A stretch of DNA of 64,000 bases from Eubacteriales bacterium. Lineage in GTDB: Bacteria; Bacillota; Clostridia; Oscillospirales; CAG-272. The notes beneath the pieces are model-generated. The model saw only the letters and a program-made list of their open reading frames with translations. It searched no databases and was not told the DNA's origin. A program made the translations under genes and the position numbers. Positions 1 to 64,000 of the stretch are shown one piece after another (positions within the stretch are counted from its first letter, which is position 1; each line of letters starts with the position of its first letter). The stretch covers positions 7,458 to 71,457 of the forward strand of contig JAZUBZ010000034.1 of NCBI GenBank assembly GCA_045638805.1, read 5' to 3'.

Positions 1-1
1 C

Positions 2-640
2 TTCTGGGATAACGCATACGCTGTACACGAGCTTTACGACGAGGATACACATCTTGCAAACATCTTTGATCTTGCAAAGGAATACGGTACTGAAGACAAC
101 ATCTTCTACTTTGCTTCCACATCCAAGATCACATTCCCCGGCTCCGGTATTGCTATCATGGCTGCAAGCGAGAAGAACATTGAGCACATCAAGCCCATCC
201 TTTCTTCTCAGACCATCGGTTACGATAAGATCAACCAGATGCGCCACGTTAAGTACTTCAAGGATGCAGACGGTATTCGCAACCACATGAAGCTTCATGC
301 TGATATTCTCCGTCCCAAGTTCGAGACTGTTGAAAAGACATTCGAAAAGCAGCTCGGCGGACTTGACGTAGCAAAGTGGAACCAGCCCCGCGGCGGTTAC
401 TTCATCAGCTACTACACAATGCCCGGCTGTGCAAAGAGAGTATATCAGCTTTGCAGAAGCGTAGGTGTAACCCTCACTCCCGCAGGTGCTACATATCCCT
501 ACGGACGTGACCCCGAGGACTCCAACCTCAGAATCGCACCCTCCTATCCTGAACTTTCCGAGCTTAAGCTCGCAACAAATATTCTCTGCACCTGCACAAA
601 GATCGCAGCTGCTGAAAAGCTCCTCGCTGAGATGGAGTGA
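2..640 (+). CDS. PLP-dependent aminotransferase (class I/II fold), C-terminal part; 5' end lies outside the window
   Basis: Frame 2 is open from the window edge (FWDNAYAVHELYDED...). It contains an ASTSKITFPG-type PLP-lysine motif and RIAPSYP near the C-terminus. The listed ORF 158..640 is only the part after an internal Met. Confidence 0.8.
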   Translation, partial: FWDNAYAVHELYDEDTHLANIFDLAKEYGTEDNIFYFASTSKITFPGSGIAIMAASEKNIEHIKPILSSQTIGYDKINQMRHVKYFKDADGIRNHMKLHADILRPKFETVEKTFEKQLGGLDVAKWNQPRGGYFISYYTMPGCAKRVYQLCRSVGVTLTPAGATYPYGRDPEDSNLRIAPSYPELSELKLATNILCTCTKIAAAEKLLAEME

Positions 641-646
641 TATTAA

Positions 647-683
647 AGTTCCGCCATCTTAACGATGGCGGAACTTTGTTTTT
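647..683 (+). terminator. Rho-independent terminator after the aminotransferase gene
   Basis: Perfect 12-bp stem AGTTCCGCCATC / GATGGCGGAACT, loop TTAAC, followed by TTGTTTTT. Confidence 0.8.
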
Positions 684-695
684 AGGAGGTATAAA

Positions 696-1469
696 GTGAA
701 GGCTAATTATCACACTCACTCGAAATACTGCGGTCACGCTTCAGGTGAAGCGGAGGAATACGTTCTTCGCGCAATTGAACGCGGACTTGACACCATTGGA
801 TTTGCATGCCACGTGCCGTATTCTTTTAATAACGGATACGTATCGGGCTTCAGAATACAGCCTGAGGATCACGAAAAATATATAAATGACGTGCTTGCTT
901 GCCGTGAAAAGTACGGTGACAGAATAAAAATTTTTCTCGGATATGAGGCTGAGTATTATCCCCGTCATTTCGATGATATGCTTGAAAACATAAGAAAATA
1001 TCCCGTGGATTATATCATACTCGGTCAGCATGAAAGTGATAACGAGTATGACGGTGTTTCAAACCACACTCCAGCGGTAAGCATCGAAAGAGTGAAAAAA
1101 TATGCAGATACCCTTATCCGCGCTATGGAAACGGGACTTTTCACATACGTTGCCCACCCGGATCTTCTTTCATACGAAGGGGATGAGGAAGAATATCTTT
1201 CCGAAATGAAGAGAGTTATCGAAAAAGCAATAGAAACGGACACGCCCCTCGAACTTAATCTTCTTGGACTTTGTGACGGCAGACCCTATCCAAAAAACTG
1301 CTTTTTCGATCTGGTAGGAAAGATGGGATGCCCCGTTATCGTCGGTTGTGATGCTCACTCCCCCGATAAGGTGGCTAATCAAAACGATCTGGAAATGGCA
1401 GAACGGTTCATAAAACGCCACGGGCTTTGCGTGAGAGAATATGCGTCTCTCAGAAAGGTACAGTTGTAA
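696..1469 (+). CDS. PHP-domain phosphatase, HisJ (histidinol-phosphatase) family, paralog 1
   Basis: GTG start 8 nt after the AGGAGG RBS. N-terminal NYHTHSKYCGH metal-binding motif, internal AHPD and C-terminal GCDAHSP motifs typical of PHP/HisJ enzymes. Confidence 0.8.
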   Translation: MKANYHTHSKYCGHASGEAEEYVLRAIERGLDTIGFACHVPYSFNNGYVSGFRIQPEDHEKYINDVLACREKYGDRIKIFLGYEAEYYPRHFDDMLENIRKYPVDYIILGQHESDNEYDGVSNHTPAVSIERVKKYADTLIRAMETGLFTYVAHPDLLSYEGDEEEYLSEMKRVIEKAIETDTPLELNLLGLCDGRPYPKNCFFDLVGKMGCPVIVGCDAHSPDKVANQNDLEMAERFIKRHGLCVREYASLRKVQL

Positions 1470-1470
1470 T

Positions 1471-2253
1471 ATGAATAAATTCAGAAAAAATTATCACACC
1501 CACACGGCTCTTTGTAATCACGCAAGCGGAACTATAAGAGATTATGTGGAAGCGGCACTTGAAAGAGGATTTGAAACGATAGGCTTTTCATGCCACGCTC
1601 CCTATCCCTTTGAATTGAAAAATTACAGTTCATGGTACAGAATGACTCCCGCTCAGCACGACGTATACGCTGCAGAGATCCTCGCTCTTAAGGAAGAATA
1701 CAAGGATAAGATAGAGGTCCTTCTCGGATACGAGGTGGAGTATTACCCCGCGCTGTGGAACGAGCTTTTAGCTGAATTGAGGCGTTACCCCTGCGACTAC
1801 ATAATTCAGGGTCAGCATTTTTACAACAACGAGTACGACGGTAATTACGCAGGCGACTGTGTTGACGACGTACGCAGTGTGAAGGGATACGCCCGTATCC
1901 TTTGCGAAGGTATGAAAACGGGACTTTATACATACGTAGCCCACCCTGATCTTAACAACTATGGAGGGGATATCGACGAATACTGTGATGCTATGAAGAG
2001 CGTATGTGAAGTGTCTCTTGAGACAGACACACCTCTTGAGATAAATCTTCTCGGAATCAGAGGCAGACGCCCCTACCCTAAGGACGAGTTTTGGAAGATG
2101 GTGGGTCGCTACGGCTGTAAGGTAGTATTCGGAAGTGATGCTCACTCTCCCGCAGAGCTTCTATGCACGGAGGATTTCGACCGTGCCATGGAAATGGTAT
2201 CAAAATACGGTCTTAATTATATTGAGGAAGTACCTCTCAGGAGTATATTCTGA
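1471..2253 (+). CDS. PHP-domain phosphatase, HisJ family, paralog 2
   Basis: The ATG at 1471 (MNKFRKNYHTHTALCNH) lies 1 nt after the paralog 1 stop. Same HTH..C.H, AHPD and GSDAHSP motifs. The upstream Met of the listed ORF (1441) overlaps the previous gene and is less likely. Confidence 0.8.
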   Translation: MNKFRKNYHTHTALCNHASGTIRDYVEAALERGFETIGFSCHAPYPFELKNYSSWYRMTPAQHDVYAAEILALKEEYKDKIEVLLGYEVEYYPALWNELLAELRRYPCDYIIQGQHFYNNEYDGNYAGDCVDDVRSVKGYARILCEGMKTGLYTYVAHPDLNNYGGDIDEYCDAMKSVCEVSLETDTPLEINLLGIRGRRPYPKDEFWKMVGRYGCKVVFGSDAHSPAELLCTEDFDRAMEMVSKYGLNYIEEVPLRSIF

Positions 2254-2254
2254 T

Positions 2255-3034
2255 ATGGAAAAGCTTCTCGGACGGAATTTTCACACCCACACAAAATACT
2301 GCGGCCATGCAGAGGGTGAGGTGGAGGAATACGTAAGATGCGCTATTGAAGCGGGATTTGATACCGTCGGATTTTCCTGCCACGCGCCCTACGTTTTTAA
2401 TAACGGGTACGTGTCGGGACTGAGAATGAGCTGTGAAGATAAGAAAAAATACGTTTCTGACGTGATTTCCGCGCGAGAAAAGTTCGCGGGGCAGATAGAC
2501 GTAAAACTAGGCTACGAATGCGAGTATTATCCCGCGCATTTCAGCGATACGCTGAAATTTCTGACAGCCACGCCCTGCGATTATCTTATCCTCGGTCAGC
2601 ATTTTTACGGTAACGAATACGATGACGACCATATCGCGGCGGAGGAGGGACCTATACACCTTGCCGACTACGTTAAACAGACTTCGGAAGCAATGCGCAC
2701 GGGACTTTTTACATATTTTGCACATCCCGATACCAACGAGTTTTTAGGCTCAGATGAAGAGTACCTTGAAGCAATGAGAGGTATATGTGAAGCTTCCCTT
2801 GAAACGGACACACCCCTTGAAATTAATCTTCTGGGGCTGAGACAGGGAAGACGTTATCCAAAGGAGCATTTTTGGCGTCTTGTGGGTGAGGTAGGCTGTA
2901 AGGTTGTGGTGGGATGTGACGCACACTCTCCCCGTGATCTTCTCTACGGTGATGATTTCAAACGTGCCATGGAGATGGTTGAAAAGTATGGGTTAAACTA
3001 TACCGATGACATAAAGCTAAAAAAATTAAAGTAA
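2255..3034 (+). CDS. PHP-domain phosphatase, HisJ family, paralog 3
   Basis: The ATG at 2255 (MEKLLGRNFHTHTKYCGH) lies 1 nt after the paralog 2 stop. Same motif set (AHPD, GCDAHSP). The listed ORF start at 2135 overlaps paralog 2. Confidence 0.8.
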   Translation: MEKLLGRNFHTHTKYCGHAEGEVEEYVRCAIEAGFDTVGFSCHAPYVFNNGYVSGLRMSCEDKKKYVSDVISAREKFAGQIDVKLGYECEYYPAHFSDTLKFLTATPCDYLILGQHFYGNEYDDDHIAAEEGPIHLADYVKQTSEAMRTGLFTYFAHPDTNEFLGSDEEYLEAMRGICEASLETDTPLEINLLGLRQGRRYPKEHFWRLVGEVGCKVVVGCDAHSPRDLLYGDDFKRAMEMVEKYGLNYTDDIKLKKLK

Positions 3035-3044
3035 GGAAAAAGAC

Positions 3045-4340
3045 ATGAACATTTCAAAGAAAATAAGAGAGATCGCGGCAAGAGCTGAAGCAGAGCTTGC
3101 GCCCATATTCGCTGATATAGACAGTATTGCACTTGACAACACGGAGCACGTGCTGAACGTTTTCCGTGAAAACAGAGTATCCGAGGCGTATTTTGCACCC
3201 AGCACCGGCTACGGCTACGGTGACGTAGGACGCGATGCCATCGACCGCATCTGCGCTCAGGTGTTCAGAGCGGAATCAGGTTTTATGAGACACGATTTCG
3301 TGTCCGGTACACACGCGCTTACCGTGGGACTTTTCGCGCTTCTCCGTCCGGGAGACACTATGCTTTCCGCAACGGGTCTTCCTTACGACACCATGCTTGA
3401 GGTGGTTGGCATCGACGAGAAGGGTGAGAAAAAGTGCGACGGCACAGGCTCTCTTGCGGATTTCGGAGTAAATTACCGTCACGTAGAAATGACTGCGACG
3501 GGAGTGGACATTCCCGCTCTCGTGAGTGAAGTTAAAAACGATCTCAAAATAAAGATCGTTTATATCCAGCGTTCAAAGGGATATCTTTGCCGTCCCACAC
3601 TTACAACCGCACAGATCCGAGAAGTGGCAGAGGCTGTCAAGGCAGCATCTGCAGAGGCTGGACGCGAGGCTCCCTTCGTTGTAGTAGACAACTGCTACGG
3701 TGAGTTCACCGAGCTGTATGAGCCTTGCTACACGGGTGACGGAAAGGCGGGTGCCGATATGATAATCGGTTCTCTTATTAAGAATCCCGGCGGTGGTATG
3801 GCAGACTGCGGCGGATATATCGCGGGAAGCGAGCGTGCAGTTGAGCTTGCGGGATACCGTCTCTGCTGTCCCGGAGTGGGTCTTGAGGCAGGCGCGTCCC
3901 TCGGACAGAACAGAAATATCCTTCGCGGACTTTTCCTCGCCCCCCACGTTGTGGCTCAGGCAATGAAAACGTCCCACCTTGCGGCGTATATTTTTGACGA
4001 CCTTGGTTACAAGGTAAGCCCCGGCCCCTTCGAGAGAAGAAGCGATATCATCCAGACCATTGAATGTGCTACGGGCGAGGGTCTTATAAACTTCTGCCGC
4101 GGTATTCAGTCGGCGTCCCCCGTTGACGCACACGTAACACCCATGCCCTGGGCGATGCCCGGCTATGCGGACGAGGTCATCATGGCTGCGGGAGCATTTG
4201 TCGGCGGCTCATCTATCGAGCTGTCCGCAGACGGACCTATGAGAGAGCCTTTTACTGCATTCCTTCAGGGTGGTATGACATACGAAGCAGGTAAGCTTGG
4301 CGTAATGTGCGCGGCAAGCGAGCTTATAGCTGAAAACTAA
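3045..4340 (+). CDS. YnbB-like / aluminium-resistance family protein (Cys/Met-metabolism PLP enzyme-like, Met_gamma_lyase family)
   Basis: 431 aa. The N-terminal pattern ...NVFRENRVSEAYFAPSTGYGYGDVGRD... and overall length match the YnbB family as I remember it. The start is 10 nt after the PHP paralog 3 stop. Confidence 0.7.
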   Translation: MNISKKIREIAARAEAELAPIFADIDSIALDNTEHVLNVFRENRVSEAYFAPSTGYGYGDVGRDAIDRICAQVFRAESGFMRHDFVSGTHALTVGLFALLRPGDTMLSATGLPYDTMLEVVGIDEKGEKKCDGTGSLADFGVNYRHVEMTATGVDIPALVSEVKNDLKIKIVYIQRSKGYLCRPTLTTAQIREVAEAVKAASAEAGREAPFVVVDNCYGEFTELYEPCYTGDGKAGADMIIGSLIKNPGGGMADCGGYIAGSERAVELAGYRLCCPGVGLEAGASLGQNRNILRGLFLAPHVVAQAMKTSHLAAYIFDDLGYKVSPGPFERRSDIIQTIECATGEGLINFCRGIQSASPVDAHVTPMPWAMPGYADEVIMAAGAFVGGSSIELSADGPMREPFTAFLQGGMTYEAGKLGVMCAASELIAEN

Positions 4341-4351
4341 AGGTTTTGGAT

Positions 4352-6778
4352 ATGGGAATACTTGATTATTTAAAAGATAATTTACTTTTTCTCGACGGAG
4401 GAATGGGAACTCTCCTTCAAAAGCGCGGACTTGCGGCGGGGGAGCTTCCCGAGGTGTGGAATATCACTCACCCCGACGTGATAGAAAGTATTCATCTCGA
4501 ATATTTTAACAGCGGAAGTAACGTTGTTTCAGCAAACACATTCGGTGCAAACAGTCTGAAGTTTTCGATTGATGTGCTTGACGAAATCGTCCGCGCGGCT
4601 GTAGCAAACGCGAGACGTGCGGCTGAAAAGACGTCAAATAAAGCTGAAAAATTCGTCGCTCTCGACATAGGTCCCACGGGGCATCTATTAAAACCGTACG
4701 GAGACTTAGATTTTGAAGAAGCCGTAGAAATATTCGCATCTACCGTAAAGCTTGGCGTAAAATACGGAGTTGACCTTATCTTCATCGAAACCATGAACGA
4801 TCTTGCGGAGACAAAGGCAGCGCTCCTTGCGGCGAAGGAAAATTCAACTTTGCCCGTATTCGTTTCAAACGCATATAGCGAAAACGGATGCCTTATGACG
4901 GGTGCTTCCCCCGAGGCGGTGTGCGCTACCCTTGAGGGTATGGGAGCCGATGCCATCGGCGTAAACTGCTCATTCGGTCCCGAGCAGCTTTCTCCCATAG
5001 TGGAAAAGCTTCTTGAGGTAGCATCTGTCCCCGTTATTTTGAAGCCTAACGCGGGTCTGCCATGCGTTTCCTGCGGCGAAACGCACTACAGCACCACTCC
5101 TGCAGATTTTGCACGTGAAGTTAGCAGACTTGTAAAACTTGGTGTACGTATTGCAGGTGGGTGCTGCGGTACTACTCCCGAATATATTAAGGCTCTCACC
5201 GATGCTTGTGCTGGAATATCCCCCGTGCCCGTAACGGATAAAAACATCACGTGGGTGTCATCCTATACCCATGCGGTGAAGCTTGAGGAAAAGCCTCTGC
5301 TTATTGGCGAGAGGATAAATCCCACGGGTAAAAAGAAGCTTAAAGAGGCACTGCGCGAGCATAATATGGAATACATCCTCTCCGAGGCTCTGTCTCAGAA
5401 GGATAAAGGTGTACATATCTTAGACGTAAACGCTGGTCTTCCCGATATAGATGAAGAAAAACTTCTCACCGAGGCTGTCTGTGAGATACAGGCTGTGTGT
5501 GACCTGCCCCTTCAGCTTGATACGTCAAACGAGGAGGCAATGGAAAAAGCCCTCCGACGTTACGTGGGTTGTCCCATGATAAATTCCGTAAACGGCAAAG
5601 AGGAATCAATGAAGAAAATTTTCCCCATTGCTAAAAAGTACGGCGGTGTTATAGTTGCTCTTACCCTTGATGAAAGCGGAATTCCTCAAACTGCTGACGA
5701 AAGGGTAAAGATCGCTGAAAAAATACTCCGTACAGCTTCGGAATACGGAATACCAAAAAAGAATATCGTATTTGATACACTTGCCATGACCGTCAGCGCG
5801 GATACGAGTGCGGCTATGGTTACTCTTGACGCTCTGAACAGAATAAAGCGTGAGCTTGGATGCCACACGGTACTTGGCGTATCAAACGTATCTTTCGGTC
5901 TGCCTTGCCGCGATACCGTGAACAGCTATTTCTTCACCTCCGCGATGGAAAGAGGACTTTCTGCGGCGATCATGAATCCTTATTCAGAGGACATGATGAG
6001 AGCGTATTACTCTTACCTTACTCTCCACGGATTTGATCCCATGTGCGAGGGGTATATCTCATTCATGGCTGATAAGACGGTTTCCACAGAAACAGGGAAA
6101 ACTCCCGCTGTGCCTGTTGAAAACTCTGAAAAGGGTACTGAAAACTCGTCGGAAATGACGGTTTACAGCGCGGTTTTGAAGGGAATTCGCGAGTCTGCGG
6201 CTGAGCTTACAAGAAAGAAACTTGACACTGTTCCTCCACTTACCATAGTAAAAGAGGACATAATCCCCGCTCTTGACGAGATTGGAAGGGGTTTTGAGGC
6301 TAAAAAGGTGTATTTGCCCTCCCTTCTCATGAGTGCGGAGGCAGCGAAGTGTGCTTTTGAGGAAATAAAGGCGAAGTTTTCAACAGAGGGTGTTGAAAAC
6401 TCTGTGAAATGCGATTTCGTTTTAGCCACCGTCAAGGGAGACATACACGATATCGGAAAGAATATCGTAAAGCTTCTGCTTGAAAATTACGGCTACAGAG
6501 TGCATGACTTAGGACGTGACGTACCCACTTCCGTGATAGTTGATAAGGTAGTTGAAACTAAGGCGCCTCTTGTGGGTCTCAGCGCCCTGATGACCACCAC
6601 GGTCGGTGCCATGGAGGAAACAATACGTGAGCTTCGCGCATGTGCGCCATGGTGTAAAGTTGTCGTTGGCGGTGCGGTGCTTACCGAGGAATATGCATCG
6701 TCAATTGGAGCTGACAAATATGCCGCCGACGCCATGGAGACCGTCCGCTACGCGGAGAGCGTTATGGAAGCGTTATAA
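4352..6778 (+). CDS. metH: Cobalamin-dependent methionine synthase, short form (Hcy-methyltransferase + pterin-binding + B12-binding domains, no C-terminal reactivation domain)
   Basis: N-terminal homocysteine S-methyltransferase motifs (DGGMGT, GGCCGTTPE), a central pterin-binding region, and the C-terminal B12 motif GDIHDIGKN. I prefer the ATG at 4352 over the listed TTG at 4346 because of RBS spacing. Confidence 0.85.
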   Translation: MGILDYLKDNLLFLDGGMGTLLQKRGLAAGELPEVWNITHPDVIESIHLEYFNSGSNVVSANTFGANSLKFSIDVLDEIVRAAVANARRAAEKTSNKAEKFVALDIGPTGHLLKPYGDLDFEEAVEIFASTVKLGVKYGVDLIFIETMNDLAETKAALLAAKENSTLPVFVSNAYSENGCLMTGASPEAVCATLEGMGADAIGVNCSFGPEQLSPIVEKLLEVASVPVILKPNAGLPCVSCGETHYSTTPADFAREVSRLVKLGVRIAGGCCGTTPEYIKALTDACAGISPVPVTDKNITWVSSYTHAVKLEEKPLLIGERINPTGKKKLKEALREHNMEYILSEALSQKDKGVHILDVNAGLPDIDEEKLLTEAVCEIQAVCDLPLQLDTSNEEAMEKALRRYVGCPMINSVNGKEESMKKIFPIAKKYGGVIVALTLDESGIPQTADERVKIAEKILRTASEYGIPKKNIVFDTLAMTVSADTSAAMVTLDALNRIKRELGCHTVLGVSNVSFGLPCRDTVNSYFFTSAMERGLSAAIMNPYSEDMMRAYYSYLTLHGFDPMCEGYISFMADKTVSTETGKTPAVPVENSEKGTENSSEMTVYSAVLKGIRESAAELTRKKLDTVPPLTIVKEDIIPALDEIGRGFEAKKVYLPSLLMSAEAAKCAFEEIKAKFSTEGVENSVKCDFVLATVKGDIHDIGKNIVKLLLENYGYRVHDLGRDVPTSVIVDKVVETKAPLVGLSALMTTTVGAMEETIRELRACAPWCKVVVGGAVLTEEYASSIGADKYAADAMETVRYAESVMEAL

Positions 6779-6885
6779 GTGTAAATAGTCTGTGTTTTAC
6801 ATATGCGTTTCAAACAAACTTTACGGAAACGTACGCTTTGCAATAACATCACAGTGATAAATTCGAATGTAAAAGAGGTGTTTTT

Positions 6886-7443
6886 ATGAAAAAGATAATA
6901 CCATTGATACTTACTGTTGTATTGATGATTTTCTGCTTTGTGAGTTGTAATGATACCATACTTTACGAAGAAAGGGAAAGTGATGCTTCTTTTAATGGTA
7001 GCTCTTCCACTGAAAAAGTGCCGGATGATTTTTCTTTTTCTATTGTATGGGGAACGTTCGGTATCAGTTCATATGACAGTGAGACAGGAAGACTTATCAA
7101 AACGACTGAGGCAACAAATCCCGACGACTATGTTACCACACATATTTTGTCGGGTGAAGAATTGAAGAGCATCTACCGTATAATTAAAGAATTGAATTTT
7201 GAAATTATTGATGAATTTGGTCCTGACGATTTCAACGGCTCGGATCCTCATTTAAGCCTGAGCTTAACTGTCAAAACAAACGGTCTGAATAAAACGATCA
7301 AAGTTAAAGAAGCTGCAAGCTACGATTCTGCCAATACACCGAATGGAAAGAATTTTTTAGAGGCGGTGAAAGCCATCAAAGATATACTTGAAAATACCCA
7401 AGAGTGGAAGGCTTTACCCGATTATGAATTTTACTATCAATAA
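6886..7443 (+). CDS. Hypothetical lipoprotein
   Basis: Signal peptide with lipobox-like FVSC (MKKIIPLILTVVLMIFCFVSCND) and a good RBS (AGAGGTG). No family recognised. Confidence 0.6.
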   Translation: MKKIIPLILTVVLMIFCFVSCNDTILYEERESDASFNGSSSTEKVPDDFSFSIVWGTFGISSYDSETGRLIKTTEATNPDDYVTTHILSGEELKSIYRIIKELNFEIIDEFGPDDFNGSDPHLSLSLTVKTNGLNKTIKVKEAASYDSANTPNGKNFLEAVKAIKDILENTQEWKALPDYEFYYQ

Positions 7444-7529
7444 ACATAAGTACGATTGTTTGGTGGATGACACAAAAAATAATTCTCCATTTTCAATTTT
7501 CAATTTTCAACTCCCCCGCCTATTCTCTA

Positions 7530-7559
7530 TTGACTTGACACAATTTATTGTGGTATAAT
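7530..7559 (+). promoter_or_regulatory. Sigma-70-type promoter candidate upstream of the thuA-like gene
   Basis: TTGACT (7530-7535), 18-nt spacing to the TATAAT hexamer (7554-7559), which is part of an extended -10 TGGTATAAT (7551-7559). Confidence 0.5.
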
Positions 7560-7631
7560 AGAGTGAATAGTTGTGAAGACACCGTGGACATGCGGTATTT
7601 CATAAAAACCATATATGAAAGGATTACTAAT

Positions 7632-8393
7632 ATGGAAAACAAGAAGATCAGAGTAACAGTCTGGAACGAATTCAGACATGAAAAGCACGAGGGTAGTAAG
7701 GCTCAGGAGCTTTACCCCAACGGTATCCACGCAAAGATCAAGTCCTTCCTTGACGAGTGCGACGACCTTGAGGTTCGTATCGCCAGCCTCGACGATCCCG
7801 ATCAGGGTATTCCGGACGAAGTGCTTGACAACACAGACGTTCTTATGTGGTGGGGTCACTGCCATCACGATGCAGTAAGAGACGACAGAGTTGAGTACAT
7901 CAGACGCAGAGTTTACACAGGCGGTATGGGCTTTGTTGCTTGCCACTCCGCACATGAGTCCAAGCCCTTCAAGGCTATCGTTGGTACAAGCGGCCGCCTC
8001 TCTTGGGGTGACGAGTATCCCGAGATCATGTGGAACTTAAAGCCTTCTCACCCCATCGCTCAGGGTATCCCGGATCATTTCGATCTCGAGCTTGAGGAGC
8101 TTTATGCAGAGCCCTTCTACATTCCGGATCCCGATGATCTCATCTTTGCTGCATGGTATCCTACCGGTCACATCTTCCGCGCAGGTGCTACATACACACG
8201 CGGTATGGGTAGAATCTTCTACTTCCAGCCCGGTCATGAGGTTTGCCCCTCCTTCTACAACCCCTACGTTCAGCAGATCCTCAAGAACGGTGTTCACTGG
8301 TGCGCTCCCACAAAGCCCGGCTACGAGGTTAAGGAAGAGTGTCCTTACATCGGTCCCTGCTACGCAGGCTACAAGAAGGCTGACGAAGAGTAA
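7632..8393 (+). CDS. ThuA-domain (trehalose-utilisation-like) protein
   Basis: MENKKIRVTVWNEFRHEK..., ...VLMWWGHCHHD..., FVACHSAH and YFQPGHE are the ThuA-family signatures as I recall them. I prefer the ATG at 7632 over the listed TTG at 7548, which overlaps the promoter. Confidence 0.7.
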   Translation: MENKKIRVTVWNEFRHEKHEGSKAQELYPNGIHAKIKSFLDECDDLEVRIASLDDPDQGIPDEVLDNTDVLMWWGHCHHDAVRDDRVEYIRRRVYTGGMGFVACHSAHESKPFKAIVGTSGRLSWGDEYPEIMWNLKPSHPIAQGIPDHFDLELEELYAEPFYIPDPDDLIFAAWYPTGHIFRAGATYTRGMGRIFYFQPGHEVCPSFYNPYVQQILKNGVHWCAPTKPGYEVKEECPYIGPCYAGYKKADEE

Positions 8394-8396
8394 GCC

Positions 8397-8927
8397 GTGT
8401 CATCCATGATTGAAAAGCTTCCCACAGACGGTGAGGAAAGAAAATTAAAGATCGAATCCGTTATTACCGCATATGAGATCCCCGACGGGCCTGCCGGTAC
8501 CGATATGGGAGACTATGAGGAAGATATGTTCCGCGGTGTGGGAGATGACGGGGAAGGTACACAGAAGCTTGAGATCGTGACTCCTGCTGCGGTTTCTGAG
8601 AAAAACGGCAGAGTAACGATAACTTATGACGACAGCGAGATCCTCGGGAATCCCAAGTCCGTCACTCAGGTGACTTTCACGCTTGACGAGCCTCACGTTG
8701 TTACCGTTATAAGAAGCGGTGCCTTCAGCAGTATGTTTATCGTCGAAGAGGGAAGACATAATTCGGGTGAATATAAGATGGGACCCTATGTCCTGCCCGT
8801 TGCCGTATACGGCAGGAGGGTGAAAAACTCAGTTGTGGGCGGTGTTGGTACTATCGAGCTTGATTTTACCGTTGAGCTGAGTGGCTCCGATACACAGCGT
8901 ACCCGAATGAAATTTACACTTTCATAA
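8397..8927 (+). CDS. DUF1934-like beta-barrel protein (YwiB-like)
   Basis: The pattern of alternating beta-strand segments with ...NGRVTITYDD..., ...VTVIRSG..., ...IELDFTVEL...MKFTL resembles DUF1934. GTG start 3 nt after the thuA stop. Confidence 0.5.
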   Translation: MSSMIEKLPTDGEERKLKIESVITAYEIPDGPAGTDMGDYEEDMFRGVGDDGEGTQKLEIVTPAAVSEKNGRVTITYDDSEILGNPKSVTQVTFTLDEPHVVTVIRSGAFSSMFIVEEGRHNSGEYKMGPYVLPVAVYGRRVKNSVVGGVGTIELDFTVELSGSDTQRTRMKFTLS

Positions 8928-8932
8928 AAAAT

Positions 8933-8967
8933 GCGTCAGGCGGAGGCTGAAGCCTTCGTCTGACGCC
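8933..8967 (+). terminator. Hairpin after the DUF1934 gene (weak terminator)
   Basis: GCGTCAGGCGGAGGC ... GCCTTCGTCTGACGC, a 15-bp stem that includes 2 G-U pairs. The T-tail is poor. Confidence 0.45.
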
Positions 8968-8995
8968 CAAATTTAAAAGAAGAAGGCGTGGTATT

Positions 8996-9541
8996 ATGTT
9001 TGGTGAATTAACTTATTATTTACCTATCGTTATCAGAATAGGTGCGGTTGTCATGGTCTGCGCCATCCTTTGCGATTATTTCAAAAGAAAATGGGCAAAT
9101 GCTTTAGTATCAGCCCTGAAGTCTGCGGGTGCTGAATCTATCGGTACTGCAGTTGGTACGGACGAGCTTGAAAAAAGTATCAAGAATGTCCGACTTATAA
9201 TTAGAATATTACTTTCAAGTGAAATGAGCTCTCTCAGACGTGTTGTCAAATGCGTTTCGATGGAGAGCGATGATACAAAAAACGGTAAAAAACGCTTTAC
9301 AAAGCTTACGGGAAGTGAAAAATGGTATTTTAAACAACCCGAGCTTACAGGGGATGACGAAGAAAACAAAAAGCCCGCTTATTCAATGCCTTACGTGCTT
9401 AGAGACGGCGGAGAAAGATCAACGGCGAAGTTAGTGATCGGTATAGTAGTCGTTATCCTCTTTACAGAGCTTATCATATATTTTCTGCCTCAGATAGTAT
9501 CGTTTTTCGCCGGAGTTTCAAGCTTCGGAAACGATCAATGA
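8996..9541 (+). CDS. Hypothetical membrane protein
   Basis: Hydrophobic N-terminal and C-terminal segments (LPIVIRIGAVVMVCAIL; LVIGIVVVILFTELIIYFL). No family recognised. Confidence 0.55.
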   Translation: MFGELTYYLPIVIRIGAVVMVCAILCDYFKRKWANALVSALKSAGAESIGTAVGTDELEKSIKNVRLIIRILLSSEMSSLRRVVKCVSMESDDTKNGKKRFTKLTGSEKWYFKQPELTGDDEENKKPAYSMPYVLRDGGERSTAKLVIGIVVVILFTELIIYFLPQIVSFFAGVSSFGNDQ

Positions 9542-9566
9542 TCCCGCTTTATGAAAGGTTAAAGTT

Positions 9567-10409
9567 ATGCGTAATGGTTCATACAGAGTAAAAAGCCGTG
9601 TCAGCTTCGGTGTTATAATGCTCAGAATAGTTATTGCCGCGGTGGTCTTACTTGTGGCGTCTCTTGTTCTTTTGTACGTCCTCGGTGTTCGTTATATCTC
9701 CACAACCACTGACGAGGGACTTGAAATCAAGTTTTTCGGTGTGGTAGATTCCGACGGTGCACCCAAGAGAGGTGTGCTCAGATATTCCGACGGTACCAGC
9801 GCGTCCGTAAATGCTGAAACGGGTGTGCTTGAGTATTCCTCGGGAGATATGTACACAGGCTCTCTTGATAAGATGATGAAGCACGGTAACGGAAGACTGG
9901 TCTGCAAAAACGGCGACGTTTACGAGGGTGGTTTTCAAAACGACGTTATCTCAGGATTCGGTAAGTACACCGCTTCTTCGGGCGATATTTACGAGGGATT
10001 CTTCAAAAACGGCAAATTTGACGGACAGGGCACATATACCTATGCAGACGGTACGGTTTACGAAGGTCAGTTCGTTGGTGGCAGAAGAGAGGGAAATGGT
10101 AAGATTACCTATTCTTACGGTGATACCTATGAGGGAAACTATGCCGACAATATGAAGCACGGTAACGGCACGTACACCTGGGCAAACGGTGACGTATACG
10201 AAGGTCAGTTTGCAAAGGACGTGCGTGAGGGTCAGGGAACCTATACCTGGGCAAACGGTGAAAAATACGTTGGCGACTTTGAAAACAATCTTATGAACGG
10301 CGAGGGCACCTTCACATGGCCCGGCGGCAGAGTGTACTCGGGATACTTTGAAAACGGAGTTATCGTCCGTACCGAAGAGGATACCGAGGAGAGTACCGAG
10401 GGTGCGTAA
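9567..10409 (+). CDS. MORN-repeat protein with N-terminal membrane anchor
   Basis: About eight consecutive Y.G.......G.G......G.. units (YEGGFQNDVISGFGKYTASSGDI, YEGQFVGGRREGNGKITYSYGDT, and so on) follow the TM segment IVIAAVVLLVASLVLLYVLGV. Confidence 0.8.
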   Translation: MRNGSYRVKSRVSFGVIMLRIVIAAVVLLVASLVLLYVLGVRYISTTTDEGLEIKFFGVVDSDGAPKRGVLRYSDGTSASVNAETGVLEYSSGDMYTGSLDKMMKHGNGRLVCKNGDVYEGGFQNDVISGFGKYTASSGDIYEGFFKNGKFDGQGTYTYADGTVYEGQFVGGRREGNGKITYSYGDTYEGNYADNMKHGNGTYTWANGDVYEGQFAKDVREGQGTYTWANGEKYVGDFENNLMNGEGTFTWPGGRVYSGYFENGVIVRTEEDTEESTEGA

Positions 10410-10503
10410 AGCGCAGAAAACGAAGAATGATAGAAATTTCTTTATTTAAAGGCACGGTGGTATAATAAGCTACTGTGCCTATACTTATTAGTTCGATGCT
10501 TTT

Positions 10504-10555
10504 TACAACCCCTCCGCCTCGTTCCTCGGCACCTCCCCTTACACAGGGGAGGCTT
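10504..10555. repeat. Left copy of an imperfect inverted repeat flanking the GNAT gene
   Basis: TACAACCCCTCCGCC (10504-10518) and CACCTCCCCTTACACAGGGGAGGCTT (10530-10555). The inner block is itself a hairpin, CCTCCCC/GGGGAGG. Confidence 0.85.
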
Positions 10556-10611
10556 GGGAAAAATGCGTTTTATAAGTATACGGATAGATTAAAGTTTGCG
10601 GAGGTATTTAT

Positions 10612-11139
10612 ATGATAATAATTAAAGAGCTGAACGTGGATGATATTTACTCAGAAATGCTTAATGATTTTAATCATTATCAAGTAATAAATAATAAGTG
10701 GGTTAACAATCGCGGAAAGTGGGAACTGACGCCATCATATGATTTGCGCGAATGGAATAATGAAAAAAGAATATGGATAACAGAGTATCTTAAATCACAA
10801 ATCGAACGGGGTGGTTCTCTTGTAGCGGCATTTGAAGAAGATACTTTAGTCGGCTTTGGTTGCTTAGATGGTTATATTGCGGGTAATACCTCTAAGTATG
10901 TGAACTTAACAATGCTTTTTGTAGATGATAAATTTCAAAAAAAAGGTGTTGGTAAAAAACTATTTGAAATTATTTGCACATACGCACGAAAAATGAATGC
11001 AGATAAACTTTTTATTTCTGCTATACCTTCGTTTGAAACGGTTTCATTTTATTTAAGTATGGGATGTAAGGATGCAAATGAAATAATATTTGAATATGTT
11101 GACACGGATGAAGACAGATACCTTGAATATTCATTATAA
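10612..11139 (+). CDS. GNAT-family N-acetyltransferase
   Basis: Acetyl-CoA motif FQKKGVGKKLF. 175 aa. Strong RBS GGAGG. AT-rich codon usage compared with its neighbours. Confidence 0.75.
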   Translation: MIIIKELNVDDIYSEMLNDFNHYQVINNKWVNNRGKWELTPSYDLREWNNEKRIWITEYLKSQIERGGSLVAAFEEDTLVGFGCLDGYIAGNTSKYVNLTMLFVDDKFQKKGVGKKLFEIICTYARKMNADKLFISAIPSFETVSFYLSMGCKDANEIIFEYVDTDEDRYLEYSL

Positions 11140-11220
11140 TGGTAATACAATGAAGACAACAAGAATATTAGACTATAATAAAGTTTTGCCTTTATCTGGG
11201 GTACGAAAATCTGCTGTATT

Positions 11221-11293
11221 AAGCCTCACCTGTGTAAGGGGAGGTGTCACATACTTTGCCGAAGGCAAATGTGATTGTGGCGGAAGGGTTGTA
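11221..11293. repeat. Right copy of the inverted repeat, ending 1 nt before the DUF559 start codon
   Basis: The reverse complement of 11221-11246 matches 10530-10555 at 25 of 26 positions. The reverse complement of 11279-11293 matches 10504-10518 at 14 of 15. The central spacer differs (32 vs 11 nt). Confidence 0.85.
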
Positions 11294-11294
11294 A

Positions 11295-11669
11295 ATGCAA
11301 AGAAAATATAACAAAGATATCGTTTCAACCGCAAAGATGCTTAGAAAGAACATGACAAAAGAAGAAAAGGATCTTTGGTATGACTTTTTACGTACTTACC
11401 CTGTTCGATTTTTTCGCCAAAAGGTACTTGGTAGGTATATTGCTGACTTCTACTGTGCCAAAGCAAAGCTTGTTATTGAACTAGACGGTTCGGGTCATTA
11501 TACAGAAGAAGGAAAGCAATATGATGAAGAAAGAACAGCTTTTCTTAAAGGATATGGATTGAGAGTGGTTAGAATATCAAATACGGAAATAAATAAAAAC
11601 TTTCGCGGTGTTTGTATGTATATTGATCATCTCGTAGAGCAGTCTTTTAATTCTTCAGATATAACATAA
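11295..11669 (+). CDS. DUF559 endonuclease-domain protein (Vsr / restriction-endonuclease-like fold)
   Basis: MTKEEKDLWYDFLR....FRRQ...YI.DFYC....L.IELDG..H........D.ER...L...G..V.R is the classic DUF559 pattern. Confidence 0.8.
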   Translation: MQRKYNKDIVSTAKMLRKNMTKEEKDLWYDFLRTYPVRFFRQKVLGRYIADFYCAKAKLVIELDGSGHYTEEGKQYDEERTAFLKGYGLRVVRISNTEINKNFRGVCMYIDHLVEQSFNSSDIT

Positions 11670-11946
11670 TAAATCATCTTATTCTTTAAGGTAAAACTTT
11701 ATTTTCATACTTAAAAGACATTCTTTTTTTATGTCTATAAACACTTATATAATTGTTTTTGATATAACGATAGTCTTTGTAATGAAAAAACGAAAAAAAC
11801 ACGTAAAATTTTTTGTAAATTTTATAAAAAATCGCAAAAAGATATATCAAAATCGATCAAGTTATGATATAATAGTGATGTTGTCGCGAAACGAGAGTAC
11901 GTTTTGCGCAAAAAAGTTTAATTCATTTTGAAAGGCGGATAAAAAA

Positions 11947-13506
11947 ATGACTAACAAAAAATCCGGTTTGCTCAAAAAGATAGGAGTAACTGTACTTGTT
12001 GTTCTCATAATTGCGGCTGTAGTTGGTATCAACGTATACAATTACATTACCGATACAGGTGTTTTCGCACGTAAGACAGTAGCGGTTTCTTCCGACAACT
12101 ATGAGCTTACAACAGCACAGATGTCCTATTACTTCTACTCACAGTATCAGAACACCGCTGCTATGTATCAGCAGTACGGTCTTAACCTGTCTCAGATGGG
12201 TCTTGACCAGAGCAAGTCGCTGAAGGCACAGAACTGTACTTTTTCTTCAAATCAGACATGGTTTGATTACTTCATGTCTCTTGCTGTAGATGCGGCAGAG
12301 CAGCAGCTGGCACTTTGCGAGGCTGCAAAGGAAGCAGGCCTTAAGCTCGATGACGCAGACTATGCTGATATCGATGCTGCAATGGACAACCTTAAGGAAA
12401 CCGCAAAGAAGAGCGGCTACAGCCTTAAGCAGTTCATCAAGCTCAACTACGGTACATTTGTTAATGATTCCGATATCAAGGATACAATTAAGCTTGAGAT
12501 CCTTGCAAACAAGTACCTTACCAAGATTGCTGATGAAACTGACGTAAGTGATGAGGCTATCGAAAAGCAGTACAACGATTTCAAAAATAACTATGACACA
12601 GTAGGTACTCTCAAGTACACCTTCAACTATGAGGATATCATAGCTGCAGACGAAGAACAGGCAAAGGGCGACAGCAAGGAGACATCCTCCGATAAAAAGG
12701 AAGAGCCTTCCGATGAAGTAAAGGCTGCAGCTCAGGCTGAGGCTAAGACATACGCTGACAGACTTCTCGCTGAGGGCAAGGATGTTGAGACATTCAAGAA
12801 AGTCCTCAAGGATTACTTCATGGTAGCTCTCCACATGACAGAGGAAGAGGCTAAGAAGGAGCTTGATAAGGAAGAGTTCGTTTCCGAGAAGACAACCTAT
12901 AACTCTGCTGACGAAGGCACAATGTGGGCATTCGGAGCAAAGGTTGACGAGATCAAGATGTTTGAGCTTACAGCAGACCACGATCACAAGGAAGACGACG
13001 ACCACTCCAAGCTTCCCAAGGCATACAAGGTTATGCTCGTTACAAGCGAGAGAAGCCGCGATGAGTCCATCTCCTACAGAGACGTAAGACACATCCTCTT
13101 CACCAAGGAAACATATAAGAACGACGCTAAGGCTAAGGAAGTTTACGACAAGTGGGTTGCTGACGGCGCAAAGCTTGAAGACTTTGAAAAGCTGGCTAAG
13201 GAATACTCCGAGGATCCCGGTTCTGCAGAAAAGGGCGGTCTTTATGAGGGCGTTACCGAAGGTCAGATGGTTGAAGAATTCGACAAGTGGCTCTTTGACG
13301 ACGCTCGCAAGGAAGGCGACCATGCTGTAGTTGAATCCAAGGATTACGGCTGGCACATTATGTACTATGCAGGCGGTATCGAAGGCTATAAGGGTCAGAT
13401 CAAGTCTGAGCTTAAGAACGATGCTACATCTAAGGCTACAGAAGATGCAGTTGAAGACTACGCTGTTAAGGTAAACAGTGAGGCTCTTGACGAGATCCCC
13501 GCGTAA
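11947..13506 (+). CDS. Membrane-anchored peptidyl-prolyl isomerase, parvulin (PpiC/PrsA-like) type
   Basis: N-terminal TM segment (IGVTVLVVLIIAAVVGI). C-terminal parvulin domain RHILF....A..V........DF..LAKEYSEDPGSAEKGGLY......MV.EF...F......VES..GWHIMY. Confidence 0.8.
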   Translation: MTNKKSGLLKKIGVTVLVVLIIAAVVGINVYNYITDTGVFARKTVAVSSDNYELTTAQMSYYFYSQYQNTAAMYQQYGLNLSQMGLDQSKSLKAQNCTFSSNQTWFDYFMSLAVDAAEQQLALCEAAKEAGLKLDDADYADIDAAMDNLKETAKKSGYSLKQFIKLNYGTFVNDSDIKDTIKLEILANKYLTKIADETDVSDEAIEKQYNDFKNNYDTVGTLKYTFNYEDIIAADEEQAKGDSKETSSDKKEEPSDEVKAAAQAEAKTYADRLLAEGKDVETFKKVLKDYFMVALHMTEEEAKKELDKEEFVSEKTTYNSADEGTMWAFGAKVDEIKMFELTADHDHKEDDDHSKLPKAYKVMLVTSERSRDESISYRDVRHILFTKETYKNDAKAKEVYDKWVADGAKLEDFEKLAKEYSEDPGSAEKGGLYEGVTEGQMVEEFDKWLFDDARKEGDHAVVESKDYGWHIMYYAGGIEGYKGQIKSELKNDATSKATEDAVEDYAVKVNSEALDEIPA

Positions 13507-13510
13507 GTTA

Positions 13511-13617
13511 AGTTATATTAAGGCGCATCTCGCTTTGAGATGCGCCTTAGTTATATCCGCCTGACGGCGGGTTATATTGCTTCGCAGTTATACGATGTTT
13601 CGCATCGTTATATTGTA
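13511..13617. repeat. Array of four short hairpins, each preceded by GTTATA(T)
   Basis: AGTTATATT-[AAGGCGCATCTC/GAGATGCGCCTT], AGTTATAT-[CCGCC/GGCGG], GTTATAT-[TGC/GCA], GTTATA-[CGATG/CATCG], then TTATATTG. The first hairpin doubles as the PPIase terminator. Confidence 0.7.
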
Positions 13618-13631
13618 AGCTTTGTAACTAT

Positions 13632-13686
13632 AAAAAATCCGTTCATTCATGCACCTACGCATATGAATGAACGGATTTTTGTTTTT
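13632..13686. terminator. Bidirectional terminator between the PPIase gene and the radical SAM gene
   Basis: 17-bp stem AAAATCCGTTCATTCAT / ATGAATGAACGGATTTT, with A-run and T-run flanks on both sides. Confidence 0.8.
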
Positions 13687-14646
13687 TTACTTATACCTCT
13701 TCCCCTGCCATGAATCGCGGGTGAAAAGCTCGCGGTCGATCATGTTTGTAACTTCCGTCTTACGCCGACTCCAAAGGGGAGCGAGTAAAACGTCTGCCAT
13801 ACTGTCTCCCGTGATACGGCCTATCACCGTTTCGGGAGGAAGCAGTTCAAGTTGATCACATACTATCCGCACGTAATTGTCCCTTTCCATAGGTATGTAC
13901 TCGCCTCTAAGATACATATCCCCAAGGGCAGTCCCCTTTAATACATTGAGAAGGTGTATCTTCACCTGATCCGGCTTTAGCTCTGCTACCTTTTGAGCTG
14001 TGGTTATCATATCGTCTTCACTTTCACCGGGGAGTCCGTTGATAATATGAACTCCGATACTGATATTCCCGCCCGCCGCGCGGAGTTTCCCATAGCCTTC
14101 AAGGAAAACTTCAAAGCTATGCCCGCGGTTTATAAAATCTGCCGTTTTGTCCGATGCGCTTTGCAGTCCAAGCTCTACTGTTACGGGAAGCTTTTCGGAA
14201 ATCCGAACGATCTCTGCTATCGCACTGTCAGGAAGGCAGTCTGCGCGGGTAGCGATACCCAGCATTACGGAATCGGGCAGGGAAGCGGCTTCCTCATATA
14301 TTCTGCGAAGTTCCTCTGCAGGCGCATAAGTGTTGGTATTAGCCTGAAGATAGGGGATATACCTGACATTTGACCATTTGCGTCGTGCAGTCTCCACAGC
14401 CGCATCGTATTGCTCACGGAGGGTGTTTCCGCATGAGGAGGAGCTTCCGGAAAGACAGAAGATACATCCGCCATGGGAAGCGGAGCCATCCTTGTTGGGA
14501 CAGGTGAATCCCGCATCAAGCGGTACTCTTGCGCACTTGACTCCGAAGGTGTGACGGGTATAATAATCGAAGGTGTAATATCTTTTGTTAGTGTCCGAAT
14601 ACTTGTACGGGTTCGTTTCTCTTTGAGTTTTCTTTTTCACCCACAC
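13687..14646 (-). CDS. Radical SAM protein, TIGR01212 (YhcC-like) family
   Basis: N-terminus ...YYTFDYYTRHTFGVKCARVPLDAGFTCPNKDG....GGCIFC matches the TIGR01212 signature. GTG start with RBS AAAGGGGG. Confidence 0.8.
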   Translation of the reverse strand: MWVKKKTQRETNPYKYSDTNKRYYTFDYYTRHTFGVKCARVPLDAGFTCPNKDGSASHGGCIFCLSGSSSSCGNTLREQYDAAVETARRKWSNVRYIPYLQANTNTYAPAEELRRIYEEAASLPDSVMLGIATRADCLPDSAIAEIVRISEKLPVTVELGLQSASDKTADFINRGHSFEVFLEGYGKLRAAGGNISIGVHIINGLPGESEDDMITTAQKVAELKPDQVKIHLLNVLKGTALGDMYLRGEYIPMERDNYVRIVCDQLELLPPETVIGRITGDSMADVLLAPLWSRRKTEVTNMIDRELFTRDSWQGKRYK

Positions 14647-14663
14647 TTACCCCCTTTCGATGT

Positions 14664-15125
14664 TTAAAGATCAGTCTCTTCTATATGCTTTAAAAGTCCC
14701 TTACATCCTGCAATAACGTCGTCATACGTTTGCTCAAAATCTCCCGTATACCACGGGTCAGCCACGTCTCTTCTTGAGTCGGCAAACTCAAGAAGCTTGT
14801 ATATTTTTCGTTCAGAGTCATCACCTACGATACGCATGGTGTTACGCACGTTCGCGCTGTCCATGCATATTAAATAATCGTATTTCTCATAATCGGATCT
14901 TTCTAAATGAACCGCCCGTTTCTCACGGTACGGTATGCCAAGTCTGTCTAATATCTTAGCAGTTCCCGGATGTATTGGGTTACCGATCTCCTCGTAACTT
15001 GTAGCGGCAGACTCTACGTGGAATTTACCGCTTAATCCGGATTTCTTCACTATATCTTTAAATATAAATTCAGCCATCGGACTTCGGCATATGTTGCCGT
15101 GGCATATAAACATAATTTTTACCAT
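14664..15125 (-). CDS. Low-molecular-weight protein-tyrosine phosphatase
   Basis: Active-site loop CHGNICRS (C-X5-R-S) at residues 8-15 and the DPWY motif near the C-terminus. Confidence 0.85.
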   Translation of the reverse strand: MVKIMFICHGNICRSPMAEFIFKDIVKKSGLSGKFHVESAATSYEEIGNPIHPGTAKILDRLGIPYREKRAVHLERSDYEKYDYLICMDSANVRNTMRIVGDDSERKIYKLLEFADSRRDVADPWYTGDFEQTYDDVIAGCKGLLKHIEETDL

Positions 15126-15197
15126 AATAAGACACCGTTAAAATATGTTATTCATCTATAAAAGTATGGGCGACCAATGGTCGTCCGTACTTATTAC

Positions 15198-16436
15198 CTA
15201 TAATAAATTTTCGGGTAAGCTTTCAAGAGCTGTCATAAGATCGTCTTTTGTGTTTGAGAATCTTTCACATATGACTCCGTCAAGAAGCCACGCAAGTGCT
15301 TTTCCCACCGCCTGTCCCTTAACGCCCGTTTTTTTCATAACGTCTGCGCCGCCTATGGCGAGTCCGGAGACCTTCACACAAGGATCTGTAGAGGCAATTT
15401 CTTCATATGCACGTATAAATTCCGCACATTCCTCGCTGTTCCCCGTGAATACCGTACGTACTGCGGCATAGCTTCTTATATCCTCTGCAGTCAGCTTACC
15501 CATCAGATATTTAATATCTTTTTTCTCCTCGGGAAGCTTTTGACCCATAAGAGAAGCAAAAAGGGAAGCACGCTTAATGTCAGCGGCAGATGTCTTCAGC
15601 TTTTTACATACTGCGGCGGCGTGCAGGGAGGGATCTATACCTTCCGCGTCAGCGGAAAGTCTGCAGATATACGAAAGTCTCAACACAGGATCAGATTCAA
15701 GATAGGATATAACAGCAGACGCTTTTTCAATTGCTGACGGAGAGACTCCCTCAACACAAACGGAAAGTACGTCTGCATATTTGCCCATGATCTCGGAAGC
15801 ATGTCCTCCGCAGAGGAGCTTTCTGAGCTCGGTGTATATCCTCTCCTTAGAAATACCGCAGAGAAGCTCTTTCATATCATGGATAGCGTTTGCCGTTGCT
15901 TCGTCTATGGCAAACTCAAGCACAGATGCAAATCGAAGTGCACGGAGGATCCTGAGTCCGTCCTCGCTGAATCTCTCTGTCGGAGAACCTACGCAGACTA
16001 TCATTTTTCTGCTAAGGTCGTCCATGCCGCTGAAGGGGTCGCAAAGACCTAACTTTCGGCTGTACGCCATGGCGTTTACCGTAAAATCACGGCGGGACAA
16101 GTCCAGCGTCACGTCATCGGTGAAGCTTACGGAGGTTGGATGACGATTGTCTGCATATTCACCGTCTATTCTGTAGGTAGTCACCTCGATGCACTCGCCG
16201 CTTGACACGACGGTAAGTGTACCGTGCTTCAGCCCCGTCTCTATCACTCGGTAAGCCTTGAAGACTTCCTGCATCTCGTGAGGCTTGGCATTTGTGGTGA
16301 CGTCATAGTCGTTGGGTTCTTTTCCTCTTGCGCGGTCGCGTACGCATCCGCCTACAAGATATGCTTCATATCCCGCGCTTTCAAGCTCGTCAAGTACGGG
16401 GATTATATATTCGGGTATGTTTTTGAACATTTTCAT
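15198..16436 (-). CDS. cca: CCA tRNA nucleotidyltransferase (PolyA polymerase/CCA-adding family)
   Basis: LVGGCVRD....K..DYDVTT head-domain motif, and RDFT.NA. Both tRNA genes in the window lack an encoded CCA. Confidence 0.85.
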   Translation of the reverse strand: MKMFKNIPEYIIPVLDELESAGYEAYLVGGCVRDRARGKEPNDYDVTTNAKPHEMQEVFKAYRVIETGLKHGTLTVVSSGECIEVTTYRIDGEYADNRHPTSVSFTDDVTLDLSRRDFTVNAMAYSRKLGLCDPFSGMDDLSRKMIVCVGSPTERFSEDGLRILRALRFASVLEFAIDEATANAIHDMKELLCGISKERIYTELRKLLCGGHASEIMGKYADVLSVCVEGVSPSAIEKASAVISYLESDPVLRLSYICRLSADAEGIDPSLHAAAVCKKLKTSAADIKRASLFASLMGQKLPEEKKDIKYLMGKLTAEDIRSYAAVRTVFTGNSEECAEFIRAYEEIASTDPCVKVSGLAIGGADVMKKTGVKGQAVGKALAWLLDGVICERFSNTKDDLMTALESLPENLL

Positions 16437-16448
16437 TTGGAAGTGAGA

Positions 16449-16916
16449 TCAAGCTTTATGCTTTTCTCTTTTCGTCTTTATTTCATCAAGAATCATGTAA
16501 AGTATGAGAAGACCGCAACCGATGCAGACAGCGCTGTCTGCCACGTTGAAAACGTAGAAATCGATAAGGGTCACGTCTATCATGTCGACTACGAAGCCGC
16601 GGAAGATGCGGTCGATCATATTTCCGATACCACCGCCCGCAATAAGAGCAAGTGAAATGCAAAGTAACTTATCCTTCGGCTTCTTTATGAACAGATAGGC
16701 TACAAGCGCGACAATTGCTACCGTTGAGATAACGATAAATACCCATCTATGGTCGGCAAGCATGCCGAATGCGGCACCTCTGTTTTCAACGTAGGTGAGA
16801 TGAAGCACCTCGGGAATCAGTCTGAGCGGAGCATCGGTCAGATATCTGAGCGTTAAAAGCTTTGTAGCCTGATCGGCTAAAACGGTCAGGAACATAACTG
16901 TCAAACAAAGAATCAA
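16449..16916 (-). CDS. lspA: Lipoprotein signal peptidase II
   Basis: DQ.TK, N.GAAFG and F.VADS-type motifs in a 155-aa polytopic membrane protein. TTG start 8 nt after GGGAGG. Confidence 0.85.
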   Translation of the reverse strand: MILCLTVMFLTVLADQATKLLTLRYLTDAPLRLIPEVLHLTYVENRGAAFGMLADHRWVFIVISTVAIVALVAYLFIKKPKDKLLCISLALIAGGGIGNMIDRIFRGFVVDMIDVTLIDFYVFNVADSAVCIGCGLLILYMILDEIKTKREKHKA

Positions 16917-16931
16917 ATCATCTTCCTCCCA

Positions 16932-17852
16932 TCAGTTGTCATCCGAGGGTATCGTTTTTATAAAATCCTCAAATTTCGGCCGGCTGTTACGGGATGTTAT
17001 CTGTGCCGCCAAGGTCATGGGGTCAAAGCTTTCTCCGTCGGCATGATCACCGTCGGTATAAAAATCAAGGTCAGCTGCGATCTGCGCGGGTGTTCTGGTA
17101 TCAACAGGACTTTCGTTATCTGCATTATCATCTTCGGAGGGAGGGACTTCCTGCTTATCTGCAGTTTCGTTTTCCTCTTCAGTTGACTTGTCTGCAGGCC
17201 CCTCTGTCGGTATATCATCTGTGAATACGTTACCTCCCAAGTCGGGGATCACAAAGGAATTGTTATTTTCATCGTCGCTGCCATCGAATATGGAAAGAAC
17301 GTTATCTGTCTCTACATCATACTCACACTGATCACATTGAACATCGCTGTAACCGTTGGTGCCATCGTCTGTTATTACGTAAAATCCTTCATTACTGTTT
17401 TCACAGGTGGGAGATAAGTTGCCGGATTTATCATCATCTGTGATACAACCAATCTCCTCCACGTATTCTTCAAGAGTATCCTCCCATGAATTGTCTGCGG
17501 TTAAAGGCTCATCACCGTTTGCGCAGATCTCGTTAAGGTTTTCCTTGAGAGACTCAACAAAATATGAAAAACGATTCTTTTCAGCATTCAGGATATCGAA
17601 TATTTTGATAAGCTTACTCTTGTCGAGAGCTACGTCTGTCACAATGCTTTTTTCAAGCTCGTCAATTTTTTCCTCGGCTTCTCTGAGACGAACACCCTCG
17701 GCAAGAAGGCGGTGCTTCAGCTCTGCGTTTTCTCTGCAAACGGAATTGTATCTTTCGGAAACGTGCTCAACGTATTTATCTACCTCGCCCGTGTTATAGC
17801 CCATGACGCTTTTTGTAAAAGCAGGCTTGATAAGGCTGTTTTGTACACTCAT
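16932..17852 (-). CDS. DivIVA-domain protein with long acidic C-terminal tail
   Basis: N-terminus F.K..MGYN..EVD.Y.....ENAELK is the DivIVA domain. It sits in the ylmH-divIVA position of the cluster. Confidence 0.8.
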   Translation of the reverse strand: MSVQNSLIKPAFTKSVMGYNTGEVDKYVEHVSERYNSVCRENAELKHRLLAEGVRLREAEEKIDELEKSIVTDVALDKSKLIKIFDILNAEKNRFSYFVESLKENLNEICANGDEPLTADNSWEDTLEEYVEEIGCITDDDKSGNLSPTCENSNEGFYVITDDGTNGYSDVQCDQCEYDVETDNVLSIFDGSDDENNNSFVIPDLGGNVFTDDIPTEGPADKSTEEENETADKQEVPPSEDDNADNESPVDTRTPAQIAADLDFYTDGDHADGESFDPMTLAAQITSRNSRPKFEDFIKTIPSDDN

Positions 17853-17905
17853 AATTATTTCCTTTCCTGCGTTTTGTGACGCAACAGATCAGAGTAATGT
17901 TAAAC

Positions 17906-18760
17906 TCATATATACTTACGGACAGATATTTTCGCGCGTCCGCTTCGCGTTTCGCCTGTGAAGGCGTCGATTATATATTTTCCGTACCCTCGTACGGATA
18001 TCTTATCACCCGGTGAAAGTCTTTGGTCAGCCTCAGTAACGGTGACATAATTTATCTCAACAAGACCCGTGAGACAATATTCCTTAGCATCAGCTCTTGA
18101 AAGGTTAGCAATAGATGCAACGATAGAGTCGACTCTGTCGGATGCGGCTACAAGGGTCATTTGTTTGAATTCATGGGGTACCCTGAAACCGTCGGGTACT
18201 TTAAACGGTATGACGTTTACACTGTCTCGACCGATTTTGGTAAGACTTTCGCAAATAAATGGAGCTATAGTGTCGGAAGCAAATACAACAGCGGAAGATC
18301 TACCCGTTACGGCAATGTCTCCTATTACCTCGCGCTCAACGCCGAGGGAGAGTATGCTTCCCATATAATGTCTGTGAGAAAGCTCTGTGAAGCCGCTTCC
18401 GCTGACAGACAGTGGAACGATACCGAAGATTTCGTCGGTGGCGTAAGTGGATACGATCTCACAAAATTGTTTTTCTCTCTCCTCAGAGAAAATTTCTCCG
18501 GGGAATGATATAGCGGTGGCGTCAACGAATGACGGCACCATTACGCACACTCTTCTGTCTGCCTGCAGGGCACCGCCGAAGAAAAAACAGCGGGGAAGAA
18601 GTGTCGGGTATTCTTCGCGTACGGCGGTATAGTAGATTATCTGCTCGGCGGGAGTTAGGAATCTGCTGAAAACGAAATCGTATTCGCGTTTCATAGCGGT
18701 GTTGCAAAGATCTCCCGCTTTGGCATATGTTATGTTATTATTTTTATTTTTAAACGGCAT
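17906..18760 (-). CDS. YlmH-like RNA-binding protein (S4-domain family)
   Basis: Position directly after yggT in the conserved sepF-yggT-ylmH-divIVA block. The C-terminal S4-like segment RVDSIVASIANLSRADAKEYCLTGLVEINY supports the call. Confidence 0.7.
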   Translation of the reverse strand: MPFKNKNNNITYAKAGDLCNTAMKREYDFVFSRFLTPAEQIIYYTAVREEYPTLLPRCFFFGGALQADRRVCVMVPSFVDATAISFPGEIFSEEREKQFCEIVSTYATDEIFGIVPLSVSGSGFTELSHRHYMGSILSLGVEREVIGDIAVTGRSSAVVFASDTIAPFICESLTKIGRDSVNVIPFKVPDGFRVPHEFKQMTLVAASDRVDSIVASIANLSRADAKEYCLTGLVEINYVTVTEADQRLSPGDKISVRGYGKYIIDAFTGETRSGRAKISVRKYI

Positions 18761-18761
18761 A

Positions 18762-19025
18762 TTAAAGGAACATTGTAAGGATAGTCAATATAAGATAGCT
18801 TACGAAAAAGGGAATATCCAGCGGAATACCTACGGCAATGTTCAGTTTGTCGAATATAATTCTGACAGGCAGTATAAAAGGCTCGGTAATTAGTGCAAGA
18901 AAAGAGTGTACTGCCCCCTCTTCGATCGGGAAAAAGCTGAGTATAGCACGTATGAACATAGCCAGAGTTACTGCTGACAGAATAAGCCGTATGGTCAGCA
19001 CAGTTAGGGTGAAAAATATTTCCAT
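18762..19025 (-). CDS. YggT-family membrane protein
   Basis: MEIFFTLTVLTIRLILSAVTLAMFIRAILSFFP...EPFILPVR is the YggT pattern. The longer listed ORF (to 19118) has a non-membrane, Arg/Cys-rich N-terminus and is unlikely. Confidence 0.75.
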   Translation of the reverse strand: MEIFFTLTVLTIRLILSAVTLAMFIRAILSFFPIEEGAVHSFLALITEPFILPVRIIFDKLNIAVGIPLDIPFFVSYLILTILTMFL

Positions 19026-19251
19026 TGTTAAAATGCATCTCCGAGATAAAGTATTACAGCGAGATAAAACGACAAACGGCGGATGCCCGTAGACGCATCT
19101 CGGCACACGAAACCACACCCTCGGTCAAATGGCCGAGAGCGTGGACAAGTGCAGCACGGTAACGTCTGGCTCGGACTTCCGCCGCTATTTACATTTTATG
19201 CAATAAATACCGCTTTGAATCGGTATGCCGCAATTTTCCGTGAGAGAATTA

Positions 19252-19764
19252 TCAGAACTCGGGGAAAATGTCGGGAGTGGGTTCGGGTGCGGGCTCTTCC
19301 TCGCGAACCTTGGGGTTCTTGAGCTGAGCGTCTCCAACGTCAACGTTGTTGGGAGTGATAACGTAAGCGTTGGTAGCGATCTTCTTGATAGAACCGTCGA
19401 TGGAGTATGCAACACCGGAGAGGAAGTCGATGAGACGACGTGCAGTTTCCTTGCTTGTGTTCTCGAGGTTGAGAACAACGGTGCGCTTGTTGAGGAGGTG
19501 ATCAGCGATCTGGCAAACGCTGTCGAACTGCTGAGGCTTAACAACCTTCATTTCGAGAGCTGTACCTGTGCCGGAAAGGCTGATGCCACCCATGTTACCG
19601 CCGATAGGACCGGCATTACCCATGTTGCCGATGTTGGACTGATCCATGCCTGCACCCATATCGTCTGCAGGACCGTAATCGTCCTCAAAATTGTTGTAGT
19701 AATCGTCTTCGTAGTTATCGTCGTAGCCGCCTGCTACGTTCTTGATTCTGTCCATGAATCCCAT
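19252..19764 (-). CDS. sepF: Cell division protein SepF
   Basis: The C-terminal domain VVKPQQFDSVCQIADHLLNKRTVVLNLE....ETARRLIDFLSGVAYSIDGSIKKIATNAYVITP is a textbook SepF sequence. Confidence 0.9.
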   Translation of the reverse strand: MGFMDRIKNVAGGYDDNYEDDYYNNFEDDYGPADDMGAGMDQSNIGNMGNAGPIGGNMGGISLSGTGTALEMKVVKPQQFDSVCQIADHLLNKRTVVLNLENTSKETARRLIDFLSGVAYSIDGSIKKIATNAYVITPNNVDVGDAQLKNPKVREEEPAPEPTPDIFPEF

Positions 19765-19805
19765 AATAAGCCTCCAGATATATCTGTAATTTATATTTTT
19801 AACTG

Positions 19806-20516
19806 TTAAAGGTATGTACGCACACCGAAGATAGCACTTCCTACGCGAACCATAGTTGCGCCCTCCTCGATAGCTAAATCAAAACTGTCGCTCATACCCA
19901 TAGACAAAACAGCCTCTCTTATATTATGCGTTTTTTTTGTGAAATTGTCAATAAAAATCTTATAAGTTTCCCTAAAATATTTTCTTAAAACGCATTTTTC
20001 GACCCCGACAGGCCCCATAGTCATGATCCCGCGCAGGTCAAGGTGTGAAAAACGCTCGAATTCGTCGATCACAAAGGATGCATCCTGCGGTAGAAAACCG
20101 CTTTTGGCTTCTTCCTCAGCGCAGTTGATCTCGATGAGCACTGCCTGATGGATACCTTGTTTTTCTGCGATCCGGTCCATCTCCTCGGCAAGGCGGAGAG
20201 ACGAGATCGAGTGGATAAGGTCAGCCTTTCCCACTACGTACTTGAGCTTGTTGCTTTGCAGGTGCCCTATGAAGTGAAACTCATCAAGATGAGGTCTTAA
20301 AATGTCAAACTTGTCTCGGAACTCCTGGGCGCGGTTTTCACCTGCAAGCTTCAGACCGAGAGCATCTGCCGCAAAAATAATATCATCGGTGCATACGGTC
20401 TTGGTAGCCGCGAGAAGAGAGACTTCTTTACCGTCGCCGCGTTTTTCTGTGGCTTCGGCTATCCTTTCACGTATGCGGCGCAAATTGTCCGAAATTACTA
20501 TTTCTCTGTCGGTCAT
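19806..20516 (-). CDS. YggS/YlmE-family PLP-binding homeostasis protein
   Basis: LLAATK (PLP lysine), HFIGHLQSNK, LSMGMS.D and VRVGSAIFG motifs. Confidence 0.9.
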   Translation of the reverse strand: MTDREIVISDNLRRIRERIAEATEKRGDGKEVSLLAATKTVCTDDIIFAADALGLKLAGENRAQEFRDKFDILRPHLDEFHFIGHLQSNKLKYVVGKADLIHSISSLRLAEEMDRIAEKQGIHQAVLIEINCAEEEAKSGFLPQDASFVIDEFERFSHLDLRGIMTMGPVGVEKCVLRKYFRETYKIFIDNFTKKTHNIREAVLSMGMSDSFDLAIEEGATMVRVGSAIFGVRTYL

Positions 20517-20710
20517 TTTGCCCTCCGAAAAAAGTATCCGTAATTAAAAAAGACGGGTGGTTACTTCTTCACTGACAGTATCTTTAATAATATCTATGGA
20601 TACAGTTATTTAGTCTATTATACAATATATTGAAGAAAAAATCAATAGTAAAACAAAGAAAGGTTTAAATTGAAAGCGAAAAACGGAAGGGAAACGTATA
20701 ATTGACCGTG

Positions 20711-20746
20711 TGAAAACACGGCACGCCTCAAGCGAAGCGTGCCGTG
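20711..20746 (-). terminator. Terminator after the alpha/beta hydrolase gene
   Basis: 10-bp stem CACGGCACGC/GCGTGCCGTG, followed by TTTT on the minus strand. Confidence 0.65.
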
Positions 20747-20750
20747 AACA

Positions 20751-21584
20751 TCAGCTGTTCTTTTCTGCAAGATACTTCTCAAGGAAGTCAGCAACGGGTG
20801 TGGGATCCTCAAGACTGTGAGGATGGTGGTCACATCCGGGCTTTACTATGTAAAGGAGAGGTGCCTTTTCAGCGCCTGCCGCCTTGTAAGCATCAACGAG
20901 GATCTCCGCGTTTTCGCGGTGAGGAACGTCACGGTCAGAATCACCGACGACCATGACCACGGGGATACCGTTTTCAGCAAGCTCGGATGCACGGTCCGTC
21001 GTGTTACCTTTCCAAGAAAGAACTGTAGAACGGTCAAGTCCAAAGCACTCGAGACACTCTGCCCATTCTCTCTCAGCACCCAGACCTACTCCAAGGCCGC
21101 CGGGCCAGCTCTTGATGTCAAGAACGGGAGCGTCAAGGTAGAGAGCCGCGCATCTTTCGGGATAAGCGAGAGCGAAGTGAGTGCTGTAAAGACCGCCGCG
21201 GCTGAAGCCATAGAATGCAGTCTTCTTTGCGTATCCGAATTCTTCGGTCATAAGGCGGTAGAAGGAATCCATAAGCTTAACAGCCTCGGGACAACCGTAC
21301 ATATCGCAGATACGGTAATACATCAGAGGATATCCGCGACGGAGCATCTCCATGTCCACCCAGTCGAATCCGCAGTCAAGGAACTCTGCTCTCCATATCC
21401 ACAGGTTTCCCTTTGGCTCATGGGGGAGGATGACGTTGGCTTCGTGGCCTTTGTAATCAAAAACGTAGTGCTTGAAGCCGTAAAAGTCACGCACTTCTGC
21501 ATTTTCAAGATATTTGTTCATATCGTAAAGAATCCTTTCGTCGGTTTGATAAAAAGCGGAGGAGCCTTTTGAAAGCTCCTCCAC
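20751..21584 (-). CDS. Alpha/beta-fold hydrolase (esterase/peptidase-like)
   Basis: Nucleophile elbow GFSRGG and a late D/H pair (VGDSDRD ... GCDHHPH). The start is uncertain (GTG at 21584 without a clear RBS, or an internal ATG). Confidence 0.65.
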   Translation of the reverse strand: MEELSKGSSAFYQTDERILYDMNKYLENAEVRDFYGFKHYVFDYKGHEANVILPHEPKGNLWIWRAEFLDCGFDWVDMEMLRRGYPLMYYRICDMYGCPEAVKLMDSFYRLMTEEFGYAKKTAFYGFSRGGLYSTHFALAYPERCAALYLDAPVLDIKSWPGGLGVGLGAEREWAECLECFGLDRSTVLSWKGNTTDRASELAENGIPVVMVVGDSDRDVPHRENAEILVDAYKAAGAEKAPLLYIVKPGCDHHPHSLEDPTPVADFLEKYLAEKNS

Positions 21585-21596
21585 GGTAAAAGCAAA

Positions 21597-22175
21597 TTAG
21601 TCCTTAGCTGCGCTGGGCTTTGCACAGCCTGCAAGCTCAACCTCGCCGAGGTGCTTCAGCTCAAAGCCGTTAGCCTTGAATTCTTCGTAGTCGAAAGCTT
21701 CCATTTCATCGTAAGCGAGCTTGTGGAACTCGTAGAAGTTAGGCCACCACTCGTAGCCTGTACCCAGCTCACTTTCAACGAAGATATCAGCGATCTCGAT
21801 ACCCATGTTGTGTCCGATCCAGTGACCGCCGAGAGCGAGAACGTTTACGCCGTTACCGGTGATAGCGCGCTTTGCAGCGTGAACGCTTTCAACAACAGCG
21901 GAGTGGACGTGGGGGCACTTGGAAGCGGCGATGTGGATACCCATACCTGTACCGCAGAAGATCATAGCGCGCTCGAACTCGCCTTCAGCGATTTTAGCGC
22001 CGACCTTAAGACCGATGCGGTGGAACATTTCGGGATTCGGATCGTCAGGATCGGTAACACCGATATCAGTGATAGTCCAGCCCTTGCCCTCAAGATGCTC
22101 CTTGATTGCTTCCTTAAGATAGTAGCCTGCGATGTCAGCCGCAACGAGCAGCTGCTTGTCCTTGATTGTTTTCAT
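21597..22175 (-). CDS. RpiB/LacA/LacB-family sugar-phosphate isomerase with C-terminal extension
   Basis: FCGTGMG, plus AAKRAITGNGVNVLALGG. I prefer the ATG at 22175 (MKTIKDK, RBS AGGAAAGAAAGG) over the listed 22238. Confidence 0.7.
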   Translation of the reverse strand: MKTIKDKQLLVAADIAGYYLKEAIKEHLEGKGWTITDIGVTDPDDPNPEMFHRIGLKVGAKIAEGEFERAMIFCGTGMGIHIAASKCPHVHSAVVESVHAAKRAITGNGVNVLALGGHWIGHNMGIEIADIFVESELGTGYEWWPNFYEFHKLAYDEMEAFDYEEFKANGFELKHLGEVELAGCAKPSAAKD

Positions 22176-22311
22176 ATTACGTACCTTTCTTTCCTCGTGG
22201 GAAAATTGATTTTTTGCTTCATACTTATAGTATACCATACTTAAAGAGAGTAGTCAATTGCGAAGAGACAAGTAATTTTTTAACTTTTCAAAAAAATTAT
22301 TAAAAAAGGTA

Positions 22312-22340
22312 TTGCATTTTCGGAAAAACTGTGGTATACT
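22312..22340 (+). promoter_or_regulatory. Promoter candidate for tRNA-Ser
   Basis: TTGCAT, 17-nt spacer, TATACT preceded by TG (TGGTATACT). Confidence 0.5.
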
Positions 22341-22395
22341 ATAGCACGGTTCGAAAAAACCGTAACTGAATACCGTAAGACGGAGCAGTCACAAT

Positions 22396-22484
22396 GGAAA
22401 GGTGGCTGAGTTGGTCTAAGGCGCACGACTGGAAATCGTGTAACGGCTTATACCCGTTCGAGGGTTCGAATCCCTCCCTTTCCG
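22396..22484 (+). tRNA. tRNA-Ser (anticodon GGA), class II with long variable arm, no encoded CCA
   Basis: Acceptor GGAAAGG/CCTTTCC plus discriminator G. Anticodon arm CACGA-CTGGAAA-TCGTG. Variable arm AACGGCTTATACCCGTT. T-arm GAGGG-TTCGAAT-CCCTC. Confidence 0.9.
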
Positions 22485-22490
22485 AAAAAA

Positions 22491-22526
22491 GAAAACAGAC
22501 TCGAAAGAGTCTGTTTTCTTTTTTTT
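22491..22526 (+). terminator. Terminator after tRNA-Ser
   Basis: GAAAACAGACTC-GAAA-GAGTCTGTTTTC followed by T8. Confidence 0.85.
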
Positions 22527-22551
22527 GAAAGGATTAAACGGGATTCGAAAG
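22514..22551. repeat. Degenerate inverted copy of the tRNA-Ser 3' end (copy 1); a direct repeat of 24577-24614
   Basis: TTTTCTTTTTTTTGAAAGGATTAAACGGGATTCGAAAG. Compare the reverse complement of the tRNA 3' end plus trailer, TTTTCTTTTTTCGGAAAGGGAGGGATTCGAA. Confidence 0.8.
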
Positions 22552-22578
22552 CCGGTAGTCACATCGTGTAACGGTGAC

Positions 22579-22660
22579 CAAATGCGTGAGCATTTGCGGC
22601 GTGGATTTAGTCCGATGTTCGCACTTGCAATATCACGAGAAACTATTTACAAAAGGATGC
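22579..22660. repeat. Conserved tRNA-downstream module, copy A (hairpin + GGCGTGGATTTAGTCCGATGTTCGCACT core)
   Basis: The core 22595-22625 is identical to 49278-49308 at 30 of 31 positions. Further shared blocks are ATCACGAG and CAAAGGA. Confidence 0.8.
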
Positions 22661-22784
22661 CCATCTGTCTAAGAAATCCAGCAAAACGATACGCATCCGC
22701 ACTTGGCGGAGCCAAGTGATGGGTTCGCCGGTCCCGAACGCGCAAGCGTTCAATTCGCAGGGGCTATGAGAACGGGGTAGCGTT

Positions 22785-22816
22785 CCTTTTTCTTTTTTGG
22801 AAAGGGAGAGGGCGAG
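22785..22816. repeat. Second degenerate inverted copy of the tRNA-Ser acceptor/trailer (copy 2)
   Basis: CCTTTTTCTTTTTTGGAAAGGGAGAGGGCGAG. Its GGAAAGGGAG equals the reverse complement of the tRNA acceptor 3' strand region CTCCCTTTCC. Its flanks are shared with copy 3 at 24575-24622. Confidence 0.7.
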
Positions 22817-22852
22817 TACCTTCACGGATACTGAAAAGGAGCAATGATAACA

Positions 22853-23182
22853 TTATGAAAGAGATTGGAGATATACAGATAAAAGTTGTAGAGCAGTCTC
22901 ACGGTCTTTGGGTGAGCAGTCGCTAAGACGTGCGAAAAGCTCATCCTGTATTTGTGAGAGAGTAGGATTGTCATGTGTTAAAATCTCATTTGGGGTAATG
23001 TGAAGCGCATCGCAAATACGAAGAACTGTTTCTATACGCATATTAACGCTTCCACGTTCTATATCTGCGTATGTTCGATCAGATAACCCTGCAGCTTCAG
23101 CTACTTCAGCTTGCGTAAGACCCGCGCGTTTGCGAAAAGAGAAAAGTTTATTTCCTATTGTACGAAAATCGAAAACCAACAT
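22853..23182 (-). CDS. XRE-family (Cro/CI-type HTH) transcriptional regulator
   Basis: HTH segment LTQAEVAEAAGLSDRTYADIERG. The ATG at 23182 follows GGAGGAAG. AT-rich. Confidence 0.8.
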   Translation of the reverse strand: MLVFDFRTIGNKLFSFRKRAGLTQAEVAEAAGLSDRTYADIERGSVNMRIETVLRICDALHITPNEILTHDNPTLSQIQDELFARLSDCSPKDRETALQLLSVYLQSLS

Positions 23183-23231
23183 AATTCTTCCTCCAAATAC
23201 ATTGATATAGGAATTATACTTCAAAAATCTA

Positions 23232-23260
23232 TTGACAAATAGGAACTAAGACTGTATAAT
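23232..23260 (+). promoter_or_regulatory. Promoter candidate for the lipoprotein gene, bracketed by TAGGAAnTA operator-like repeats
   Basis: TTGACA, 17-nt spacer, TATAAT. ATAGGAATTA (23207), ATAGGAACTA (23239) and the inverted ATAGTTCCT (23271). Confidence 0.55.
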
Positions 23261-23334
23261 TAAATGAAGGATAGTTCCTGATGATGGTGGTTTTACTTAT
23301 TCTAGGATATGTGATGAAAGGAGATTTAATTCAT

Positions 23335-24294
23335 ATGACACGATTACTTGCGTTTCTTTTAGCGTTGATGATGTGCCTAACGTTTACAGCGTGTAAAGAT
23401 AAAAACAAGGATGACACGGAAGAAAAGGATGATATACATATTGAGGGGGAAATGCAATTTGATAATAAAAAAGCACCAAGCGAGGCAACTATATTAAATG
23501 ATTTAGGGGAAAAATTGTTGGACAAAAATGAGTTTGTTAACCTGACAAACGTGACTACTGTAAAAAGTTTAACAGATGATGGTTATTTTAGTGTTACTTT
23601 AGAGGTACAAGCGGCAAGTGATTACACTGATTGGGTGTATGAAGTTGAGTTAGAATATACTAAGTATGACCAAGGATGGATGTTGGATAATGCATCTTGG
23701 CTATCCGAGGAGTATACCATTGCCAGAGTACCGACTTTAGAAGTTATTACTGAACTGGCTAATAATGTGGATAAGAGTGAAGTAAACTTTGGCTCAATGT
23801 TACCGGTAAGTAATGCAACTATAGATACGGACGATACACTTGAAACCGGGATCTTGTGGTTTACTTGGTCGTTTGAAGAGGAATACCCGCACGTATACCA
23901 AACTACAGTTTGTACAACGAAATGGTCGTATGATGTACTATCGGATGAATGGAAGTGTATTCCTTATGATGAGTCGTCAGGTGAGGCTAAACTTATATAT
24001 AATGTGACTCCCAAAGATGTTGATTTTTCCGGCGAATGGACCGGAAGTGGTTTTGTTTCTACGATTATAATTGAAGATTTTTCTTGGGACGGCTTTACTG
24101 TTACTGTTGACGGAGAATCAAGTTATTATCGGTCCATATATGGTCATCCCAAAACTAGTGAAAAATCCTTTGGGTGGTTCAGTGACGGTAGTAACTATAT
24201 ACATATAAGTTCAGGTCCTAGAGGTAGTAGTATACAACTTCTCTCGATTGGGCAAAGATCAACAACTCAAATTTTCTATGGCTCCCTCGATTAA
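23335..24294 (+). CDS. Hypothetical lipoprotein
   Basis: MTRLLAFLLALMMCLTFTACKDKNK (lipobox LTFTAC), RBS AAAGGAG, AT-rich. No family recognised. Confidence 0.65.
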   Translation: MTRLLAFLLALMMCLTFTACKDKNKDDTEEKDDIHIEGEMQFDNKKAPSEATILNDLGEKLLDKNEFVNLTNVTTVKSLTDDGYFSVTLEVQAASDYTDWVYEVELEYTKYDQGWMLDNASWLSEEYTIARVPTLEVITELANNVDKSEVNFGSMLPVSNATIDTDDTLETGILWFTWSFEEEYPHVYQTTVCTTKWSYDVLSDEWKCIPYDESSGEAKLIYNVTPKDVDFSGEWTGSGFVSTIIIEDFSWDGFTVTVDGESSYYRSIYGHPKTSEKSFGWFSDGSNYIHISSGPRGSSIQLLSIGQRSTTQIFYGSLD

Positions 24295-24576
24295 GATTTT
24301 AAATTGCACAACTTTTGTTTTAATGCTACCAAGCAAATTATAAACCAAAAGGTCACACATCATTAGGAATTAGTTGAAACATAATAAAAGGCATAAAAAG
24401 GGATTGTTTTATTTCATTAAGAAATTGTAAATGCCAAGGATAACCCTACAAAAAAGCCAAGGACATTAAAAGCATTTAAATGGTGTCTTTATGTCCTTGG
24501 CTTTTTATTGATTGTGTTATATGTTTTCATCTCAAAAATTCAATATGAGACTGCCTCATGGGCTCCCAGGCTATCC

Positions 24577-24614
24577 TTTTTCTTTTTTTGAAAGGATAAA
24601 ACGGGATTCGAAAG
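24577..24614. repeat. Copy 3 of the tRNA-Ser-derived repeat (direct repeat of 22514-22551)
   Basis: TTTTTCTTTTTTTGAAAGGATAAAACGGGATTCGAAAG. The core GAAAGGATWAAACGGGATTCGAAAG has 1 mismatch to copy 1. Confidence 0.8.
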
Positions 24615-24730
24615 GGGGCGAGCCTCTTGTTATCCGTACGGCTTTATGCTACAATAAATACGTAACTCGTTTACCGCGTCTTTACCGTAAATATGTTAAA
24701 CTAAACGTGAATTTATAACCGAGGTATAAT

Positions 24731-25798
24731 ATGATCTCTAAAGCTAAGCTGTACCTTAAGGATACGGCAATAACTGTAGCAATTCTTGCTGCATCGTTTC
24801 TTCTAAGCATCGTCCTTCATAATGTATTTAATATATGGGAACAGATCACAACGCTTTTCGTTTTCGCCGTATTTCTCATATCCATGTTTACTGACGGATA
24901 TATTTTCGGTATCGTTTCCGCTTTTGCCGCGACGCTGATTATAAACTATGCCTTCACGGACCCGTACTTCCACGTGGATTTTTCTGCTACCGTCAGCTTG
25001 GTTTCTGCGGTAGTTATGGTGATACTATCGTTTCTCACAAGCACGCTGACTACAAAGCTGAAGCTTTGGCAGACGGAAAAGGCAGAGAGCGAGATGGAAA
25101 GAATGAGAGCGAATCTCCTCCGTGCAGTATCCCACGACCTGAGAACCCCGCTTACCACGATATACGGAGCAAGCTCGTCGATCATCGAAAACTACGACAA
25201 GCTGAACGACACCCAGAAGCTGCAAATGGTTCGCGGTATCAATGAAGACTCGGATTGGCTCATTCGCATGGTTGAAAATCTGCTGTCCGTCACGAGAATC
25301 GACAGCGGAAAAGTAAAAATTATAAAATCTCCCACCGTACTTGAGGAGCTGATCGACAGTGTCGTTCAAAAATTCAAAAAACGATATCCCGACGTGCCAA
25401 TAATCATCGATATCCCGGACGAGCTTATTATCATCCCTATGGACGTACTCCTTATCGAGCAGGTCATAGTAAATATATTCGAAAATTCAGTACATCACGG
25501 AACGGGCTTTTCCGGGCTGACGCTCAAGGTATTCACCCTGGAAAATAACGCCATATTCGAGCTTTCGGATGACGGATGCGGTATTCCCAAGGAAAGACTT
25601 GCCGGTATTTTCAGCGGTTATGCAAACATGAAGAGATCAGGCGCGGACACGGGGAAGAGAAACGCAGGTATCGGACTGTCCGTATGCGCTACTATAATAA
25701 AAGCTCACGGCGGTACCATAACTGCGGAAAACGCTAAAAGCGGGGGCGCCGTATTCCGCTTCAGTCTTGATATTGAAGCTGACACACACTCGTCGTGA
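24731..25798 (+). CDS. Sensor histidine kinase resembling the C-terminal half of KdpD (membrane DUF4118-like region + HisKA + HATPase)
   Basis: Four N-terminal hydrophobic helices, the H-box AVSHDLRTPLT, and G-boxes DDGCGIP / GIGLSVC. It lacks the N-terminal KdpD/Usp sensor part. Confidence 0.75.
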   Translation: MISKAKLYLKDTAITVAILAASFLLSIVLHNVFNIWEQITTLFVFAVFLISMFTDGYIFGIVSAFAATLIINYAFTDPYFHVDFSATVSLVSAVVMVILSFLTSTLTTKLKLWQTEKAESEMERMRANLLRAVSHDLRTPLTTIYGASSSIIENYDKLNDTQKLQMVRGINEDSDWLIRMVENLLSVTRIDSGKVKIIKSPTVLEELIDSVVQKFKKRYPDVPIIIDIPDELIIIPMDVLLIEQVIVNIFENSVHHGTGFSGLTLKVFTLENNAIFELSDDGCGIPKERLAGIFSGYANMKRSGADTGKRNAGIGLSVCATIIKAHGGTITAENAKSGGAVFRFSLDIEADTHSS

Positions 25799-25898
25799 CG
25801 AATTGAAATGAGTGTAGCTTGAAAGCTAAGACGGTTTAAATACCCACCGAAGCTATTTCATTAAAATTTGTGCAGGCTGAGAGTGAATGGAGATCAAA

Positions 25899-26603
25899 AT
25901 GAACAACAATAAATATAAGATATTGCTCATAGAGGACGAAGTCAATATTTCCGGATTCGTTACCGCACTCCTTGATGCGAACGGATATCAGGTGATAAAG
26001 GCTGAAAGCTGTACCATGGCGCGAACCATGTACGCATCCCACGTGCCCGATATCGTGGTTCTTGACTTAGGACTTCCCGATGAGGACGGTGCTGTTTTTC
26101 TCAGCGAAATAAGAAAAACCGATACCACACCGGTCATCGTTCTCTCGGCAAGAAGCGACGAAGCCGAAAAGGTAAAGCTGCTCGATATGGGGGCAAACGA
26201 TTACATTACGAAGCCCTTCGGATCTGCAGAGCTTCTTGCCCGAGTGAGAAGTGCGCTTCGAAACAACCGATATTGCTCGGACAAAGGAAGACTTCCCGGC
26301 GGCAGATTTCAAGCGGGTGACCTCGTTATAAATTACGATTCCCGTCAGGTGTTCATCGGGGAGTCCGAAATAAAGCTCACCCAGACGGAATATAACATCA
26401 TTGCCTTTCTGTCGGAAAACTGTGGGAAAGTAATGACCTACTCATCCATCATCAAGTCCGTTTGGCGTGAATATCCAAGCGAAGGAAACGTGAAAAAGCT
26501 TCAGGTAAATATGGCTAATATAAGAAAAAAATTCGGCGTGCGCCCGGGCGAAGCAAGTTATATCGTAAATGAACTTGGCGTGGGGTATAGAATGAAGGAT
26601 TAA
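25899..26603 (+). CDS. OmpR/KdpE-like response regulator
   Basis: KILLIEDE, VLDLGLPDEDG and ITKPF receiver motifs. C-terminal winged helix (LTQTEYNIIAFL...GVGYRM). Confidence 0.85.
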   Translation: MNNNKYKILLIEDEVNISGFVTALLDANGYQVIKAESCTMARTMYASHVPDIVVLDLGLPDEDGAVFLSEIRKTDTTPVIVLSARSDEAEKVKLLDMGANDYITKPFGSAELLARVRSALRNNRYCSDKGRLPGGRFQAGDLVINYDSRQVFIGESEIKLTQTEYNIIAFLSENCGKVMTYSSIIKSVWREYPSEGNVKKLQVNMANIRKKFGVRPGEASYIVNELGVGYRMKD

Positions 26604-26609
26604 AGAGAA

Positions 26610-26646
26610 AAACGAACCGCATTGTCAGTACGGTTCGTTTTTTCTC
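26610..26646 (+). terminator. Terminator after the two-component pair
   Basis: AAACGAACCG ... CGGTTCGTTT followed by TTTCTC. Confidence 0.75.
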
Positions 26647-26737
26647 TTTACCGCATCTTTACTGAATTTGTGATATTATCTCTTTTGAATGGTTATAATC
26701 ATTCACATGTTTTTACTTTGAAAGGAGACGTATAAAA

Positions 26738-28420
26738 ATGCTGTCATCAGCAGATATCATACAACTCATACAAAGCCTTATCTGGCTGCTTGCAGGTGTA
26801 GGCGTATTTATCGTAGGAATGAACTTTATGGGCGACGCGCTTGAAAGAAGTGCGGGCGAGGGCATGAAAAAGCTTCTCGGTAAAATAAGCAATAACCGCT
26901 TTTCAGGTGTTGGTATAGGCGCGGCAGTAACTGCCATCATTCAATCGTCATCCGCAACGTCCGTGATGGTGATAGGTCTTGTAAACGCAGGGGTAATGAC
27001 CCTTATACAGGCAACTCCCATTATCATGGGCGCAAATATCGGTACCACGATTACAGGTGTTCTTGTCGCCCTTAAAAACGACTATTTTAATATGCTCATG
27101 TATCTTTTCGCGTTTGCGGGAGTTATGATGGGCTTCTTCAAGAAGGAAAAGATCAAGATCGCAGGTCTTCTCTGCAGCGGTCTCGGCCTCATCTTCGTTG
27201 GACTTAACGTAATGAGCAGCGAGGCTGCCTTCGGAAATCCCCTGGTGGAGACTATGTTCCAAAACATATTCGCAAAGATCGACTTCCCCCTTCTTCTCAT
27301 TTTCGTAGGCGTTATCTTCACTGCTCTTATCCAAAGCTCCTCTGCGGCAACGGGTGTCGTTATCACCATGGTAGGTTCGGGTGTGCTTCCTCTTGATCTT
27401 GCGCTGTTTATCGTGCTTGGAGCAAACATCGGTACGTGTGTGACGGCACTTCTTGCATCCGTAGGCGCTAACGCTAACTCAAAAAGAGTTGCGCTCATAC
27501 ATTTCACATTTAACGTAATAGGCACAGTGATCTTTACCGCCATCGTGTGGATCTTCAGAGATCCTATGATAAACTTGCTCGTGTCCATGTTCCCCGGTGA
27601 GAACGCAATGTCTCTCCAGATGCGAGTATCCGTATTCCACGTTATATTCAACGTGACCACCACTTTGGTTCTTCTTCCCTTCGTCTCACAGCTCGTTAAA
27701 TATTCATGCCTTATCATCAAGGATAAAAAGACTGACGAAAAAGTTCACACCCTCAAGTTCGTAGACGAAAGACTTCTCTCCATGCCTTCCGTAGCACTAA
27801 TGCAGGTTAAAAAGGAAATGGACTACGTGCTGTCACTTGTTGAAGAGAACATCCGTCTTTCCTTTGTTTCCATTAATAAGAGATCTACCGAGCACAGCAA
27901 AAAGATCGCAGAAAACGAGGCTATCATAGACTTTACCAACGGCGCGCTTACAAAGTTTATGATAAAGCTGTCTGCATACGTTGAGGAAAGTGACGAAAAG
28001 GTGATCGGTGCATATTTCCACGTGCTCAACGACCTGGAACGTATCGGTGACCATGCGGAAAATTTCCATGAGATCGGCGAAGAGCTGATATCAAAAGGAT
28101 TGGCGTTTTCCGATGTTGCCATGGCAGACGTCATGCAGATGCACGGTAAAATATTGCAGATGTTTGCATCTGCAAAGGATGCCTTTGAAAACAACAACAG
28201 AGAGAGACTTCCTGAAATCGGTCTGCTTGAGAGCGAGACTGACGAAATGAAGAAAAATCTTTCTGCTTCGCATTTCACCCGCCTTGCAGACGGAAAGTGT
28301 AAGATAGAGCTGAGTCCCTATTATACCTCCACCGTTGCAGGACTTGAAAGAGTTGCCGACCATATCGTAAACGTAGGTTACAGTATAGTCAACCCGGTCG
28401 GCGAAGAAGTAGAATTTTAA
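26738..28420 (+). CDS. Na/Pi-cotransporter family protein with C-terminal PhoU-like repeats
   Basis: Duplicated QSSSAT/QSSSAA motifs in the membrane domain. C-terminal ...DLERIGDHAEN... and ...GLERVADHIVN... PhoU-type motifs. Confidence 0.85.
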   Translation: MLSSADIIQLIQSLIWLLAGVGVFIVGMNFMGDALERSAGEGMKKLLGKISNNRFSGVGIGAAVTAIIQSSSATSVMVIGLVNAGVMTLIQATPIIMGANIGTTITGVLVALKNDYFNMLMYLFAFAGVMMGFFKKEKIKIAGLLCSGLGLIFVGLNVMSSEAAFGNPLVETMFQNIFAKIDFPLLLIFVGVIFTALIQSSSAATGVVITMVGSGVLPLDLALFIVLGANIGTCVTALLASVGANANSKRVALIHFTFNVIGTVIFTAIVWIFRDPMINLLVSMFPGENAMSLQMRVSVFHVIFNVTTTLVLLPFVSQLVKYSCLIIKDKKTDEKVHTLKFVDERLLSMPSVALMQVKKEMDYVLSLVEENIRLSFVSINKRSTEHSKKIAENEAIIDFTNGALTKFMIKLSAYVEESDEKVIGAYFHVLNDLERIGDHAENFHEIGEELISKGLAFSDVAMADVMQMHGKILQMFASAKDAFENNNRERLPEIGLLESETDEMKKNLSASHFTRLADGKCKIELSPYYTSTVAGLERVADHIVNVGYSIVNPVGEEVEF

Positions 28421-28434
28421 TTATGCCACTACAA

Positions 28435-28468
28435 AAAACCTTCCACTTGTGTTAAGCGGAAGGTTTTT
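28435..28468. terminator. Bidirectional terminator between the Na/Pi gene and the XRE gene
   Basis: AAAACCTTCC ... GGAAGGTTTT, with a T-run on the plus strand and an A-run upstream. Confidence 0.7.
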
Positions 28469-28673
28469 ATCTTTTTTTTGTGTTTGTCAAACCCAATATA
28501 TAGTCGGTGCTCACATTATAAAACTTGGCAAGCTTGATTAAAATGTCAGTGGGAACGTCTCTTTGTCCTAATTCATAATTGCTGTACACTTGTTGAGAAC
28601 AATTTAATTTTTCAGCCAGTTGCTTTTGAGTAAGGTCATTATCCTCTCTCAATTCACGAATTCTTCGATACAT
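28467..28673 (-). CDS. Small XRE-family HTH regulator
   Basis: 68 aa. LTQKQLAEKLNCSQQVYSNYELGQR is a canonical Cro/CI HTH. RBS GAGGT. Confidence 0.85.
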   Translation of the reverse strand: MYRRIRELREDNDLTQKQLAEKLNCSQQVYSNYELGQRDVPTDILIKLAKFYNVSTDYILGLTNTKKR

Positions 28674-28738
28674 ATATTACCTCGTATTATAGGTTTGGTA
28701 TTTACACTTAAAAATATAACATACTGCAAAATGCGGTA

Positions 28739-28767
28739 TTGACATCTACCGCAAAATGCAGTATAAT
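28739..28767 (+). promoter_or_regulatory. Promoter candidate for the LRR lipoprotein gene, with repeated operator-like boxes
   Basis: TTGACA, 17-nt spacer, TATAAT. Direct repeats GCAAAATGCGGTAT (28726) and GCAAAATGCAGTAT (28751). Perfect palindrome TTGTGTA-A-TACACAA at 28770-28784. Confidence 0.6.
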
Positions 28768-28809
28768 AATTGTGTAATACACAAAAATATATTTTTGGAG
28801 GTTGATTTT

Positions 28810-29205
28810 GTGAGAAAATTAATGGGTGTATTGTTGCTGACCTTAATTATTTGCTTGCTGGTAGGATGTGCCGAAGAAAAAGCTAGTCCGGCGGAAGATT
28901 TCAAGTATTACATTGAGGATAATGAGATTACAATTACAGGTTATACCGGGGATGATAGCGAAGTGTATATTCCATCTGAAATTGCAGGCTATAAGGTAAC
29001 CGGACTTGGATGGAGCGCTTTTGAGGATTGTAATACGATAATGTCGGTAAGCATTCCCGAATCCGTTGTGAATTTTGATAGTGTTGTATTCGTAAGGTGC
29101 GAAAAATTAATTACAGTAATTTTTCCGTCCCACATGGACATTGAAGAAGCAAAAGGTCAAATAGGTTCCAGCTGCTACAACTGTGTTGACATTAAGATCC
29201 GATAA
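28810..29205 (+). CDS. Lipoprotein with BspA-type leucine-rich-repeat segment
   Basis: GTG start 8 nt after GGAGG. VRKLMGVLLLTLIICLLVGCAEE lipobox. IPSEI..Y.VT.LG..AF..C....SV.IPESV pattern. Confidence 0.55.
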   Translation: MRKLMGVLLLTLIICLLVGCAEEKASPAEDFKYYIEDNEITITGYTGDDSEVYIPSEIAGYKVTGLGWSAFEDCNTIMSVSIPESVVNFDSVVFVRCEKLITVIFPSHMDIEEAKGQIGSSCYNCVDIKIR

Positions 29206-29250
29206 AAAATAACACGGAAAAGATTTTAAAATCTTTTCCGTGTTATTTTT
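29205..29250. terminator. Bidirectional terminator
   Basis: 18-bp perfect stem AATAACACGGAAAAGATT / AATCTTTTCCGTGTTATT, loop TTAA, A/T runs on both sides. Confidence 0.85.
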
Positions 29251-29258
29251 CTATTCTC

Positions 29259-30806
29259 TTACGCGATCTTCGTAAAATAAGGGAGTCTGTCAAGAGGCGC
29301 ATCAACGGTTATCTCGCATCCTCCGTCGTAGGTGATACCCAAATCATCAATCCACTTACCTTCGGGAAGATTCAGCGTACGTGTTACAGCCCCCTTCTCA
29401 ACAACAGGTGCTACAAGAACGTCCTCGCCAAGCATGAAGCAGTCGAAGCATCTTTCAAATCCGCTGTGGGGGAAGGTGTACTCAAGGCTTCTGACGATGG
29501 GCTCACCCGTAACGGACGCTGCCTTGGCAAGGTCTATAATCTTATCCGCATACTTTTCGTGAAGAGCAGACATCTTGTGGATGATCTGGTACTTTTCGTC
29601 GTCAAGCACGCGCCAGGGAGCAAGGGAGAACTGCATCATGGGCATGAGCGCCGCCGCCTCGCAGTAACGTATGAGAAGCTCGTCGTCAAAGGTGGTGGAG
29701 CCCGGAAGAAAATCTGTGAAAGAGCCGCCGCCGATCATGTCGGGACATACGTATGCATAACCGAGAATACTCTGTGTCACGGTATCGGGAACGAGAGCCG
29801 CAACGCCGTGTTCCCATGCGTGAGCCTTGTCGTGAAGTCTCTGTACGAGGGGAAGTCCTGCGCATCCGAAGGATGCGCGGAACTCGTTGTACGCGTACTT
29901 TGCGCCATACTTGTTCCAGAGAGCCGCGTGCTCAGCGGGAGTTACCTTTTTATACGTAATATCGTCCTCGAAATAGTAGAGCGCGTCACCCGCGTCAAGC
30001 TTGAAGCCGTCAACGCCGTATTCATCCATGAGAACGCGAAGCTTTTCATCAAGCCAAGCTTCCGTTTCGGGATTGGTCATGTCAAGCACCGCTGACCAGC
30101 CGTTCCACCACTCGCGTACAGCCGCTACGGGGGAGGGAGATGCAGCGTATTTTCTGTCCTCGCGGCGAACGAGCATGCCCCTCTGGTGGAGATAACGTGC
30201 CTCGGGAGAGTCGGGGGAGATAAAGGGACAGATCCACATCATGATCTTGAAGCCCATTTCGTGAAGCTCACGGCACATTGCGGCGGGATCAGGGAACTTT
30301 TCCTTGGAGAAGCGGAAGCTTCCGTAATAATCGTTCCAGCCGTCGTCTACCATGATGATACCTGCGGGCATACCGTTGTCGATGATGCCGTGGGCATAGC
30401 GCATTACTCTCTCCTGAGTCTGATCGTAGATAAGCTCGATCCATGTGTTATACTGAGGAATTCTGAAGAACTCCTCGGGAGGAATACCGTCGCGGGGCGG
30501 GAAATGGCGGCGCATAGCTTCAAGGAAAGCGCCTTTAAGCGTGCCAAAGCCCTCTGCGTAGTCGATATCACCGAAGCGGGAGGATACGTCAATCACGCCA
30601 TCCTCGATGTTAAGAGTAAATCCGAGAGGGGCAAAGACAAAACGTCCCATATTGGAAATAAGAAGGGGATTGTCCTGATTACAGGTAGCAGAGGTTTCAA
30701 TATTCACGCTGTACTTTGTGTTCTTGTCGTGGGGCATCTGCTGTCCATGTTTGCTTGAGGGACCGTACCACACCTCGCCGTCAAGCATTACTATTTTCAT
30801 TTCCAT
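29259..30806 (-). CDS. Glycoside hydrolase, family 31-like
   Basis: MVDDGW, WICPF and GVDGFKLDAGD (compare the GH31 ..FK.D.GE nucleophile region). 515 aa. Confidence 0.65.
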   Translation of the reverse strand: MEMKIVMLDGEVWYGPSSKHGQQMPHDKNTKYSVNIETSATCNQDNPLLISNMGRFVFAPLGFTLNIEDGVIDVSSRFGDIDYAEGFGTLKGAFLEAMRRHFPPRDGIPPEEFFRIPQYNTWIELIYDQTQERVMRYAHGIIDNGMPAGIIMVDDGWNDYYGSFRFSKEKFPDPAAMCRELHEMGFKIMMWICPFISPDSPEARYLHQRGMLVRREDRKYAASPSPVAAVREWWNGWSAVLDMTNPETEAWLDEKLRVLMDEYGVDGFKLDAGDALYYFEDDITYKKVTPAEHAALWNKYGAKYAYNEFRASFGCAGLPLVQRLHDKAHAWEHGVAALVPDTVTQSILGYAYVCPDMIGGGSFTDFLPGSTTFDDELLIRYCEAAALMPMMQFSLAPWRVLDDEKYQIIHKMSALHEKYADKIIDLAKAASVTGEPIVRSLEYTFPHSGFERCFDCFMLGEDVLVAPVVEKGAVTRTLNLPEGKWIDDLGITYDGGCEITVDAPLDRLPYFTKIA

Positions 30807-30840
30807 ATCTTGTATTACCTTTTGTTAAGTGTTTTAGTTG

Positions 30841-32013
30841 TCAGTTTCTGAGCATTCTTGAGATTCCCGTGATGTTGCCGTCCTCTACGTAAACGCGTGG
30901 AACCCTGCGAGAGATACCGCAGACTATTTCGTACCCGATAGTGCCTGCATGGGCAGCAATCTCGTCAGCGGAGATGAATTCGTCTCCGTCACTGCCGAAT
31001 ATGGTGGCAACGTCGCCTACCTTAACGTCCGGTATGTCCGTTACGTCGACCATCATCTGGTCCATGCACACTCTGCCTGCGATCTTCGCGCGTCTGCCTC
31101 GGATCAGCACGTCACCGCGGTTTGAGAGAAGCCTCGGAACACCGTCGGCATATCCCGCTTGCAGGGTAGCGATAACGCTTTCTCTTTCGGTGACGTAGGT
31201 GCAACCGTAGCTGACGGGTGTACCCGCGGGAACACGTCTCAGTCCGGACACGTGGGTCCTGAGAGACATTGCGGGACGTACTTCGCCATAGGCTGAAAGA
31301 TCCGTCTCATCGGAGGGGGCAATGCCGTAGAGGAGAATTCCTTCTCTTACCATATCGTATTTGGGAGGAGCTGTGACCGAGCCTGCGCTGTTACAAACGT
31401 GACGTATGGGAATATGTACTCCCGCCGCCGCTACAGCATCGGTCATTTTTCTGAAGCGTTCCACCTGCATTTCGGTAAATGACGTGTCCGCGCTGTCTGC
31501 CGCCGCAAAGTGGGTGAAGATACCGCGGATGTCCACGCCCTCAAGCTTCGCTATGTCGGCTATGGTCTGTATGGACTCATCGGTACAGTCAAAGCCTATA
31601 CGGCACATGCCTGTGTCAAGAGCTATGTGTGCTCCCACAGTCTTGCCGCGGGGGGCGGCGTAATTTGATATTTCAAGAGCTTCTTCGTAATTTGAAACGG
31701 ACGTTTCAATATTATATCCTGCAAGACGTGGCAGATCCCCTGCGGGTGTATGGGCAAGGACGAGTATGGGACGTCTGATTCCGTCGCGGCGAAGTTCTTC
31801 TGCCTCGTCGGTCATGGCGACGGCAAAATAGTCCGCGTCATGCTCAAGCAGACGGGCAATTCTCGCGGCTCCGTGGCCGTAAGCGTTTGCCTTTATAACG
31901 GCGGCTATCTTTACGTTTTCGGGGAGAATACGCCTCAGCGCGGCGTGATTCTCTCTTATAGCGTCAAGGTCAACTTCCGCCCATGTTCTGAGGGAGTCGT
32001 ATATATCGTCCAT
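30841..32013 (-). CDS. alr: Alanine racemase
   Basis: AVIKANAYGHGA PLP-lysine motif. C-terminal VPVSYG and CMDQMMVD motifs. Confidence 0.9.
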   Translation of the reverse strand: MDDIYDSLRTWAEVDLDAIRENHAALRRILPENVKIAAVIKANAYGHGAARIARLLEHDADYFAVAMTDEAEELRRDGIRRPILVLAHTPAGDLPRLAGYNIETSVSNYEEALEISNYAAPRGKTVGAHIALDTGMCRIGFDCTDESIQTIADIAKLEGVDIRGIFTHFAAADSADTSFTEMQVERFRKMTDAVAAAGVHIPIRHVCNSAGSVTAPPKYDMVREGILLYGIAPSDETDLSAYGEVRPAMSLRTHVSGLRRVPAGTPVSYGCTYVTERESVIATLQAGYADGVPRLLSNRGDVLIRGRRAKIAGRVCMDQMMVDVTDIPDVKVGDVATIFGSDGDEFISADEIAAHAGTIGYEIVCGISRRVPRVYVEDGNITGISRMLRN

Positions 32014-32196
32014 GTGAAAACTTCTTTCATGTAGATTCGGCGGTACTCCGCCTTCTTATAGTATACCATGTTTTCTGCCGCATGACAATAGTTTTTTACC
32101 CGGTATTGAATTAATATCATCTGCATTGTGATAAAACTCACGCGCAATTCATATTATCATACATGAAAATAATAATTATCACCGCGGAAGGTACTC

Positions 32197-32739
32197 ATGA
32201 TAAAAAAACTACTTTTGCTTATACTTTGTATTGCTTTTCTGACCTCATGTACTGCCGTTGACAACAAGAAAAGCGACGGCGGGATCCTGAACCTCGGAGA
32301 GAAAAGATCAACATTACCGAAATGCGCCGACTACGGTACAAAAGACGTGTCATATACAGTGGAAATATCCGACGGAAAACGTTCAGTCACACTTGATGCA
32401 GAAAGGCGGGGCGGCATAACCGTAGCCACGGTAACTTCCCCCGATGAGCTTGCGGGAATGGTGATAACCGATGACACCGACGGTATGCGAATCATCCTTG
32501 AAGGAGGGTGCGAGCTTCCTCTTTCAGACGAAGCATCGGCGGGACTTGAGGCAGTATTCGCACTGTATCTTACCTTCCCCGAGGATGCAAAGGGGACGGA
32601 AGACGGCGAGGCTGAGTTCCTGTGCGGAGAGTATACTGCGAGGCTGAAGCTGACGGCGGACGGGTATCCTGACAGCGCGGTGCTGTCAAAAGACGGCGCG
32701 GAAAGACAGATAAGATTCATACGTGATGAAAGTAACTAA
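32197..32739 (+). CDS. Hypothetical lipoprotein
   Basis: MIKKLLLLILCIAFLTSCTAVD lipobox. No family recognised. Confidence 0.6.
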   Translation: MIKKLLLLILCIAFLTSCTAVDNKKSDGGILNLGEKRSTLPKCADYGTKDVSYTVEISDGKRSVTLDAERRGGITVATVTSPDELAGMVITDDTDGMRIILEGGCELPLSDEASAGLEAVFALYLTFPEDAKGTEDGEAEFLCGEYTARLKLTADGYPDSAVLSKDGAERQIRFIRDESN

Positions 32740-32995
32740 TTGTGCGGAGGATCTATAGGTACATATCGAGATCTGTTAATGTTCATATTATCGACAGCTT
32801 TTTGTATTTTACGGAAGCTGTCGTTTTTTATTTATACTTTTTTCGTACATGCGATAACTCTCTTTTTTTCTTCACCAAATGACGGAATTTTTCGTTCGGT
32901 TATTGAAAATCTGCGACCATTTGTGGTATACTATCATTATAATGAAATAACTATACCTAAAATGGATTATTGTGACCTGAAGAAAGGATTTTTAT

Positions 32996-33400
32996 ATGGC
33001 AAAATACAGAAGAAACAGGATTAACGACGCGGTAGCACAGGAAGCTTCCGACATTATCCGCGATATCAAGGACCCTCGCGTTTCCTCGTTTATGATAACT
33101 ATTACCGGTGCTGACGTTACCGGTGACCTTAAGTACGCTAAGATATTTTACTCTTTCCTCGATGATTCAGAGCTTGATGCTGAGGCTGAAAAGGAGCTGA
33201 GACGCGGTCTTAAGTCTGCCGCTCCCTTTGTAAGACGAGAGCTTGCGGTAAGACTCAATATGCGTATCACTCCCGAGATAACCTTTGTACGCGACAAGGG
33301 TGTCAGCCACGGTGCTGAGATCGCATCTCTTCTTAACAGCATCAAGAAAGCAGAAGCTCCCGCTGATACGGATGACGAGGGTACAGACGATGAACTTTGA
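32996..33400 (+). CDS. rbfA: Ribosome-binding factor A
   Basis: R..R........I..II....KDPRV.....IT...V..DL..AKI..S pattern. Acidic C-terminal tail. Confidence 0.85.
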   Translation: MAKYRRNRINDAVAQEASDIIRDIKDPRVSSFMITITGADVTGDLKYAKIFYSFLDDSELDAEAEKELRRGLKSAAPFVRRELAVRLNMRITPEITFVRDKGVSHGAEIASLLNSIKKAEAPADTDDEGTDDEL

Positions 33401-34406
33401 TAATATTACCCTTGAAGATATCGTCCGTAAGCTGAAGGATGCCAAACGTGTGCTGATCGTGTGCCATACCAATCCCGACGGAGATGCGCTCGGTTCGTGC
33501 GCCGGTCTTGCTCTTACTGCTGAAGCTCTCGGTTGTGAGGTTAAGGTAGTATCCCCCGACAAGCCCGCACCCCGACTTGAGTTTCTCCTTCGTGAGGAGT
33601 ATACGGAGTTCAAGGCGGGCAGGGAAGAGATCTTCGACCTTATCTGTACCGTAGACGTTGCGTCCTACGAACAGCTTGGAAGCCTCGGCTTCCTCGTTGA
33701 CCGCGGCAGAGTGGACTTTATGATCGATCATCATGCAGAGGGCACACCCTATGCTCCCGCATATATTGATCCCGTTGCATCCGCCGCAGGCGAGATCGTC
33801 TACGACATCTACCGCACTGCGCAGGAAATGTACGGATTTGAAAACATTCCCGACGTTTCGAGAAATGTATACACCGCTATCATTTCCGACACGGGTTCAT
33901 TTAAATATTCCAATGTTACACCCGATACACACATCATCGCATCCGAGCTTGTTGAGGAGATCAACACCGCAGAGGACGGCGGCATGACCACCGACGAGAT
34001 CTGCCGTACCCTATTCGGCAGACGCACCATGAGTGATCTTCTTGCCCAGGCTCTTGCAATTAATAAGCTTAAGGTATACGAGGACGGCAGACTCGGTATC
34101 GTATTCCTTACCAAGGAGGACGTTACCTCTGCAGGACTTGAGGAAAGCGATTTCGGCGCCGCTGTTGAAACACCCCGTTCACTTGAGGGTGTGGAGATCG
34201 CACTATCCGTAAGACAGAGCTTCAGCGATCCTACCGTATACAGAGTATCCTCAAGAAGCAACTGCGACGTAAACGTGTCCGATATCTGTGCCTCCTTCGG
34301 GGGCGGCGGTCACGCAAAGGCGGCAGGATGTAAGATCACAGCTAAGACTCCCGAAGAGGCGCTTTCTATTGCTATCGGAGCCTTTGGCGGCGCACTCCCC
34401 CTCTGA
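33390..34406 (+). CDS. nrnA: DHH/DHHA1-family phosphoesterase (NrnA-like oligoribonuclease / pAp phosphatase)
   Basis: HTNPDGDALGS, DHH and GGGH motifs. The ATG at 33390 overlaps the rbfA end by 11 nt. It is in the usual rbfA-nrnA-truB position. Confidence 0.8.
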   Translation: MNFDNITLEDIVRKLKDAKRVLIVCHTNPDGDALGSCAGLALTAEALGCEVKVVSPDKPAPRLEFLLREEYTEFKAGREEIFDLICTVDVASYEQLGSLGFLVDRGRVDFMIDHHAEGTPYAPAYIDPVASAAGEIVYDIYRTAQEMYGFENIPDVSRNVYTAIISDTGSFKYSNVTPDTHIIASELVEEINTAEDGGMTTDEICRTLFGRRTMSDLLAQALAINKLKVYEDGRLGIVFLTKEDVTSAGLEESDFGAAVETPRSLEGVEIALSVRQSFSDPTVYRVSSRSNCDVNVSDICASFGGGGHAKAAGCKITAKTPEEALSIAIGAFGGALPL

Positions 34407-34432
34407 TATACTACAGAAAAGAGGTAATCACA

Positions 34433-35359
34433 TTGGCAAAGAAGCCTGATACCGCTTGCGGTGTTATCGTAATAGACAAGCACGAAGGAGTTACCTCCTT
34501 CAGAATTATATCAATACTGAAAAAGATGTTCGACATGCCAAACGTGGGCCATACGGGTACACTTGATCCCCTTGCTACGGGAGTTTTACCGGTCCTTCTG
34601 GGTAGAGCTGTAAAGGCTTGCGACTACGTTATGGCGCAGGACAAGCGTTATACTGCCGAGTTAAAGCTTGGTCTTACCACAGACACCGAGGACATCACGG
34701 GCGAGGTTCTTACCACCTGTGCGGATATCCCCTCGGCTGAGTGTGTACGTGAGGCTATAGCGTCATTCGTCGGCGACATCGAGCAGATTCCACCTATGTA
34801 CTCTGCCATCAAGGTGGGTGGTCAAAAGCTCGTTGATATCGCACGCGAAGGCGGAGAGGTTGATCGAAAGCCCCGACCCGTAACCATCTACAGTATTGAC
34901 GCAGAACAGATTTCCGCTGATACATGGAAACTTGACGTTGCCTGTTCAAAGGGAACGTACATACGTACCCTTTGCTCGGACATCGGACGTAAACTGGGTT
35001 GCGGCGGTGTTATGTCAGCTCTCAGGAGAACGGAAACCGGTGCCTTTACTCTTGACGACGCTTACACCATTGAGGAGCTTGAGAAGATGTCCTTTGAAGA
35101 GCGTCTTGCTCTCCCGCTTCCCGTTGAATCTCTTTTTGAGCACATGAGAGTGGTACAGCTGCCGAAGTTTTTTGCAAATCTGTATCTTGCCGGTGCGCCT
35201 CTCATGCAGAAAAAGGTAAGATTGAACGTACCCGTAGGAGAAAAAGTCCGTGTTAAATACGGAAACTTGTTCCTCGGTGTGGGCATCGGTGCAGAGGACA
35301 AGGATTCTTCTCCTATCCTCAAGGCTGAAAAGCTCTTTTACCTTGGAAAAGTAGAATAA
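34433..35359 (+). CDS. truB: tRNA pseudouridine(55) synthase
   Basis: GHTGTLDPLATGVLPV catalytic-Asp motif. IPPMYSAIKV.G. Confidence 0.9.
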   Translation: MAKKPDTACGVIVIDKHEGVTSFRIISILKKMFDMPNVGHTGTLDPLATGVLPVLLGRAVKACDYVMAQDKRYTAELKLGLTTDTEDITGEVLTTCADIPSAECVREAIASFVGDIEQIPPMYSAIKVGGQKLVDIAREGGEVDRKPRPVTIYSIDAEQISADTWKLDVACSKGTYIRTLCSDIGRKLGCGGVMSALRRTETGAFTLDDAYTIEELEKMSFEERLALPLPVESLFEHMRVVQLPKFFANLYLAGAPLMQKKVRLNVPVGEKVRVKYGNLFLGVGIGAEDKDSSPILKAEKLFYLGKVE

Positions 35360-35386
35360 CTAAGTACCACAGAAAGGTTTATATAT

Positions 35387-36490
35387 ATGCTTCGCATTTT
35401 ACATACCGGGGATATTCATTTAGACAGCCCCTTCTCGGGACTTGACCCCAAAACAGCAGAAGTAAGACGAAACGAGCTCCGCGCCGCATTCACGTCAATG
35501 ATGCACTATGCGCGAATGGAAAAGGCAGACCTGATACTCATTGCAGGAGATCTGTTCGACGCTGAATTCGTTACCCGCGAAACTTTGACGCTTATCAAAA
35601 AAGAGGCAGAAAACACAAACTGTCACATAATCATCACTCCCGGAAATCACGACTCCGTATCAGAGTCCAGCGTTTGGAGAAGGGGTGTATTCCCCGAAAA
35701 CGTTCACATCTTCACCGAAGAAACTCTCGATTATTTTGAATTTGAGGAGTTGAACGTTCGTGTTTGGGGATGGGCATTTACCTCTCAGAAGATGGAGCTT
35801 TCTCCCCTTACGGGCAGAAGTGTTCGCGAGGCTGAGGGAGATATGGTAAATATTCTCTGCGCTCACGGAGATCTTTCTTCTTCAAGAAGCACGTCCTGTC
35901 CTCTCACCGTACGTGAGCTTGAAGCCTTCGGTGCGGATTATGCCGCGCTCGGTCACATCCACAATCCGCAGGAGTATTCCGAACGTATCGCGTATTGCGG
36001 ATGCCTTGAGGGCAGAAGCTTTGATGAGACAGGTCATAAGGGCGCGCGCTTCGTAACCATCGACGGTGACAGTATTACGTCTCAGAAGGTGCGTTTTTCC
36101 AAGAGAAGATATGAGACTGAGACGCTTCGCGTGGATGGTGCTTCATCCAATACCGAGCTTCGCGAGCGTATTGCTGCGTTTATCACCGAAAAGCACTACG
36201 GTGACGATACCATACTCCGTCTTACTCTTACAGGCGAGACCGATCCATCTTTTACATTGAATCCTGCGGTACTTGAGACAGACGTTCCGCGTCTGTTTGC
36301 GCTGAAGATAGTAGACGAAACCTCTCCAATGCTTGATGCAGATACTCTCCGCCTTGATCCAACCCTCAGGGGCGAGTTCTTCCGCCTGCTTGAGCCTGCT
36401 CTTACGGGAGACGACCCCGAACAGAGAGCGCTTGCCGCAGACGCTCTCCGCATGGGACTTTCCGCCCTCGCAGGTGAAGCGGTAGTATAA
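35387..36490 (+). CDS. Metallophosphoesterase, SbcD/Mre11-like DNA exonuclease (YhaO-like)
   Basis: HTGDIHLD, AGDLFD, PGNHD, CAHG and LGHIH motifs in canonical order. Confidence 0.8.
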   Translation: MLRILHTGDIHLDSPFSGLDPKTAEVRRNELRAAFTSMMHYARMEKADLILIAGDLFDAEFVTRETLTLIKKEAENTNCHIIITPGNHDSVSESSVWRRGVFPENVHIFTEETLDYFEFEELNVRVWGWAFTSQKMELSPLTGRSVREAEGDMVNILCAHGDLSSSRSTSCPLTVRELEAFGADYAALGHIHNPQEYSERIAYCGCLEGRSFDETGHKGARFVTIDGDSITSQKVRFSKRRYETETLRVDGASSNTELRERIAAFITEKHYGDDTILRLTLTGETDPSFTLNPAVLETDVPRLFALKIVDETSPMLDADTLRLDPTLRGEFFRLLEPALTGDDPEQRALAADALRMGLSALAGEAVV

Positions 36491-36526
36491 GCGTTATCCT
36501 AAAAGTATTAGTAAAGGAACAGACAG

Positions 36527-38773
36527 ATGTATATCAAAGAGTTACATATCGCGGCGTTCGGTCCTATCACGGACAAGACCTTCAAGTTTGACCGCGGTCT
36601 TAATATAATCGAAGGCAATAACGAATCGGGAAAAAGCGCTATTGCCACGTTCATCAAGTTTATTTTCTACGGACTTTCATCCCGTTCTGTTGACGGGCAG
36701 GTTCCCGAAAAAGCGAGATATATAAACTGGTCCCGAGGTATTGCATCAGGTTATGCTGTTTGCGAGATCACGGAGGATGGTAAATCCCGCAACGTGCGAA
36801 TCGAGCGCACGATAACTGCCAAGAACGATGCAGACGGTAAGACTAAATACAGCGAGAAGGCGCGTGTAATCGACAACGATACCTCCATGCCTCTCAGCGT
36901 CAGCGGTCAGCCGGGCGTATTCTTCTTTGGCGTTCCCGAAGGAGTATTCGTAGGAAGCGCTTTTGCTGCTCAGGAGGGAGACATAAAGCCGGACGGTGCT
37001 TCTCTCAAGGATGCAGTTGAAAACATGATCAGTGCTGCTGATGAAAACGTAAACGTCAAGAAGGCGGCCGATATACTTGACCGCGCAAGAATAAAGCTCC
37101 TCCACAAAAACCGCACCGGCGGTGAGATCCGCGACCTTGAAAAGCGTCGCGACGAGATTGAGCTTCGAATGGAAAAATCAAAGGCTACGTCATCCAGTCT
37201 AATAAGAGCGGAGGTGTCTCTTTCGGACGTTAAGCAGAACATTGCAACTGCTGAGGCGCGTCGTGTTGAGCTTGAAGAGGCATCGGCTGCGATCGATGTG
37301 CTTGCAGATGAAGCGAAGATCTTGATGACAGAAGAGCTTAAAGTAAAGCTTTCAGATGCTAAGAATGCGTTGGAGGCAGCCTCATCTCATGCAGACGACG
37401 GGTTTATGTCTGCACTTGCAGTTGCTGTGCGGGATATTGAAAAAGAGGCTAAACTGAAATCAGAGCTTGGTGAAGCTTCAAAGAAATTGGACGGTATGTC
37501 GGTGCCTGTCGACAGAGACCCCGAAGTGGATGCTGAGGCGGCGGCAGTTTATGAAAAGAGTGCATCTCGTCTTTTCACCGTAGGTACGGTACTGCTTGTT
37601 GTAGGATTGCTTGCGATAATCGTTTCTGCCGGTCTGAAATTTCTCTCCAATCCTCTTTTCGTGCCTATTCTTGCAGCTACGGCAGGTCTTGTTGCCGCAG
37701 GTGTGGTAACCATGATCGTATCAAGCATTAAAAGAAAAAAATCTTACAGAATTCTTGATGCGTGGGACGCTGATGATTGTGAAAATTTGTTTGAGATTGC
37801 CGAATCTCTCAGCGATAAATTCCGTGAGGTAGATAGTGTGCGTATTGCACATACGGCTGCGCTTTCAGCCGCAAAGGATGCAGAGGAAGCCCTCACAAAG
37901 CTTGCGTCCTCTGTAGGTATACCATCTGACGGTATACCTACAAACGTGCTTATAAAGCATCTTGCGAAGCACGGTGCAGAAATGTCGCAGAAAAAGAAGT
38001 TACTTGCCTCTGAGGTATCAAATATTGAGGGTCAACTGTCTGCAACACTTGCGTCTATTGCCTCTCTCTCAGCCGAAGAGATCCTTGCAAAGGCAAACGA
38101 CGTAAGGGATACCGAAATCGGTGCTGCAGTAGTTGCTATGACTGACGAGGAGAAAACCGCTATTAAGCGAGAGTTAAACTTTAACAGAACCAAGGCGGAA
38201 GGACTTCGTGACAGAGAGCTTGATCTTGAAAGAGAATGTGCTGCTCTTCGCGCAGTAAGTGTGTCTCCCGCCACCGATGCCGAGGAACTTTGGGAGACAA
38301 AGAACAGGTTAGCGATTCTCCGTAAGACTCACGATGCTCTAATTCTTGCAAGCGAGACTCTTGCGACAGCAGGCGAAAATATCCGTTCATCCGTCGTTCC
38401 GTCTCTTACAACGGAGGCTTCAAGGATTATGTCGACTGCTACAGAAGGGAAGTATAGCTCGATCGGTATATCTCCCTCCTTTGATATGAACTTTAGAGAT
38501 AACATATTCGGGACACTCGAGCTTGACTACCTTTCTGCGGGTACCAAGGATATGGCGTATATTGCCCTGCGTCTTGCTCTTGTTAAAGCTCTTTTCAAGG
38601 TGGATATGACCCCTCCCGTTATTTTCGATGAGAGCCTTTCTTCTCTCGATGAGGGCCGTGTGGCAAATGCTATCCGTATCCTTGAAAATGATGAAGTTCA
38701 GTCATTCCTCTTGACTTGCCGATCTCTCGAGGGTTCACTTGCCGAGAGGGCAACTCTTACGCGCCTTGCATAA
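36527..38773 (+). CDS. SbcC/Rad50-like AAA ATPase (YhaN-like) with long coiled coil interrupted by two hydrophobic helices
   Basis: Walker A GNNESGKSA. C-terminal signature LSAGTKD and Walker B PPVIFDESLSSLD. Hydrophobic pair FTVGTVLLVVGLLAIIVSAGL / LFVPILAATAGLVAAGVVTMIVSSI at about 37570-37735. Confidence 0.75.
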   Translation: MYIKELHIAAFGPITDKTFKFDRGLNIIEGNNESGKSAIATFIKFIFYGLSSRSVDGQVPEKARYINWSRGIASGYAVCEITEDGKSRNVRIERTITAKNDADGKTKYSEKARVIDNDTSMPLSVSGQPGVFFFGVPEGVFVGSAFAAQEGDIKPDGASLKDAVENMISAADENVNVKKAADILDRARIKLLHKNRTGGEIRDLEKRRDEIELRMEKSKATSSSLIRAEVSLSDVKQNIATAEARRVELEEASAAIDVLADEAKILMTEELKVKLSDAKNALEAASSHADDGFMSALAVAVRDIEKEAKLKSELGEASKKLDGMSVPVDRDPEVDAEAAAVYEKSASRLFTVGTVLLVVGLLAIIVSAGLKFLSNPLFVPILAATAGLVAAGVVTMIVSSIKRKKSYRILDAWDADDCENLFEIAESLSDKFREVDSVRIAHTAALSAAKDAEEALTKLASSVGIPSDGIPTNVLIKHLAKHGAEMSQKKKLLASEVSNIEGQLSATLASIASLSAEEILAKANDVRDTEIGAAVVAMTDEEKTAIKRELNFNRTKAEGLRDRELDLERECAALRAVSVSPATDAEELWETKNRLAILRKTHDALILASETLATAGENIRSSVVPSLTTEASRIMSTATEGKYSSIGISPSFDMNFRDNIFGTLELDYLSAGTKDMAYIALRLALVKALFKVDMTPPVIFDESLSSLDEGRVANAIRILENDEVQSFLLTCRSLEGSLAERATLTRLA

Positions 38774-38841
38774 GGTTATGAAATAACGCTGCAGGTTTAT
38801 TAAACTCCTTTTATATTGACGTTGACCGAAAGGAGGTCGTT

Positions 38842-40200
38842 ATGAACAAGAAGAATAATGTTCCGTTTTTCGATAAAGAGTATTTGACAAAGATCGGTCT
38901 TTATGTTGCGGCTACGGTGCTTGCCATAGGTGCTATCATTTACATCGGCTTTCACCTTTCGGGTAATATGAAGGAACAGATATCGGTTATGTATGCGCGA
39001 AGCGAGACTGTATCGGAAAGCGTTTCAGGTCAGGCGTTTATTATCAGAGACGAGTATTCCATAGACGGGGCAGTTGACGGATATTTGTCTCCTGTTGTAC
39101 CTGACGGGGCAAAGGTTATCGTAGGACAGCGAGTAGCAGATGTATACAGTTCAGCTTCCGTGCAGACTCAGGCAAAGATAAATCTTCTTGAAGATCAGAT
39201 ATCATTTTATCAGAAGTGTATCGATAACCATCTTTCCGTGGGAGATTCTTCTGCGGTAAGCAAACAGCTTGCATCCGATGTGCTCTCTCTCAGACGTCAG
39301 AGCGTAAACGGAGACTTCAAGGGGGCTGTGTCTCTCAAATCGTCCCTTGCCTTGGATATTCGCCGTCTCGGTGTACTGACGGGCAAAGTTACCGATTTTT
39401 CAGGTAGGATCGCATCCCTCACTTCAGAGCTAAACACTCTCCGCGCAGGTATGGGACAAATAACGGGTACGGTATATGCGCCCTCTTCCGGATACTACTT
39501 CTCCTACACAGATGGATACGAAAACGTGTTTTCTTCTGCCGATATCGACAGTGTTACCTATTCGGATATTATAAGCATGATTGACGAGGCGGTAGCAAAG
39601 GATATTGATCCGGAAAAACGGTCCGCAGGCAAGATCGTCGGTAGCTTCAAATGGTACGTTGCATGTAAGATGTCTGCATCCGATACAGCGTACTACAGTG
39701 AAAAGAAGTATTACGATATGGTGTTGAAGAACAACGCATCCACACCTGTTTCAATGAAGCTTGACAGGGTACTTACCAACGGTACAGATGCGGTGGCACT
39801 GTTTGAATGCTCTGTTATGCCTGAGGGGTTCGATTATTCGAGAAGCCAGAGCTATGAAGTTGTTCACAATAAAGTTGAAGGATATAAGATACCCATATCC
39901 GCTGTAAGAATACATGACGGCTTTGAGGGCGTATTTATTCTTGACGAGGTTACGGTAAAATTCCGTAGGATATCCGTTATAGACAGCGAGAACGGGTACG
40001 TGCTTTGTCGACTTGCATCCGATGTTCCCGCGGAGGAAAAGGGTGATGTTCCGACGGATGAAACGGGTACGGAGACCTCAGCACCCGAGACGGGTACTGA
40101 TACAGAGACGAATGAACCGTACTATCCTTTTCTTCAGGAAAACGATATAGTTATTAAAGTAGGTACTGGTCTTCACGTAGGTATGACCTACGAGCCGTAA
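38842..40200 (+). CDS. Membrane-anchored protein, possibly HlyD-like (barrel-sandwich + coiled coil); function unknown
   Basis: Strong RBS AAAGGAGG. One N-terminal TM (IGLYVAATVLAIGAIIYIGF). G.AFIIRDE........G........DG..V..GQ..A motifs resemble adaptor-type lipoyl-like domains. The product call is weak. Confidence 0.45.
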   Translation: MNKKNNVPFFDKEYLTKIGLYVAATVLAIGAIIYIGFHLSGNMKEQISVMYARSETVSESVSGQAFIIRDEYSIDGAVDGYLSPVVPDGAKVIVGQRVADVYSSASVQTQAKINLLEDQISFYQKCIDNHLSVGDSSAVSKQLASDVLSLRRQSVNGDFKGAVSLKSSLALDIRRLGVLTGKVTDFSGRIASLTSELNTLRAGMGQITGTVYAPSSGYYFSYTDGYENVFSSADIDSVTYSDIISMIDEAVAKDIDPEKRSAGKIVGSFKWYVACKMSASDTAYYSEKKYYDMVLKNNASTPVSMKLDRVLTNGTDAVALFECSVMPEGFDYSRSQSYEVVHNKVEGYKIPISAVRIHDGFEGVFILDEVTVKFRRISVIDSENGYVLCRLASDVPAEEKGDVPTDETGTETSAPETGTDTETNEPYYPFLQENDIVIKVGTGLHVGMTYEP

Positions 40201-40371
40201 AACGACATAAAACAATGAGCCGAAGGAATTCCTTCGGCTCATTTTGCGTATCAAAATTGTAGGGGTGTGGGCCTCTCAAGCCGTTTAGTACTTGTGGTAA
40301 TGTGTAAAAAATATACCTAACATTTACTTTTGAAACAAAATGTGATATAATAAATCAGAGGCGGTGATTTT

Positions 40372-41727
40372 GTGGTCTTTAAAGAAGAGTTACATTGGAT
40401 TCTTGATGAAAAGCAGAAGCAATTTTGCGAAAAAGAATATCAAATAAACATTGACTTTGTACATTCGCTCGGCAAGAAATGTGATTGTGTTGGGTGGAGC
40501 TTGTTGAAAATGGATGAACCCGATGCTGATTTTGTTCTTGACGAAATAAAAGCTTTTTGCAAGAAAAACGGATGGACTGCTCGTGGATGGTATAAACGGA
40601 GCTATCCTGAAATCACAAGTGATTGGTTTGAATTAAAAACAAGTTGTTTTAAAGAAGCAACTTTTTGTGATAGAACCATTGTTTCAAGTGATAACGGCGA
40701 AGAATTGTATCTTGATGTAATCCGTGCATATCACGAATTATCACGTTCGCCTAAAGAGATACTTGAGATATGTGTTTCCGAGCGTTTCAGAAACGTTTGC
40801 ATAAAGCACAATATTGAAGGGGTAGATTTTTGTTGGGTTCAGGACAAAGGTAAATACGAATCCGAGCAATGGTTCCATATTTATCCGCAAAGGCAAATTG
40901 CCCGTATTGGGTGTGATCGTGATTTAAAAAAGACCGATATATTCAAGATCGAAGCATTGGGAGGCTCTTTGCCTAAAATAGCTTCTATATTTCATGAACT
41001 GCAACACATTGAACTCCAAAATTGTTATTTGGCGGAAGATATGCCGAGCGGCGGAATCGCTTATGTTTATTGTCCTAGGACAGATACTTACTGCGGAAGA
41101 AAGAAAATATTAATACATAAGGATACTGCTCAACTATTGATTTCTGAAAAAGCTCTTTCTCAGGCAGACTTACAGCCTGCTTGTGTTTTGACCCGGGTTC
41201 CAAATGGATACACGCTTGATAAAACAACGAAAAGACCAAAGCCGTCAGAAGAATATATCAGGCAGAGTTTAGTTTCTTATGAGAAAATAAAACGTTCAAA
41301 TCGTCCTGCACGTAACATAAGTGAAAAAGATGCACTTAAAGTTTTGCGAAAGGTTAAAAGTGACCGTAAAGAGGATTTTCAAAAGAGAATCTGCAAGGCA
41401 TTGGTGGAATCAGTAACTGATGTTGAGTATGAATTGCTTCTGCCTTATTATAAAATAGCAAATGGCGGCTTTATTTCTGATGAGTATGTACTGCTATCAT
41501 ACGAAAAATCCTTAGCTTCTACAAAAGAATTTTTTGATGAGTTAAAAAAAGAAGAGCTACTAGAGGAAATACCTGAGGGTAAAGTGTTTGCTACATGTGC
41601 GGATGGCGATGTTGTTATTGTAACCAAGCAAGGTGCAGTGTTGCGATTTGGACACGAAGCACCTGAAATCATCAACGATTGGAAGACACTTGCACAATTC
41701 TTTTTTGACGCAATCAACGAAGGTTAA
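40372..41727 (+). CDS. Hypothetical protein with C-terminal SMI1/KNR4 (SUKH)-like domain; immunity-protein-like
   Basis: C-terminus ...LLLPYYKIANGGFISDEYVLLS.....EIPEGKVFATCADGDVVIVTKQGAVLRFGHE... fits the SUKH pattern. AT-rich. GTG start after GAGGCGGTG. Confidence 0.5.
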   Translation: MVFKEELHWILDEKQKQFCEKEYQINIDFVHSLGKKCDCVGWSLLKMDEPDADFVLDEIKAFCKKNGWTARGWYKRSYPEITSDWFELKTSCFKEATFCDRTIVSSDNGEELYLDVIRAYHELSRSPKEILEICVSERFRNVCIKHNIEGVDFCWVQDKGKYESEQWFHIYPQRQIARIGCDRDLKKTDIFKIEALGGSLPKIASIFHELQHIELQNCYLAEDMPSGGIAYVYCPRTDTYCGRKKILIHKDTAQLLISEKALSQADLQPACVLTRVPNGYTLDKTTKRPKPSEEYIRQSLVSYEKIKRSNRPARNISEKDALKVLRKVKSDRKEDFQKRICKALVESVTDVEYELLLPYYKIANGGFISDEYVLLSYEKSLASTKEFFDELKKEELLEEIPEGKVFATCADGDVVIVTKQGAVLRFGHEAPEIINDWKTLAQFFFDAINEG

Positions 41728-41736
41728 TAGCACACA

Positions 41737-41764
41737 AAAGCGGAGTGATTTCACTCCGCTTTTG
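41737..41764 (+). terminator. Terminator after the SUKH-like gene
   Basis: AGCGGAGTG-ATTT-CACTCCGCT followed by TTTGC. Confidence 0.75.
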
Positions 41765-41856
41765 CAATGTATGTTTGAAATGTGTTATCATAACACAAGC
41801 ATCAATGCGATGCATGATACATGTGGATATCATGTATATTACGTATTACAAGAAAC

Positions 41857-41982
41857 GTAGGGCGGGAGATCCCTTACGCCGTTTTGCTCGGTATGGTATT
41901 ACGGCAGGAGTAAACCCCTGCCCTACAATAAATAACGTACACCTTGACCCACTAAGCGGCAGTATACAGTGCTCCCCTACAG
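41857..41982. repeat. Three GTAGGG-headed REP-like units (one on the plus strand, two on the minus)
   Basis: GTAGGGCGGGAGATCCC (41857, +). TGTAGGGCAGGGGTTTACTCCTGCCGT (reverse complement of 41901-41927, hairpin GGCAGG/CCTGCC). CTGTAGGGGAGCACTG (reverse complement of about 41967-41982). Confidence 0.6.
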
Positions 41983-42007
41983 AAAAAAGAGAGGGTACGG
42001 TAACAGC

Positions 42008-42038
42008 AAAAATACCGCAGGTTTTCCTGCGGTATTTT
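42008..42038. terminator. Bidirectional terminator (serves the zinc-ribbon gene on the minus strand)
   Basis: AAAATACCGCAGG-TTTT-CCTGCGGTATTTT. Confidence 0.8.
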
Positions 42039-42104
42039 GGTTGAAACAAGTTATTATTCGTTTTGGTTCACGAGCCTAAATTGCTTCCATAGAATGCAAT
42101 AAAA

Positions 42105-42383
42105 TTACTGCTGACCCTTCATCTCTGCAAAGCAATCGCTGCAGTATACAGGTCTGTCACTGTTGGGCTGGAAAGGAACTTTAGCTTCCTTGCCGCACTT
42201 GTGGCATACTGTTGTAAACATTTCTCTGGGTTCGCGTGTTGCATTCTTGCGTGCATCGCGGCAAGCCTTGCATCTCTGGGGCTCATTCTGGAAGCCCTTC
42301 TCTGCGTAAAATTCCTGCTCGCCTGCTGTGAATACGAAATCGTTGCCGCATTCCTTGCACTTAAGGGTCTTGTCCTGGTACAT
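42105..42383 (-). CDS. Small zinc-ribbon protein (CxxC...CxxC x2)
   Basis: 92 aa with CKECG...CKAC and CHKCG...CSDC pairs. RBS GAGGGA. Confidence 0.75.
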   Translation of the reverse strand: MYQDKTLKCKECGNDFVFTAGEQEFYAEKGFQNEPQRCKACRDARKNATREPREMFTTVCHKCGKEAKVPFQPNSDRPVYCSDCFAEMKGQQ

Positions 42384-42522
42384 CTTGTGTTCCCTCGCTT
42401 TAAAAATATGGAAAAAATTTCTGCCCTCGGCGGAATCAAACCGCCACCTTTGAAACCAACGCTCTTACATTAAGCTATACGGGCATATATATACACGGCT
42501 CCTGCCGTAGTATTCGTAGTAT

Positions 42523-43104
42523 CTACCGCTTCAGCTTTACCCTTATGCGGTATAATGCGTTATTGACAGACCTTATGCTTCGGCCAAGCTCCTCTGCGAT
42601 AGTGGGGATCTTCTTTCCTTCTGCATAAGCTTTGAGAACCTTCTCTTCATAACGGGAAAGTTCATCGCCTTCGTTGCGAAGTATTTCCTCCAGTGCGAGC
42701 TTCATCGTCGCATCCGGAATGTCGTCGCGCACTGATCTGGTATCGTCAAGAGAAGCGCGTCTGATCCTGTCGCTTCGTCTTTTTTTTGCGCTGAGTCTTC
42801 GATACTCAGACGTTAATGCATTTCTCATGCAGATCTTGGCAAAAAGTCCAAACGTAACCTTTTCTCCTACGCCGTCCGGATCGTAGCTGAGACTTGCACG
42901 GTAAAGGGCAAGTCTGGCTTCCTGTCGTAAATCATCAACAGCATCCCCCGGAGATACGATACCCGACCTTCCAAGATATTCTGCTGTACTTAGAGCGACG
43001 GAATCAATGAGAGAGGAGTAGTTCTCCGTAAGCGTATGGAAGGCCAATTCATCTCCGTTCTTGATCCGAGCCAACAGTTCAAGTGTTGTTTTATCTGTAC
43101 TCAA
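42523..43104 (-). CDS. Sigma-70-family RNA polymerase sigma factor (region 2 + region 4 only)
   Basis: Region-2-like ...AFHTLTENYSSLIDSVA...DDLRQEARLALYRA. Region-4 HTH IPTIAEELGRSIRSVNNALYRIRVKL. TTG start with a weak RBS. Confidence 0.7.
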   Translation of the reverse strand: MSTDKTTLELLARIKNGDELAFHTLTENYSSLIDSVALSTAEYLGRSGIVSPGDAVDDLRQEARLALYRASLSYDPDGVGEKVTFGLFAKICMRNALTSEYRRLSAKKRRSDRIRRASLDDTRSVRDDIPDATMKLALEEILRNEGDELSRYEEKVLKAYAEGKKIPTIAEELGRSIRSVNNALYRIRVKLKR

Positions 43105-43274
43105 TTCTTATCTACCGGTAAATTTACCTTCTATGTAACGTCCTTGTAACGTGGTCTTAAACAATTATACCACTAAATTACAATTCCGTCAATAGTTTTT
43201 TAAAAAATATGCAGTAAAGTCTATAATAATTTCCGCGTTTTCTTCTTTTTATTGTTCTTTTTCGACAAAGTGTA

Positions 43275-43946
43275 TCACTCTTCGAATAAATAGTTTACGT
43301 TACCTGTGAGAAGAGCTACGATTCCTCTCATTACCACGTCGGGCTTTTCATCGAAATTAAGTCTCATTCGGTTGAGCTGATGAACTGTGTCTGCACGAAC
43401 TGCCAGATCAAGAGAAATGCCTTCTTTGTCTTTTATGGAGCATTTGAATATGAAATTTTCACCGCTTCTCTCAAAGGTCTGGTCACAGACGGCTCCTCTT
43501 TTTTCAAGAGAGAGGTGTCGCATTGCACTGATATAGCTTTTTTCTCTGACAGCGGACATAAGAATGTTTTCGGAAAGGTTACGTGCTATCAGTTTACCTG
43601 TGTCGGAAACGACGTAGGTCTTGTTTTTATCTGCAAGATCGTCACCTGTAGGACGCTTATATCTGATCTCACCGGCGAGACCGTCAGCGCGTTCGTCGTC
43701 TAAGCTGTTATGTGAAGAAGATTCGCAGGGAATACCTGGCAGGGGATTACCTTCCTCGTCGGACTCGGCAATATGACCCGCTTCAACAAGCTCACAGAAA
43801 TATTCGCAGTATGCGAAGTAGTCAACAACTCCGTCGCGGATAATGATAGTACCTAAGTCGGAATAGCTGAGTGGGTAGCCTATTCTGTCAAGCAGATACA
43901 GAATAAATATTTTTATCTCTTCCGAGCTTTTAAGCGTCATTTTCAT
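43275..43946 (-). CDS. DUF4364-like winged-helix protein
   Basis: The N-terminus KIFILYLLDRIGYPLSYSDLGTIIIRDGVVDYFAYCEYFCELVEAGHI resembles the DUF4364 pattern. Confidence 0.55.
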   Translation of the reverse strand: MKMTLKSSEEIKIFILYLLDRIGYPLSYSDLGTIIIRDGVVDYFAYCEYFCELVEAGHIAESDEEGNPLPGIPCESSSHNSLDDERADGLAGEIRYKRPTGDDLADKNKTYVVSDTGKLIARNLSENILMSAVREKSYISAMRHLSLEKRGAVCDQTFERSGENFIFKCSIKDKEGISLDLAVRADTVHQLNRMRLNFDEKPDVVMRGIVALLTGNVNYLFEE

Positions 43947-44095
43947 GGTGTGATTCCTTTCGTTTTACGGGGATGTATCAGATATGTTTCAACCAAGTCT
44001 TATATGTTGGAAAGTAGGATACAGGGAAAGACAAGGCTCCCGACGTCTGTACGGAAGCCTTGCGATGATTTATAATTTATTCTGTTGAAGAGAGA

Positions 44096-45883
44096 TTATT
44101 CTTCGGAAGCCTTAGTCTCAGCTTCTGCATCTTCATCAGGCTTATAGTCCATGTAGTTCTTCATCTTTACGCGCTTGAAATCGGTTACGCCGTAGTAATC
44201 GGTGTCGAAGCCGGAGAGAAGCTTGGACTTAATGTAAGCAGACTGAAGTGTAACGAGAGGACAAATAGGCATTTCGTCAAGAAGCATTTTCTCAGCCTCG
44301 TGAAGAGCAGCAGCTCTGTCAGCAGCGGTCTCAGCCGCAACTGCTTTCTCGATGATCTCAAGATACTTATCGTTGTCAAAGCCTGTCACGTGAGGATAGT
44401 AGGGGTAATTCTTTTCAGCATCCATATCGATACCATTGCCTGAGAAGTCAGCGGCAAACTGTGCAAGAACACCGAAAGCATCGGGGGATGCCATTGTCAT
44501 ATCAACAGCGATAACGTCGAAGTCACCGTTTGCATATGCTTCGTCAAATTCGTCTACAACGTATTCCGTTACAGACTTTGTTGCGGGGTCAAGACCTGTT
44601 TCAGCTCTTGTTCCGGTCTTTTCAACCTTAACCTTGAAGCCCAGCTTGCCCCAAACCTCTGCGGCGTACTCAGCCACAGCAATGTCAGCCTCGTTGTCGC
44701 GTACTGTGATAGAGAAGCTGCCCTTTGCGTTGCCGATGAGCTTCTTAGCCTCGTCTACGTTAGCAGAAGACTCAATGAGCTTACCGCCTTCCTTTCTGAA
44801 GGAAGTCTTGTAGCTTGTGTCGAATGCACCTTCGGGAACAACACCCTCTGCAGCCTCAGCAAATGTGAGGATCTCAGCGATCGCATCACGATCGAGAGCG
44901 AGAGAAAGTCCGCGGCGAACGTCAGCATCGTCGAAAGGAGCCTTTGTTGTGTTGAAGTAGAAGGACATGGTAGACATCATGTCAGAAACCTCTGCCTTCT
45001 TTGCATAGTTGGCACGCTCGTCAAGGGGAAGGTTTCCAAGGTAGAATACGCCCTCTTCGTCCATAGCCTTAAGCTGATCTGCAAGCTTTACGCTGTGGTC
45101 TGTTACAAGTCTGTAGGGGATAACATATGTATCGAGGTATTCGTTAGCCTCAGTGTCGCGGTAGTAGTAGCTGGAACGCTCAAGTCTGATCTCGCCGTTT
45201 TCAGCAGCAGCCTTTACAGCGAAGGGACCGTTGGAGATAACAGCGTTGGTAACGGAAGACCAGGACTCACCGTATCTTGCGAGAACATCCTCGCGGAGAG
45301 GAACGAGAGCGATAGATGAGAGATTTGTGAAGAATCTGTCGATATCAACATTGTCGTTCTCGAAAGTAACCTTAAGAGTATATGTATCAACTGCGGATAC
45401 GCCGAGGTCGTCAACGGAAACGTCGCCGAGGTTGATGGCACGCGCATTCTTGATATCATAAAGGAGAGAAGCGGCTTCGCCCTTGTTGTTTGTGTCAACA
45501 AGTCTCTTCCATGAGGTAACGAAGTCACCTGCCTGAACGGGACGGCCGTCAGTCCATTTGGAAGACTTAAGCTCGATGGTGATGGAGTAACCGTCACGGT
45601 CGTCGGGGTTAACGGTGTAGCTATCCATCATAGCCTTTTCCCACTTACCCTTGGAGTTGAGCTTTGTGAGACCTTCAAAAAGGAGGTGAAGGATCTTGAG
45701 CTTCGCGTCATCGTTAACGGGCTGCTGGGGGTCAAAGTCGTATACTTCGTCCGTCAGGTACATATTAATAACAGCACCGCGGTCTAAGTTACCTTCTGCA
45801 TCCTTCTCAAGAGTCGTGCCGCAACTCACAAGAGTGGCAGACAGAAGAACAACAGCTAAGGTGAGGGCGAGTAATTTTTTCAT
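44096..45883 (-). CDS. ABC-transporter substrate-binding lipoprotein, family 5 (peptide/oligopeptide-type)
   Basis: MKKLLALTLAVVLLSATLVSCG lipobox after GGAGG. About 595 aa with the typical SBP_bac_5 layout. No permease or ATPase genes are adjacent. Confidence 0.75.
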   Translation of the reverse strand: MKKLLALTLAVVLLSATLVSCGTTLEKDAEGNLDRGAVINMYLTDEVYDFDPQQPVNDDAKLKILHLLFEGLTKLNSKGKWEKAMMDSYTVNPDDRDGYSITIELKSSKWTDGRPVQAGDFVTSWKRLVDTNNKGEAASLLYDIKNARAINLGDVSVDDLGVSAVDTYTLKVTFENDNVDIDRFFTNLSSIALVPLREDVLARYGESWSSVTNAVISNGPFAVKAAAENGEIRLERSSYYYRDTEANEYLDTYVIPYRLVTDHSVKLADQLKAMDEEGVFYLGNLPLDERANYAKKAEVSDMMSTMSFYFNTTKAPFDDADVRRGLSLALDRDAIAEILTFAEAAEGVVPEGAFDTSYKTSFRKEGGKLIESSANVDEAKKLIGNAKGSFSITVRDNEADIAVAEYAAEVWGKLGFKVKVEKTGTRAETGLDPATKSVTEYVVDEFDEAYANGDFDVIAVDMTMASPDAFGVLAQFAADFSGNGIDMDAEKNYPYYPHVTGFDNDKYLEIIEKAVAAETAADRAAALHEAEKMLLDEMPICPLVTLQSAYIKSKLLSGFDTDYYGVTDFKRVKMKNYMDYKPDEDAEAETKASEE

Positions 45884-46461
45884 GGGAAGAACCTCCGTAA
45901 GATGGTTTTCGTTCAAACATCCGACGTGGAGTCGGTATGTAATAACTTATTGTATGAATACTCAGAAAGTGCTTACTCTGGATTCCATTATATTATACCA
46001 CTTTTTTGTCCGATAATCAATATTACTTTTTCCACCTCGGAATTTTCATAAGCTTGCACAATTTATACGTCTTTTTTTGTGCAATTTTTACCGTGAGTAT
46101 GTTATTATCGAGAGTTACACCACAATATACTGTACTATTTTAACGAATGTCTTGTATCTTTTGCAGTCTTCCTACGCCTTTGACGGCTGAATTTAACTAC
46201 CATAGTAATAATATTGTCCCATGCGATAAATTTATAAAAACTTATGCATACAAGGTGAGATTGTTTTCTTGACAGTTTAAGAACTTATGTGATAGAATAT
46301 AGGCATCTTGAATATGTAAGCTTAACGCTAAAAAGAAAAACTTGATGTAAAGTGAAGATGCGGCTGAAAATTGTATTGTTTATTTATATATGAACAATTA
46401 TTCGGCTGTTGCTCTTAATGACAATTATACTTTTCTACTTCAAAAATACAAGGAGGTCTTT

Positions 46462-47076
46462 ATGCACATACCGACAGCGGAATCAACCGCAATAGATATA
46501 CTTACTTTTGACGAAGCCAGAATGCGCCGCGATGACAGCGCGGAATACGACCGCGAAAAATGGTTGTACATACCAGATTTTTATTCCGAATACCGATATA
46601 TTCTGGGGACCGCGGGAAAGCGACCTCTTATAGCTATCGGCATCAATCCGTCCACTGCCGAGCCCGACAATCTTGACAATACTCTCAAATCCGTGGAGCG
46701 CATTGCCCTCGGTAACGGATACGACTCCTTTATCATGTTCAACGTATACGCGCAAAGGGCTACAAACCCCGACCACATGGACAAGACCTTTAACGAAAGG
46801 CTCCACCTTGAGAATATGTGCGCATTCCGTTGGATACTTGAACGGTGCGAGGGTGTGCCCGGTGTATGGGCGGCATGGGGAACCATCGTTGAAAAGAGAG
46901 ATTACCTGAAGCGTTGCCTTGAGGATATGGTGCAGATAGGCAACGAGTTTGGCGCAGTGTGGTACAAGACTGGCAAAACGTCCGTAAAGGGGCATCCGCA
47001 TCACCCTCTGTATCTGAAAAAGGACTCAAAGCTTGAGCTTTTCGATATGCAGGGGTATTTTGAAAAAAGCTTTTAA
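46462..47076 (+). CDS. DUF1643-domain protein
   Basis: YRY.LG......PL.AIGINPSTA.....D.T........A...GY.....N.YA.RAT.P and GHPHHPLYL fit DUF1643. ATG after AAGGAGG. Confidence 0.7.
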   Translation: MHIPTAESTAIDILTFDEARMRRDDSAEYDREKWLYIPDFYSEYRYILGTAGKRPLIAIGINPSTAEPDNLDNTLKSVERIALGNGYDSFIMFNVYAQRATNPDHMDKTFNERLHLENMCAFRWILERCEGVPGVWAAWGTIVEKRDYLKRCLEDMVQIGNEFGAVWYKTGKTSVKGHPHHPLYLKKDSKLELFDMQGYFEKSF

Positions 47077-47097
47077 TTAAATATTGTACATGCTGAA

Positions 47098-47135
47098 AAG
47101 CAAAATGCTCTCGTAAAACCGAGAGCATTTTGCTT
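47098..47135. terminator. Bidirectional terminator
   Basis: 16-bp perfect stem AAGCAAAATGCTCTCG / CGAGAGCATTTTGCTT. Confidence 0.8.
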
Positions 47136-47167
47136 GTATGAAGTTAAAGAAGAGAAGAATCTTTCTA

Positions 47168-48568
47168 TTATTTATCCTGCTTGTTAGACTTAGCGCACTT
47201 AGCAACGATGAATCCAAGAGGAATAAGTGCAAGTACGTTGGGGATTACCATGATGTTGTTGAACATATCAGCAAGCTCCCAAACGAGGTCGTTCTTGAAG
47301 AGAGAACCGCCGAAGATGAAGAGGATAGCGATTACAGAGTAAACGATAGTCGCCTTCTTTCCGAAGAGGTACTCAACGTTCTGCTTACCGAAGAAGTTCC
47401 AGCTGATGATGGTTGTGAATGCGAAGAATGTAAGGCAGACAGCAATGATGATGTTACCTGCAGTCTGGTTGTCGAGAGCAGTACCGAGAGCGGTCTGCAT
47501 AAGATTGTTCTTGGTAAGCTCAGTAGCTGCAAGACCTTCAGCGGTACCGAGAGGACCACCGTTTGCGTAAAGTGTAGAGATAACAACGAGTGCGGTGATG
47601 GTGAGAACTACGAACGTGTCAATGAATACACCGATCATAGCAACAACACCCTGGTCGTGAGGCTTCTTTACTTCAGCCTGAGCGTGTGCGTGAGGTGTAG
47701 AACCCATACCTGCTTCGTTAGAGAAGAGACCGCGCTTTGCACCCTGGCTGATAGCAGCCTTGATAGCAGCACCCATAGTACCGCCGAGGAGAGCCTGAGG
47801 AGTGAATGCGAACTTGAAGATCATACCGAATGTTTCGGGTATAGCCTTGAAGTTGATAACGAGAACTACGATACCGACAACGAGGTAGATAACAGCCATG
47901 AGGGGAACGATCTTTTCAGCAACAGCAGCGATTCTCTTGATACCGCCGATGAAGATGAATGCGCAGATAACTGCGAGTACAGCACCGATGATCCATGTGG
48001 GGATGCCGAAAGCAGTCTCAATGGAGCTTGAGATAGAGTTGGACTGTACCATTGAGCCGATGAAGCCGAGAGCGATGGTAAGAGCGACAGCAAAGAATAC
48101 AGCGAGGAACTTACCGAAGAAGCCCTTGTATGCCTTCTTGATGTAGTAAACGGGACCACCGAGTACTTCGCCGTTTTCCTTAACGACACGTGTTTCCTGA
48201 GCGAGAGTAGCCTCGGCGTAGATGGTAGCCATACCGAAGAATGCGATGACCCACATCCAGAAGATAGCACCGGGACCACCAACGAGGATAGCGCCGCAGG
48301 CACCTACGATGTTACCTGTACCTACCTGAGCGGCAATAGCGGTAGCAAGCGCCTGGAAGGAGGAAAGACCGCCCTTGCTATTACCCTTCTTGAAGATACC
48401 GCCGAAGACCTTTTTGAAACCTTCGCCGAAGCATCTGATCTGAACGAATTTGGTTCTGAATGAGAAGTAGAGACCTGCGCCTACGAGAAGAAAGATAAGA
48501 ATGTAGTCAGACATGTAGGCATTGATTGTCTGAACGATGGGAAGCAGAAAAGCTTCGATTTTTTCCAT
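47168..48568 (-). CDS. Alanine/glycine:cation symporter (AGCS family)
   Basis: Polytopic membrane protein with ...FRTKFVQIR...GGLSSFQALATAIAAQVGTGNI.G... and ...SNEAGMGS.P.AHA... motifs. The ATG at 48568 follows CAGGAGG. Confidence 0.85.
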   Translation of the reverse strand: MEKIEAFLLPIVQTINAYMSDYILIFLLVGAGLYFSFRTKFVQIRCFGEGFKKVFGGIFKKGNSKGGLSSFQALATAIAAQVGTGNIVGACGAILVGGPGAIFWMWVIAFFGMATIYAEATLAQETRVVKENGEVLGGPVYYIKKAYKGFFGKFLAVFFAVALTIALGFIGSMVQSNSISSSIETAFGIPTWIIGAVLAVICAFIFIGGIKRIAAVAEKIVPLMAVIYLVVGIVVLVINFKAIPETFGMIFKFAFTPQALLGGTMGAAIKAAISQGAKRGLFSNEAGMGSTPHAHAQAEVKKPHDQGVVAMIGVFIDTFVVLTITALVVISTLYANGGPLGTAEGLAATELTKNNLMQTALGTALDNQTAGNIIIAVCLTFFAFTTIISWNFFGKQNVEYLFGKKATIVYSVIAILFIFGGSLFKNDLVWELADMFNNIMVIPNVLALIPLGFIVAKCAKSNKQDK

Positions 48569-48599
48569 GACTAAAAGTCCTCCTGAAATAAAGTAAATG

Positions 48600-48850
48600 A
48601 AAAAAGACTCCGCGTACACGCCGAGCCTCAGAAAAAGACACCGAAAACTTGCCACAGAGCCACGGCTCCGCATTCGGTTGCACTTTGTCCTTTTGCCTGA
48701 GAGATTAGCGGTATTCGCTTTGCACCTTCGGCACTCAATTTAATGAGCTTCTCCAAAGTTCTATCGGCTTACAGTCCCGTCCCGTAGGGACACCTGAGAG
48801 CGTTACTCCTTCGGTTGCCGTGTCGGCATTTCCTGCAAGCGTCATATAGA
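48600..48850 (-). promoter_or_regulatory. Tandem glycine riboswitch leader of the AGCS symporter gene
   Basis: The minus strand shows two aptamers. Aptamer 1: ...CAGGAAATGCC...CCGAAGGAGTAA...CTCAGG...GGGAC. Aptamer 2: GGAGAAGC...GCCGAAGGTGCAA...CTCTCAGGCAAAAGGAC. A hairpin plus T-run lies before the RBS. Confidence 0.8.
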
Positions 48851-48872
48851 GTATTTATTTTTCATGAGTAGT

Positions 48873-48901
48873 ATTATAGTACAAAGAATGACAAATTGCA
48901 A
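48873..48901 (-). promoter_or_regulatory. Promoter candidate for the glycine-riboswitch transcript
   Basis: Minus strand: TTGCAA, 17-nt spacer, TATAAT. Confidence 0.5.
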
Positions 48902-49077
48902 CAGTAAAATGAACATTTTTTTAACTTCGGCGTTTTGCTGTATTTTAGCCCTTTAGCACGGTAAAACGCTGTCAAAATTTGTACATATAGCACATTACAG
49001 TTTACTGCGTGTGGAAAAAGGTCAGTATATGGGCGAATGAAATCACAGAAAAGGGGAGAGAAAAAGTACAATTACAC

Positions 49078-49106
49078 TTGACATCTGTGGTTGTTTTTGA
49101 TATAAT
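49078..49106 (+). promoter_or_regulatory. Promoter candidate for tRNA-Pro
   Basis: TTGACA, 17-nt spacer, TATAAT, 17 nt upstream of the tRNA 5' end. Confidence 0.65.
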
Positions 49107-49123
49107 ACTACTGTTATGTATTT

Positions 49124-49197
49124 CGGGGTGTGGCTCAGTTTGGTAGAGCGCGACGTTCGGGACGTCGAAGCCGCTGGTTCGAATCCAGTCACTCCGA
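49124..49197 (+). tRNA. tRNA-Pro (anticodon CGG), no encoded CCA
   Basis: Acceptor CGGGGTG/CACTCCG plus discriminator A. D-arm GCTC-AGTTTGGTA-GAGC. Anticodon arm CGACG-TTCGGGA-CGTCG. T-arm GCTGG-TTCGAAT-CCAGT. Confidence 0.9.
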
Positions 49198-49250
49198 AAA
49201 AGAAAAAGCAGGGATTGCCCTGCTTTTTCTTTTTCGGAGTGACTGGATTC
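49181..49250. repeat. Perfect 33-bp inverted repeat (4-nt loop) whose left arm is the tRNA-Pro 3' end plus trailer; the inner part acts as terminator
   Basis: 49181-49213 GAATCCAGTCACTCCGAAAAAGAAAAAGCAGGG, loop ATTG, 49218-49250 CCCTGCTTTTTCTTTTTCGGAGTGACTGGATTC. I checked the pairing base by base. Confidence 0.95.
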
Positions 49251-49257
49251 AGAAAGA

Positions 49258-49350
49258 GCACATTCGCTTACGCGAAGTGCGGCGTGGATCTAGTCCGATG
49301 TTCGCACTAGTTACATCACGAGCGGGTTACCCAAAGGACGCAGACGCGTC
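49258..49350. repeat. Conserved tRNA-downstream module, copy B, ending in a plus-strand hairpin + T-run
   Basis: Hairpin GCACATTCGC-TTAC-GCGAAGTGC, then the core GGCGTGGATCTAGTCCGATGTTCGCACT, then ATCACGAG, then AGGACGC-AGA-GCGTCCT followed by TTTATTTTC. Confidence 0.8.
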
Positions 49351-49353
49351 CTT

Positions 49354-50766
49354 TTATTTTCTCTTAAACAATTTTACGAATAAGTTTTTTATGCCGGGTA
49401 ATTTATGATATATGTTCAGATCAGCTATCAATTCATCACAATTCTGATATCTGTCGTTGGGGTGACGCTCAATGCATTTGGAAATTATGTATTCAAGTCC
49501 GCGGGGGAGCGCGGGATCCGTTTTACGGACAGGTAATAATTCGTATGGAGGTTGCGTAGGATCAATCCCTGTTACAAGGTAGTGCATTGTAATTCCAAGG
49601 GAATATATATCTGTTCTTGCATCGATCGGGCAGAATTGAGAAAAACATTCCGGTGCGGCATAAGATAAGGTACCTAATATTGTCGATTTTCCGGCATTGA
49701 TCCTGTCACAAGTATCAACTCTGTGAAAATCAACAACTTTAAGGCTGCCGTCTGTTGTAAGAATGATGTTTGCAGGCTCTATATTACGGCAAACGTGAGG
49801 AGGTGTCTTTTTATGAAAATGATTCAGAAGGCTGCAAAGATCTTTAGCCCACCTAACGACTGTGTCAGCGGACTGAGCTCCGTTACTTCTCAGCAGACTT
49901 GCCAGGCTTGTACCTTCAATACGTTCATTTACGATAAAAATATATTCATTATCCTCGATAATATCAAAACATTCCGGAATTAAGGGATGCTTGTTTTTTA
50001 TTATCCAATACGTCTCGTTTAAATATAATTCACGCATGGTGGGTGCATAATAACGGTTTGTTTTATCCCATACTTTCATTGATAGTTTCTTTGACGTACT
50101 GTTGTCCTGTACAATAAACATCGAAGAGATTCCGTTGTTACATACAAATTCAGTGACCGAATATCTGTCGCCTATTACTTTGCCGAGAAGTTTATCCTTT
50201 ATGGTGGGAACAGTTGCGTTTTTTGATGGGATGGTCGGAGGATTCGGAAATGATTGTTTTTTTACGTCATATGTATTATACGAATGGTTCGGTTTATAGA
50301 ATATATATTTCTCAGAATTCGCAAAACAAATTTCGTCAGCGGGATTAAGCTGATATTTCTTCCCGGGTATCATTAAATTTCCATTCAAACAAGTGCCGTT
50401 CAGGGAAGTGTTGTCTCTGATAAACCAACGGCTGTTCTCATAATGGAATGAAGCATGATGTTTTGCCACCATACGGTTTGACATGAGACGGATGTCACAA
50501 GACTCATGTTTTCCTACGGTTATTATTTCTTTATCAAACTTTAATACTTCGTTAGTGCTTTCGACTGTAAGTGACAAAGAACAGGAATATAAAATAGTGG
50601 TTATTCCCGGAGGGTTCATAACGTATTCACCTATGTCGTACATATCCAACATATGATCATCCGGATCATTAATGATCTTAAATTCTTCGCCGCATATTTT
50701 ACACTTCTTTTTTATATAGCAGCAGTTGGTCTCCAATACCTCATATTCATGCTTGCACGGAGTCAT
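49354..50766 (-). CDS. Zinc-ribbon + FHA-domain + Ser/Thr-kinase-like protein with degenerate catalytic motifs (predicted pseudokinase)
   Basis: N-terminal C..........CC......C..C. FHA segment (ITVGKHESCDIRL...VAKHHA...NTSLNGTCLNG). Kinase fold with SMKV, AAPE and DIYSLG retained, but CRNIEPAN in place of HRD.KP.N, DFH in place of DFG, and no G.G..G loop. Confidence 0.75.
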   Translation of the reverse strand: MTPCKHEYEVLETNCCYIKKKCKICGEEFKIINDPDDHMLDMYDIGEYVMNPPGITTILYSCSLSLTVESTNEVLKFDKEIITVGKHESCDIRLMSNRMVAKHHASFHYENSRWFIRDNTSLNGTCLNGNLMIPGKKYQLNPADEICFANSEKYIFYKPNHSYNTYDVKKQSFPNPPTIPSKNATVPTIKDKLLGKVIGDRYSVTEFVCNNGISSMFIVQDNSTSKKLSMKVWDKTNRYYAPTMRELYLNETYWIIKNKHPLIPECFDIIEDNEYIFIVNERIEGTSLASLLRSNGAQSADTVVRWAKDLCSLLNHFHKKTPPHVCRNIEPANIILTTDGSLKVVDFHRVDTCDRINAGKSTILGTLSYAAPECFSQFCPIDARTDIYSLGITMHYLVTGIDPTQPPYELLPVRKTDPALPRGLEYIISKCIERHPNDRYQNCDELIADLNIYHKLPGIKNLFVKLFKRK

Positions 50767-51082
50767 GTTGATAGTCTCCCTCTGTTCGTATTATTAAAAT
50801 AAGAATTACAGTACTTTATAACAGAAGTACTGTCTCCTTTGTTTATTGTATCATATAAGTTAACGACTTGCAAGCACTCGGATGGACTAAAACGTGGGGA
50901 GTTTGTATTAGTTGAGAATTTTGTGTATATGATGTCTGTAATAAAAATTGCCGTTGATGTGTGTCAACGGCAGATGAGTAATAATGACTAAGCTCCACCT
51001 TTTCAGCCTTGTCATTGCGTAACAAATAAGTCCCCCGATATGCGATTCAACGAAATGCATGTCGGGGGACTTTTCTGTTTAC

Positions 51083-53686
51083 TTATCTTACGAAAGCTTT
51101 GTGGAAGCGCGCGAACATGGTCGCAGTTTCGCTTCTCTGCGCCTTGTCCTGAGGTGCGAGGCTTACCGTGTCTCCATTCTGCTTACCCGTTACGATTCCG
51201 ACACCGTTTGCCCAAGCAACTGCCTCGGCAAAGCCTGCGTAGGGGCTGATCTTGCCTGCATCGGGGAATGCAGAAATGTCTGCCTCCTCTGCCATTTCAG
51301 CTTTCTTGTAGTCCTTCATATATCTGTAAAGGAATACTGCAACCTGCTCACGTGTTACGAGAGCATCGGGGGAGAATGTGGTAGCACCTGTTCCCGTTGT
51401 AACTCCGTTTTGATATGCCCAAAGCACAGCGGGGGCGTACCATTCGCTTGCGGGTACGTCTGCGAAAGGATTATTGGCTGTATCAACAGCAGGTCTTCCT
51501 TCTATATTATATAGGAGCTGAACGATCATTGCGCGGCTGGTCTGTGTGGCGGGGGCAAAAAGTGTATCTGACGTGCCGTTCATAAGTCCCGTATCATAAG
51601 CGTAACCGACGGTAGGATAGAACCAATCATTATTTGACACGTCGGTGAACGCCATCTTCTTGTTTGAGGTAACAGCGTTATATGCTGCCTTTACCTGTTC
51701 TGCGGACATTGTGCCTTGGCTAAGTGAGAACATATTGATCATTGAGCCTTTAACCAAATTATCCTCTGTCATCGAGTAACCGCCAAGCGTTATCTTTTTG
51801 TAGGAGGTGTCAATATCAGTTTTGAGTCCGCCTGAGTGACGTTCCTCTCTTGTAAGCTCACCGTTTACGTAAAGACGCGCTTTCTTGTTATCATAGGTTA
51901 AGATAACGTGGATCCATTCATTTTCTTCAATGGGGGTGTGACATACGCTGAAAACGCCCGAATTTCTGGCTAACTCTACGTATGCTGACAGTATACCGTC
52001 TTCAACTGCTAAGTTGACAAACGCGTCCTTAAGGCTGAGTATCTGCTGATAAGGCCCGGTATCGGCGAGGTTAAAGTACGCCTCAAGGGTGAATGCGTGA
52101 CGGATAGCGTCGATATCCTCAAGGTCGAAGTCATAGGAAACTACGTTCATGCCGCCAAAGGATGCGGCCATTTTACCTATAGTCTCATCTGTGACGAGCT
52201 TCGTGGGGGCAGTGATCTTACCGCTGTGTCCCTTGAAGTCAGATTGATCACCGTAGGAATAATCAACACCGTAAAGTGTCTTAAGTGAGGTGTCAATGGT
52301 ATCGTCTCGCCCAACGTTTACGGTCCCCTTTGCCTTAACGGGAGCACTCTTCTTGCCGAAAGCACCCTCAGCCGTTACGGATATCTCGTAATCAGTGTCA
52401 TATTCGAGGCCGTAGATGGTGACTGTTCTGTTAGTACCGAAGGGTATGGAAGGATCGTTATATGTGTTCATGGTGAGCGTTTCGCCGCCGTTTACGGGAG
52501 TAACATAGATATTGTAGCTTTCTACGTAGTCGTAGTTCTTGTCGCTTGCAGGTTTTGCGTTCGCAGTGAACGTAATGTCGATAGAGTCAAAGTCACCCCT
52601 GTCCTTTACTGTGACGGTCACCCCTTCGCCGTATATGGGGGCGGAACCTTTAAGACAGTATGCGTTCGGATTTGCCGCCTTGGCGGGATCGTTGAAGTAT
52701 ATGAAATCCTTCGGCTTCTGCGATGAGTCAAGGATCCAATTTTCTCCTCCGTATATAAGCTGACCTGTGGTAAGATCAACTCGGTAAAGTTCGGTGGTGC
52801 CGTCCTTTTTAACGTCAAACACGGTAATGGATGAACCGAAAAGAGTATCCTCACACTGTCTGTAGTATTTTCCGACAGTACCTGTGATCACGCTTGTAAA
52901 GCCTGCTGACTGGTCGATAACGCCGGGGTTCATAGGATCAGGGTGAGAATGTCCCGAAATGTGTACAAGCTGAGGATAATTCTTCAAAAACTCGCGGGTC
53001 TCGGGTAGGTATCTGTCGCCCTCCTGATAGTCACCGAAAAGCGTATCCTCAAATCCAATGTGGGAAACTAAGAAAATGTGTCCCTTGTAGCCCGTTGCCT
53101 CTACCTCTTTTACTGCAGACACGATATAATCGTGCTTCGGCTCAAAATCGCTTGAGCTCCCCGCGACAGCAAGGCTTACTTTGATCACAGGAACTTTACC
53201 GCCGAGCCAATATATCATCTCGGTCTCCTGACCGACCTGCTCTCTGAAGTCATTTTCGATGTTGGGGTTGTAGCACTCGTGGTTTCCAAGCATAGAAATA
53301 GTGGTTCCTACAGCGGCACCGGCGCCGGCACCCTTGCCCGTAAAGGAGTCAACCTCAACGGTGAGTTTCTCGCTGTTTTCCGCAACGATGCTCTGGTAGG
53401 CTGCAAGCTCCTCGGGTGTGCCGCCCTCCGTAAGGTCGCCTGCGGCGATAAAGGCGTCAACACCGCCGATACGTTTCATTGCCGCATAGGCATTTTTAAG
53501 CTTATCAACGGAGTCTCCGTAGCCGATGTGGATGTCGCTTCCCACGGCGAAGCGGACGACAACGTCGCTTCCCTTGGGGATCGCAGACAGCTTGTTTGCA
53601 GTCGGGATGAACGCTGCTATGGCGGGGCAGACGGTCATCGACAGTATAAGTACAAAAATTAGAATACTTGATATGATCTTTTTCAT
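51083..53686 (-). CDS. Secreted metallophosphoesterase with LamG/ConA-like domain and three C-terminal SLH repeats
   Basis: Signal peptide. GSDIHIG, AGDLTEGG, GNHE and GHSHPD phosphoesterase motifs. LamG-like segment (WIHVILTYDNKKARLYVNGE). SLH repeats (F.DV....WY...V.WA...G...G). Confidence 0.8.
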   Translation of the reverse strand: MKKIISSILIFVLILSMTVCPAIAAFIPTANKLSAIPKGSDVVVRFAVGSDIHIGYGDSVDKLKNAYAAMKRIGGVDAFIAAGDLTEGGTPEELAAYQSIVAENSEKLTVEVDSFTGKGAGAGAAVGTTISMLGNHECYNPNIENDFREQVGQETEMIYWLGGKVPVIKVSLAVAGSSSDFEPKHDYIVSAVKEVEATGYKGHIFLVSHIGFEDTLFGDYQEGDRYLPETREFLKNYPQLVHISGHSHPDPMNPGVIDQSAGFTSVITGTVGKYYRQCEDTLFGSSITVFDVKKDGTTELYRVDLTTGQLIYGGENWILDSSQKPKDFIYFNDPAKAANPNAYCLKGSAPIYGEGVTVTVKDRGDFDSIDITFTANAKPASDKNYDYVESYNIYVTPVNGGETLTMNTYNDPSIPFGTNRTVTIYGLEYDTDYEISVTAEGAFGKKSAPVKAKGTVNVGRDDTIDTSLKTLYGVDYSYGDQSDFKGHSGKITAPTKLVTDETIGKMAASFGGMNVVSYDFDLEDIDAIRHAFTLEAYFNLADTGPYQQILSLKDAFVNLAVEDGILSAYVELARNSGVFSVCHTPIEENEWIHVILTYDNKKARLYVNGELTREERHSGGLKTDIDTSYKKITLGGYSMTEDNLVKGSMINMFSLSQGTMSAEQVKAAYNAVTSNKKMAFTDVSNNDWFYPTVGYAYDTGLMNGTSDTLFAPATQTSRAMIVQLLYNIEGRPAVDTANNPFADVPASEWYAPAVLWAYQNGVTTGTGATTFSPDALVTREQVAVFLYRYMKDYKKAEMAEEADISAFPDAGKISPYAGFAEAVAWANGVGIVTGKQNGDTVSLAPQDKAQRSETATMFARFHKAFVR

Positions 53687-53870
53687 TACAGTTATGCCTT
53701 TCTCAAAAAAATGTTCATATCACAATTATACAATATTTTTTATAAATTGTAAAGCCTTGTTGGCAAAAGAAACGATAAATATACAAGATGAAGCTAAATA
53801 AATGTTGACATTACAATTTCCGTCATGTATAATGAAAACATCAAAACATATATGAACGGAGATAATATGT

Positions 53871-56534
53871 ATGAAAAAACTATTGTCATTTATACTGTGC
53901 ATTACAATGCTTTTGACTACGGCAGCGTTTGCAGCGCAAGCGTCCGACGATGAAAAGCCTTGGTCACCTGCATACACAGAGATCAAAAAGATCGAACGTC
54001 CATCGGACGTTATCGCACGTTTTGTGGTCAGCAGCGATGCCCACATCGGTTACAGCTATTCCTATGCAAAGCTGAGAAATGCTTACGAAACCATCGGAAA
54101 GCTCGGCGGAGCAGATGCGTATATATTTGCCGGTGACGTGACCGAAATGGGTTGGGACTATGAGCTTGATATGTTCATGGATATCGTCTCAAGCTATACA
54201 AAAGAACTGACAGTTGATATTGAAGGCTATACCCGCAAGGGTGTGGGCAAGAATGCTCCCGTAGACACCACGATCATTGCCGCAGGTAACCACGAGTACT
54301 ACGCCTACGAAGACGATGCGAAGCATCAGAGAGTGTTCAGCGAAAGAACCGGACAGGCGCTTGACAAGCTGTATTGGATAGGCGGTGTGCCTGTAATCAA
54401 GCTTAGTATGATCGGAACGGAAGAGTCTGAGGTTTACTACGACAGACACGAATTTATCAAGTCTTCTCTTGAAGAGGTAGTAGCCAGCGGCTGGAAGGGA
54501 CATATCTTCCTCATATCGCACACCCCCATGGGTGATACGGTCATGGCTGCTTCATCTACAAAGAACGACGGATTCTCCGACGAGACCGAGGCTTTACTTA
54601 AAAAATACCCTCAGATCATCCACGTATCGGGGCATTCTCACCACAATCCCTATTCACCTCGATTTATAGACCAGTCCGCAGGATTTACAAGCATCAGTGA
54701 CGGAACTGTCGGAAAGACCATTGACGACGGCTTCGGCGAGGGTGGTAAGATAGGTTCCTTCGGAGTTATGTTCGACGTAAAACGTGACGGCACCACCGAG
54801 GTGCGCAGACTCGACTTCCAGAACGGACGTGTTATGTTCGGTGATGAGGAATGGATCCTTGACGCATCCGACACTGCAGAAGATTTCATCTATTTTGCAG
54901 ACAAGGATGAGGCGAAAAATCCCGATTCATATGTTCTCAAGGCGTCCGCCCCCTGGTTTAATGGCGATGAGGTGATCTCCATCCGTAACATGGGAGACCA
55001 CGATTCTGTTGAAATAACATTCCCCAAAGCGCAGACCAAGACGAAGAACAATTACGATTACGTGTACTCATATACCATTAAGGCGGTACCGAAAAACGGT
55101 GACGGACAGATAATAGATACGGTAATTCCCAATAACGACCACATTCCGGGTGGATACGGTTCCGACAGTATAACTACAGTCATGACAGGAATTCCGTGGG
55201 ATACGGAATATTATATCGAAATCTACGCTAAGTCCTGCTTTGGTTATGAGAGTAATACTATAAAGAGTACCGATACCTTTATCATAGAGCCACGCCCCGT
55301 TAACAATAATACCCGCGTACTGTACGATATCGATTATTCCTACGGAACATCACTCGACCTTATGGGACACCCCTCTGACGTGCCCGCGTTCTTAGCACCT
55401 AAGTTTGATAAGGATTTAAACCGCTATGCGGTGAACTTTATCGGCCTTTCCACCAATATGTATCACTTCACCGAAGAAACCCTTGATGCAATGCGTTACG
55501 GTTTTACTGTTGAGGCAAACGTAAAGATGAACTACTCTAATGAGCCTCAGGAGATATTAGGCAACTACAACTTCGGTGGCCTGGCGATTACTACACAGTC
55601 CGACACGATATGTGTGCGATTTAATCCCAAGGGTGCAGACTCCGGAGAGTTCTGCAGAACGAGCATGCCTATGGGAAAGTGGACTCACATTGCGGTAACG
55701 TATGACAGCCAGTATCTCACTCTGTATATCAACGGAGAAAAGAAGACGAGCGAATATTGCCCCGGCGGAATCGGCAACGAGTACGATAATGAAACTCCGG
55801 TGGATGAGATCATGTTCAACGTTGGCGGACGCAGAAGAACGGGAGAGGATCCGTCTCTGCTTAAGAATTCATCCGTGAACTTTGTCAGAATGTATTCCGG
55901 CACTATGACAGACGAGGCTGTTCGTGATGCGTACAATAAATCTCTTGAGCCTGTGAAGAATTTTGCATTTGAGGATGTAAAAACATCCGACTGGTTCTTT
56001 GAGCCTGTTCTGTACTCCTTCGCTACAGGACTTATGAGCGGAACATCCGACACGGTATTCGCTCCCGCTACCCAGACAAGCCGCGCCATGATAGTACAGC
56101 TCCTCTATAATATAGAGGGAAGACCCACGGTGGATACGTCTGACAATCCTTTCGCAGACGTACCCGCAAGCGAGTGGTATGCACCCGCTGTGCTTTGGGC
56201 ATATCAGAACGGAGTTACAACAGGAACGGGTGCTACCACATTCTCTCCCGACACTCTCGTTACCCGTGAGCAGGTTGCGGTATTCCTTTACAGATATCTG
56301 AAGGACTACAAGAAGGCTGAAATGGCAGATGGTGCTGACCTTTCATCTTTCCCCGACGCAGATAAGATCAGCCCCTATGCAGGATTTGCAGAGGCTGTTG
56401 CTTGGGCAAACGGTGTTGGCATCGTAACCGGTAAACAGAACGGCGACGATATTATGTTAGCGCCTCAAGATAAAGCTCAGAGAAGTGAAACTGCGACCAT
56501 GTTTGCCCGCTTCCACAAGGCTTTTGTAAGATAA
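53871..56534 (+). CDS. Paralogous secreted metallophosphoesterase-LamG-SLH protein (divergent orientation)
   Basis: Same architecture (SSDAHIG, AGDVTEMG, GNHE, GHSHHN; WTHIAVTYDSQYLTLYINGE; three SLH repeats). The last ~165 aa are nearly identical to the neighbour. Confidence 0.8.
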   Translation: MKKLLSFILCITMLLTTAAFAAQASDDEKPWSPAYTEIKKIERPSDVIARFVVSSDAHIGYSYSYAKLRNAYETIGKLGGADAYIFAGDVTEMGWDYELDMFMDIVSSYTKELTVDIEGYTRKGVGKNAPVDTTIIAAGNHEYYAYEDDAKHQRVFSERTGQALDKLYWIGGVPVIKLSMIGTEESEVYYDRHEFIKSSLEEVVASGWKGHIFLISHTPMGDTVMAASSTKNDGFSDETEALLKKYPQIIHVSGHSHHNPYSPRFIDQSAGFTSISDGTVGKTIDDGFGEGGKIGSFGVMFDVKRDGTTEVRRLDFQNGRVMFGDEEWILDASDTAEDFIYFADKDEAKNPDSYVLKASAPWFNGDEVISIRNMGDHDSVEITFPKAQTKTKNNYDYVYSYTIKAVPKNGDGQIIDTVIPNNDHIPGGYGSDSITTVMTGIPWDTEYYIEIYAKSCFGYESNTIKSTDTFIIEPRPVNNNTRVLYDIDYSYGTSLDLMGHPSDVPAFLAPKFDKDLNRYAVNFIGLSTNMYHFTEETLDAMRYGFTVEANVKMNYSNEPQEILGNYNFGGLAITTQSDTICVRFNPKGADSGEFCRTSMPMGKWTHIAVTYDSQYLTLYINGEKKTSEYCPGGIGNEYDNETPVDEIMFNVGGRRRTGEDPSLLKNSSVNFVRMYSGTMTDEAVRDAYNKSLEPVKNFAFEDVKTSDWFFEPVLYSFATGLMSGTSDTVFAPATQTSRAMIVQLLYNIEGRPTVDTSDNPFADVPASEWYAPAVLWAYQNGVTTGTGATTFSPDTLVTREQVAVFLYRYLKDYKKAEMADGADLSSFPDADKISPYAGFAEAVAWANGVGIVTGKQNGDDIMLAPQDKAQRSETATMFARFHKAFVR

Positions 56535-56543
56535 AGTGAATAG

Positions 56544-56582
56544 AAAAATCCCCCGATTTGCACCGCAAATCGGGGGATGCTT
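56544..56582. terminator. Terminator shared by the convergent SLH and lipoprotein genes
   Basis: ATCCCCCGATTTGC-ACC-GCAAATCGGGGGAT, with an A5/T5 run on the minus-strand side. Confidence 0.8.
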
Positions 56583-56590
56583 ATTGTCTG

Positions 56591-57022
56591 TTAGCCGTTA
56601 TAATTGGGATAGACTGTGATATCATAGATACCGAAGCCTGCGTCGTTTTCAACCAAAACGACCACACAAGTAGCACTTTTTGTACCGGACTTTATGTACA
56701 TATCAAGTTGGAGAAGTGATCCTTCGACGTTTGAGTCATAAACGATAGTTTTAACACTGCCAAAAGCATCCACAACGATGCCGTCCGTAAGTTTGATGCC
56801 CCAGTATTCGGCAATACCCTCGAAATAATCCTTGGGGTCGAAATCATATTCGGGATGCATATACGTTGCGGCTTTCTTGAAATCCTCTTCCGATATTGCG
56901 GCGAATAATCCTTCCACGTGCGCCTTGCCTTCATCAATGTTAATACCGCAGGATGCGAGAGTCATGGTAAACATACAGCAGATCAGTACAAGGGACGCGA
57001 GTTTTATTACAGTTTTTTTCAT
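56591..57022 (-). CDS. Hypothetical lipoprotein
   Basis: MKKTVIKLASLVLICCMFTMTLASCG lipobox after GGAGGTG. The listed ORF start at 57106 lacks an RBS. Confidence 0.65.
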   Translation of the reverse strand: MKKTVIKLASLVLICCMFTMTLASCGINIDEGKAHVEGLFAAISEEDFKKAATYMHPEYDFDPKDYFEGIAEYWGIKLTDGIVVDAFGSVKTIVYDSNVEGSLLQLDMYIKSGTKSATCVVVLVENDAGFGIYDITVYPNYNG

Positions 57023-57134
57023 GTGTTTCACCTCCGAACAACATATACTAATTATATTATACAAAAAATAGTCGAATGTCAAGTGATGGTTGTAAAAAAG
57101 ATCCATCCGTCGTGACGGATGGATCTCTGTTATC

Positions 57135-59765
57135 TTACAGCTTTTCCTTTACACTCTTAAGAGCTTCTTCGATACCGATCTTCTTTTCACGGTACTTTTC
57201 AAGCTTTTCTCTCTCAGCTTCAACAACAGCCGCGGGAGCACGTGACGTAAAGCCTTCGTTGTTCAGTTTTCCCTCAGCTCTCTTGATCTCAGCGTCAACT
57301 GTCTTAAGCTCCTTTTCAAGTCTTTCAGCCTCTGCCGCAAAGTCTACCATATCTGCAAGGGGAATATAGATCGCCGCAGAATCGGTGATGATCTGTACAG
57401 CACCCTCGTCGGAGTAGCTTTCTACAACAGCAAAGCTTGATGCGGAAGCGAGCTTCTCGAAGAAGATACCTGCATTCTTAAAGCTGTCCTCGTACTTTGT
57501 AACTACGTTTACAGCCGCCTTTCTGGAGGGAACAACGCCCATCTCAGCGCGTCTTGCGCGGATAGCCTTGATAGCGGAGATAACTCTCTCAAAGGATGCA
57601 GTTTCATCTGCGAAAGAGGGGATCTTATCTGCCTCGGGATAATCCTTCAGCATGATAGTGCCGTCCTCACCGGGAAGACCTGAGTAGATCTCCTCTGTGA
57701 TGAAGGGCATGAAGGGATGGAGAAGCTTAAGTACTTCGCGGAGAACGTATGCGAGAACGTTCTGAGCGCACTTACTTCTTTCCTCGTCTGCACCGGATAC
57801 AGAGGGCTTGGAAAGCTCAATGTACCAGTCGCAGTATACGTCCCAGATAAAGTCGTAGATGGAAGAGAGGGCAACGCCGATCTCATAGTTGTCGAGGTTT
57901 ACGGTAACGTTATTTACTGTCTCTGAAAACTTTGTAAGGATCCACTTGTCCTCGGCAGCAAGCTTGTCTGTTTCGGGAAGCTCGATCTTGTCGATGGTAA
58001 GGTTCATCATTACGAAACGGGCAGCATTCCAAAGCTTGTTAGCAAAGTTACGCGCAGCCTCGATCTTCTCGTCGGAGAAACGCATATCGTTTCCGGGGCT
58101 GTTACCCGTGCCGAGTGCGAAGCGGAGCGCGTCTGCACCGTACTTAGAGATGATCTCAAGAGGATCGATACCGTTTCCGAGGGACTTGGACATCTTACGT
58201 CCCTGTGCGTCACGAACGAGACCGTGGATAAGAACGGTGTCGAAGGGGATCTGACCTGTGTACTCAAGGGATGAGAAGATCATACGGGATACCCAGAAGG
58301 TGATGATATCGTATCCTGTTACAAGTGTGCTTGTGGGGAAGTATCTCTTAAGATCCTCGGTGTCATGAGGCCAGCCGAGAGTTGAGAAGGGCCAGAGCGC
58401 GGAGGAGAACCATGTATCGAGAGTATCAGGGTCCTGAGTCATGGTGCCGCCGCACTTAGGACAAGTGCAAACTGCATCCTTGGAAACTACAGTCTCGCCG
58501 CACTTATCGCAGTAGTAAGCGGGGATTCTGTGACCCCACCAGAGCTGACGGGAGATACACCAGTCCTGTGTGTTCTCCATCCAGTGGAAGTAGTTCTTGT
58601 CAAATCTTTCGGGAACGAAGCGGATGTCGCCGTCGCGTACTGCTTTAACAGCGGGCTTAGCGAGGGGCTCCATCTTTACGAACCACTGAAGGCTGAGCAT
58701 AGGCTCAATAGTGGTTCCGCAACGGTAACAGGTACCAACCTCGTGGTCGAGGTCTTCAATTTCAGCAAGGTAACCGCCTGCACGGAGATCCTCAACGATA
58801 GCCTTTCTTGCTTCGTAGCGGTCCATGCCAGCGTACTTGGGATAGTTTTCGGTGATCTTAGCGTCCTCAGTGAGTACAACCTCCATGGGAAGTGAGCAGC
58901 GCTTTCCTACCTCGAAGTCGTTGGGGTCGTGTGCGGGAGTAATCTTAACGCAACCGGTACCCTTATCAAGCTGAGCGTGCTCGTCTGCAACGATGGGAAT
59001 ACGTCTGCCAACGAGGGGAAGTACAACGTACTTGCCGATCATATCCTTATATCTTTCGTCCGCGGGGTTTACAGCAACCGCGGTGTCACCGAGAAGTGTT
59101 TCGGGACGTGTGGTAGCAACCTCAACGTATCCGCCGCCACCAACGAGGGGGTAACGGATGTGCCAGAAGTGGCCGTTCTGAGACTCGTAGTCTACCTCTG
59201 CGTTGGAGATAGAGGTCTTGCAGTGAGGACACCAGTTGATGATACGCTCGCCGCGGTAGATGAGTCCCTTTTCATAAAGGCGTACGAATACCTCGCGTAC
59301 TGCTTCGGAGCAACCCTCGTCAAGAGTGAAACGCTCTCTTGACCAGTCGCAAGAAGAACCGAGCTTCTTGAGCTGTTCGATGATACGTCCGCCGTACTGT
59401 TCCTTCCAAGCCCATGCTCTCTCAAGGAATTTGTCTCTTCCCAGGTCTTCCTTTGTAAGACCTTCTTTTCTCATAGCTTCAACAATCTTAGCCTCGGTTG
59501 CGATAGACGCGTGGTCTGTGCCGGGGAGCCAGAGAGTGTCAAAGCCCTTCATTCTCTTGTAGCGGATAAGGATATCCTGGAGAGTGTTGTCAAGAGCGTG
59601 ACCCATGTGAAGCTGTCCTGTGATGTTCGGAGGGGGAATAACGATGGTGAAGTTTTCTGCGCCGTCCTTGCCGGAGGGAGCAAAGCAGTTATCTGCCACC
59701 CAAGAAGAGTATATTCTCTCTTCAAAGTCGGCAGGGTTATAGGTTTTTGCCAGTTCTTTTCTCAT
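57135..59765 (-). CDS. valS: Valine--tRNA ligase
   Basis: HIGH-type motif PPPNITGQLHMGHAL, the KMSKS motif, a C-terminal coiled coil, 876 aa. Confidence 0.95.
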   Translation of the reverse strand: MRKELAKTYNPADFEERIYSSWVADNCFAPSGKDGAENFTIVIPPPNITGQLHMGHALDNTLQDILIRYKRMKGFDTLWLPGTDHASIATEAKIVEAMRKEGLTKEDLGRDKFLERAWAWKEQYGGRIIEQLKKLGSSCDWSRERFTLDEGCSEAVREVFVRLYEKGLIYRGERIINWCPHCKTSISNAEVDYESQNGHFWHIRYPLVGGGGYVEVATTRPETLLGDTAVAVNPADERYKDMIGKYVVLPLVGRRIPIVADEHAQLDKGTGCVKITPAHDPNDFEVGKRCSLPMEVVLTEDAKITENYPKYAGMDRYEARKAIVEDLRAGGYLAEIEDLDHEVGTCYRCGTTIEPMLSLQWFVKMEPLAKPAVKAVRDGDIRFVPERFDKNYFHWMENTQDWCISRQLWWGHRIPAYYCDKCGETVVSKDAVCTCPKCGGTMTQDPDTLDTWFSSALWPFSTLGWPHDTEDLKRYFPTSTLVTGYDIITFWVSRMIFSSLEYTGQIPFDTVLIHGLVRDAQGRKMSKSLGNGIDPLEIISKYGADALRFALGTGNSPGNDMRFSDEKIEAARNFANKLWNAARFVMMNLTIDKIELPETDKLAAEDKWILTKFSETVNNVTVNLDNYEIGVALSSIYDFIWDVYCDWYIELSKPSVSGADEERSKCAQNVLAYVLREVLKLLHPFMPFITEEIYSGLPGEDGTIMLKDYPEADKIPSFADETASFERVISAIKAIRARRAEMGVVPSRKAAVNVVTKYEDSFKNAGIFFEKLASASSFAVVESYSDEGAVQIITDSAAIYIPLADMVDFAAEAERLEKELKTVDAEIKRAEGKLNNEGFTSRAPAAVVEAEREKLEKYREKKIGIEEALKSVKEKL

Positions 59766-59849
59766 TTTAATCTATTCTTCCTTTCGGTGTTTTACTTTTT
59801 GGAGTATATATTTATGTCGGACTCAGTCCGATGGGGTACAAAAAATACC

Positions 59850-60160
59850 GTAGGGACGACAGCACATTCATTGCGCGAAGTGCGGCGGTCCGTTTTCACA
59901 AGGGGATCAGGTTTATGCTATATCCGAAGATGGAACCATCCCCATTCATTGTAGGGACCGACGTCCTCGGCGGTCCGTTTCGCGTGGGTTTGGTTATCCT
60001 TCATCCGAAGAAGAAACCATCTCAAACGGCGAAGTTTTCTCGGATTTCTTCGAAATCCTCACATCCTTGCCTTATCACAAAAAAGATAACGTTTCTCTGT
60101 CTCGTGCGAATACTCGCACGATGAGGGACCATTTTTTCGTAGGGGACGACGTTCCGTTTC
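59850..60160. repeat. Cluster of GTAGGG-headed hairpin (REP-like) units and short direct repeats inside the valS leader
   Basis: GTAGGGACGAC...GGCGGTCCGTTTT (59850), GTAGGGACCGACGTCCTCGGCGGTCCGTTTC (59951), GTAGGGGACGACGTTCCGTTTC (60139). ATCCGAAGATGGAACCATC and ATCCGAAGAAGAAACCATC. Hairpins GGATTTC/GAAATCC and CTCGTGCGA/TCGCACGA. Confidence 0.75.
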
Positions 60161-60171
60161 GCTCTTCACCC

Positions 60172-60400
60172 AAAATAAAAAACGCCCTGAAAACTCAGGA
60201 CGCAAACAGCGCGGTACCACCTGACTTCATACGAGTTCGTATGCAGCTTACGTGTCCGTAACGTGGACGTGCGGCGCAGACTACTGCTTTTTTCACCTGC
60301 GCGGCTCGGGAGCTACTTCGAAGACCGTTATCTGCGACGATTTCACCATCCGCCGCTCTCTTTGAGATACGTTTTCTCCTACTACTCTCCGTCAAAGCCT
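60172..60400 (-). promoter_or_regulatory. T-box riboswitch leader (valine class inferred) of valS
   Basis: Minus strand: Stem-I AGAGA/GGTGAAA elements, a candidate specifier GUA (60316-60314), the T-box core GGTGGTACCGCG (60221-60210), and the terminator CGTCCTGAG-TTTT-CAGGGCG plus T6. Confidence 0.8.
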
Positions 60401-60407
60401 TTATAGT

Positions 60408-60436
60408 AGTATAACACCGCACGGAGACTTTGTCAA
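60408..60436 (-). promoter_or_regulatory. Promoter candidate for the T-box/valS transcript
   Basis: Minus strand: TTGACA, 17-nt spacer, TATACT. Confidence 0.6.
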
Positions 60437-60489
60437 GCGGATTTTTTCAGTTGGAAGAAAATATCGGCTGTGGGTGACGCAATAACGTT

Positions 60490-61008
60490 TCATTCTAAAA
60501 ACTCTGTCATTGCTTTTATGGCCTTTGGGTTTGATATATGAGCATTCGTGTACTTTGTCATACTGTCTGTATGCGCCGGGTAAATATCGGTGATCTTTTT
60601 TGCGGTGTCTTTGTCGGCGCAAAATATTCCCCAACCAAAGTAAAGCTCTTCATCGGTGAGAAGTATCCATTTCATGCTGTCGGGGTATATTATGGTTATG
60701 GAATCGAGCCATATTGACTCATATTCACTAAAGCTGAACGGCCCCGTTAAAACGTATACGGTGTTGCCAGGTCGGTATACACTGTAGTTACCGTTCTCTA
60801 CAATATTGATCCTGTCACCCGCAGGTGTGATCTCTTTTAAGATATTGAACTGGTCTTCGTAAAGACAAACGTCATTGGTAGGATAGAGGAAGATTTTTTC
60901 GTATTCAGGAGAGAGCTTGAAACCGAATAATTCTGTAGGATGATCCTCCGGCACGATCTTTTTCAATTTTTCGATGTCTTCAGCAGTCAATGTTTTGTAT
61001 TCGATCAT
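60490..61008 (-). CDS. Hypothetical protein (no family recognised)
   Basis: 172 aa. Strong RBS GGGAGG 8 nt upstream. AT-rich relative to its neighbours. Confidence 0.6.
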   Translation of the reverse strand: MIEYKTLTAEDIEKLKKIVPEDHPTELFGFKLSPEYEKIFLYPTNDVCLYEDQFNILKEITPAGDRINIVENGNYSVYRPGNTVYVLTGPFSFSEYESIWLDSITIIYPDSMKWILLTDEELYFGWGIFCADKDTAKKITDIYPAHTDSMTKYTNAHISNPKAIKAMTEFLE

Positions 61009-61252
61009 ATAACGGGACCTCCCTTGTTCACGTATCGGTATGCAGCTTAATCTTTAGTATAATTTATTTTAGCATATTTCTCTACAGTGTGTCAAGTAAA
61101 CCGCCCTGCAGAGTGGTGTATACCATGTGCTTGCACAAGGGTATGGAATTTAAAATTGTTTAACGAGGTATTAGCGGTAGCTGTACTGTCGTGCGGGTGA
61201 GAGAGCCTGAATAAATCGTTCGTTTCACCCGTAGCCATGTACGCGTGGCGCT

Positions 61253-61294
61253 TTCAAAAAATACACCCCATTCCCTTTCGAAAACGGGGTGTAT
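61253..61294 (-). terminator. Terminator after recX
   Basis: Minus strand: ATACACCCC...GGGGTGTAT followed by T6. Confidence 0.75.
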
Positions 61295-61295
61295 A

Positions 61296-61928
61296 TCATT
61301 CTTCTGCTTCTTCCATCGCTGAAAAAATCACGGACGGAGAAAAACCGAGACGGACTAAAGACGCCGTCAGCTTGTCTCTTTCTGCTTTGTCTTCGGGAAC
61401 GTGTCCTTTGCATTTTGCGTGAATGCTTTTTTGGAGAGCCTCTTCGTATATTTCCTGTGGCACGCTGTAGGCAGCGGTGCTTGCAACAGACGAGGAATAA
61501 CCTTTCTTTTGAAGCTCTGCTTTGATCCTTGCGGGGCCTCTGCCTTTTGTACGTGCCATCTTTTCGGCAATATCCGCCGCGTCAGCCGTCTCGTCGATAA
61601 GGCCTCTTTTGCGGACGATCGCTACAGCCGCACGCACTGCATCCTCCGAAAAACCGCTCTGCTTCAGTTTCGCGTTAAGCGCACCGTAGCTGAGGGTGGA
61701 TACGGTGAGCGCACGGAGAGCTTTGGTTACAGCCTCGCATCTTTCGCTGTCCGTACTGATCATATTGAAAACGTCCGCATTTACCGTGTCTGCGGAGGAA
61801 AGATGGTATCCCTCCCACATCTTCGGCGTCATGCTGAGCTTCTTAACGTCGCCCGACGGGCATATCACTTCAATAGTGACCCGTGACGGAAGTTCTTTAA
61901 CACCGCCTATAACGTATGTCTTATCCAT
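61296..61928 (-). CDS. recX: RecX-family regulatory protein
   Basis: Helical-repeat C-terminal half (...KLKQSGFSEDAVRAAVAIVRKRGLIDE...ELQKKGY...L.RLGFS). The start ATGGATAA overlaps the recF stop. Confidence 0.7.
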   Translation of the reverse strand: MDKTYVIGGVKELPSRVTIEVICPSGDVKKLSMTPKMWEGYHLSSADTVNADVFNMISTDSERCEAVTKALRALTVSTLSYGALNAKLKQSGFSEDAVRAAVAIVRKRGLIDETADAADIAEKMARTKGRGPARIKAELQKKGYSSSVASTAAYSVPQEIYEEALQKSIHAKCKGHVPEDKAERDKLTASLVRLGFSPSVIFSAMEEAEE

Positions 61929-63069
61929 TCTGTCTCGCCTCCACGTTTCCGCCGGATACGCGGAAATACGCAATGTCACCGTTCCCCGCTCCGGGCACTA
62001 CCGACGGCTCGCAGGAGGTGACTATTATCTGGCGCCCCTTAAGGGAATCCATGATGAATGCGCGTCGGCGCTCGTCAAGCTCAGAGAAAACGTCGTCGAG
62101 AAGGAACACGGGATATTCGCCCGTAAGTTTCTTTGATATCTCGCCTTCTGCAAGCTTCATGGAAAGGGCGATGCTTCTCTGCTGTCCTTGAGAAGCGAAA
62201 AGCTTCGCTTCCTTGCCGTTTATGGAAATATGTATGTCATCCTTGTGGGGCCCCCACAGGGTAGAGCCTGCGGCGGCTTCGCGCTCGATGTTTGAAGTCA
62301 GCTTTTCAAAAAGTCCCTCGCGTGTCTCACTTTTTGCTTCTGCGGAAGCGTCTGCCTCGCCTGTAAAAGCGTCCATTTGAGATGTGTACGCAAGGCAAGG
62401 GGATTCGGCGCCCCCCGTCATCTCGCGGAAATATTCCGCTACGTCACGGGTGAGTGCATCGCAGTAAGCATTACGCTCTGCGTATATTTCAGCAGCTGCA
62501 ATGCTCATCTGTTCGGCATAGGTCTCCCATTCCTCACGGGTGACCGTTTTACCGGAAGCGTAACGCTTCAAAAGGGCATTGCGTTCAGCTAAAAATCTGC
62601 GGTAGTTTGACAGATAATATATATACGCTTGGGAATTCTGCGCTATTGCAATGTCGAGGAAGGTGCGTCTTTCAGCGGGCCCTCCGCCCACAAGAGAAAG
62701 ATGGGATGGGCAAAACAGCGCCGCGCGGAAGTTTCCGAGCATTTCGGCAGACCCTTTCAGCGGAGCACCGTTACGGTACAGCTTTTTCTTTCCTGTTGTG
62801 GGAATGGAAGCGGAAAGCTTCACCGGTACGGATGAGGAATCCTTTTCATATTCGATCTCGCAGATCGCCGCCGTCTCGCCGAAGGAGACAAGGTCACGGT
62901 CCTTCGCTCCTCTGAAGGAGCGGCCGCGGGCGAAGTAGTAAATCCCCTCAAGAACGTTGGATTTACCTTGCGCGTTCATGCCCCAGAGCACGTTTACTCC
63001 CGGGGAAAACTCTACCGTAACGTCTTGGAGGTTACGGTAGTTTTTATATTTTGCTTTTTTTACGTTCAT
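61921..63069 (-). CDS. recF: RecF-like DNA replication/repair ATPase
   Basis: Walker A GMNAQGKSN, GPHKDD, ASQGQQRS and LLDDV.SELD, which are RecF hallmark motifs. Confidence 0.8.
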   Translation of the reverse strand: MNVKKAKYKNYRNLQDVTVEFSPGVNVLWGMNAQGKSNVLEGIYYFARGRSFRGAKDRDLVSFGETAAICEIEYEKDSSSVPVKLSASIPTTGKKKLYRNGAPLKGSAEMLGNFRAALFCPSHLSLVGGGPAERRTFLDIAIAQNSQAYIYYLSNYRRFLAERNALLKRYASGKTVTREEWETYAEQMSIAAAEIYAERNAYCDALTRDVAEYFREMTGGAESPCLAYTSQMDAFTGEADASAEAKSETREGLFEKLTSNIEREAAAGSTLWGPHKDDIHISINGKEAKLFASQGQQRSIALSMKLAEGEISKKLTGEYPVFLLDDVFSELDERRRAFIMDSLKGRQIIVTSCEPSVVPGAGNGDIAYFRVSGGNVEARQNG

Positions 63070-63078
63070 AATCGGAGC

Positions 63079-64000
63079 TTATTCACCAAGCTCATCGTCA
63101 AGGTCGAGAAGACGGATGTCAAGCTCGTCATCCTCGTCCTCGGGAATGTCGAGTACGTCCTCTTCCGTATCGTCAGCCACAGCCGCCTTGATCTTTTCCT
63201 CAAGCTCAGCCATAAGTGTGGGGTTGGATTCGATGAAGTTACGTGCATTGTCGCGTCCCTGACCCAGACGGTTACCGTCGTAGGAGATCCACGCGCCGCT
63301 CTTTTCGATGATACCGCGGTTGATACCGATCTCAAGGATCTCACTGGATTTGGAGATTCCCTTGCCGTAGAGGATGTCAAATTCCGCTACCTTAAAGGGA
63401 GGAGCCACTTTGTTCTTTACAACCTTACACTTTACCTTATTTCCGTAGGTCTCGGTGCCTGACTTAAGCATTTCGGACTTGCGGATGTCGATACGGACGG
63501 AAGCGTAGAACTTAAGCGCCCGCCCTCCGGTGGTGGTCTCGGGGTTACCGTAAACTACGCCAACCTTCTCACGGAGCTGGTTGATGAAGATAACGATACA
63601 GTTGGTCTTTGCGATGATACCTGAAAGCTTACGGAGAGCCTGAGACATAAGTCTTGCCTGAAGACCTACGTGGGAAGCACCCATGTCGCCGTCGATCTCC
63701 TGCTGTGGAACGAGCGCCGCAACGGAGTCGATTACAACGATATCCAGAGCGTTGGAGCGAACGAGAGCCTCACAAATTTCAAGCGCCTGCTCGCCGCTGT
63801 CGGGCTGGGAAACGAGAAGCTCGTCGATATTTACGCCGAGAGCCTTTGCGTATACGGGATCAAGAGCGTGCTCAGCGTCGATAAACGCCGCCTCGCCGCC
63901 TGCCTTCTGTACTTCCGCGATAGCGTGGAGTGCAACGGTGGTCTTACCTGAGGATTCGGGACCGTAGATCTCAACGATACGTCCGCGGGGAAGACCGCCC
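63079..64000 (-). CDS. recA: Recombinase RecA, lacking the N-terminus (5' end outside the window)
   Basis: The frame stays open to the window edge: ...[25 protein letters not shown]...[38 protein letters not shown]... The listed ORF 63079..63684 is only the part after an internal Met. Confidence 0.95.

Follow-up and report, generated by a model that had tools for sequence, protein, structure and literature searches.

A family of small, predicted non-coding, hairpin-rich DNA units at tRNA 3' flanks in some uncultured gut and rumen Clostridia

The window, the whole 64,000-nt stretch of an Eubacteriales bacterium contig that was analysed here, carried two tRNA genes, one for serine and one for proline, each followed by a terminator and a hairpin-rich stretch with a conserved core. 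The features at these two loci were:

22395–22485, + strand: tRNA-Ser(GGA) gene, without encoded CCA (ARAGORN; Rfam tRNA, 58 bits)
22465–22551, + strand: long interrupted palindrome of the tRNA-Ser locus, consisting of the tRNA 3' end, an A-run, the terminator stem-loop, a T-run, an inverted tRNA segment (a') and then AG
22558–22578, + strand: hairpin h1, GTCAC-AT-CGT-GTA-ACG-GTGAC, with an outer stem, an AT bulge, a 3-bp inner stem and a GTA triloop
22579–22596, + strand: hairpin h2, CAAATGC-GTGA-GCATTTG, of 7 pairs, 100% paired in six units and with 3 pairs changed on both sides
22595–22639, + strand: core module, copy A, made up of the junction motif GCGGCGTG, followed by GGATTTAGTCCGATGTTCGCAC, variable sequence and finally ATCACGAG
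49123–49198, + strand: tRNA-Pro(CGG) gene, without encoded CCA (ARAGORN; Rfam tRNA)
49181–49256, + strand: 33/33-bp perfect palindrome of the tRNA-Pro locus (inverted repeat, 100%), with arms at 49181–49213 and 49218–49250
49257–49279, + strand: type-2 hairpin, GCACATTCGC-TTAC-GCGAAGTGC, with a conserved internal A/G mismatch
49278–49322, + strand: core module, copy B, a 45-nt repeat inside the unit matched by covariance model R1 (49244–49327)
49333–49364, + strand: terminator-like hairpin and T-run closing copy B (site 49333–49354), abutting the stop of the convergent kinase gene
49354–50766, − strand: FHA/Ser-Thr kinase gene, convergent, its stop abutted by the copy-B terminator

The 31-nt core TGCGGCGTGGATTTAGTCCGATGTTCGCACT at 22595–22625 recurred after tRNA-Pro at 49278–49308 with a single difference (T/C), as an earlier note on this DNA had claimed. 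A 29-nt core pattern with up to 3 mismatches matched exactly twice in 64 kb, once per tRNA gene, and in 0 of 100 shuffles. The ungapped repeat reached 45 nt with 89% identity (22595–22639 / 49278–49322). The blocks said to follow the core, ATCACGAG (22632–22639 / 49315–49322) and (C)AAAGGA, were found in both copies, and the hairpins described 5' of each core were also present, namely h2 in copy A (22579–22596) and the type-2 hairpin in copy B (49257–49279). The reported module formed just the right-hand side of a more extensive unit, in which copy A had two hairpins (h1 and h2) where copy B had one unrelated hairpin. The inverted tRNA copy a' was absent from the earlier note, as were hairpin h1 of copy A, a 38-nt direct repeat, a second inverted tRNA-Ser end, tandem arrays and flanking direct repeats.

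Further copies of the module were found when a genome collection was scanned with the core, which gave two MAG loci, one in an Eubacteriales MAG (L001) and one in a goat-rectum Clostridia MAG of a ruminant-gut lineage (L002); with that of the window, three lineages were sampled. Covariance model R1, built from six type-1 units with copy B left out, recovered the copy-B unit at 49244–49327 (42 bits, E 2.5e-12) and a shorter, core-less unit after the tRNA-Trp of L001 (23.5 bits, E 5e-6). With filters off, the covariance-model check bore out the link to tRNA genes, units in the window being confined to the places behind its two tRNA genes, while in L001 they followed two of three tRNAs. Three tandem units followed the tRNA-Arg of L001, the middle one combining a type-2 hairpin and a long insert with part of a type-1 unit. 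The L002 contig started inside an array, and its lineage showed at least three near-identical 149-nt tandem units, with all 9 independent contigs of this lineage ending inside the array.

No matches were found in viral contigs searched with three patterns, nor to the units in phage and plasmid collections searched by blastn, and a scan of a metagenome collection gave only 3 chance matches inside coding sequence. Apart from the units, the window shared no nucleotide similarity with the loci of the other genomes. Relatives of L002, in which the flanking histidine kinase was 65–90% identical, had neither unit nor tRNA at this place and differed in synteny, and so offered no precise empty site. 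The flanking kinase of the window had a best other match of 50% identity, its lineage being without close relatives, and no close homologues were found for the flanking protein of L001.

Units were organized in a common order, with a terminator and T-run, a' ending in TTCGAAAG (TTCGAA, then AG), one or more hairpin modules, GCGGCG(TG), and finally the core with CATCACGAG or unrelated sequence; in the window units, the core and CATCACGAG were followed by a further terminator. They occurred singly, as tandem arrays, or flanking low-GC cargo genes. The hairpins were of two types, type 1 consisting of h1 and h2, and type 2 of a single hairpin, GCACATTCG...CGAAGTGC, in which an A/G mismatch was conserved. 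The core joined either type, and sequences diverged directly after GCGGCG. The architecture of h1 was kept in L001 and L002 units with compensatory stem changes, and GTAG preceded h1 in some copies. The type-2 hairpin was also found at 3446–3472 in L001 (unit 2), at ~296–321 in L002 (unit 3) and at 59862–59885 in the window, where the hairpin fragment claimed for the valS leader was located as GCACATTCATTGCGCGAAGTGCGG:

59861–59888, + strand: degenerate type-2 hairpin nested in a REP-like unit that separates the valS T-box from the start codon of valS

The stem differences between the two window hairpins had been read as compensatory and as a sign of a selected structure. As a pair they do not provide this proof, since they are distinct modules, each sequence-conserved in other genomes. 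Selection on the hairpins was nevertheless indicated by the type-1 units across genomes, where 8 of 15 hairpin pairs had changed on both sides and 94% of cells were paired in six units, a result reached by 0 of 500 shuffles and collapsing in all slid controls. Judging from these alignments, the predicted hairpin structure is under selection. All h1 and h2 pairs were Watson–Crick (100%), with 0 G-T among ~83 pairs in the 6 sequences, and covarying stems restricted to Watson–Crick pairs would fit DNA hairpins better than RNA. The most conserved segment was the core, with a mean pairwise identity of 84% compared to 64–71% for the hairpins, and with 97–100% identity across the three genomes. It showed no covariation, including in its putative P1/P2 pairings, which had G-U on the + strand only.

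Behind its terminator, each tRNA gene of the window had its own 3' end repeated in inverted form (a'), covering the T-loop, the 3' strand of the T-stem and the 3' strand of the acceptor. In all units for which the neighbouring tRNA was known, a' matched that tRNA. At tRNA-Ser, the 3' part of the gene from the T-loop to the discriminator formed arm a of the palindrome and a' read GAAAGG-ATTAAAC-GGGATTCGAA, the 7-nt ATTAAAC being an insert relative to the tRNA; the inverted repeats were I1, of 26 nt and 92% identity, and I3, of 10 nt and 100% identity (TTCGAATCCC/GGGATTCGAA). At tRNA-Pro, the palindrome comprised the tRNA 3' end, an A-run, the terminator, a T-run and a' (CGGAGTGACTGGATTC), then AGAAAG. 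As single strands, the palindromes had z scores of −10 (Pro) and −7.4 (Ser), and the hairpin out-competed the tRNA fold. In a shuffling test, inverted copies were significant at tRNA-Ser and tRNA-Pro of the window and tRNA-Trp of L001 (p<0.0005) and at tRNA-Arg of L001 (p=0.001), with an inverted match score for tRNA-Pro of 38 against a null maximum of 25. The tRNA-Gln of L001, which had no unit, had an ordinary terminator and gave p=0.49.

The inverted homology ended every time at the palindromic T-loop hexamer TTCGAA. The insert in a' usually had the 7-nt form ATnnnAC, and the variants were ATTAAAC, ATAAAAC, ATTTAAC, ATAGCAC, ATAGAAC, ATTGCAC and TCGTAC, with none in copy B. In the L002 array, a' segments matched two different tRNAs, which implies that a' travels with the unit. 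No tRNA-like sequence or pseudo-tRNA was called on either strand of the units with ARAGORN or the Rfam tRNA model. The copy-B fold and the single T/C core difference had suggested that a' might pair with the core; this was considered and dropped, as duplex energies were no better than with shuffled a' (a fraction of 0.07–1.0 of the shuffles did equally well or better).

Direct repeats were found at both unit-bearing tRNAs of L001. The tRNA-Trp carried a 126-nt unit flanked by an exact 18/18-nt direct repeat, TCTTAGTGCCCCTGAAAC, and the tRNA-Arg array was flanked by CCTGCGTGGCGYGAAAWAAAA (19/21), its end, CCTGCGTGGCGTGAAAAAAC, being a direct copy of the tRNA 3' end; both repeats started at the T-loop/T-stem junction. 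The tRNA-Arg array was followed by a different terminator, presumably the original one. No direct repeats of the tRNA 3' end were detected at the Ser and Pro copies of the window at up to 2 mismatches.

Downstream of copy A, the tRNA-Ser region contained:

22640–22798, + strand: non-coding stretch specific to copy A, with several hairpins (e.g., GAACGC-GCAA-GCGTTC) and a terminator (22770–22785) with T-run at its end
22797–22816, + strand: second inverted tRNA-Ser acceptor end, GGAAAGGGAGAGGGCGAG, immediately following the second terminator
22853–23224, − strand: XRE-type HTH gene (cargo; Pfam HTH_3/HTH_31)
23281–24294, + strand: lipoprotein-like ORF of 337 aa (cargo)
24577–24714, + strand: third copy of T-run, a' and TTCGAAAG (repeat 24577–24614), then a decayed unit (model match 24603–24714)

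No homologue of the stretch at 22640–22798 was found in copy B, L001 or L002. The second inverted end was matched on the − strand at 22797–22810 by CTCTCCCTTTCCAA with 2 mismatches, as were 3 of 100 shuffles. A 38-nt direct repeat of T-run, a' and TTCGAAAG (22514–22551 / 24577–24614, 92%) bracketed copy A and ~2 kb, and between the repeats lay copy A, the second terminator with the inverted tRNA-Ser end, the XRE-type gene and the lipoprotein-like gene. GC content was 32–40% over ~23000–24600 compared to 45–55% outside. Among the cargo genes, searches for defence or phage markers (PHROGs, PADLOC) gave generic HTH matches only, and the decayed unit at 24603–24714 was a weak model match (8.3 bits, E 0.6). 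Neither the ~50 window ORFs nor the neighbourhoods of the L001 and L002 units contained an integrase, transposase, recombinase or reverse transcriptase, no HUH Y1 transposase (TnpA, RAYT) or integron integrase was found in the window, and no full-length autonomous relative of the units was found.

Taken together, the sequences describe what is a family of small (~110–150 bp), apparently non-coding, hairpin-rich DNA units at tRNA 3' flanks in a few uncultured gut and rumen Clostridia. The earlier view of the module as conserved, non-coding and tied to tRNA genes is thereby supported. tRNA genes are classic landing sites for integrative elements, and the inverted tRNA copy, tandem arrays and flanking direct repeats point to integrative or mobile biology at the DNA level. 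We regard it as roughly an even call that the units are non-autonomous integrative or mosaic DNA targeting tRNA 3' flanks, because of their tRNA-specific location, tRNA-matched inverted copies, tRNA-end direct repeats, tandem accretion, cargo between repeats, modular shuffling, Watson–Crick covarying hairpins and lack of promoters. Mobility, an enzyme, and a function at the DNA rather than the RNA level are what we infer from these features. The units would be non-autonomous elements, or remnants of such elements that are still under constraint, and a recombinase or transposase whose gene lies elsewhere would have placed them at tRNA 3' ends. Each element would supply a replacement terminator, which would leave the tRNA gene intact. 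The hairpins and the long palindrome of tRNA end, terminator and a' would act as DNA structures, either single-stranded hairpins or cruciforms, recognised by the enzyme, and the sequence-conserved core may be a protein-binding or end sequence.

Several observations weigh against this integrative reading. No established integration mechanism accounts for the function or origin of a'. Like an RNA gene, every unit shares the orientation of its tRNA and has a + strand terminator behind it, and the conservation of the core above that of the hairpins also fits a functional RNA. Moreover, no recombinase was found among the ~50 window ORFs or near the L001 and L002 units, no autonomous relative was found, and the window copies have no tRNA direct repeats.

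The units could instead encode a structured small RNA, made by read-through of the tRNA terminator or by processing of a tRNA co-transcript and ending at its own terminator, which we consider unlikely on balance. The invariant core would then be a single-stranded seed or protein-binding region, and pairing between a' and the tRNA 3' end would perhaps create an RNase III site that releases the RNA. Besides the shared orientation, this explanation draws on terminator-like sites on the + strand at 22770–22785 and 49333–49354 and after each L001 unit, on the typical non-coding RNA pattern of covarying stems beside an invariant unpaired core, and on the restriction of G-U in the putative P1/P2 pairings to the + strand. 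The upstream promoters are also very strong at three of the tRNA genes; tRNA-Pro has a perfect TTGACA-17-TATAAT promoter at 49078–49106, and the sigma-70 promoters of tRNA-Pro, tRNA-Arg and tRNA-Trp scored 11–12/12, while the scan reported none for tRNA-Ser. Of the ~100-nt sRNA proposed earlier for copy B, the terminator at 49333–49354 was found, whereas a promoter of its own was not. In both the window and L001, a scan of the sigma-70 type gave no promoter-like sequence between the tRNA terminator and the module. A strong terminator separates the tRNA promoter from the unit, and inner array units lie behind several terminators. A promoter-like sequence, GGCTTTATGCTAYAAT, was rejected as a part of the element; it occurred once in the window and once in L001, and a similar extended −10, TGCTATAAT, preceded the gene downstream of the tRNA-Trp unit, which suggests a generic promoter. 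The lack of G-U in the covarying stems and of covariation in P1/P2 also argues against an RNA, as does the lack of an Rfam family. With Rfam 15, the gathering score was reached in the window only by tRNA, T-box and glycine riboswitch models, and E-value searches of both window copies, L001 and L002 gave only generic long-hairpin noise on the units. In a read-through transcript, the hairpin of a with a' would wreck the tRNA fold. The direct repeats of tRNA 3' ends, the cargo between repeats and the modular shuffling would be left unexplained.

Two other kinds of product were considered. The earlier rejection of peptide coding was reasonable; the ORFs crossing the copies begin inside the tRNA or terminator and have no RBS, and the 149-nt array period, which cannot be divided by three, breaks the frame. 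A type III toxin-antitoxin system was not indicated either, with a period of 149 nt rather than ~36–45 nt, neighbours that are a convergent histidine kinase or Ser/Thr kinase, and no toxin.

A rather improbable explanation is that the units are inert scars of ordinary prophages or islands that had integrated into these tRNA genes and then decayed. The units would be their tRNA-proximal (attL-side) arms, without present function, and the hairpins would be former sites of an integrase or accessory protein. The direct repeats of tRNA 3' ends in L001, the low-GC cargo remnant with an XRE-type regulator beside tRNA-Ser and the lack of an integrase among the window ORFs would be expected of such scars, and integrative elements are well known to accrete in tandem at tRNA att sites (CIME/ICE accretion). 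Neutral scars, however, should retain neither compensatory stem changes, nor a core 97–100% identical in three genomes, nor a perfect 33-bp palindrome. Had decay occurred independently at five different tRNAs, the same ~100-bp piece would not have survived in every case, and the near-identical 149-nt tandem copies imply recent amplification.

We think it quite doubtful that the units are cassettes of a site-specific system, not described so far, with a folded single-strand recombination site. A hairpin mimicking the double-stranded 3' end of the tRNA gene would be formed by the tRNA-like arm together with the terminator tip and a', from which the 7-nt ATnnnAC would bulge out as extrahelical bases, and a trans-acting recombinase would add cassettes beside tRNA genes, giving integron-like arrays of non-coding modules or genes. 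Least probable, and only barely credible, is a host feature of CCA-less tRNA genes (a CCA-adding enzyme is encoded at 15198–16436) in which the palindrome and hairpins are bidirectional terminators or insulators and a' arose by template switching at the terminator quasi-palindrome, since, despite the existing symmetry of A-run/T-run terminators that the palindromes merely extend and the plausible switch-back point at the palindromic TTCGAA endpoint, it leaves unexplained the h1, h2 and core modules common to several genomes, the arrays, the direct repeats and the cargo, and the tRNA-Gln of L001 has an ordinary terminator without palindrome and hairpins.

If the units are mobile, no smaller tRNA-targeting elements are known. 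The units could show how a recombinase recognises the ends of tRNA genes, possibly via folded DNA, and how small cargo islands accrete beside tRNAs in poorly studied gut Clostridia. As read-through RNAs, the units would instead represent a new tRNA-linked RNA class. In practical terms, arrays of units break metagenome assemblies, as seen in the L002 lineage (9/9 contigs).

No described equivalent of the unit was found in the literature, and several known systems share some of its features. CIMEs and tandem accretion at tRNA att sites (ICESt1/ICESt3 family) and tycheposon-type tRNA islands resemble the units in their location at the tRNA 3' end, the direct repeats of L001, the tandem elements, the lack of an own integrase and the low-GC cargo at tRNA-Ser. 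They differ in that the units are only ~110–150 bp and mostly geneless, the window copies are without tRNA direct repeats and no cognate integrase was found. The inverted copy of the tRNA 3' end, which forms a long palindrome with the tRNA, is also not a described feature of att sites; we know of no described counterpart to such a tRNA-matched inverted copy, and of no att site with a perfect ~70-nt palindrome overlapping a tRNA 3' end.

REP/BIME sequences (RAYT) and the miniature elements of IS200/IS605 (HUH Y1) are likewise short extragenic hairpin mosaics with strict orientation and no terminal inverted repeats. Further likenesses are that stems covary while the GTA triloop and AT bulge of h1 are conserved, that the left flank is a constant TTCGAA/TCGAA, and that GTAG stands before some h1. 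In contrast to these elements, the units are confined to tRNA flanks rather than dispersed, h1 is unlike h2, no TnpA or RAYT was found in the window, and L001 units have target direct repeats of 18–21 nt, whereas IS200/IS605 makes none.

The integron attC site and CTX-phi attP(+) offer another parallel, in that an imperfect palindrome with extrahelical bases (here the 7-nt ATnnnAC) rebuilds a double-stranded target when folded. As with attC, there are cassette-like arrays at one fixed site, with some of the cassettes non-coding and one carrying genes, and no integrase is nearby, as in integrase-less attC clusters. However, no IntI or Xer link is known, the partner site would be a tRNA gene, and the left palindrome arm is missing from the inner units of arrays. 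Of the integron R''/R' boxes (RYYYAAC ... GTTRRRY), no GTTRRRY was seen, the palindrome ends being TTCGAATCC.../...GGATTCGAA when read by eye from the sequences. Small RNAs linked to tRNAs, such as 3' external transcribed spacer RNAs, are likewise encoded directly behind a tRNA, share its orientation and finish at a terminator, but the units differ in the full terminator between tRNA and unit, the lack of a promoter and of G-U in the stems, and the repeats and arrays at the DNA level. Without sharing all the defining features of either, the units most resemble integrative elements that sit at tRNA att sites without an integrase, and hairpin mosaics of the REP/IS200 type.

Copy A, the non-coding unit behind tRNA-Ser(GGA), and the tRNA gene itself had a 12-nt string, ATCGTGTAACGG, in common, lying in the tRNA at 22435-22446 (3' strand of the anticodon stem plus the first part of the variable arm) and in hairpin h1 at 22563-22574. 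Family conservation of h1 across other genomes covers 10 of these 12 nucleotides, so h1 may derive from a tRNA-Ser segment. The hairpins in the extra stretch of copy A, including CACTTGGC-GGA-GCCAAGTG and GAACGC-GCAA-GCGTTC (the latter with a GNRA-type loop), were absent from every other unit and gave no Rfam hit.

22640-22770: extra non-coding bases of copy A (about 130), with several neat hairpins

The approximately 430 nt from the valS T-box to the valS start held three REP-like units, one of which carried the type-2 hairpin (the kind found in copy B, behind tRNA-Pro(CGG)) nested in its loop. Within this REP-like region, CCGTAGGGACG was also similar to h1 of the tRNA-Trp unit in L001, another Eubacteriales MAG locus.

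60193-60404 (minus strand): valS T-box
59840-60170: three REP-like units, pattern GTAGGGAC(C)GAC...GGCGGTCCGTTT
about 59765: valS start

In the lineage of the goat-rectum Clostridia contig L002, all nine independent metagenome contigs with the flanking histidine kinase (L006-L014) ended within the 149-nt tandem array, before reaching the presumed upstream tRNA, indicating that the array systematically breaks short-read assemblies.

Elsewhere in the window, the glycine riboswitch directly adjoined the tRNA-Pro promoter, the surface-protein paralogues were divergently transcribed, and a PHP domain was found in the gene at 696-1469, the only one scanned of the three tandem paralogues.

696-3034: three tandem paralogous genes, spacing about 785 nt (repeat families D1, D3-D5 and D8)
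47168-48673 (minus strand): Na+/alanine symporter gene
48675-48845 (minus strand): tandem glycine riboswitch, upstream of the symporter gene
51083-53686 (minus strand) and 53871-56534 (plus strand): two surface-protein paralogues with metallophosphatase, Laminin_G_3 and SLH domains

The tRNA-like sequence, which has a small Cys-rich ORF on one side and the gene for an ECF-type sigma factor on the other, was not called by ARAGORN. Both tRNA genes of the window lacked an encoded CCA, consistent with the presence of a CCA-adding enzyme gene.

42422-42484 (minus strand): tRNA-like sequence of 63 nt, reaching the gathering score of the Rfam tRNA family (32.4 bits)
15198-16436 (minus strand): CCA-adding enzyme gene (PolyA_pol family tRNA nucleotidyltransferase)

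Follow-up and report, generated by a model that had tools for sequence, protein, structure and literature searches.

Why should the last nucleotides of a tRNA gene be repeated, as an exact reverse complement, on the far side of its own terminator? This question is raised by a tRNA-Pro gene in a 64,000-nucleotide stretch of DNA from an Eubacteriales bacterium (hereafter the window), in which an earlier note, made from the sequence alone, recognised a perfect palindrome whose outermost 17 nt on the far arm were left unexplained. Here we show that these nucleotides form the 5' end of a conserved element of ~100-120 nt, followed by its own terminator and including a 30-nt core found at both the tRNA-Pro and the tRNA-Ser locus. 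Its carriers are a small clade of uncultured gut Clostridia, in which it comes immediately after the terminator of single tRNA genes lacking an encoded CCA. Related fragments used for comparison are referred to by L numbers.

Results

A perfect palindrome joins the end of tRNA-Pro to its terminator

Inverted-repeat search returned the palindrome exactly where the earlier note had placed it, with arms at 49181-49213 and 49218-49250, 33 of 33 positions complementary and a 4-nt loop, ATTG, and this pair of 33-nt arms is the longest inverted repeat of the whole window. The parts of the locus up to the far arm are:

49078-49106, + strand: tRNA-Pro promoter, TTGACA-17-TATAAT with TG (consensus match 12/12)
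49123-49198, + strand: tRNA-Pro(CGG), CCA not encoded (ARAGORN; Rfam tRNA, 63 bits at 49124-49197)
49181-49213, + strand: near arm, made of the 17 terminal nucleotides of tRNA-Pro, the A-tract AAAAGAAAAA and the 5' terminator stem GCAGGG
49208-49234, + strand: terminator core GCAGGG-ATTG-CCCTGC, then TTTTTCTTTTT (from the sequence)
49218-49250, + strand: far arm (inverted-repeat search)

The tRNA-derived part of the near arm reads GAATCC (T loop and T stem), AGT, CACTCCG (3' strand of the acceptor) and the discriminator A, while the far arm is composed of CCCTGC (49218-49223), TTTTTCTTTTT (49224-49234) and CGGAGTGACTGGATTC (49235-49250). The inner GCAGGG/CCCTGC stem with its T-run is, as had been supposed, a normal terminator, and because its A-tract is mirrored (AAAAAGAAAAA upstream of the stem) it qualifies as a bidirectional intrinsic terminator. 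An automatic terminator scan of the window did not list the 49208-49234 core, probably because the stem is far longer than the 20 pairs counted, with no T-run after it. Another perfect bidirectional terminator of the window is a 46-bp palindrome at 29205-29250.

As RNA, the 70-mer palindrome folds at -59.5 kcal/mol compared with -15.4 +/- 3.0 for 200 dinucleotide shuffles (z = -14.7; 0/200 as good), and as DNA at -40.5 kcal/mol (z = -16.6). Cloverleaf and terminator together are predicted at -53.4 kcal/mol; with the far arm included, the minimum free energy structure is the 33-bp hairpin in place of the cloverleaf, at -78.5 kcal/mol. The proposal that the far arm can out-compete the cloverleaf thus holds thermodynamically, whereas the masking of 3' processing proposed with it would be limited to transcripts that read through the terminator.

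An assembly artefact is an unlikely source of the palindrome, judging from its surroundings: the two flanks read coherently, independent assemblies contain homologues of the downstream element, and relatives with an identical tRNA-Pro have a like mirrored A-tract/hairpin/T-tract. The tRNA-Pro sequence is identical in L006 and L024, and its promoter is kept in both. Identity of the far arm to the tRNA ends at the T loop and the partner strands are absent; ARAGORN and Rfam gave no tRNA matches on the minus strand of either the tRNA-Pro or the tRNA-Ser locus. A minus-strand tRNA, tmRNA or tRNA-like gene ending in the far arm was rejected on these grounds.

The far arm opens a conserved structured element

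The conserved structured element begins with the outer 16 nt of the far arm (49235-49250), its 5' "head"; its parts behind tRNA-Pro are:

49235-49329, + strand: flank element, type B (covariance-model match 49231-49329, 40.1 bits, E 2.7e-9)
49235-49256, + strand: head, CGGAGTG (anti-acceptor), ACTGG (anti-T stem), ATTC (anti-T loop), then AGAAAG
49258-49280, + strand: type-B hairpin GCACATTCGC-TTAC-GCGAAGTGC
49279-49308, + strand: conserved core GCGGCGTGGATCTAGTCCGATGTTCGCACT (two matches in the window, the other at 22596-22625)
49297-49322, + strand: hairpin P3 (GATGT...ACATC) and conserved tail ACGAG (alignment, RNAalifold)
49333-49354, + strand: the element's own intrinsic terminator, GGACGC-AGAC-GCGTCC, then TTTTATTTT (terminator scan)

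The type B element has one hairpin in place of the P0/P1a/P1b domain described below. This hairpin is also found in units of L001 and L002 and, nested in the loops of REP sequences, at 59862-59883 of the window and 1925-1946 of L006. The 30-nt core (GCGGCGTGGATYTAGTCCGATGTTCGCACT, also written CGTGGATYTAGTCCGATGTTCGCA) is present at both tRNA loci with 0 expected from 100 shuffles, differs by 1 nt between the Pro and Ser units and is kept in L001, L002 and L024. P3 (helix 5) is less well supported than the other helices. The element's own terminator points the same way as tRNA-Pro, and beyond the element lie convergent genes.

The tRNA-Ser gene of the window is followed by the full form of the element:

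22395-22485, + strand: tRNA-Ser(GGA), CCA not encoded (ARAGORN, Rfam)
22465-22551, + strand: interrupted palindrome from the tRNA-Ser 3' strand to the head GAAAGG-ATTAAAC-GGGATTCGAAAG (inverted-repeat search, folds)
22526-22646, + strand: flank element, type A, full form (covariance-model match, 133.4 bits)
22770-22818, + strand: second terminator, T-run and degenerate anti-tRNA-Ser head GGAAAGGGAGAGGGCGAG
24576-24640, + strand: third anti-tRNA-Ser head GAAAGG-ATAAAAC-GGGATTCGAAAG with truncated body (weak covariance-model match 24589-24664)

The inner arms of the interrupted palindrome (22477-22502 and 22507-22532; 26 nt, 92%) are separated by an asymmetric 2/7-nt loop from perfect 10-nt outer arms (22465-22474 and 22540-22549). 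Two of the head modules flank a 1.8-kb segment with XRE and lipoprotein genes, and CTTTTTCTTTTT stands upstream of heads at 22786, 24576 and 49223. The tRNA-Ser locus had earlier been read as a decayed version of the same architecture. The repeat is indeed present, but it is not a decayed Pro copy, because the interrupted head (anti-acceptor, spacer of ~7 nt, anti-T arm) is the commoner form and is itself conserved, at 88-96% identity in three genomes.

Copies behind other tRNA genes carry matching heads

The covariance model gave 12 matches in five independent assemblies, behind tRNA-Pro, Ser, Arg and Trp: the Pro and Ser copies of the window, three Arg copies and one Trp copy in L001, two copies in L002, two Ser copies in L015, a Pro copy in L024 and a Ser copy in L025, the Ser copies of L015 and L025 being orthologous to the type A element of the window. 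This is a small sample, drawn throughout from metagenome assemblies. In the ~250 kb of fragments searched, copies occurred only behind tRNA genes, and wherever the contig includes the tRNA they are co-oriented with it and immediately behind it. The earlier expectation that tRNA-Pro would not be a one-off is borne out by the like layout at tRNA-Ser and at tRNA genes of four other assemblies. The elements are sometimes arranged in tandem arrays, and copies within these arrays still carry heads, with no neighbouring tRNA available for pairing in cis.

When heads were scored against tRNAs in a matrix, each head scored highest against its own tRNA, with the window Pro head best against the 3' strand of tRNA-Pro; by alignment this head is also homologous to the others. 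The order within the head is constant, the complement of the acceptor strand preceding that of the T-stem strand and T loop, and at G.U positions the match is to the 3' strand of the tRNA, not to the 5' strand. Most heads are broken by a conserved 6-7-nt spacer (ATWNMA-like) and the L024 Pro head by a 4-nt gap. Only the window Pro copy has an uninterrupted head, and for this reason the palindrome at tRNA-Pro is perfect. At the orthologous tRNA-Ser locus of three genomes the leader is 51-72% and the terminator 64-86% identical, which leaves the head as the best-conserved segment outside the tRNA.

The A-tract and T-tract on either side of the terminator are exact mirrors despite genome-specific interruptions (AAAAAGAAAAAG/CTTTTTCTTTTT, AAAAAATAAAAG/CTTTTATTTTTT and AAAAAAGAAAAAA/TTTTTTCTTTTTT). 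In L024, behind an identical tRNA-Pro, the head consists of the same 15 nt without CGGA (the complement of TCCG), leaving a 4-nt bulge; the terminator stem and the body type also differ between the window and L024, so CGGA is not a clean single-event difference.

Three internal helices of the element covary. In an alignment of eight copies, fitted to the model, 95% of cells were paired compared with 34-44% with slid partners, 11 pairs had changed on both sides, and the observed score was reached by 0/500 shuffles. The covarying helices P0, P1a and P1b consist of Watson-Crick pairs only, without a G.U in ~150 cells. The outer helix (helix 1) lacks double compensatory changes, and L015 no longer has it. 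Wobble pairs of the outer helix and of the terminator stems are G.U only on the tRNA-sense strand, and the terminators of the units point in the direction of the tRNA.

No match of the element to a described family

Rfam 15 returned no family match over 49235-49354 and 22526-22700 up to E <= 10, and across both window loci and three related loci gave only hairpin-like noise, such as miRNA models. No element matches were found in viral contigs, in JGI metagenomes (core pattern) or by blastn against phages and plasmids, and a literature search on motifs or repeats downstream of tRNA genes turned up nothing relevant. We could not match the arrangement, in which the start of an element repeats the 3' end of its own tRNA as a reverse complement, to any described family.

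Several simpler readings of its parts were set aside. A small ORF from a conserved ATG in GATGTTCGC showed substitutions spread evenly over the three codon positions and variable stop positions (hand count). The spacer is unpaired and has no matching R' box, unlike an integron attC R box (RYYYAAC), and the resemblance of the reverse-complemented core to 16S rRNA (TCCACGCCG.AAA) is a 9-mer match expected by chance. Candidate promoters within the T-run, head and spacer were rejected on both strands, their -10-like strings lacking the invariant A2. As no sigma-70-like promoter for the element was found between the tRNA terminator and the head, its RNA would be made only by read-through of a good terminator.

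Synteny was followed via the symporter and RpiB genes; in several of their relatives the tRNA neighbourhood was lost, and these added nothing. Homologues of the neighbouring kinase were only ~50% identical. YggS adjoins tRNA-Pro in L006 and L024 and lies 29 kb away in the window, and a simple inversion between element copies found no support as the reason, there being no element remnant upstream of YggS in the window. Pfam assigned the ten ORFs flanking the loci to XRE HTH, histidine kinase, response regulator, FHA-kinase and other families, with no recombinase among them.

Discussion

A matched head possibly acting in cis

The reading that we favour, tentatively and with somewhat less than even confidence, is as follows. 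The element flanks tRNA genes, the match between its head and the tRNA is probably maintained by template switching over the terminator hairpin, and when a transcript reads through, the element would capture the 3' strand of that tRNA. Intrastrand template switching (quasipalindrome correction) would have both generated the heads and preserved their agreement with the adjacent tRNA. Such correction may have nucleated on two blocks already paired, one being the mirrored A-tract/hairpin/T-tract and the other the universal T-loop sequence TTCGAA; in the window genome the two corrected tracts at tRNA-Pro would have met. Template switching is documented as a route to new and perfected hairpins (PMC8794818, PMC7202029). 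The earlier note had attributed the perfect symmetry to a template switch or to selection, and this still seems the most reasonable cause. The 4-nt bulge of L024 looks like the imperfect state to be expected before a correction.

A single template switch would erase the spacer, and yet the spacer is conserved across tRNA types; we propose the two nucleation sites as an account of its persistence. The distal direct repeats of L001, L006, L024 and L026 appear to point to recombination or insertion over simple hairpin growth, and the Watson-Crick-only helices P0, P1a and P1b fit DNA hairpins or template-switch products as well as RNA. Also against this reading are the array copies, whose heads have no tRNA beside them, and the promoter search, which found none for the element.

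As for function, the element would act on the same RNA strand as the tRNA. On read-through past the first terminator the head would pair perfectly with the tRNA 3' strand and displace the native acceptor stem, which contains G.U, together with the T arm, and the long duplex so formed is a plausible RNase III substrate. The element may thus work as a cis-antisense fail-safe or processing module, and would set the 5' end of the structured RNA downstream.

A possible guide acting in trans

Alternatively, the element could be a trans-acting RNA of ~100-120 nt whose 5' head is a programmable two-segment anti-tRNA guide around a constant spacer, directed at the 3' half of the cognate tRNA, the pre-tRNA, a 3' tRNA fragment or the tRNA gene. 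Protein binding or a structural switch would fall to the constant body and core, and the palindrome at tRNA-Pro would simply reflect the adjacency of guide and target. We think this improbable, while acknowledging how well several features suit it. The design is modular, with a highly conserved constant body and a core that hardly changes between Pro and Ser; the spacer is constant and both segments around it vary with the tRNA; the head is the most conserved segment outside the tRNA; and array copies hold heads with no tRNA beside them. The spacer lies exactly at the junction of acceptor and T stem, where the rest of the tRNA leaves the coaxial stack, and the predicted outer helix would let the core (UYUAGUCC) sequester the anti-T-loop part of the head in a switch-like manner. 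That same helix, however, has no double compensatory change and is absent in L015, neither a promoter nor a partner protein gene was found in the neighbourhood, and a folded, modified tRNA is a poor antisense target. We know of no natural precedent for such a guide. In its fullest form, a family of small RNAs beside tRNA genes, made of bipartite guides on a constant scaffold that recruit a protein or switch upon meeting unfolded, unprocessed or cleaved tRNA, the idea is likewise doubtful; to our knowledge, there is no description from bacteria of antisense RNAs that survey, process or regulate individual tRNAs.

A possible mobile or integrative element

Equally improbable as a whole, although suggested by a number of details in the relatives, is the view that the element is the scar or miniature of a tRNA-targeting mobile or integrative DNA element that entered by recombination at the 3' end of the tRNA, together with the tRNA 3' end, terminator and head. 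An attachment site in folded form (hairpin or cruciform) would then be composed of the sense copy, the hairpin and the antisense copy, and the internal hairpins would be single-stranded DNA signals (REP/BIME-like), possibly for a REP-associated tyrosine transposase (RAYT) or an integrase encoded elsewhere. In several relatives the insert ends in a directly repeated piece of the tRNA 3' region: 18 nt at tRNA-Trp of L001; ~16 nt at tRNA-Arg of L001, followed by what appears to be the original terminator; 13-15 nt with a pseudo T arm at tRNA-Pro of L024 and L006; and 23 nt at tRNA-Ser(GCT) of L026, where the body is unrelated. Because the distal copy in L024 and L006 lacks the last 4-5 acceptor nucleotides, it is not simply the displaced original 3' end, and the window has no direct repeat of the Pro or Ser tRNA 3' end and no recombinase near either locus.

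Presence/absence polymorphism, with different tRNA genes occupying the slot upstream of the symporter in relatives, also speaks for mobility, as do the tandem arrays, the purely Watson-Crick covarying helices and the two head modules around the XRE and lipoprotein segment of the window. Against this, elements at the same tRNA are orthologous across genomes, which implies long vertical residence, and the phage, plasmid and viral collections held no matches.

The element resembles REP/BIME/REPIN sequences in being a small extragenic unit of hairpins with compensatory changes, occurring as mosaics at the 3' ends of transcription units. REPs and a RAYT exist in these genomes, and the type-B hairpin is a module that the element shares with REP loops. 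In L006 one such palindrome is interrupted by a RAYT gene, and L007 has an intact homologue (NCBIfam NF047646, E 3e-13, below the curated cut-off). GTAG precedes P1a in the window Ser copy, L002, L024 and L025, and GAAG or TTTG does so in L001 and L015. However, the RAYT homologues of L006 and L007 carry or adjoin REPs of the form GTAGGGACCG...CGGTCC, a family different from the element, and the window has no RAYT gene; unlike REPs, the element stands only at tRNA flanks in the DNA examined, and has a long non-palindromic core and a flank-specific head.

Integration sites (attL/attR) share with the element the use of the tRNA 3' end from the T loop on, the distal direct repeats and strain polymorphism of the relatives, and the replaced tRNA 3' end seen in L016. 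Classical att recombination yields direct repeats, not inverted ones. The repeat here is inverted, no integrase is present, the inserts measure 0.15-0.6 kb and the window lacks a direct repeat. The earlier note would have abandoned its reading if the far arm were the end of an unrelated insertion; the far arm does end a distinct element, but one that is matched to the tRNA and hence not unrelated.

A possible local accident

That a single recent template switch, or else a chimera of the assembly, lengthened an ordinary bidirectional terminator until it reached into the tRNA, with no part played by the sequence downstream, would suit the 33/33 symmetry, the other perfect bidirectional terminators of the window, such as the 46-bp one, and the uniqueness of the uninterrupted Pro head, but it is highly improbable and as a full explanation already contradicted, given that tRNA-matched heads also occur at the tRNA-Ser locus of the window and that four other assemblies have them at tRNA-Pro, Ser, Arg and Trp, in every case fused to the same conserved element, that relatives with an identical tRNA-Pro already have 15 of the 16-17 head nucleotides, and that both flanks agree with independent assemblies.

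Likeness to known systems

The inner 16-17 bp of each arm are those of a bidirectional intrinsic terminator, with perfect equivalents between convergent genes of the window. In contrast to such terminators, the helix here runs on for 16-17 nt into a functional RNA gene, in a tRNA-specific manner, and this extension belongs to a conserved downstream element. Quasipalindrome correction leaves perfect reverse-complement copies beside their template and keeps hairpin arms matched (PMC8794818; PMC7202029). Two observations fit such correction: A- and T-tracts that vary from genome to genome yet remain mirrored, and the lack of CGGA in L024. Undirected template switching does not predict the unpaired spacer that persists in most heads or the constant attached element.

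The primer-binding site of retroviruses and LTR retrotransposons likewise complements, over ~17-18 nt, the 3' end of a particular tRNA; the heads, in contrast, are preceded by T-runs and not by TGG (there is no complement of CCA), no reverse transcriptase is present, and the element adjoins the tRNA gene itself. T-box leader RNAs are structured RNAs of Firmicutes that read one specific tRNA by base pairing. They pair with the anticodon and the NCCA end and sit upstream of the gene that they regulate, whereas the element lies downstream of a tRNA gene and is complementary to its acceptor and T strands; the Rfam T-box model matched the window only at 60193-60404, and not at the element. Permuted (two-piece) tmRNA and permuted tRNA genes share the order of acceptor 3' strand, intervening loop and acceptor 5'-type strand, and the layout of the head (a 7-nt acceptor-type strand, a short linker and GGAUUCGA) resembles a tmRNA 5' end. 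Here, however, a whole tRNA, 5' strand included, makes up the upstream piece; a T arm, a tag frame and CCA are all missing from the element, and tmRNA models gave nothing significant on the element loci.

Implications

If the heads are functional, they would constitute a natural RNA or DNA element addressed to individual tRNAs by 15-20 nt of complementarity, and would offer a testable route to tRNA-specific quality control or regulation. If they are products of template switching, these loci would document unusually well, in a natural setting, the formation and upkeep of long hairpins through replication errors; the hairpins here invade a functional RNA gene, and related genomes preserve several intermediates. 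Either way, the 3' flanks of tRNA genes in this clade are hot spots of recombination and rearrangement, at which contigs break within the arrays (L002, L025), with consequences for the assembly of metagenome-derived genomes, and at which the 3' ends of the tRNAs themselves can be chimeric (L016).

The tRNA-Pro palindrome and its predicted fold

The longest inverted repeat that a repeat search recovered from the whole window is a perfect palindrome at the 3' end of tRNA-Pro(CGG), with the sequence and coordinates that the earlier note had described. The features of the locus are as follows.

49181-49213 and 49218-49250: palindrome arms (near and far), 33 nt each, 100% complementary, with ATTG (4 nt) between them (inverted-repeat search)
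49123-49198 (ARAGORN) or 49124-49197 (Rfam): tRNA-Pro(CGG), no encoded CCA
49078-49106: tRNA-Pro promoter, 12/12 consensus match
49258-49280: type-B hairpin of the flank element, GCACATTCGC-TTAC-GCGAAGTGC
49333-49354: second terminator (terminator scan)

By the ARAGORN and Rfam coordinates, the last 17 nt of the tRNA lie inside the near arm. The stability of the palindrome is far above chance, both as an RNA hairpin (-59.5 kcal/mol; shuffles give -15.4 +/- 3.0) and as a DNA hairpin (-40.5 kcal/mol, z = -16.6). Its inner part, comprising the A-tract, GCAGGG/CCCTGC and the T-tract, is an ordinary bidirectional terminator and a member of that class. Next in length among the window's inverted repeats is a perfect 46-bp palindrome between convergent genes (AAAAATAACACGGAAAAGATTTTAAAATCTTTTCCGTGTTATTTTT, 29205-29250), probably a bidirectional terminator as well.

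Folded without the far arm, tRNA-Pro and its terminator adopt a cloverleaf with a minimum free energy (MFE) of -53.4 kcal/mol; with the far arm included, the MFE structure becomes a continuous 33-bp hairpin of -78.5 kcal/mol, in which the T arm and the 3' strand of the acceptor stem are taken up. The competition with the cloverleaf previously proposed for the far arm is thus borne out in predicted folds, and the tRNA-Ser locus undergoes the same switch, with an internal loop. The far arm comes after the T-run, so the switch would be relevant only in transcripts that pass the first terminator.

A conserved flank element behind tRNA genes

When aligned, the regions 3' of the window's tRNA-Pro and tRNA-Ser share sequence that the earlier note had overlooked. 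A conserved core, GCGGCGTGGATYTAGTCCGATGTTCGCACT, is present at 49279-49308 and 22596-22625 and at no other site in the window (0 expected from shuffles), and both loci have the same order on the tRNA strand: tRNA; A-tract, hairpin and T-tract; a head, the reverse complement of the tRNA's own 3' strand; GAAAG; a hairpin domain; the core; a small hairpin with ACGAG; and a second terminator. From this shared layout, the outer 16 nt of the far arm (49235-49250) are the 5' edge of a structured flank element, with window copies at 49235-49329 (Pro) and 22526-22646 (Ser). The outer 17 nt, formerly regarded as unexplained, are accordingly identified as the head of a conserved element, matched to its cognate tRNA. 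Neither window copy matches an Rfam family, even at E <= 10.

The bodies of these elements are of two types. In type A, a four-base helix (P0) surrounds hairpins P1a and P1b, while in type B, to which the window's Pro copy belongs, a single hairpin takes the place of all three. In a small sample of eight copies, the model structure is paired in 95% of cells (34-44% with partners slid), and two-sided changes occur at 11 pairs, a degree of covariation reached by 0/500 shuffles. P0, for example, appears as GCCG/CGGC, GGGG/CCCC and GTGG/CCAC, and as GCCC/GGGC in the Trp copy. The covarying helices are exclusively Watson-Crick, a pattern equally compatible with RNA and with DNA hairpins or products of template switching. 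The constant orientation of the element relative to the tRNA, the terminators 3' of it that work in the tRNA's direction, and the wobble pairs of the outer helix and terminator stems, which are G.U on the tRNA strand only, are evidence for that strand being the functional one.

An exact-pattern scan of species-representative genomes matched two MAGs: L001 (Eubacteriales), in which tRNA-Arg is followed by three elements in tandem, tRNA-Trp by a partial one and tRNA-Gln by a degenerate inverted copy, and L002 (Clostridia, goat rectum), with a three-element array at a contig end. A second pattern recovered the metagenomic loci L024 (tRNA-Pro) and L025 (tRNA-Ser), and synteny of the neighbouring symporter and RpiB genes led to further relatives at the Pro slot (L006, L003, L026) and the Ser slot (L015, L016). 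A covariance model built from four copies found 12 copies in five assemblies and, in the window, the two known copies only; no match was found in viral contigs or in phage or plasmid collections. The L002 and L025 contigs both terminate (position 1) within an element array, which suggests that the repeats break short-read assemblies.

Heads are matched to their own tRNAs

In a scoring of 13 heads against the reverse-complemented 3' ends of five tRNAs, each head whose neighbour is known scored best with its own tRNA, marginally so for Gln. Where the native acceptor or T stem contains a G.U pair (Pro, Arg, Trp), the head is the complement of the 3' strand and not a copy of the 5' strand. The heads of Ser, Arg and Trp are interrupted by similar spacers of 6-7 nt (ATTAAAC, ATAAAAC, ATTGAAC, ATAGAA, ATTGCA, ATTTAAC), exactly at the boundary between anti-acceptor and anti-T-stem. 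The L024 Pro head is contiguous and lacks CGGA, leaving TCCG as a 4-nt bulge; only the window's Pro copy has an uninterrupted head.

At the orthologous tRNA-Ser locus compared across three genomes, identity is 98-100% in the tRNA, 88-96% in the head, 71-86% in P0-P1b, 64-86% in the terminator, 58-85% in the core, 51-72% in the leader and 22-31% in the tail. The interrupted head is therefore a maintained feature and not the decayed architecture it had been taken for. Of the original interpretation, the palindrome and the ability of the far arm to displace the cloverleaf in folding stand, as does the view that the arrangement is not a one-off, with tRNA-matched heads at tRNA-Ser and at tRNA loci in relatives; the unexplained outer arm and the decay at tRNA-Ser do not.

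The arrangement can be described as a terminator quasipalindrome that is extended and joined to a structured extragenic repeat. As a whole it is similar to quasipalindromes maintained by template switching, from which the conserved spacer of most heads appears to set it apart, and to REP/BIME mosaics, tRNA att sites, retroviral primer-binding sites, T-box leaders and permuted tmRNA genes, each of which it departs from in at least one testable defining feature. No description of a tRNA-specific head in such elements was found in the literature searched.

Changing contents of the tRNA slots

Among relatives with 85-95% identical symporters (L003, L006, L024, L026, L007), the slot immediately upstream of the glycine-riboswitch/alanine-symporter gene (window 48674-49250) holds tRNA-Pro(CGG), another, CCA-bearing tRNA-Pro(CGG) allele, tRNA-Ser(GCT) or no tRNA. 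L006 has a tRNA-Pro identical to the window's and the same terminator stem; the 12 nt that follow (TGAAACGACCGG) match the window head CGGAGTGACTGG at 7/12 positions, with transitions at the other five, and their complementarity to the tRNA is only partial. Further downstream lie a different small element with a terminal pseudo T arm, a disrupted gene for a REP-associated tyrosine transposase (RAYT) inside a second palindrome, and YggS. L003 carries the other tRNA-Pro(CGG) allele, with encoded CCA and a plain terminator, and L026 carries tRNA-Ser(GCT), accompanied by an inverted copy that resembles a head, a body of unrelated sequence and a direct repeat (23 nt) of the 3' end of the tRNA. In L006 and L024, YggS comes after the tRNA-Pro flank; in the window it is at 19806-20516, near tRNA-Ser.

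At the Ser slot, L016 (2688-2779, minus strand) and L015 (2690-2780, minus strand) encode identical RpiB proteins and diverge at the T stem of tRNA-Ser(GGA) and in everything beyond it. The L016 tRNA is chimeric, with a foreign CCA-bearing 3' end (TCTCTCCGCCA), an A4:C69 mismatch, no element and entirely different downstream genes. This pattern is the hallmark of an integration event. Inserts at L001 Trp, L001 Arg and L024/L006 Pro are also closed by distal direct repeats of the tRNA 3' region; the window has no such repeat of the tRNA 3' end, and no nearby recombinase gene, at its Pro or Ser locus. Encoded CCA is absent from all element-linked tRNA genes (window, L001, L015, L024, L025), each of which runs directly into an A-tract, and is present in all three element-less alleles in relatives (L003, L016, L027), a small sample.

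Several smaller observations concern the same loci and their surroundings. A second small conserved element, X, lies 3' of tRNA-Pro in L024 (1060-1215; folding z = -3.3) and L006 (2203-2327, minus strand); its end is formed by a REP-like hairpin (CCGGTTTCGCC...GGCGAACACCG) together with a pseudo T arm, CTGGTATCGAATCCAGTCA(C/T), from which the last acceptor nucleotides are missing, and it has no Rfam match. Three REP-like palindromes starting with GTAGGGAC (such as GTAGGGACCGACGTCCTCGGCGGTCC at about 59953) occupy window 59850-60165 (plus strand), between a gene start at 59765 and a T-box leader at 60193-60404; the type-B hairpin AGCACATTCATTGCGCGAAGTGCG is nested in the loop of one. A RAYT-like gene, present in L007 (6556-7095, minus strand) and L006 (1733-2079, minus strand), matches NCBIfam NF047646 (E 3e-13, below the curated cut-off) and contains copies of its REP (GTAGGGACCGGCGTC...CGGTCC) in both orientations within the coding sequence; in L006 one of these REPs carries an inserted type-B hairpin, and the reading frame is disrupted. 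Direct copies of a module of terminator, CTTTTTCTTTTT and anti-tRNA-Ser head (22770-22818 and 24560-24640) bracket a 1.8-kb segment with an XRE-family gene (22853-23224, minus strand) and a 337-aa protein (23281-24294, plus strand) that has no Pfam match and whose N-terminus is lipoprotein-like, an arrangement that looks like a cassette between copies of the element. At 42422-42484 (minus strand), between an ORF end near 42525 and the start of a small zinc-ribbon ORF near 42382, a 63-nt sequence matches the Rfam tRNA model (32.4 bits; no ARAGORN call), with acceptor, D and T arms present and the anticodon arm almost deleted.

Origin and possible role

The reading we tentatively prefer combines matching of the head by template switching in DNA with cis action on read-through transcripts, the latter being the function we infer for the flank element. 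Intrastrand template switching, a known route to building and perfecting hairpins (PMC8794818, PMC7202029), would make the head and keep it matched to the tRNA. Consistent with this, the mirrored A/T-tracts remain exact complements despite interruptions that differ between genomes, and the L024 head lacks only one short patch (CGGA) of the perfect state found in the window. Persistence of the spacer could be explained if a putative correction starts separately at two paired blocks, one being the terminator and the other the universal TTCGAA, and usually stops at the bulge.

A small RNA acting in trans, with a bipartite anti-tRNA guide, would account for the modular design and for the heads retained in array copies, but it has no recognisable promoter or partner and no known precedent, and it seems unlikely. 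Similarly improbable is an origin as the scar, or a miniature, of a mobile element that targets tRNA genes and has a folded attachment site, possibly tied to the REP/RAYT system that these genomes carry. In its favour are the distal direct repeats of relatives, strain polymorphism, arrays, purely Watson-Crick helices and a REP-like hairpin in common; against it are the inverted repeat orientation, the absence of a recombinase, the different REP family around RAYT genes and the persistence of orthologous copies from genome to genome. A one-off template switch or assembly chimera, with irrelevant downstream sequence, is very hard to credit when matched heads recur fused to the same flank element.

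Under the preferred combination of template switching and cis action, the head would pair within read-through transcripts to form a long duplex, a possible RNase III substrate, and cleavage there would remove pre-tRNA that had escaped termination and set free the structured RNA that lies downstream.

Follow-up and report, generated by a model that had tools for sequence, protein, structure and literature searches.

In the 64-kb stretch of DNA analysed here (the window), an intact open reading frame of 470 codons with an ATG start codon lies on the reverse strand between a tRNA-Pro(CGG) gene and an SLH/metallophosphoesterase gene. Its product comprises a zinc ribbon, an FHA domain, a Hanks-type kinase domain that is predicted to be catalytically degenerate and a C-terminal amphipathic helix (Table 1). 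The three-part architecture given in the preliminary description (Cys cluster, FHA domain and Hanks kinase) was borne out by Pfam, which identified the FHA and Pkinase domains, and by AF2, which recovered the zinc ribbon. In the AF2 model of the whole protein (mean pLDDT 85), all three domains are folded confidently, and the top Foldseek match of this model was Rad53 1-466.

Table 1. Features identified in and around the gene for the 470-aa protein, with positions in the window
Feature	Position	Strand	Evidence
CDS, 470-aa protein: zinc ribbon, FHA, predicted pseudokinase, C-terminal amphipathic helix	49354..50766	-	ORF list, Pfam, AF2
Zinc-ribbon module, residues 4-32	50671..50757	-	Homolog alignment, AF2
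FHA domain, residues 64-156	50299..50577	-	Pfam PF00498, alignment to FHA structures, family table
Hanks-type kinase fold, predicted to be catalytically degenerate, residues 189-455	49402..50202	-	PknB/Stk1 alignments, motif table, Foldseek
C-terminal amphipathic basic helix, IKNLFVKLFKR	49360..49392	-	Conserved tail, AF2 helix 460-468, hydrophobic moment
Promoter-like TTGCAA-17-TACAAT	50873-50845	-	Consensus scan
Leader hairpin	50833-50808	-	Fold z = -1.4, not significant against shuffles
Ribosome-binding site AGGGAG, 9 nt before start	50782-50776	-	Sequence
tRNA-Pro(CGG)	49123-49198	+	ARAGORN; Rfam tRNA, 63 bits
Perfect TTGACA-17-TATAAT promoter at tRNA-Pro	49078-49106		Consensus scan
Perfect 33-nt inverted repeat, left border of variable slot	arms 49181-49213/49218-49250		Inverted-repeat scan
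Hairpin right after stop of upstream SLH/metallophosphoesterase gene	51021..51079	-	Inverted-repeat scan
Strain-specific 1.8-kb segment holding the gene	49260..51069		blastn against L088-L091, junction alignments

The strain-specific segment has a GC content of 0.39 (0.47-0.48 in the flanks). The left border of the variable slot is the palindrome already pointed out beside the tRNA-Pro gene, one arm of which is the tRNA 3' end, the repeat as a whole being this end and a terminator-like hairpin. The right border is the hairpin behind the SLH gene, and homology with relatives resumes at ~51070. The flanks are conserved (88-93% nucleotide identity) in three congeneric genomes from which the gene is absent, and a tblastn search of L088-L094 with the 470-aa protein gave no match at E<=1. 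Other lineages fill the interval between the tRNA-Pro and SLH genes differently, one with a 152-bp repeat array and another with Vut_1 and SDR, giving three different slot contents (the window, L088 and L089-L091); L093 and L094 (92% ValRS identity) have lost synteny and are uninformative on the slot. Variable tRNA-adjacent content among close relatives and deviant base composition, two of the features of a tRNA-linked island, are both present, and the interval is a hypervariable cargo slot. The earlier suggestion that the site is a landing zone for acquired DNA agrees with these data.

The gene itself has a GC content of 0.382 and a GC3 of 0.380, whereas 51 window ORFs average 0.467 and 0.491 (z = -1.8 and -1.4, respectively). 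It is clearly AT-rich, but 5 or 6 other window ORFs have a similarly low GC content. The value of 38% matches the usual composition of the protein family described below, not that of the host. The host is taken to be an uncultured, Oscillospiraceae-like member of the Clostridia, because its ValRS has relatives labelled 'Clostridia bacterium' and others in Ruminococcaceae/Oscillospiraceae MAGs. The gene is strain-specific, and because it is absent from syntenic congeneric loci that carry other cargo in the slot and its GC content matches the family, it was apparently acquired. The searches gave no evidence of insertion by an integrase: no integrase gene was found among the neighbours in the window, the tRNA 3' end has no second copy there (allowing up to three mismatches), and alignment of the two insert borders yielded no significant linking repeat, nothing exceeding shuffled controls. 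Partial copies of the tRNA 3' end are present in the slot of relatives.

The gene has promoter-like and terminator-like signals of its own, and the view that it is monocistronic is supported by the hairpin belonging to the upstream SLH gene, the promoter-like site in front of the gene and the convergent orientation of the downstream neighbour, tRNA-Pro. These promoter and terminator calls are consensus matches only, and matches to the promoter consensus are no commoner than in shuffled sequence. A leader attenuator (hairpin and U-run, 50808-50833) was considered and rejected, as its fold is no better than those of shuffles.

The N-terminal region contains C4, H6, C15, C16, C22 and C25, and C4-x-H6 and C22-x2-C25 are the putative zinc ligands; the CxH...CxxC pattern is common to the relatives P0002, P0003, P0008, P0012 and P0014. 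AF2 predicts a three-stranded ribbon at residues 8-32 (strands 8-13, 17-22 and 28-32; pLDDT ~80-90). The FHA domain scored 59 bits with Pfam PF00498 (residues 82-148, E 6e-16; cut-off 20.7), Dun1 FHA is its best FHA sequence match, and the AF2 strands over residues 64-156 (pLDDT ~90) fit the 11-strand sandwich of the fold. Its phosphate-contacting positions were read from an alignment to the FHA structures of GarA/Rv1827, Dun1 and Rad53 and from a family table: G-K replaces the usual G-R, and A-K-H-H replaces the usual S-R-x-H (S-R-R-H in GarA), while the NG motif is retained. Ala at the Ser position is common within the family. The domain is therefore recognisable, as first described, but less canonical than that description implied, with Lys and Ala in place of Arg and Ser, which weakens models of phospho-dependent docking.

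The C-terminal segment has a hydrophobic moment of 0.65, ranking 5th among 459 11-mers, and corresponds to a tail signature of the family ('LP.PKG.F.KLF.KK'). It stands where TseD-like relatives (see below) have a transmembrane helix. Amphipathic helices of the MinD type bind membranes, and by analogy the C-terminal helix is inferred to serve as a membrane tether at the inner face.

The kinase domain scored 90.1 bits with Pfam PF00069 Pkinase (residues 214-405, E 2e-25; cut-off 31.7), was modelled by AF2 with a pLDDT mostly above 90 and was superimposed by Foldseek on PknB 5u94 with a TM score of 0.85 and an rmsd of 2.7 A. The register of its motifs was obtained by aligning it with HMMER to Stk1/PknB of S. 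aureus (structures 4eqm and 9ymt) and to PknB of M. tuberculosis. In these alignments, 'HVCRNIEPANIIL' falls on 'HRDIKPQNILI', so that CRNIEPAN lies on HRDxKPxN and the catalytic loop had not been misplaced in the preliminary description; 'DFH' falls on 'DFG', 'VCNNGISSMF' on 'GGGGMSTVY' (the position of the Gly-rich loop) and 'SMKV' on 'AIKA', and 'AAPE' and 'TDIYSLG' are in register. K231 (beta3 Lys), E251 (alphaC Glu), N333 (Mg-binding Asn), D346 (DFG Asp), APE (A370-P-E), D386 and R439 are retained. Changes are found in the catalytic cleft (the Gly-rich loop is lost, with one Gly left in CNNGIS, and the hinge carries Y282R), in the catalytic loop and DFG motif (HRD D328N, K330E and DFG G348H) and in the activation segment and P+1 loop (C353, K360, S368 and C374). 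Among the features of a catalytically competent Hanks kinase, the beta3 Lys, alphaC Glu, Mg-binding Asn, DFG Asp and APE are thus present, and the HRD Asp, the Lys two residues on and the GxGxxG loop are missing. Under an operational definition, a pseudokinase lacks at least one of the VAIK Lys, HRD Asp and DFG Asp (PMC12599244). The replacement of the HRD Asp by Asn in a retained kinase fold (alignment, AF2 and Foldseek) places the 470-aa protein in this class, in line with the initial prediction of a pseudokinase from the same losses.

In the family to which the protein belongs, the consensus is YRDMK for the catalytic loop and IGRGGFY for the Gly-rich loop, and most of the 80 relatives in a motif table have the canonical G.GGF, YRDMKPAN and DFG. 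None of them has both CRN and DFH, these substitutions being private to the 470-aa protein, and the changes in the Gly-rich loop and hinge, K330E and G348H are conserved in no relative. The conserved non-canonical chemistry that had been offered as an alternative is contradicted by the canonical motifs of the closest homologs. Forty-five of the 54 family-conserved columns are kept and 9 (17%) deviate, a retention among the lowest in the family. Non-conservative deviations are concentrated in the catalytic cleft and activation segment and spare the C-lobe core, and where conserved hydrophobic residues differ, the exchange is mostly a conservative one (Y>F, L>I and I>V).

No protein more than 50% identical to the 470-aa product was found among 1.84 billion (1.84e9) representatives, making it a singleton at 50% identity; its nearest relatives are only 45-50% identical. 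No ortholog is present in GTDB species representatives, in which the best match is 37% identical. The 470-aa protein shares 36.7% identity with outgroups, compared with 45-49% for sibling proteins, which puts this lineage-specific degenerate on a long branch. The preliminary description had named canonical homologs and a recent degenerate copy as the case against it; the first part largely holds, and the second, that the copy is recent, is not demonstrable. Synonymous sites are saturated, as the DNA of the nearest homolog encodes a protein that is only ~50% identical. In a simulation of unconstrained substitution, ~5% of ORFs were still open at 10% extra amino-acid divergence and <1% at 15-20%; the simulation modelled substitutions and ignored indels, and is thus a lenient test.

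The family, as defined in this analysis (P0002-P0017, P0121-P0175, L008, L043 and others), is characterized by the C-lobe motif 'GLEYIISKC...RYQ', the tail signature and a CxH...CxxC ribbon and/or an FHA domain upstream of the kinase. The 470-aa protein is a member: its best matches (E 1e-123 to 1e-60) are collinear end to end and have the tail and ribbon in common with it. Members were found in Clostridia only and are cytoplasmic Hanks kinases that follow a zinc ribbon and/or FHA domain and end in a C-terminal amphipathic basic helix. Independent losses of catalytic residues have occurred many times in this otherwise mostly canonical family. SGNH hydrolase, PARG macrodomain, SseB-like and TIR modules occur as fusions, and an SGNH/GDSL hydrolase, in some cases together with a PARG macrodomain, is fused to the kinase in 19 of 63 members and encoded next to the family gene at L001, L005 and L006. 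Taking fused and adjacent copies together, PARG/GDSL modules were found at L001, L003, L005, L006, L008, L009, L012, L019, L024 and L043. Some relatives adjoin AbiD, PemK or recombinase genes. In other gut Clostridia, family genes are often found at T7SSe-like loci, directly beside T7SSe-type clusters (L006, L012, L019 and L043) or near one (L008), with TseJ/TseF/TseD/TseI or WXG100/RHS/DUF4176 as neighbours (nomenclature of PMC11217815). In an all-versus-all comparison of the neighbours at 12 loci, none was universal; PARG/GDSL genes and, in a subset, T7SSe genes were recurrent.

The 470-aa protein stands apart from these partners in the window. Its ORFs include no PARG/GDSL homolog; genes for SGNH/PARG, PP2C, a second kinase or T7SS are absent from the surroundings of the gene in the 64-kb window; and phmmer searches with TseJ, TseF, WXG100 and DUF4176 queries matched only the gene's own FHA domain in the window. 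The preliminary remark that the gene belongs to no recognised system is therefore to be revised: there is indeed no such partner in the window, but the kinase is closest to TseD/TsjD, and its family is tied to SGNH/PARG and T7SS-like loci. In the literature searched, no description of a zinc-ribbon/FHA kinase family and nothing relevant on PARG, GDSL and kinase or on FHA, SGNH and anti-phage combinations was found.

Beyond its own family, the populated groups to which the kinase domain is most closely related are TseD and TsjD, the Ser/Thr kinases of the type VII secretion variants T7SSe and T7SSj of Bacillota (Garrett & Palmer 2024, PMC11217815), which are 34-41% identical to the 470-aa protein over residues ~194-450. 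In T7SSe, a TseD-type membrane kinase is encoded with TseJ (DUF6382-FHA), TseF (PPM phosphatase), TseI, TseC and WXG100 (PMC11217815), and the loci of TseD/TsjD relatives contain a TseJ-like DUF6382-FHA gene in 25 cases and a TseI-like giant Ig protein in 30. The active site of TseD and TsjD is canonical, and both carry a transmembrane helix and, outside the cytoplasm, a helical or TPR domain, whereas the 470-aa protein has neither the helix nor the extracytoplasmic domain but an N-terminal zinc ribbon and FHA domain and an apparently dead active site. With no transmembrane helix, no C-terminal domain and no T7SS partners in the window, it is not a TseD-type kinase, and its family consists of undescribed, cytoplasmic paralogs of the T7SSe/T7SSj kinases.

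The best matches among solved structures were PASTA kinases of the PknB/PrkC/Stk1 group (4eqm/9ymt, E 4e-23), which share the Hanks fold and bacterial-type motifs. The 470-aa protein differs from them in lacking a transmembrane helix, PASTA repeats and the catalytic Asp and in ending 15 residues after the kinase domain, and it scored only 136.8 bits against the cut-off of 450 of NCBIfam NF033483 (Stk1/PknB PASTA). The eukaryotic checkpoint kinases Rad53, Chk2 and Dun1 likewise have an N-terminal FHA domain followed by a kinase, but these are active, have the canonical Arg/Ser phosphothreonine contacts and lack the zinc ribbon and amphipathic tail; the likeness is one of convergent architecture. 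HER3/ErbB3, in which HRD is replaced by HRN and the Lys, Asn and DFG Asp are retained, is an allosteric partner of an active kinase. Its Gly-rich loop is functional and it still binds ATP, the Asp-to-Asn change being isosteric. The 470-aa protein has the same change at the catalytic base but also loses the loop, the hinge and the catalytic-loop Lys, and the comparison is offered as an analogy only.

In T7SSb, the dead kinase fold of EssB/YukC works with EssC FHA domains that lack the phosphothreonine-binding consensus (PMC11217815, section 9; PMC12599244). All three catalytic motifs of EssB, a membrane protein, are degraded, and it shows no sequence similarity that can be detected at this level, whereas the 470-aa protein retains both the VAIK Lys and the DFG Asp and has an FHA domain of its own; the secretion context of EssB is related to that of the relatives of the 470-aa protein. 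The curated bacterial pseudokinase families, ActPs1-3, GLW, CP1, DYD and DLHK (bSTK atlas, 10.1101/2025.01.12.632604; PMC12599244), fall under the same operational definition. They are conserved, occur mostly in Actinobacteria, Cyanobacteria and Proteobacteria and have loss of the VAIK Lys as a common theme, unlike the 470-aa protein, a sporadic degenerate that keeps the Lys within a mostly canonical Clostridia family. When compared by their descriptions, membership of any of these families was rejected on mismatches in taxonomy, architecture and motif patterns, and the FHA/zinc-ribbon/SGNH/PARG architecture is not described in either of these two sources.

We favour, at about even confidence, the interpretation that the gene encodes an acquired orphan pseudokinase acting as a non-catalytic adaptor. 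Phosphate transfer would have been lost with the dismantling of the phosphotransfer apparatus; the C-terminal helix would hold the protein at the inner face of the membrane; and the FHA and pseudokinase surfaces would dock on the cell's own Hanks-kinase/FHA signalling proteins and thereby modulate or titrate them. HER3 and the phospho-independent pairing of EssB with EssC FHA domains in T7SSb provide precedents. The long branch of the protein suggests a relaxation of constraint once the gene no longer had its usual partners beside it, and the fold-determining residues, Zn ligands and C-terminal helix were kept despite the catalytic losses. The ORF that is still open despite excess divergence, the concentration of deviations at the catalytic cleft and the conserved, strongly amphipathic C-terminal helix argue for an adaptor. 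Against it, the window contains no partner and hence no identified target; with no ortholog above 50% identity, maintenance of the substitutions by selection is not demonstrable; the non-canonical FHA residues speak against docking that depends on phosphothreonine; and the proportion of conserved columns hit is not far below the overall excess divergence, as expected under weak constraint.

The main rival, that the kinase gene reached the tRNA-Pro slot without SGNH/PARG or T7SS partners and is a functionless relic drifting to a pseudogene, its degenerate catalytic and FHA residues marking early decay, is possible but on balance unlikely. The singleton status with no close ortholog, the branch that is long relative to all siblings, the low retention of family-conserved columns, the involvement of functional residues in both the kinase and FHA domains, the absence from the window of the partners of homologs and the rapid turnover of the slot are all consistent with decay. 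Against decay stand the intact 470-codon frame in AT-rich DNA, given the few unconstrained ORFs that survived even the lenient simulation, the intact start codon, ribosome-binding site and promoter-like site, the retained Zn ligands, C-lobe core, APE, R439 and C-terminal helix, the three confidently predicted domains and the mostly conservative changes at conserved hydrophobic positions.

An atypical active protein that binds nucleotides through K231, E251, N333 and D346, with weak or altered HER3-like HRN catalysis or as a nucleotide-dependent switch, is decidedly unlikely, although the retention of these four residues and an Asp-to-Asn change like that of ATP-binding HER3 speak for it. Nucleotide-binding pseudokinases have been reviewed (PMC4718504). 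In the 470-aa protein, a single Gly of the Gly-rich loop is left, Arg stands in for the hinge Tyr, the Lys that contacts the gamma-phosphate is inverted to Glu and His replaces the DFG Gly; as none of these changes is conserved in any relative, nothing hints at selection for a different chemistry. That the gene came in with the accessory genome as a one-gene anti-phage defence of the PD-T4-6/Stk2 kinase type is highly improbable: PADLOC models for PD-T4-6 (up to 131 bits) and mad6 (113 bits), the accessory gene in a variable slot and relatives that are TIR-fused or lie beside AbiD, PemK or recombinases point that way, but the PADLOC matches are generic (given by 63/63 family members, with the housekeeping PknB/PASTA model scoring as high), the NCBIfam MAD6 and PglW scores are far below cut-off (101 bits against 460 and 32 against 990, respectively), PADLOC matched neither the PARG/GDSL modules nor an AAA_22/TPR neighbour, the neighbours in the window include no methylase or BREX genes, and known defence kinases act by target phosphorylation, for which the catalytic Asp is lacking here; assignment to a known defence system was accordingly rejected.

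A broader reading concerns the family as a whole, which might be an undescribed conflict or immunity module at T7SSe-type loci of gut and rumen Clostridia, with orphan dead copies selected as decoys or regulators of TseD-type signalling; we consider this quite unlikely. In such a module, the TseD-like kinase with its amphipathic tail, the zinc ribbon and/or FHA domain, the SGNH hydrolase and the PARG-type macrodomain might together detect or undo the ADP-ribosyl or acyl marks that incoming toxins leave, the kinase serving as sensor or switch, and arms-race pressure would repeatedly turn the kinase domain into a pseudokinase.

Taken alone, the gene is one more sporadic bacterial pseudokinase and fairly ordinary. 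It offers a clean natural example of a Hanks kinase apparently without catalysis in which the fold, zinc ribbon, FHA domain and putative membrane-tether helix persist, and the locus documents an integrase-less hypervariable cargo slot downstream of tRNA-Pro(CGG). Of more value is the family to which the gene leads, no description of which was found in the searched literature. If this family regulates or protects against type VII secretion toxins, it would connect Ser/Thr phospho-signalling in gut Clostridia with the removal of ADP-ribose and with antagonism between bacteria.

The window gene is a 470-codon ORF that starts with ATG and carries a ribosome-binding site (AGGGAG) 9 nt upstream. Pfam assigns residues 82-148 of its product to an FHA domain (E 6e-16) and residues 214-405 to a protein kinase domain (E 2e-25), each by a wide margin over the gathering score. 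The AlphaFold2 model, for which 74 homologs were used as input, has a mean pLDDT of 85 and resolves a ribbon, an FHA sandwich and a kinase domain. In Foldseek searches, the top whole-chain match was Rad53 1-466 (FHA plus kinase) and the top kinase-domain match was Mycobacterium tuberculosis PknB (TM 0.85, rmsd 2.7 Å). The hydrophobic moment of the C-terminal tail is 0.65 (5th of 459 windows along the protein), and the amphipathic tail of the family aligns where kinases of the TseD/TsjD type, the Ser/Thr kinases of the type VII secretion variants T7SSe and T7SSj, carry a transmembrane helix.

Coordinates of features in the window, in the window protein (residues) and in retrieved genomic loci (L-numbers)
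Source	Position	Feature
Window	49354-50766(-)	Window gene
Window	49123-49198	tRNA-Pro(CGG)
Window	49181-49250	Perfect 33-nt inverted repeat, 4-nt loop; left arm, tRNA-Pro 3' end and A-rich tract
Window	51021-51079	Hairpin of the upstream SLH gene
Window	47168-48673(-)	Na/Ala-family symporter
Window	48675-48845(-)	Tandem glycine riboswitch
Window	51083-53686(-), 53871-56534(+)	SLH-domain surface proteins with metallophosphoesterase, fn3/LamG
Window	6886-7443, 10612-11139, 23281-24294, 28756-29205, 40372-41727	Low-GC ORFs (0.32-0.38)
Window protein	8-32	Three-stranded ribbon (AlphaFold2)
Window protein	64-156	FHA sandwich (AlphaFold2)
Window protein	161-184	Disordered linker (AlphaFold2)
Window protein	189-455	Bilobal kinase domain (AlphaFold2)
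Window protein	460-468	Terminal helix (AlphaFold2)
L001	4123-12068	Mobile-element-like context
L002	6190-15757	Mobile-element-like context
L008	8312-11350	PARG-GDSL-FHA-ribbon-kinase, 1012 aa (Oscillospiraceae MAG)
L009	200-2734	PARG-GDSL-ribbon-kinase
L024	5775-8450	PARG-GDSL-ribbon-kinase
L043	7716-9821	GDSL-ribbon-FHA-kinase
L012	2613-5609	Giant fusion
L019	2645-5641	Giant fusion
L013	3611-4972	TIR-kinase fusion, 453 aa (rumen Clostridiales MAG)
L088	16290-18146	Slot cargo: Vut_1 (queuosine-precursor transporter family) and short-chain dehydrogenase
L089	18839-19169	152-bp repeat, units 87-92% matching
L090		152-bp repeat
L091		152-bp repeat

HMMER alignments against the solved Stk1 and PknB structures place each motif as in the preliminary description, whose motif assignment is therefore correct: VCRNIEPAN is the counterpart of HRDIKPQN, DFH of DFG, VCNNGISSMF of the Gly-rich loop GGGGMSTVY and SMKV of the beta3 AIKA, while AAPE and TDIYSLG are in register. 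The catalytic loop has lost its base and the gamma-phosphate Lys, the hinge its Tyr and DFG its Gly, and the Gly-rich loop is gone; the fold is retained, together with the Zn ligands and the tail. The phosphate-contacting positions of the FHA domain, G-R and S-R-x-H, read G-K and A-K-H-H, the Ser position being Ala in roughly half of the family. The protein keeps 45 of the 54 columns with at least 85% conservation among the other members. Its non-conservative departures are grouped at the catalytic cleft and activation segment: R282 belongs to the hinge, N328 and E330 to the catalytic loop, and C353, K360, S368 and C374 to the activation segment and P+1 loop. Where the hydrophobic core has changed, the substitutions are conservative; the core of the C-lobe is intact. 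With its fold kept and these residues lost, the protein remains best called a pseudokinase. We infer that it is not a phosphotransferase and that, if functional, it acts non-catalytically.

The window protein was a singleton both in a word-indexed search covering 5.8 billion proteins and when HMMER was run exhaustively against 1.84 billion cluster representatives; no other protein was >50% identical to it. Its best matches (39-50% identity, E 1e-123 to 1e-60) constitute a family of their own, with the C-lobe signature GLEYIISKC...RYQ and the tail signature LP.PKG.F.KLF.KK, many members carrying the CxH...CxxC ribbon and FHA domain. In a motif table of about 80 relatives, the majority are canonical (G.GGF, AMK, E, YRDMKPAN, DFG, and AAPE) and none combines CRN with DFH, so the conserved non-canonical chemistry considered previously was not borne out. 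Many other members have independently lost at least one catalytic residue, including the homologs P0015 (FRNMDLTN, DFA), P0150 (LGNLTPSN, HLE), P0159 (CLNLNPRN, DLV), P0155, P0161, P0172 and P0140 and the kinase of L009. Further losses (VAIK Lys, HRD Asp, and DFG) occur in P0158, P0169, L013 and others. Loss of catalytic residues has thus been repeated and independent inside one otherwise canonical and mostly active family, the window copy being one of several degenerates. The preliminary description had named canonical homologs with a recent degenerate copy here as an outcome contradicting it; the homologs are indeed mostly canonical, and the degenerate copy is one among several. Members of the sibling cluster are 62-77% identical among themselves and 45-50% identical (pairwise) to the window protein. 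Since its mean identity to outgroups is 36.7% vs 45-49% for these siblings, the window protein lies on an accelerated branch.

The GC content of the window gene is 0.382 vs a mean of 0.467 for the 51 ORFs of the window (z = -1.8); the gene is thus clearly low in GC, as described, but it is not alone in this: five other ORFs, which may be further acquired genes, have GC contents equal to or below it. The tRNA-Pro acceptor/T-arm sequence recurs inverted just downstream of the tRNA, and parts of this inverted repeat, which could act as a terminator in both directions or as a site of recombination, are present again in L088 and L089. A monocistronic layout is plausible because the gene is bracketed by the SLH hairpin and the convergent tRNA and has a promoter-like site of its own, although such features amount to consensus matches only. 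The symporter gene is preceded by the riboswitch, whose two aptamers score 66.9 and 32.1 bits, an ordinary arrangement.

Other 'Clostridia bacterium' MAGs encode ValRS proteins 98-99% identical to that of the window, followed by Ruminococcaceae/Oscillospiraceae at about 82%. Gene order is conserved in three relatives (L089-L091): ValRS, two SLH genes, the variable slot, tRNA-Pro, Na/Ala symporter and DUF1643. By blastn, window segments 46448-49259 and 51070-56534 are 88 and 78% identical to these loci, respectively, and nothing in them corresponds to segment 49260-51069, where the gene lies. The two SLH paralogs are divergently transcribed; they are only about 77-78% identical in nucleotide sequence to the relatives' counterparts vs 88-93% for flanking genes, and appear to be fast-evolving cell-surface proteins. 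The slot of L089-L091 is about 440 bp long; most of it is a 152-bp unit, repeated about twice, and every unit closes with an incomplete tRNA-Pro 3' end (ATCGAATCCAGTCA) and a hairpin after it. No extra tRNA was called in these repeats by ARAGORN, and they may have been left behind by several rounds of integration or excision. In L088, the same tRNA-Pro and SLH borders enclose other cargo, flanked by a repeated CGTGGAT...CGATG.TTGCA motif and a AAAAAGAAAAGCAGGG hairpin. No homolog of the window protein was detected at E<=1 in the loci of these relatives (tblastn). The insert has a GC content of 0.39 vs 0.47-0.48 in the flanks, and homologous genes of other Clostridia range from 0.33 to 0.42; neither an integrase nor a flanking repeat was found within the window. 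Because the gene is absent from syntenic relatives, slot cargo varies and its GC content is as low as that of its family, these comparisons identify the gene as accessory; the window lineage most probably acquired it from a Clostridia donor of lower GC content, at a rapid-turnover hot spot. Acquisition beside the tRNA, as proposed earlier, therefore holds.

A Pfam census of 63 family members identified FHA in 49, GDSL/SGNH hydrolase in 19, SseB-like in 18, microbial PARG macrodomain in 11, zinc ribbons in several and TIR in 2-3. In giant fusions of 700-1012 aa, the PARG macrodomain and/or the GDSL/SGNH hydrolase is joined to the zinc-ribbon/FHA kinase; an unfused hydrolase is encoded by a neighbour gene instead (e.g. 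L001, L005, and L006). The TIR-kinase fusion of L013 reads HND with the catalytic-loop Lys replaced by His, and its TIR part matches the PADLOC SAVED_TIR and ThsB models. Two kinds of genomic context occur. The first is mobile-element-like and includes the loci of the closest homologs, P0005 and P0007 (L001 and L002), where downstream of the kinase gene a conserved block encodes a 1025-aa AAA_22/TPR protein, a sigma-70-r4-like protein, PemK toxin, DUF3789, AbiD (315 bits, PADLOC) and serine recombinases or integrase. The second is type VII secretion: L005 has WXG100 genes and encodes an RHS protein, L006 combines one WXG100 gene with DUF4176 and a DUF6382-FHA gene, and L095 and L096 contain DUF4176. 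Directly downstream of the fusions in L012, L019 and L043 lie genes for DUF6382-FHA, zinc-ribbon/DUF805, PP2C, a membrane kinase and a giant Ig-domain protein, a set matching TseJ, TseF, TseD and TseI of T7SSe (Garrett and Palmer, PMC11217815, section 9). TseD-type membrane kinases of such sets form the next tier of matches to the query kinase domain (34-41% identity), and the GTDB loci retrieved for this tier include a TseJ-like gene in 25 and a TseI-like gene in 30; TPR-tailed Bacillaceae kinases fit the published description of TsjD of T7SSj. All of these partner genes, those for the hydrolase and PARG macrodomain included, are absent beside the window gene.

The function of the window protein has to be judged against this background. 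A single-gene defence kinase is unlikely, as it would need catalysis and PADLOC models match the generic kinase domain only. An ATP-binding atypical enzyme is also unlikely, the nucleotide pocket being changed at several points, none of them conserved. The main rival to a retained, non-catalytic function is a relic heading for pseudogenisation, favoured by the singleton status, the long branch, the lost partners and the location in a high-turnover slot. The frame of 470 codons has nevertheless remained open through an excess amino-acid divergence of 10% or more; in a neutral simulation with substitutions only, 5% of ORFs stayed open at 10% divergence and under 1% at 15-20%. The open frame, the intact expression signals, the concentration of damage at the active site rather than across the fold, and the confident AlphaFold2 prediction of all three domains argue for a retained function. 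The protein would then most likely be a membrane-peripheral adaptor or decoy, which would bind the host cell's own Hanks-kinase/FHA signalling proteins. As a precedent, the EssB pseudokinase pairs phospho-independently with EssC FHA domains in T7SSb (PMC11217815; PMC12599244).

The preliminary observation is confirmed and its interpretation is supported in part, its pseudokinase and acquisition components standing and conserved non-canonical chemistry falling away. The window gene is a degenerate orphan among FHA-containing Hanks kinases and pseudokinases. The PARG/SGNH/FHA-kinase architecture was not described in the T7SS paper, a bacterial pseudokinase review, a kinome atlas or full-text searches; the family is linked to T7SS, and no earlier description was found in the literature searched. 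The main value of the window gene is as a pointer to this undescribed T7SS-linked family.
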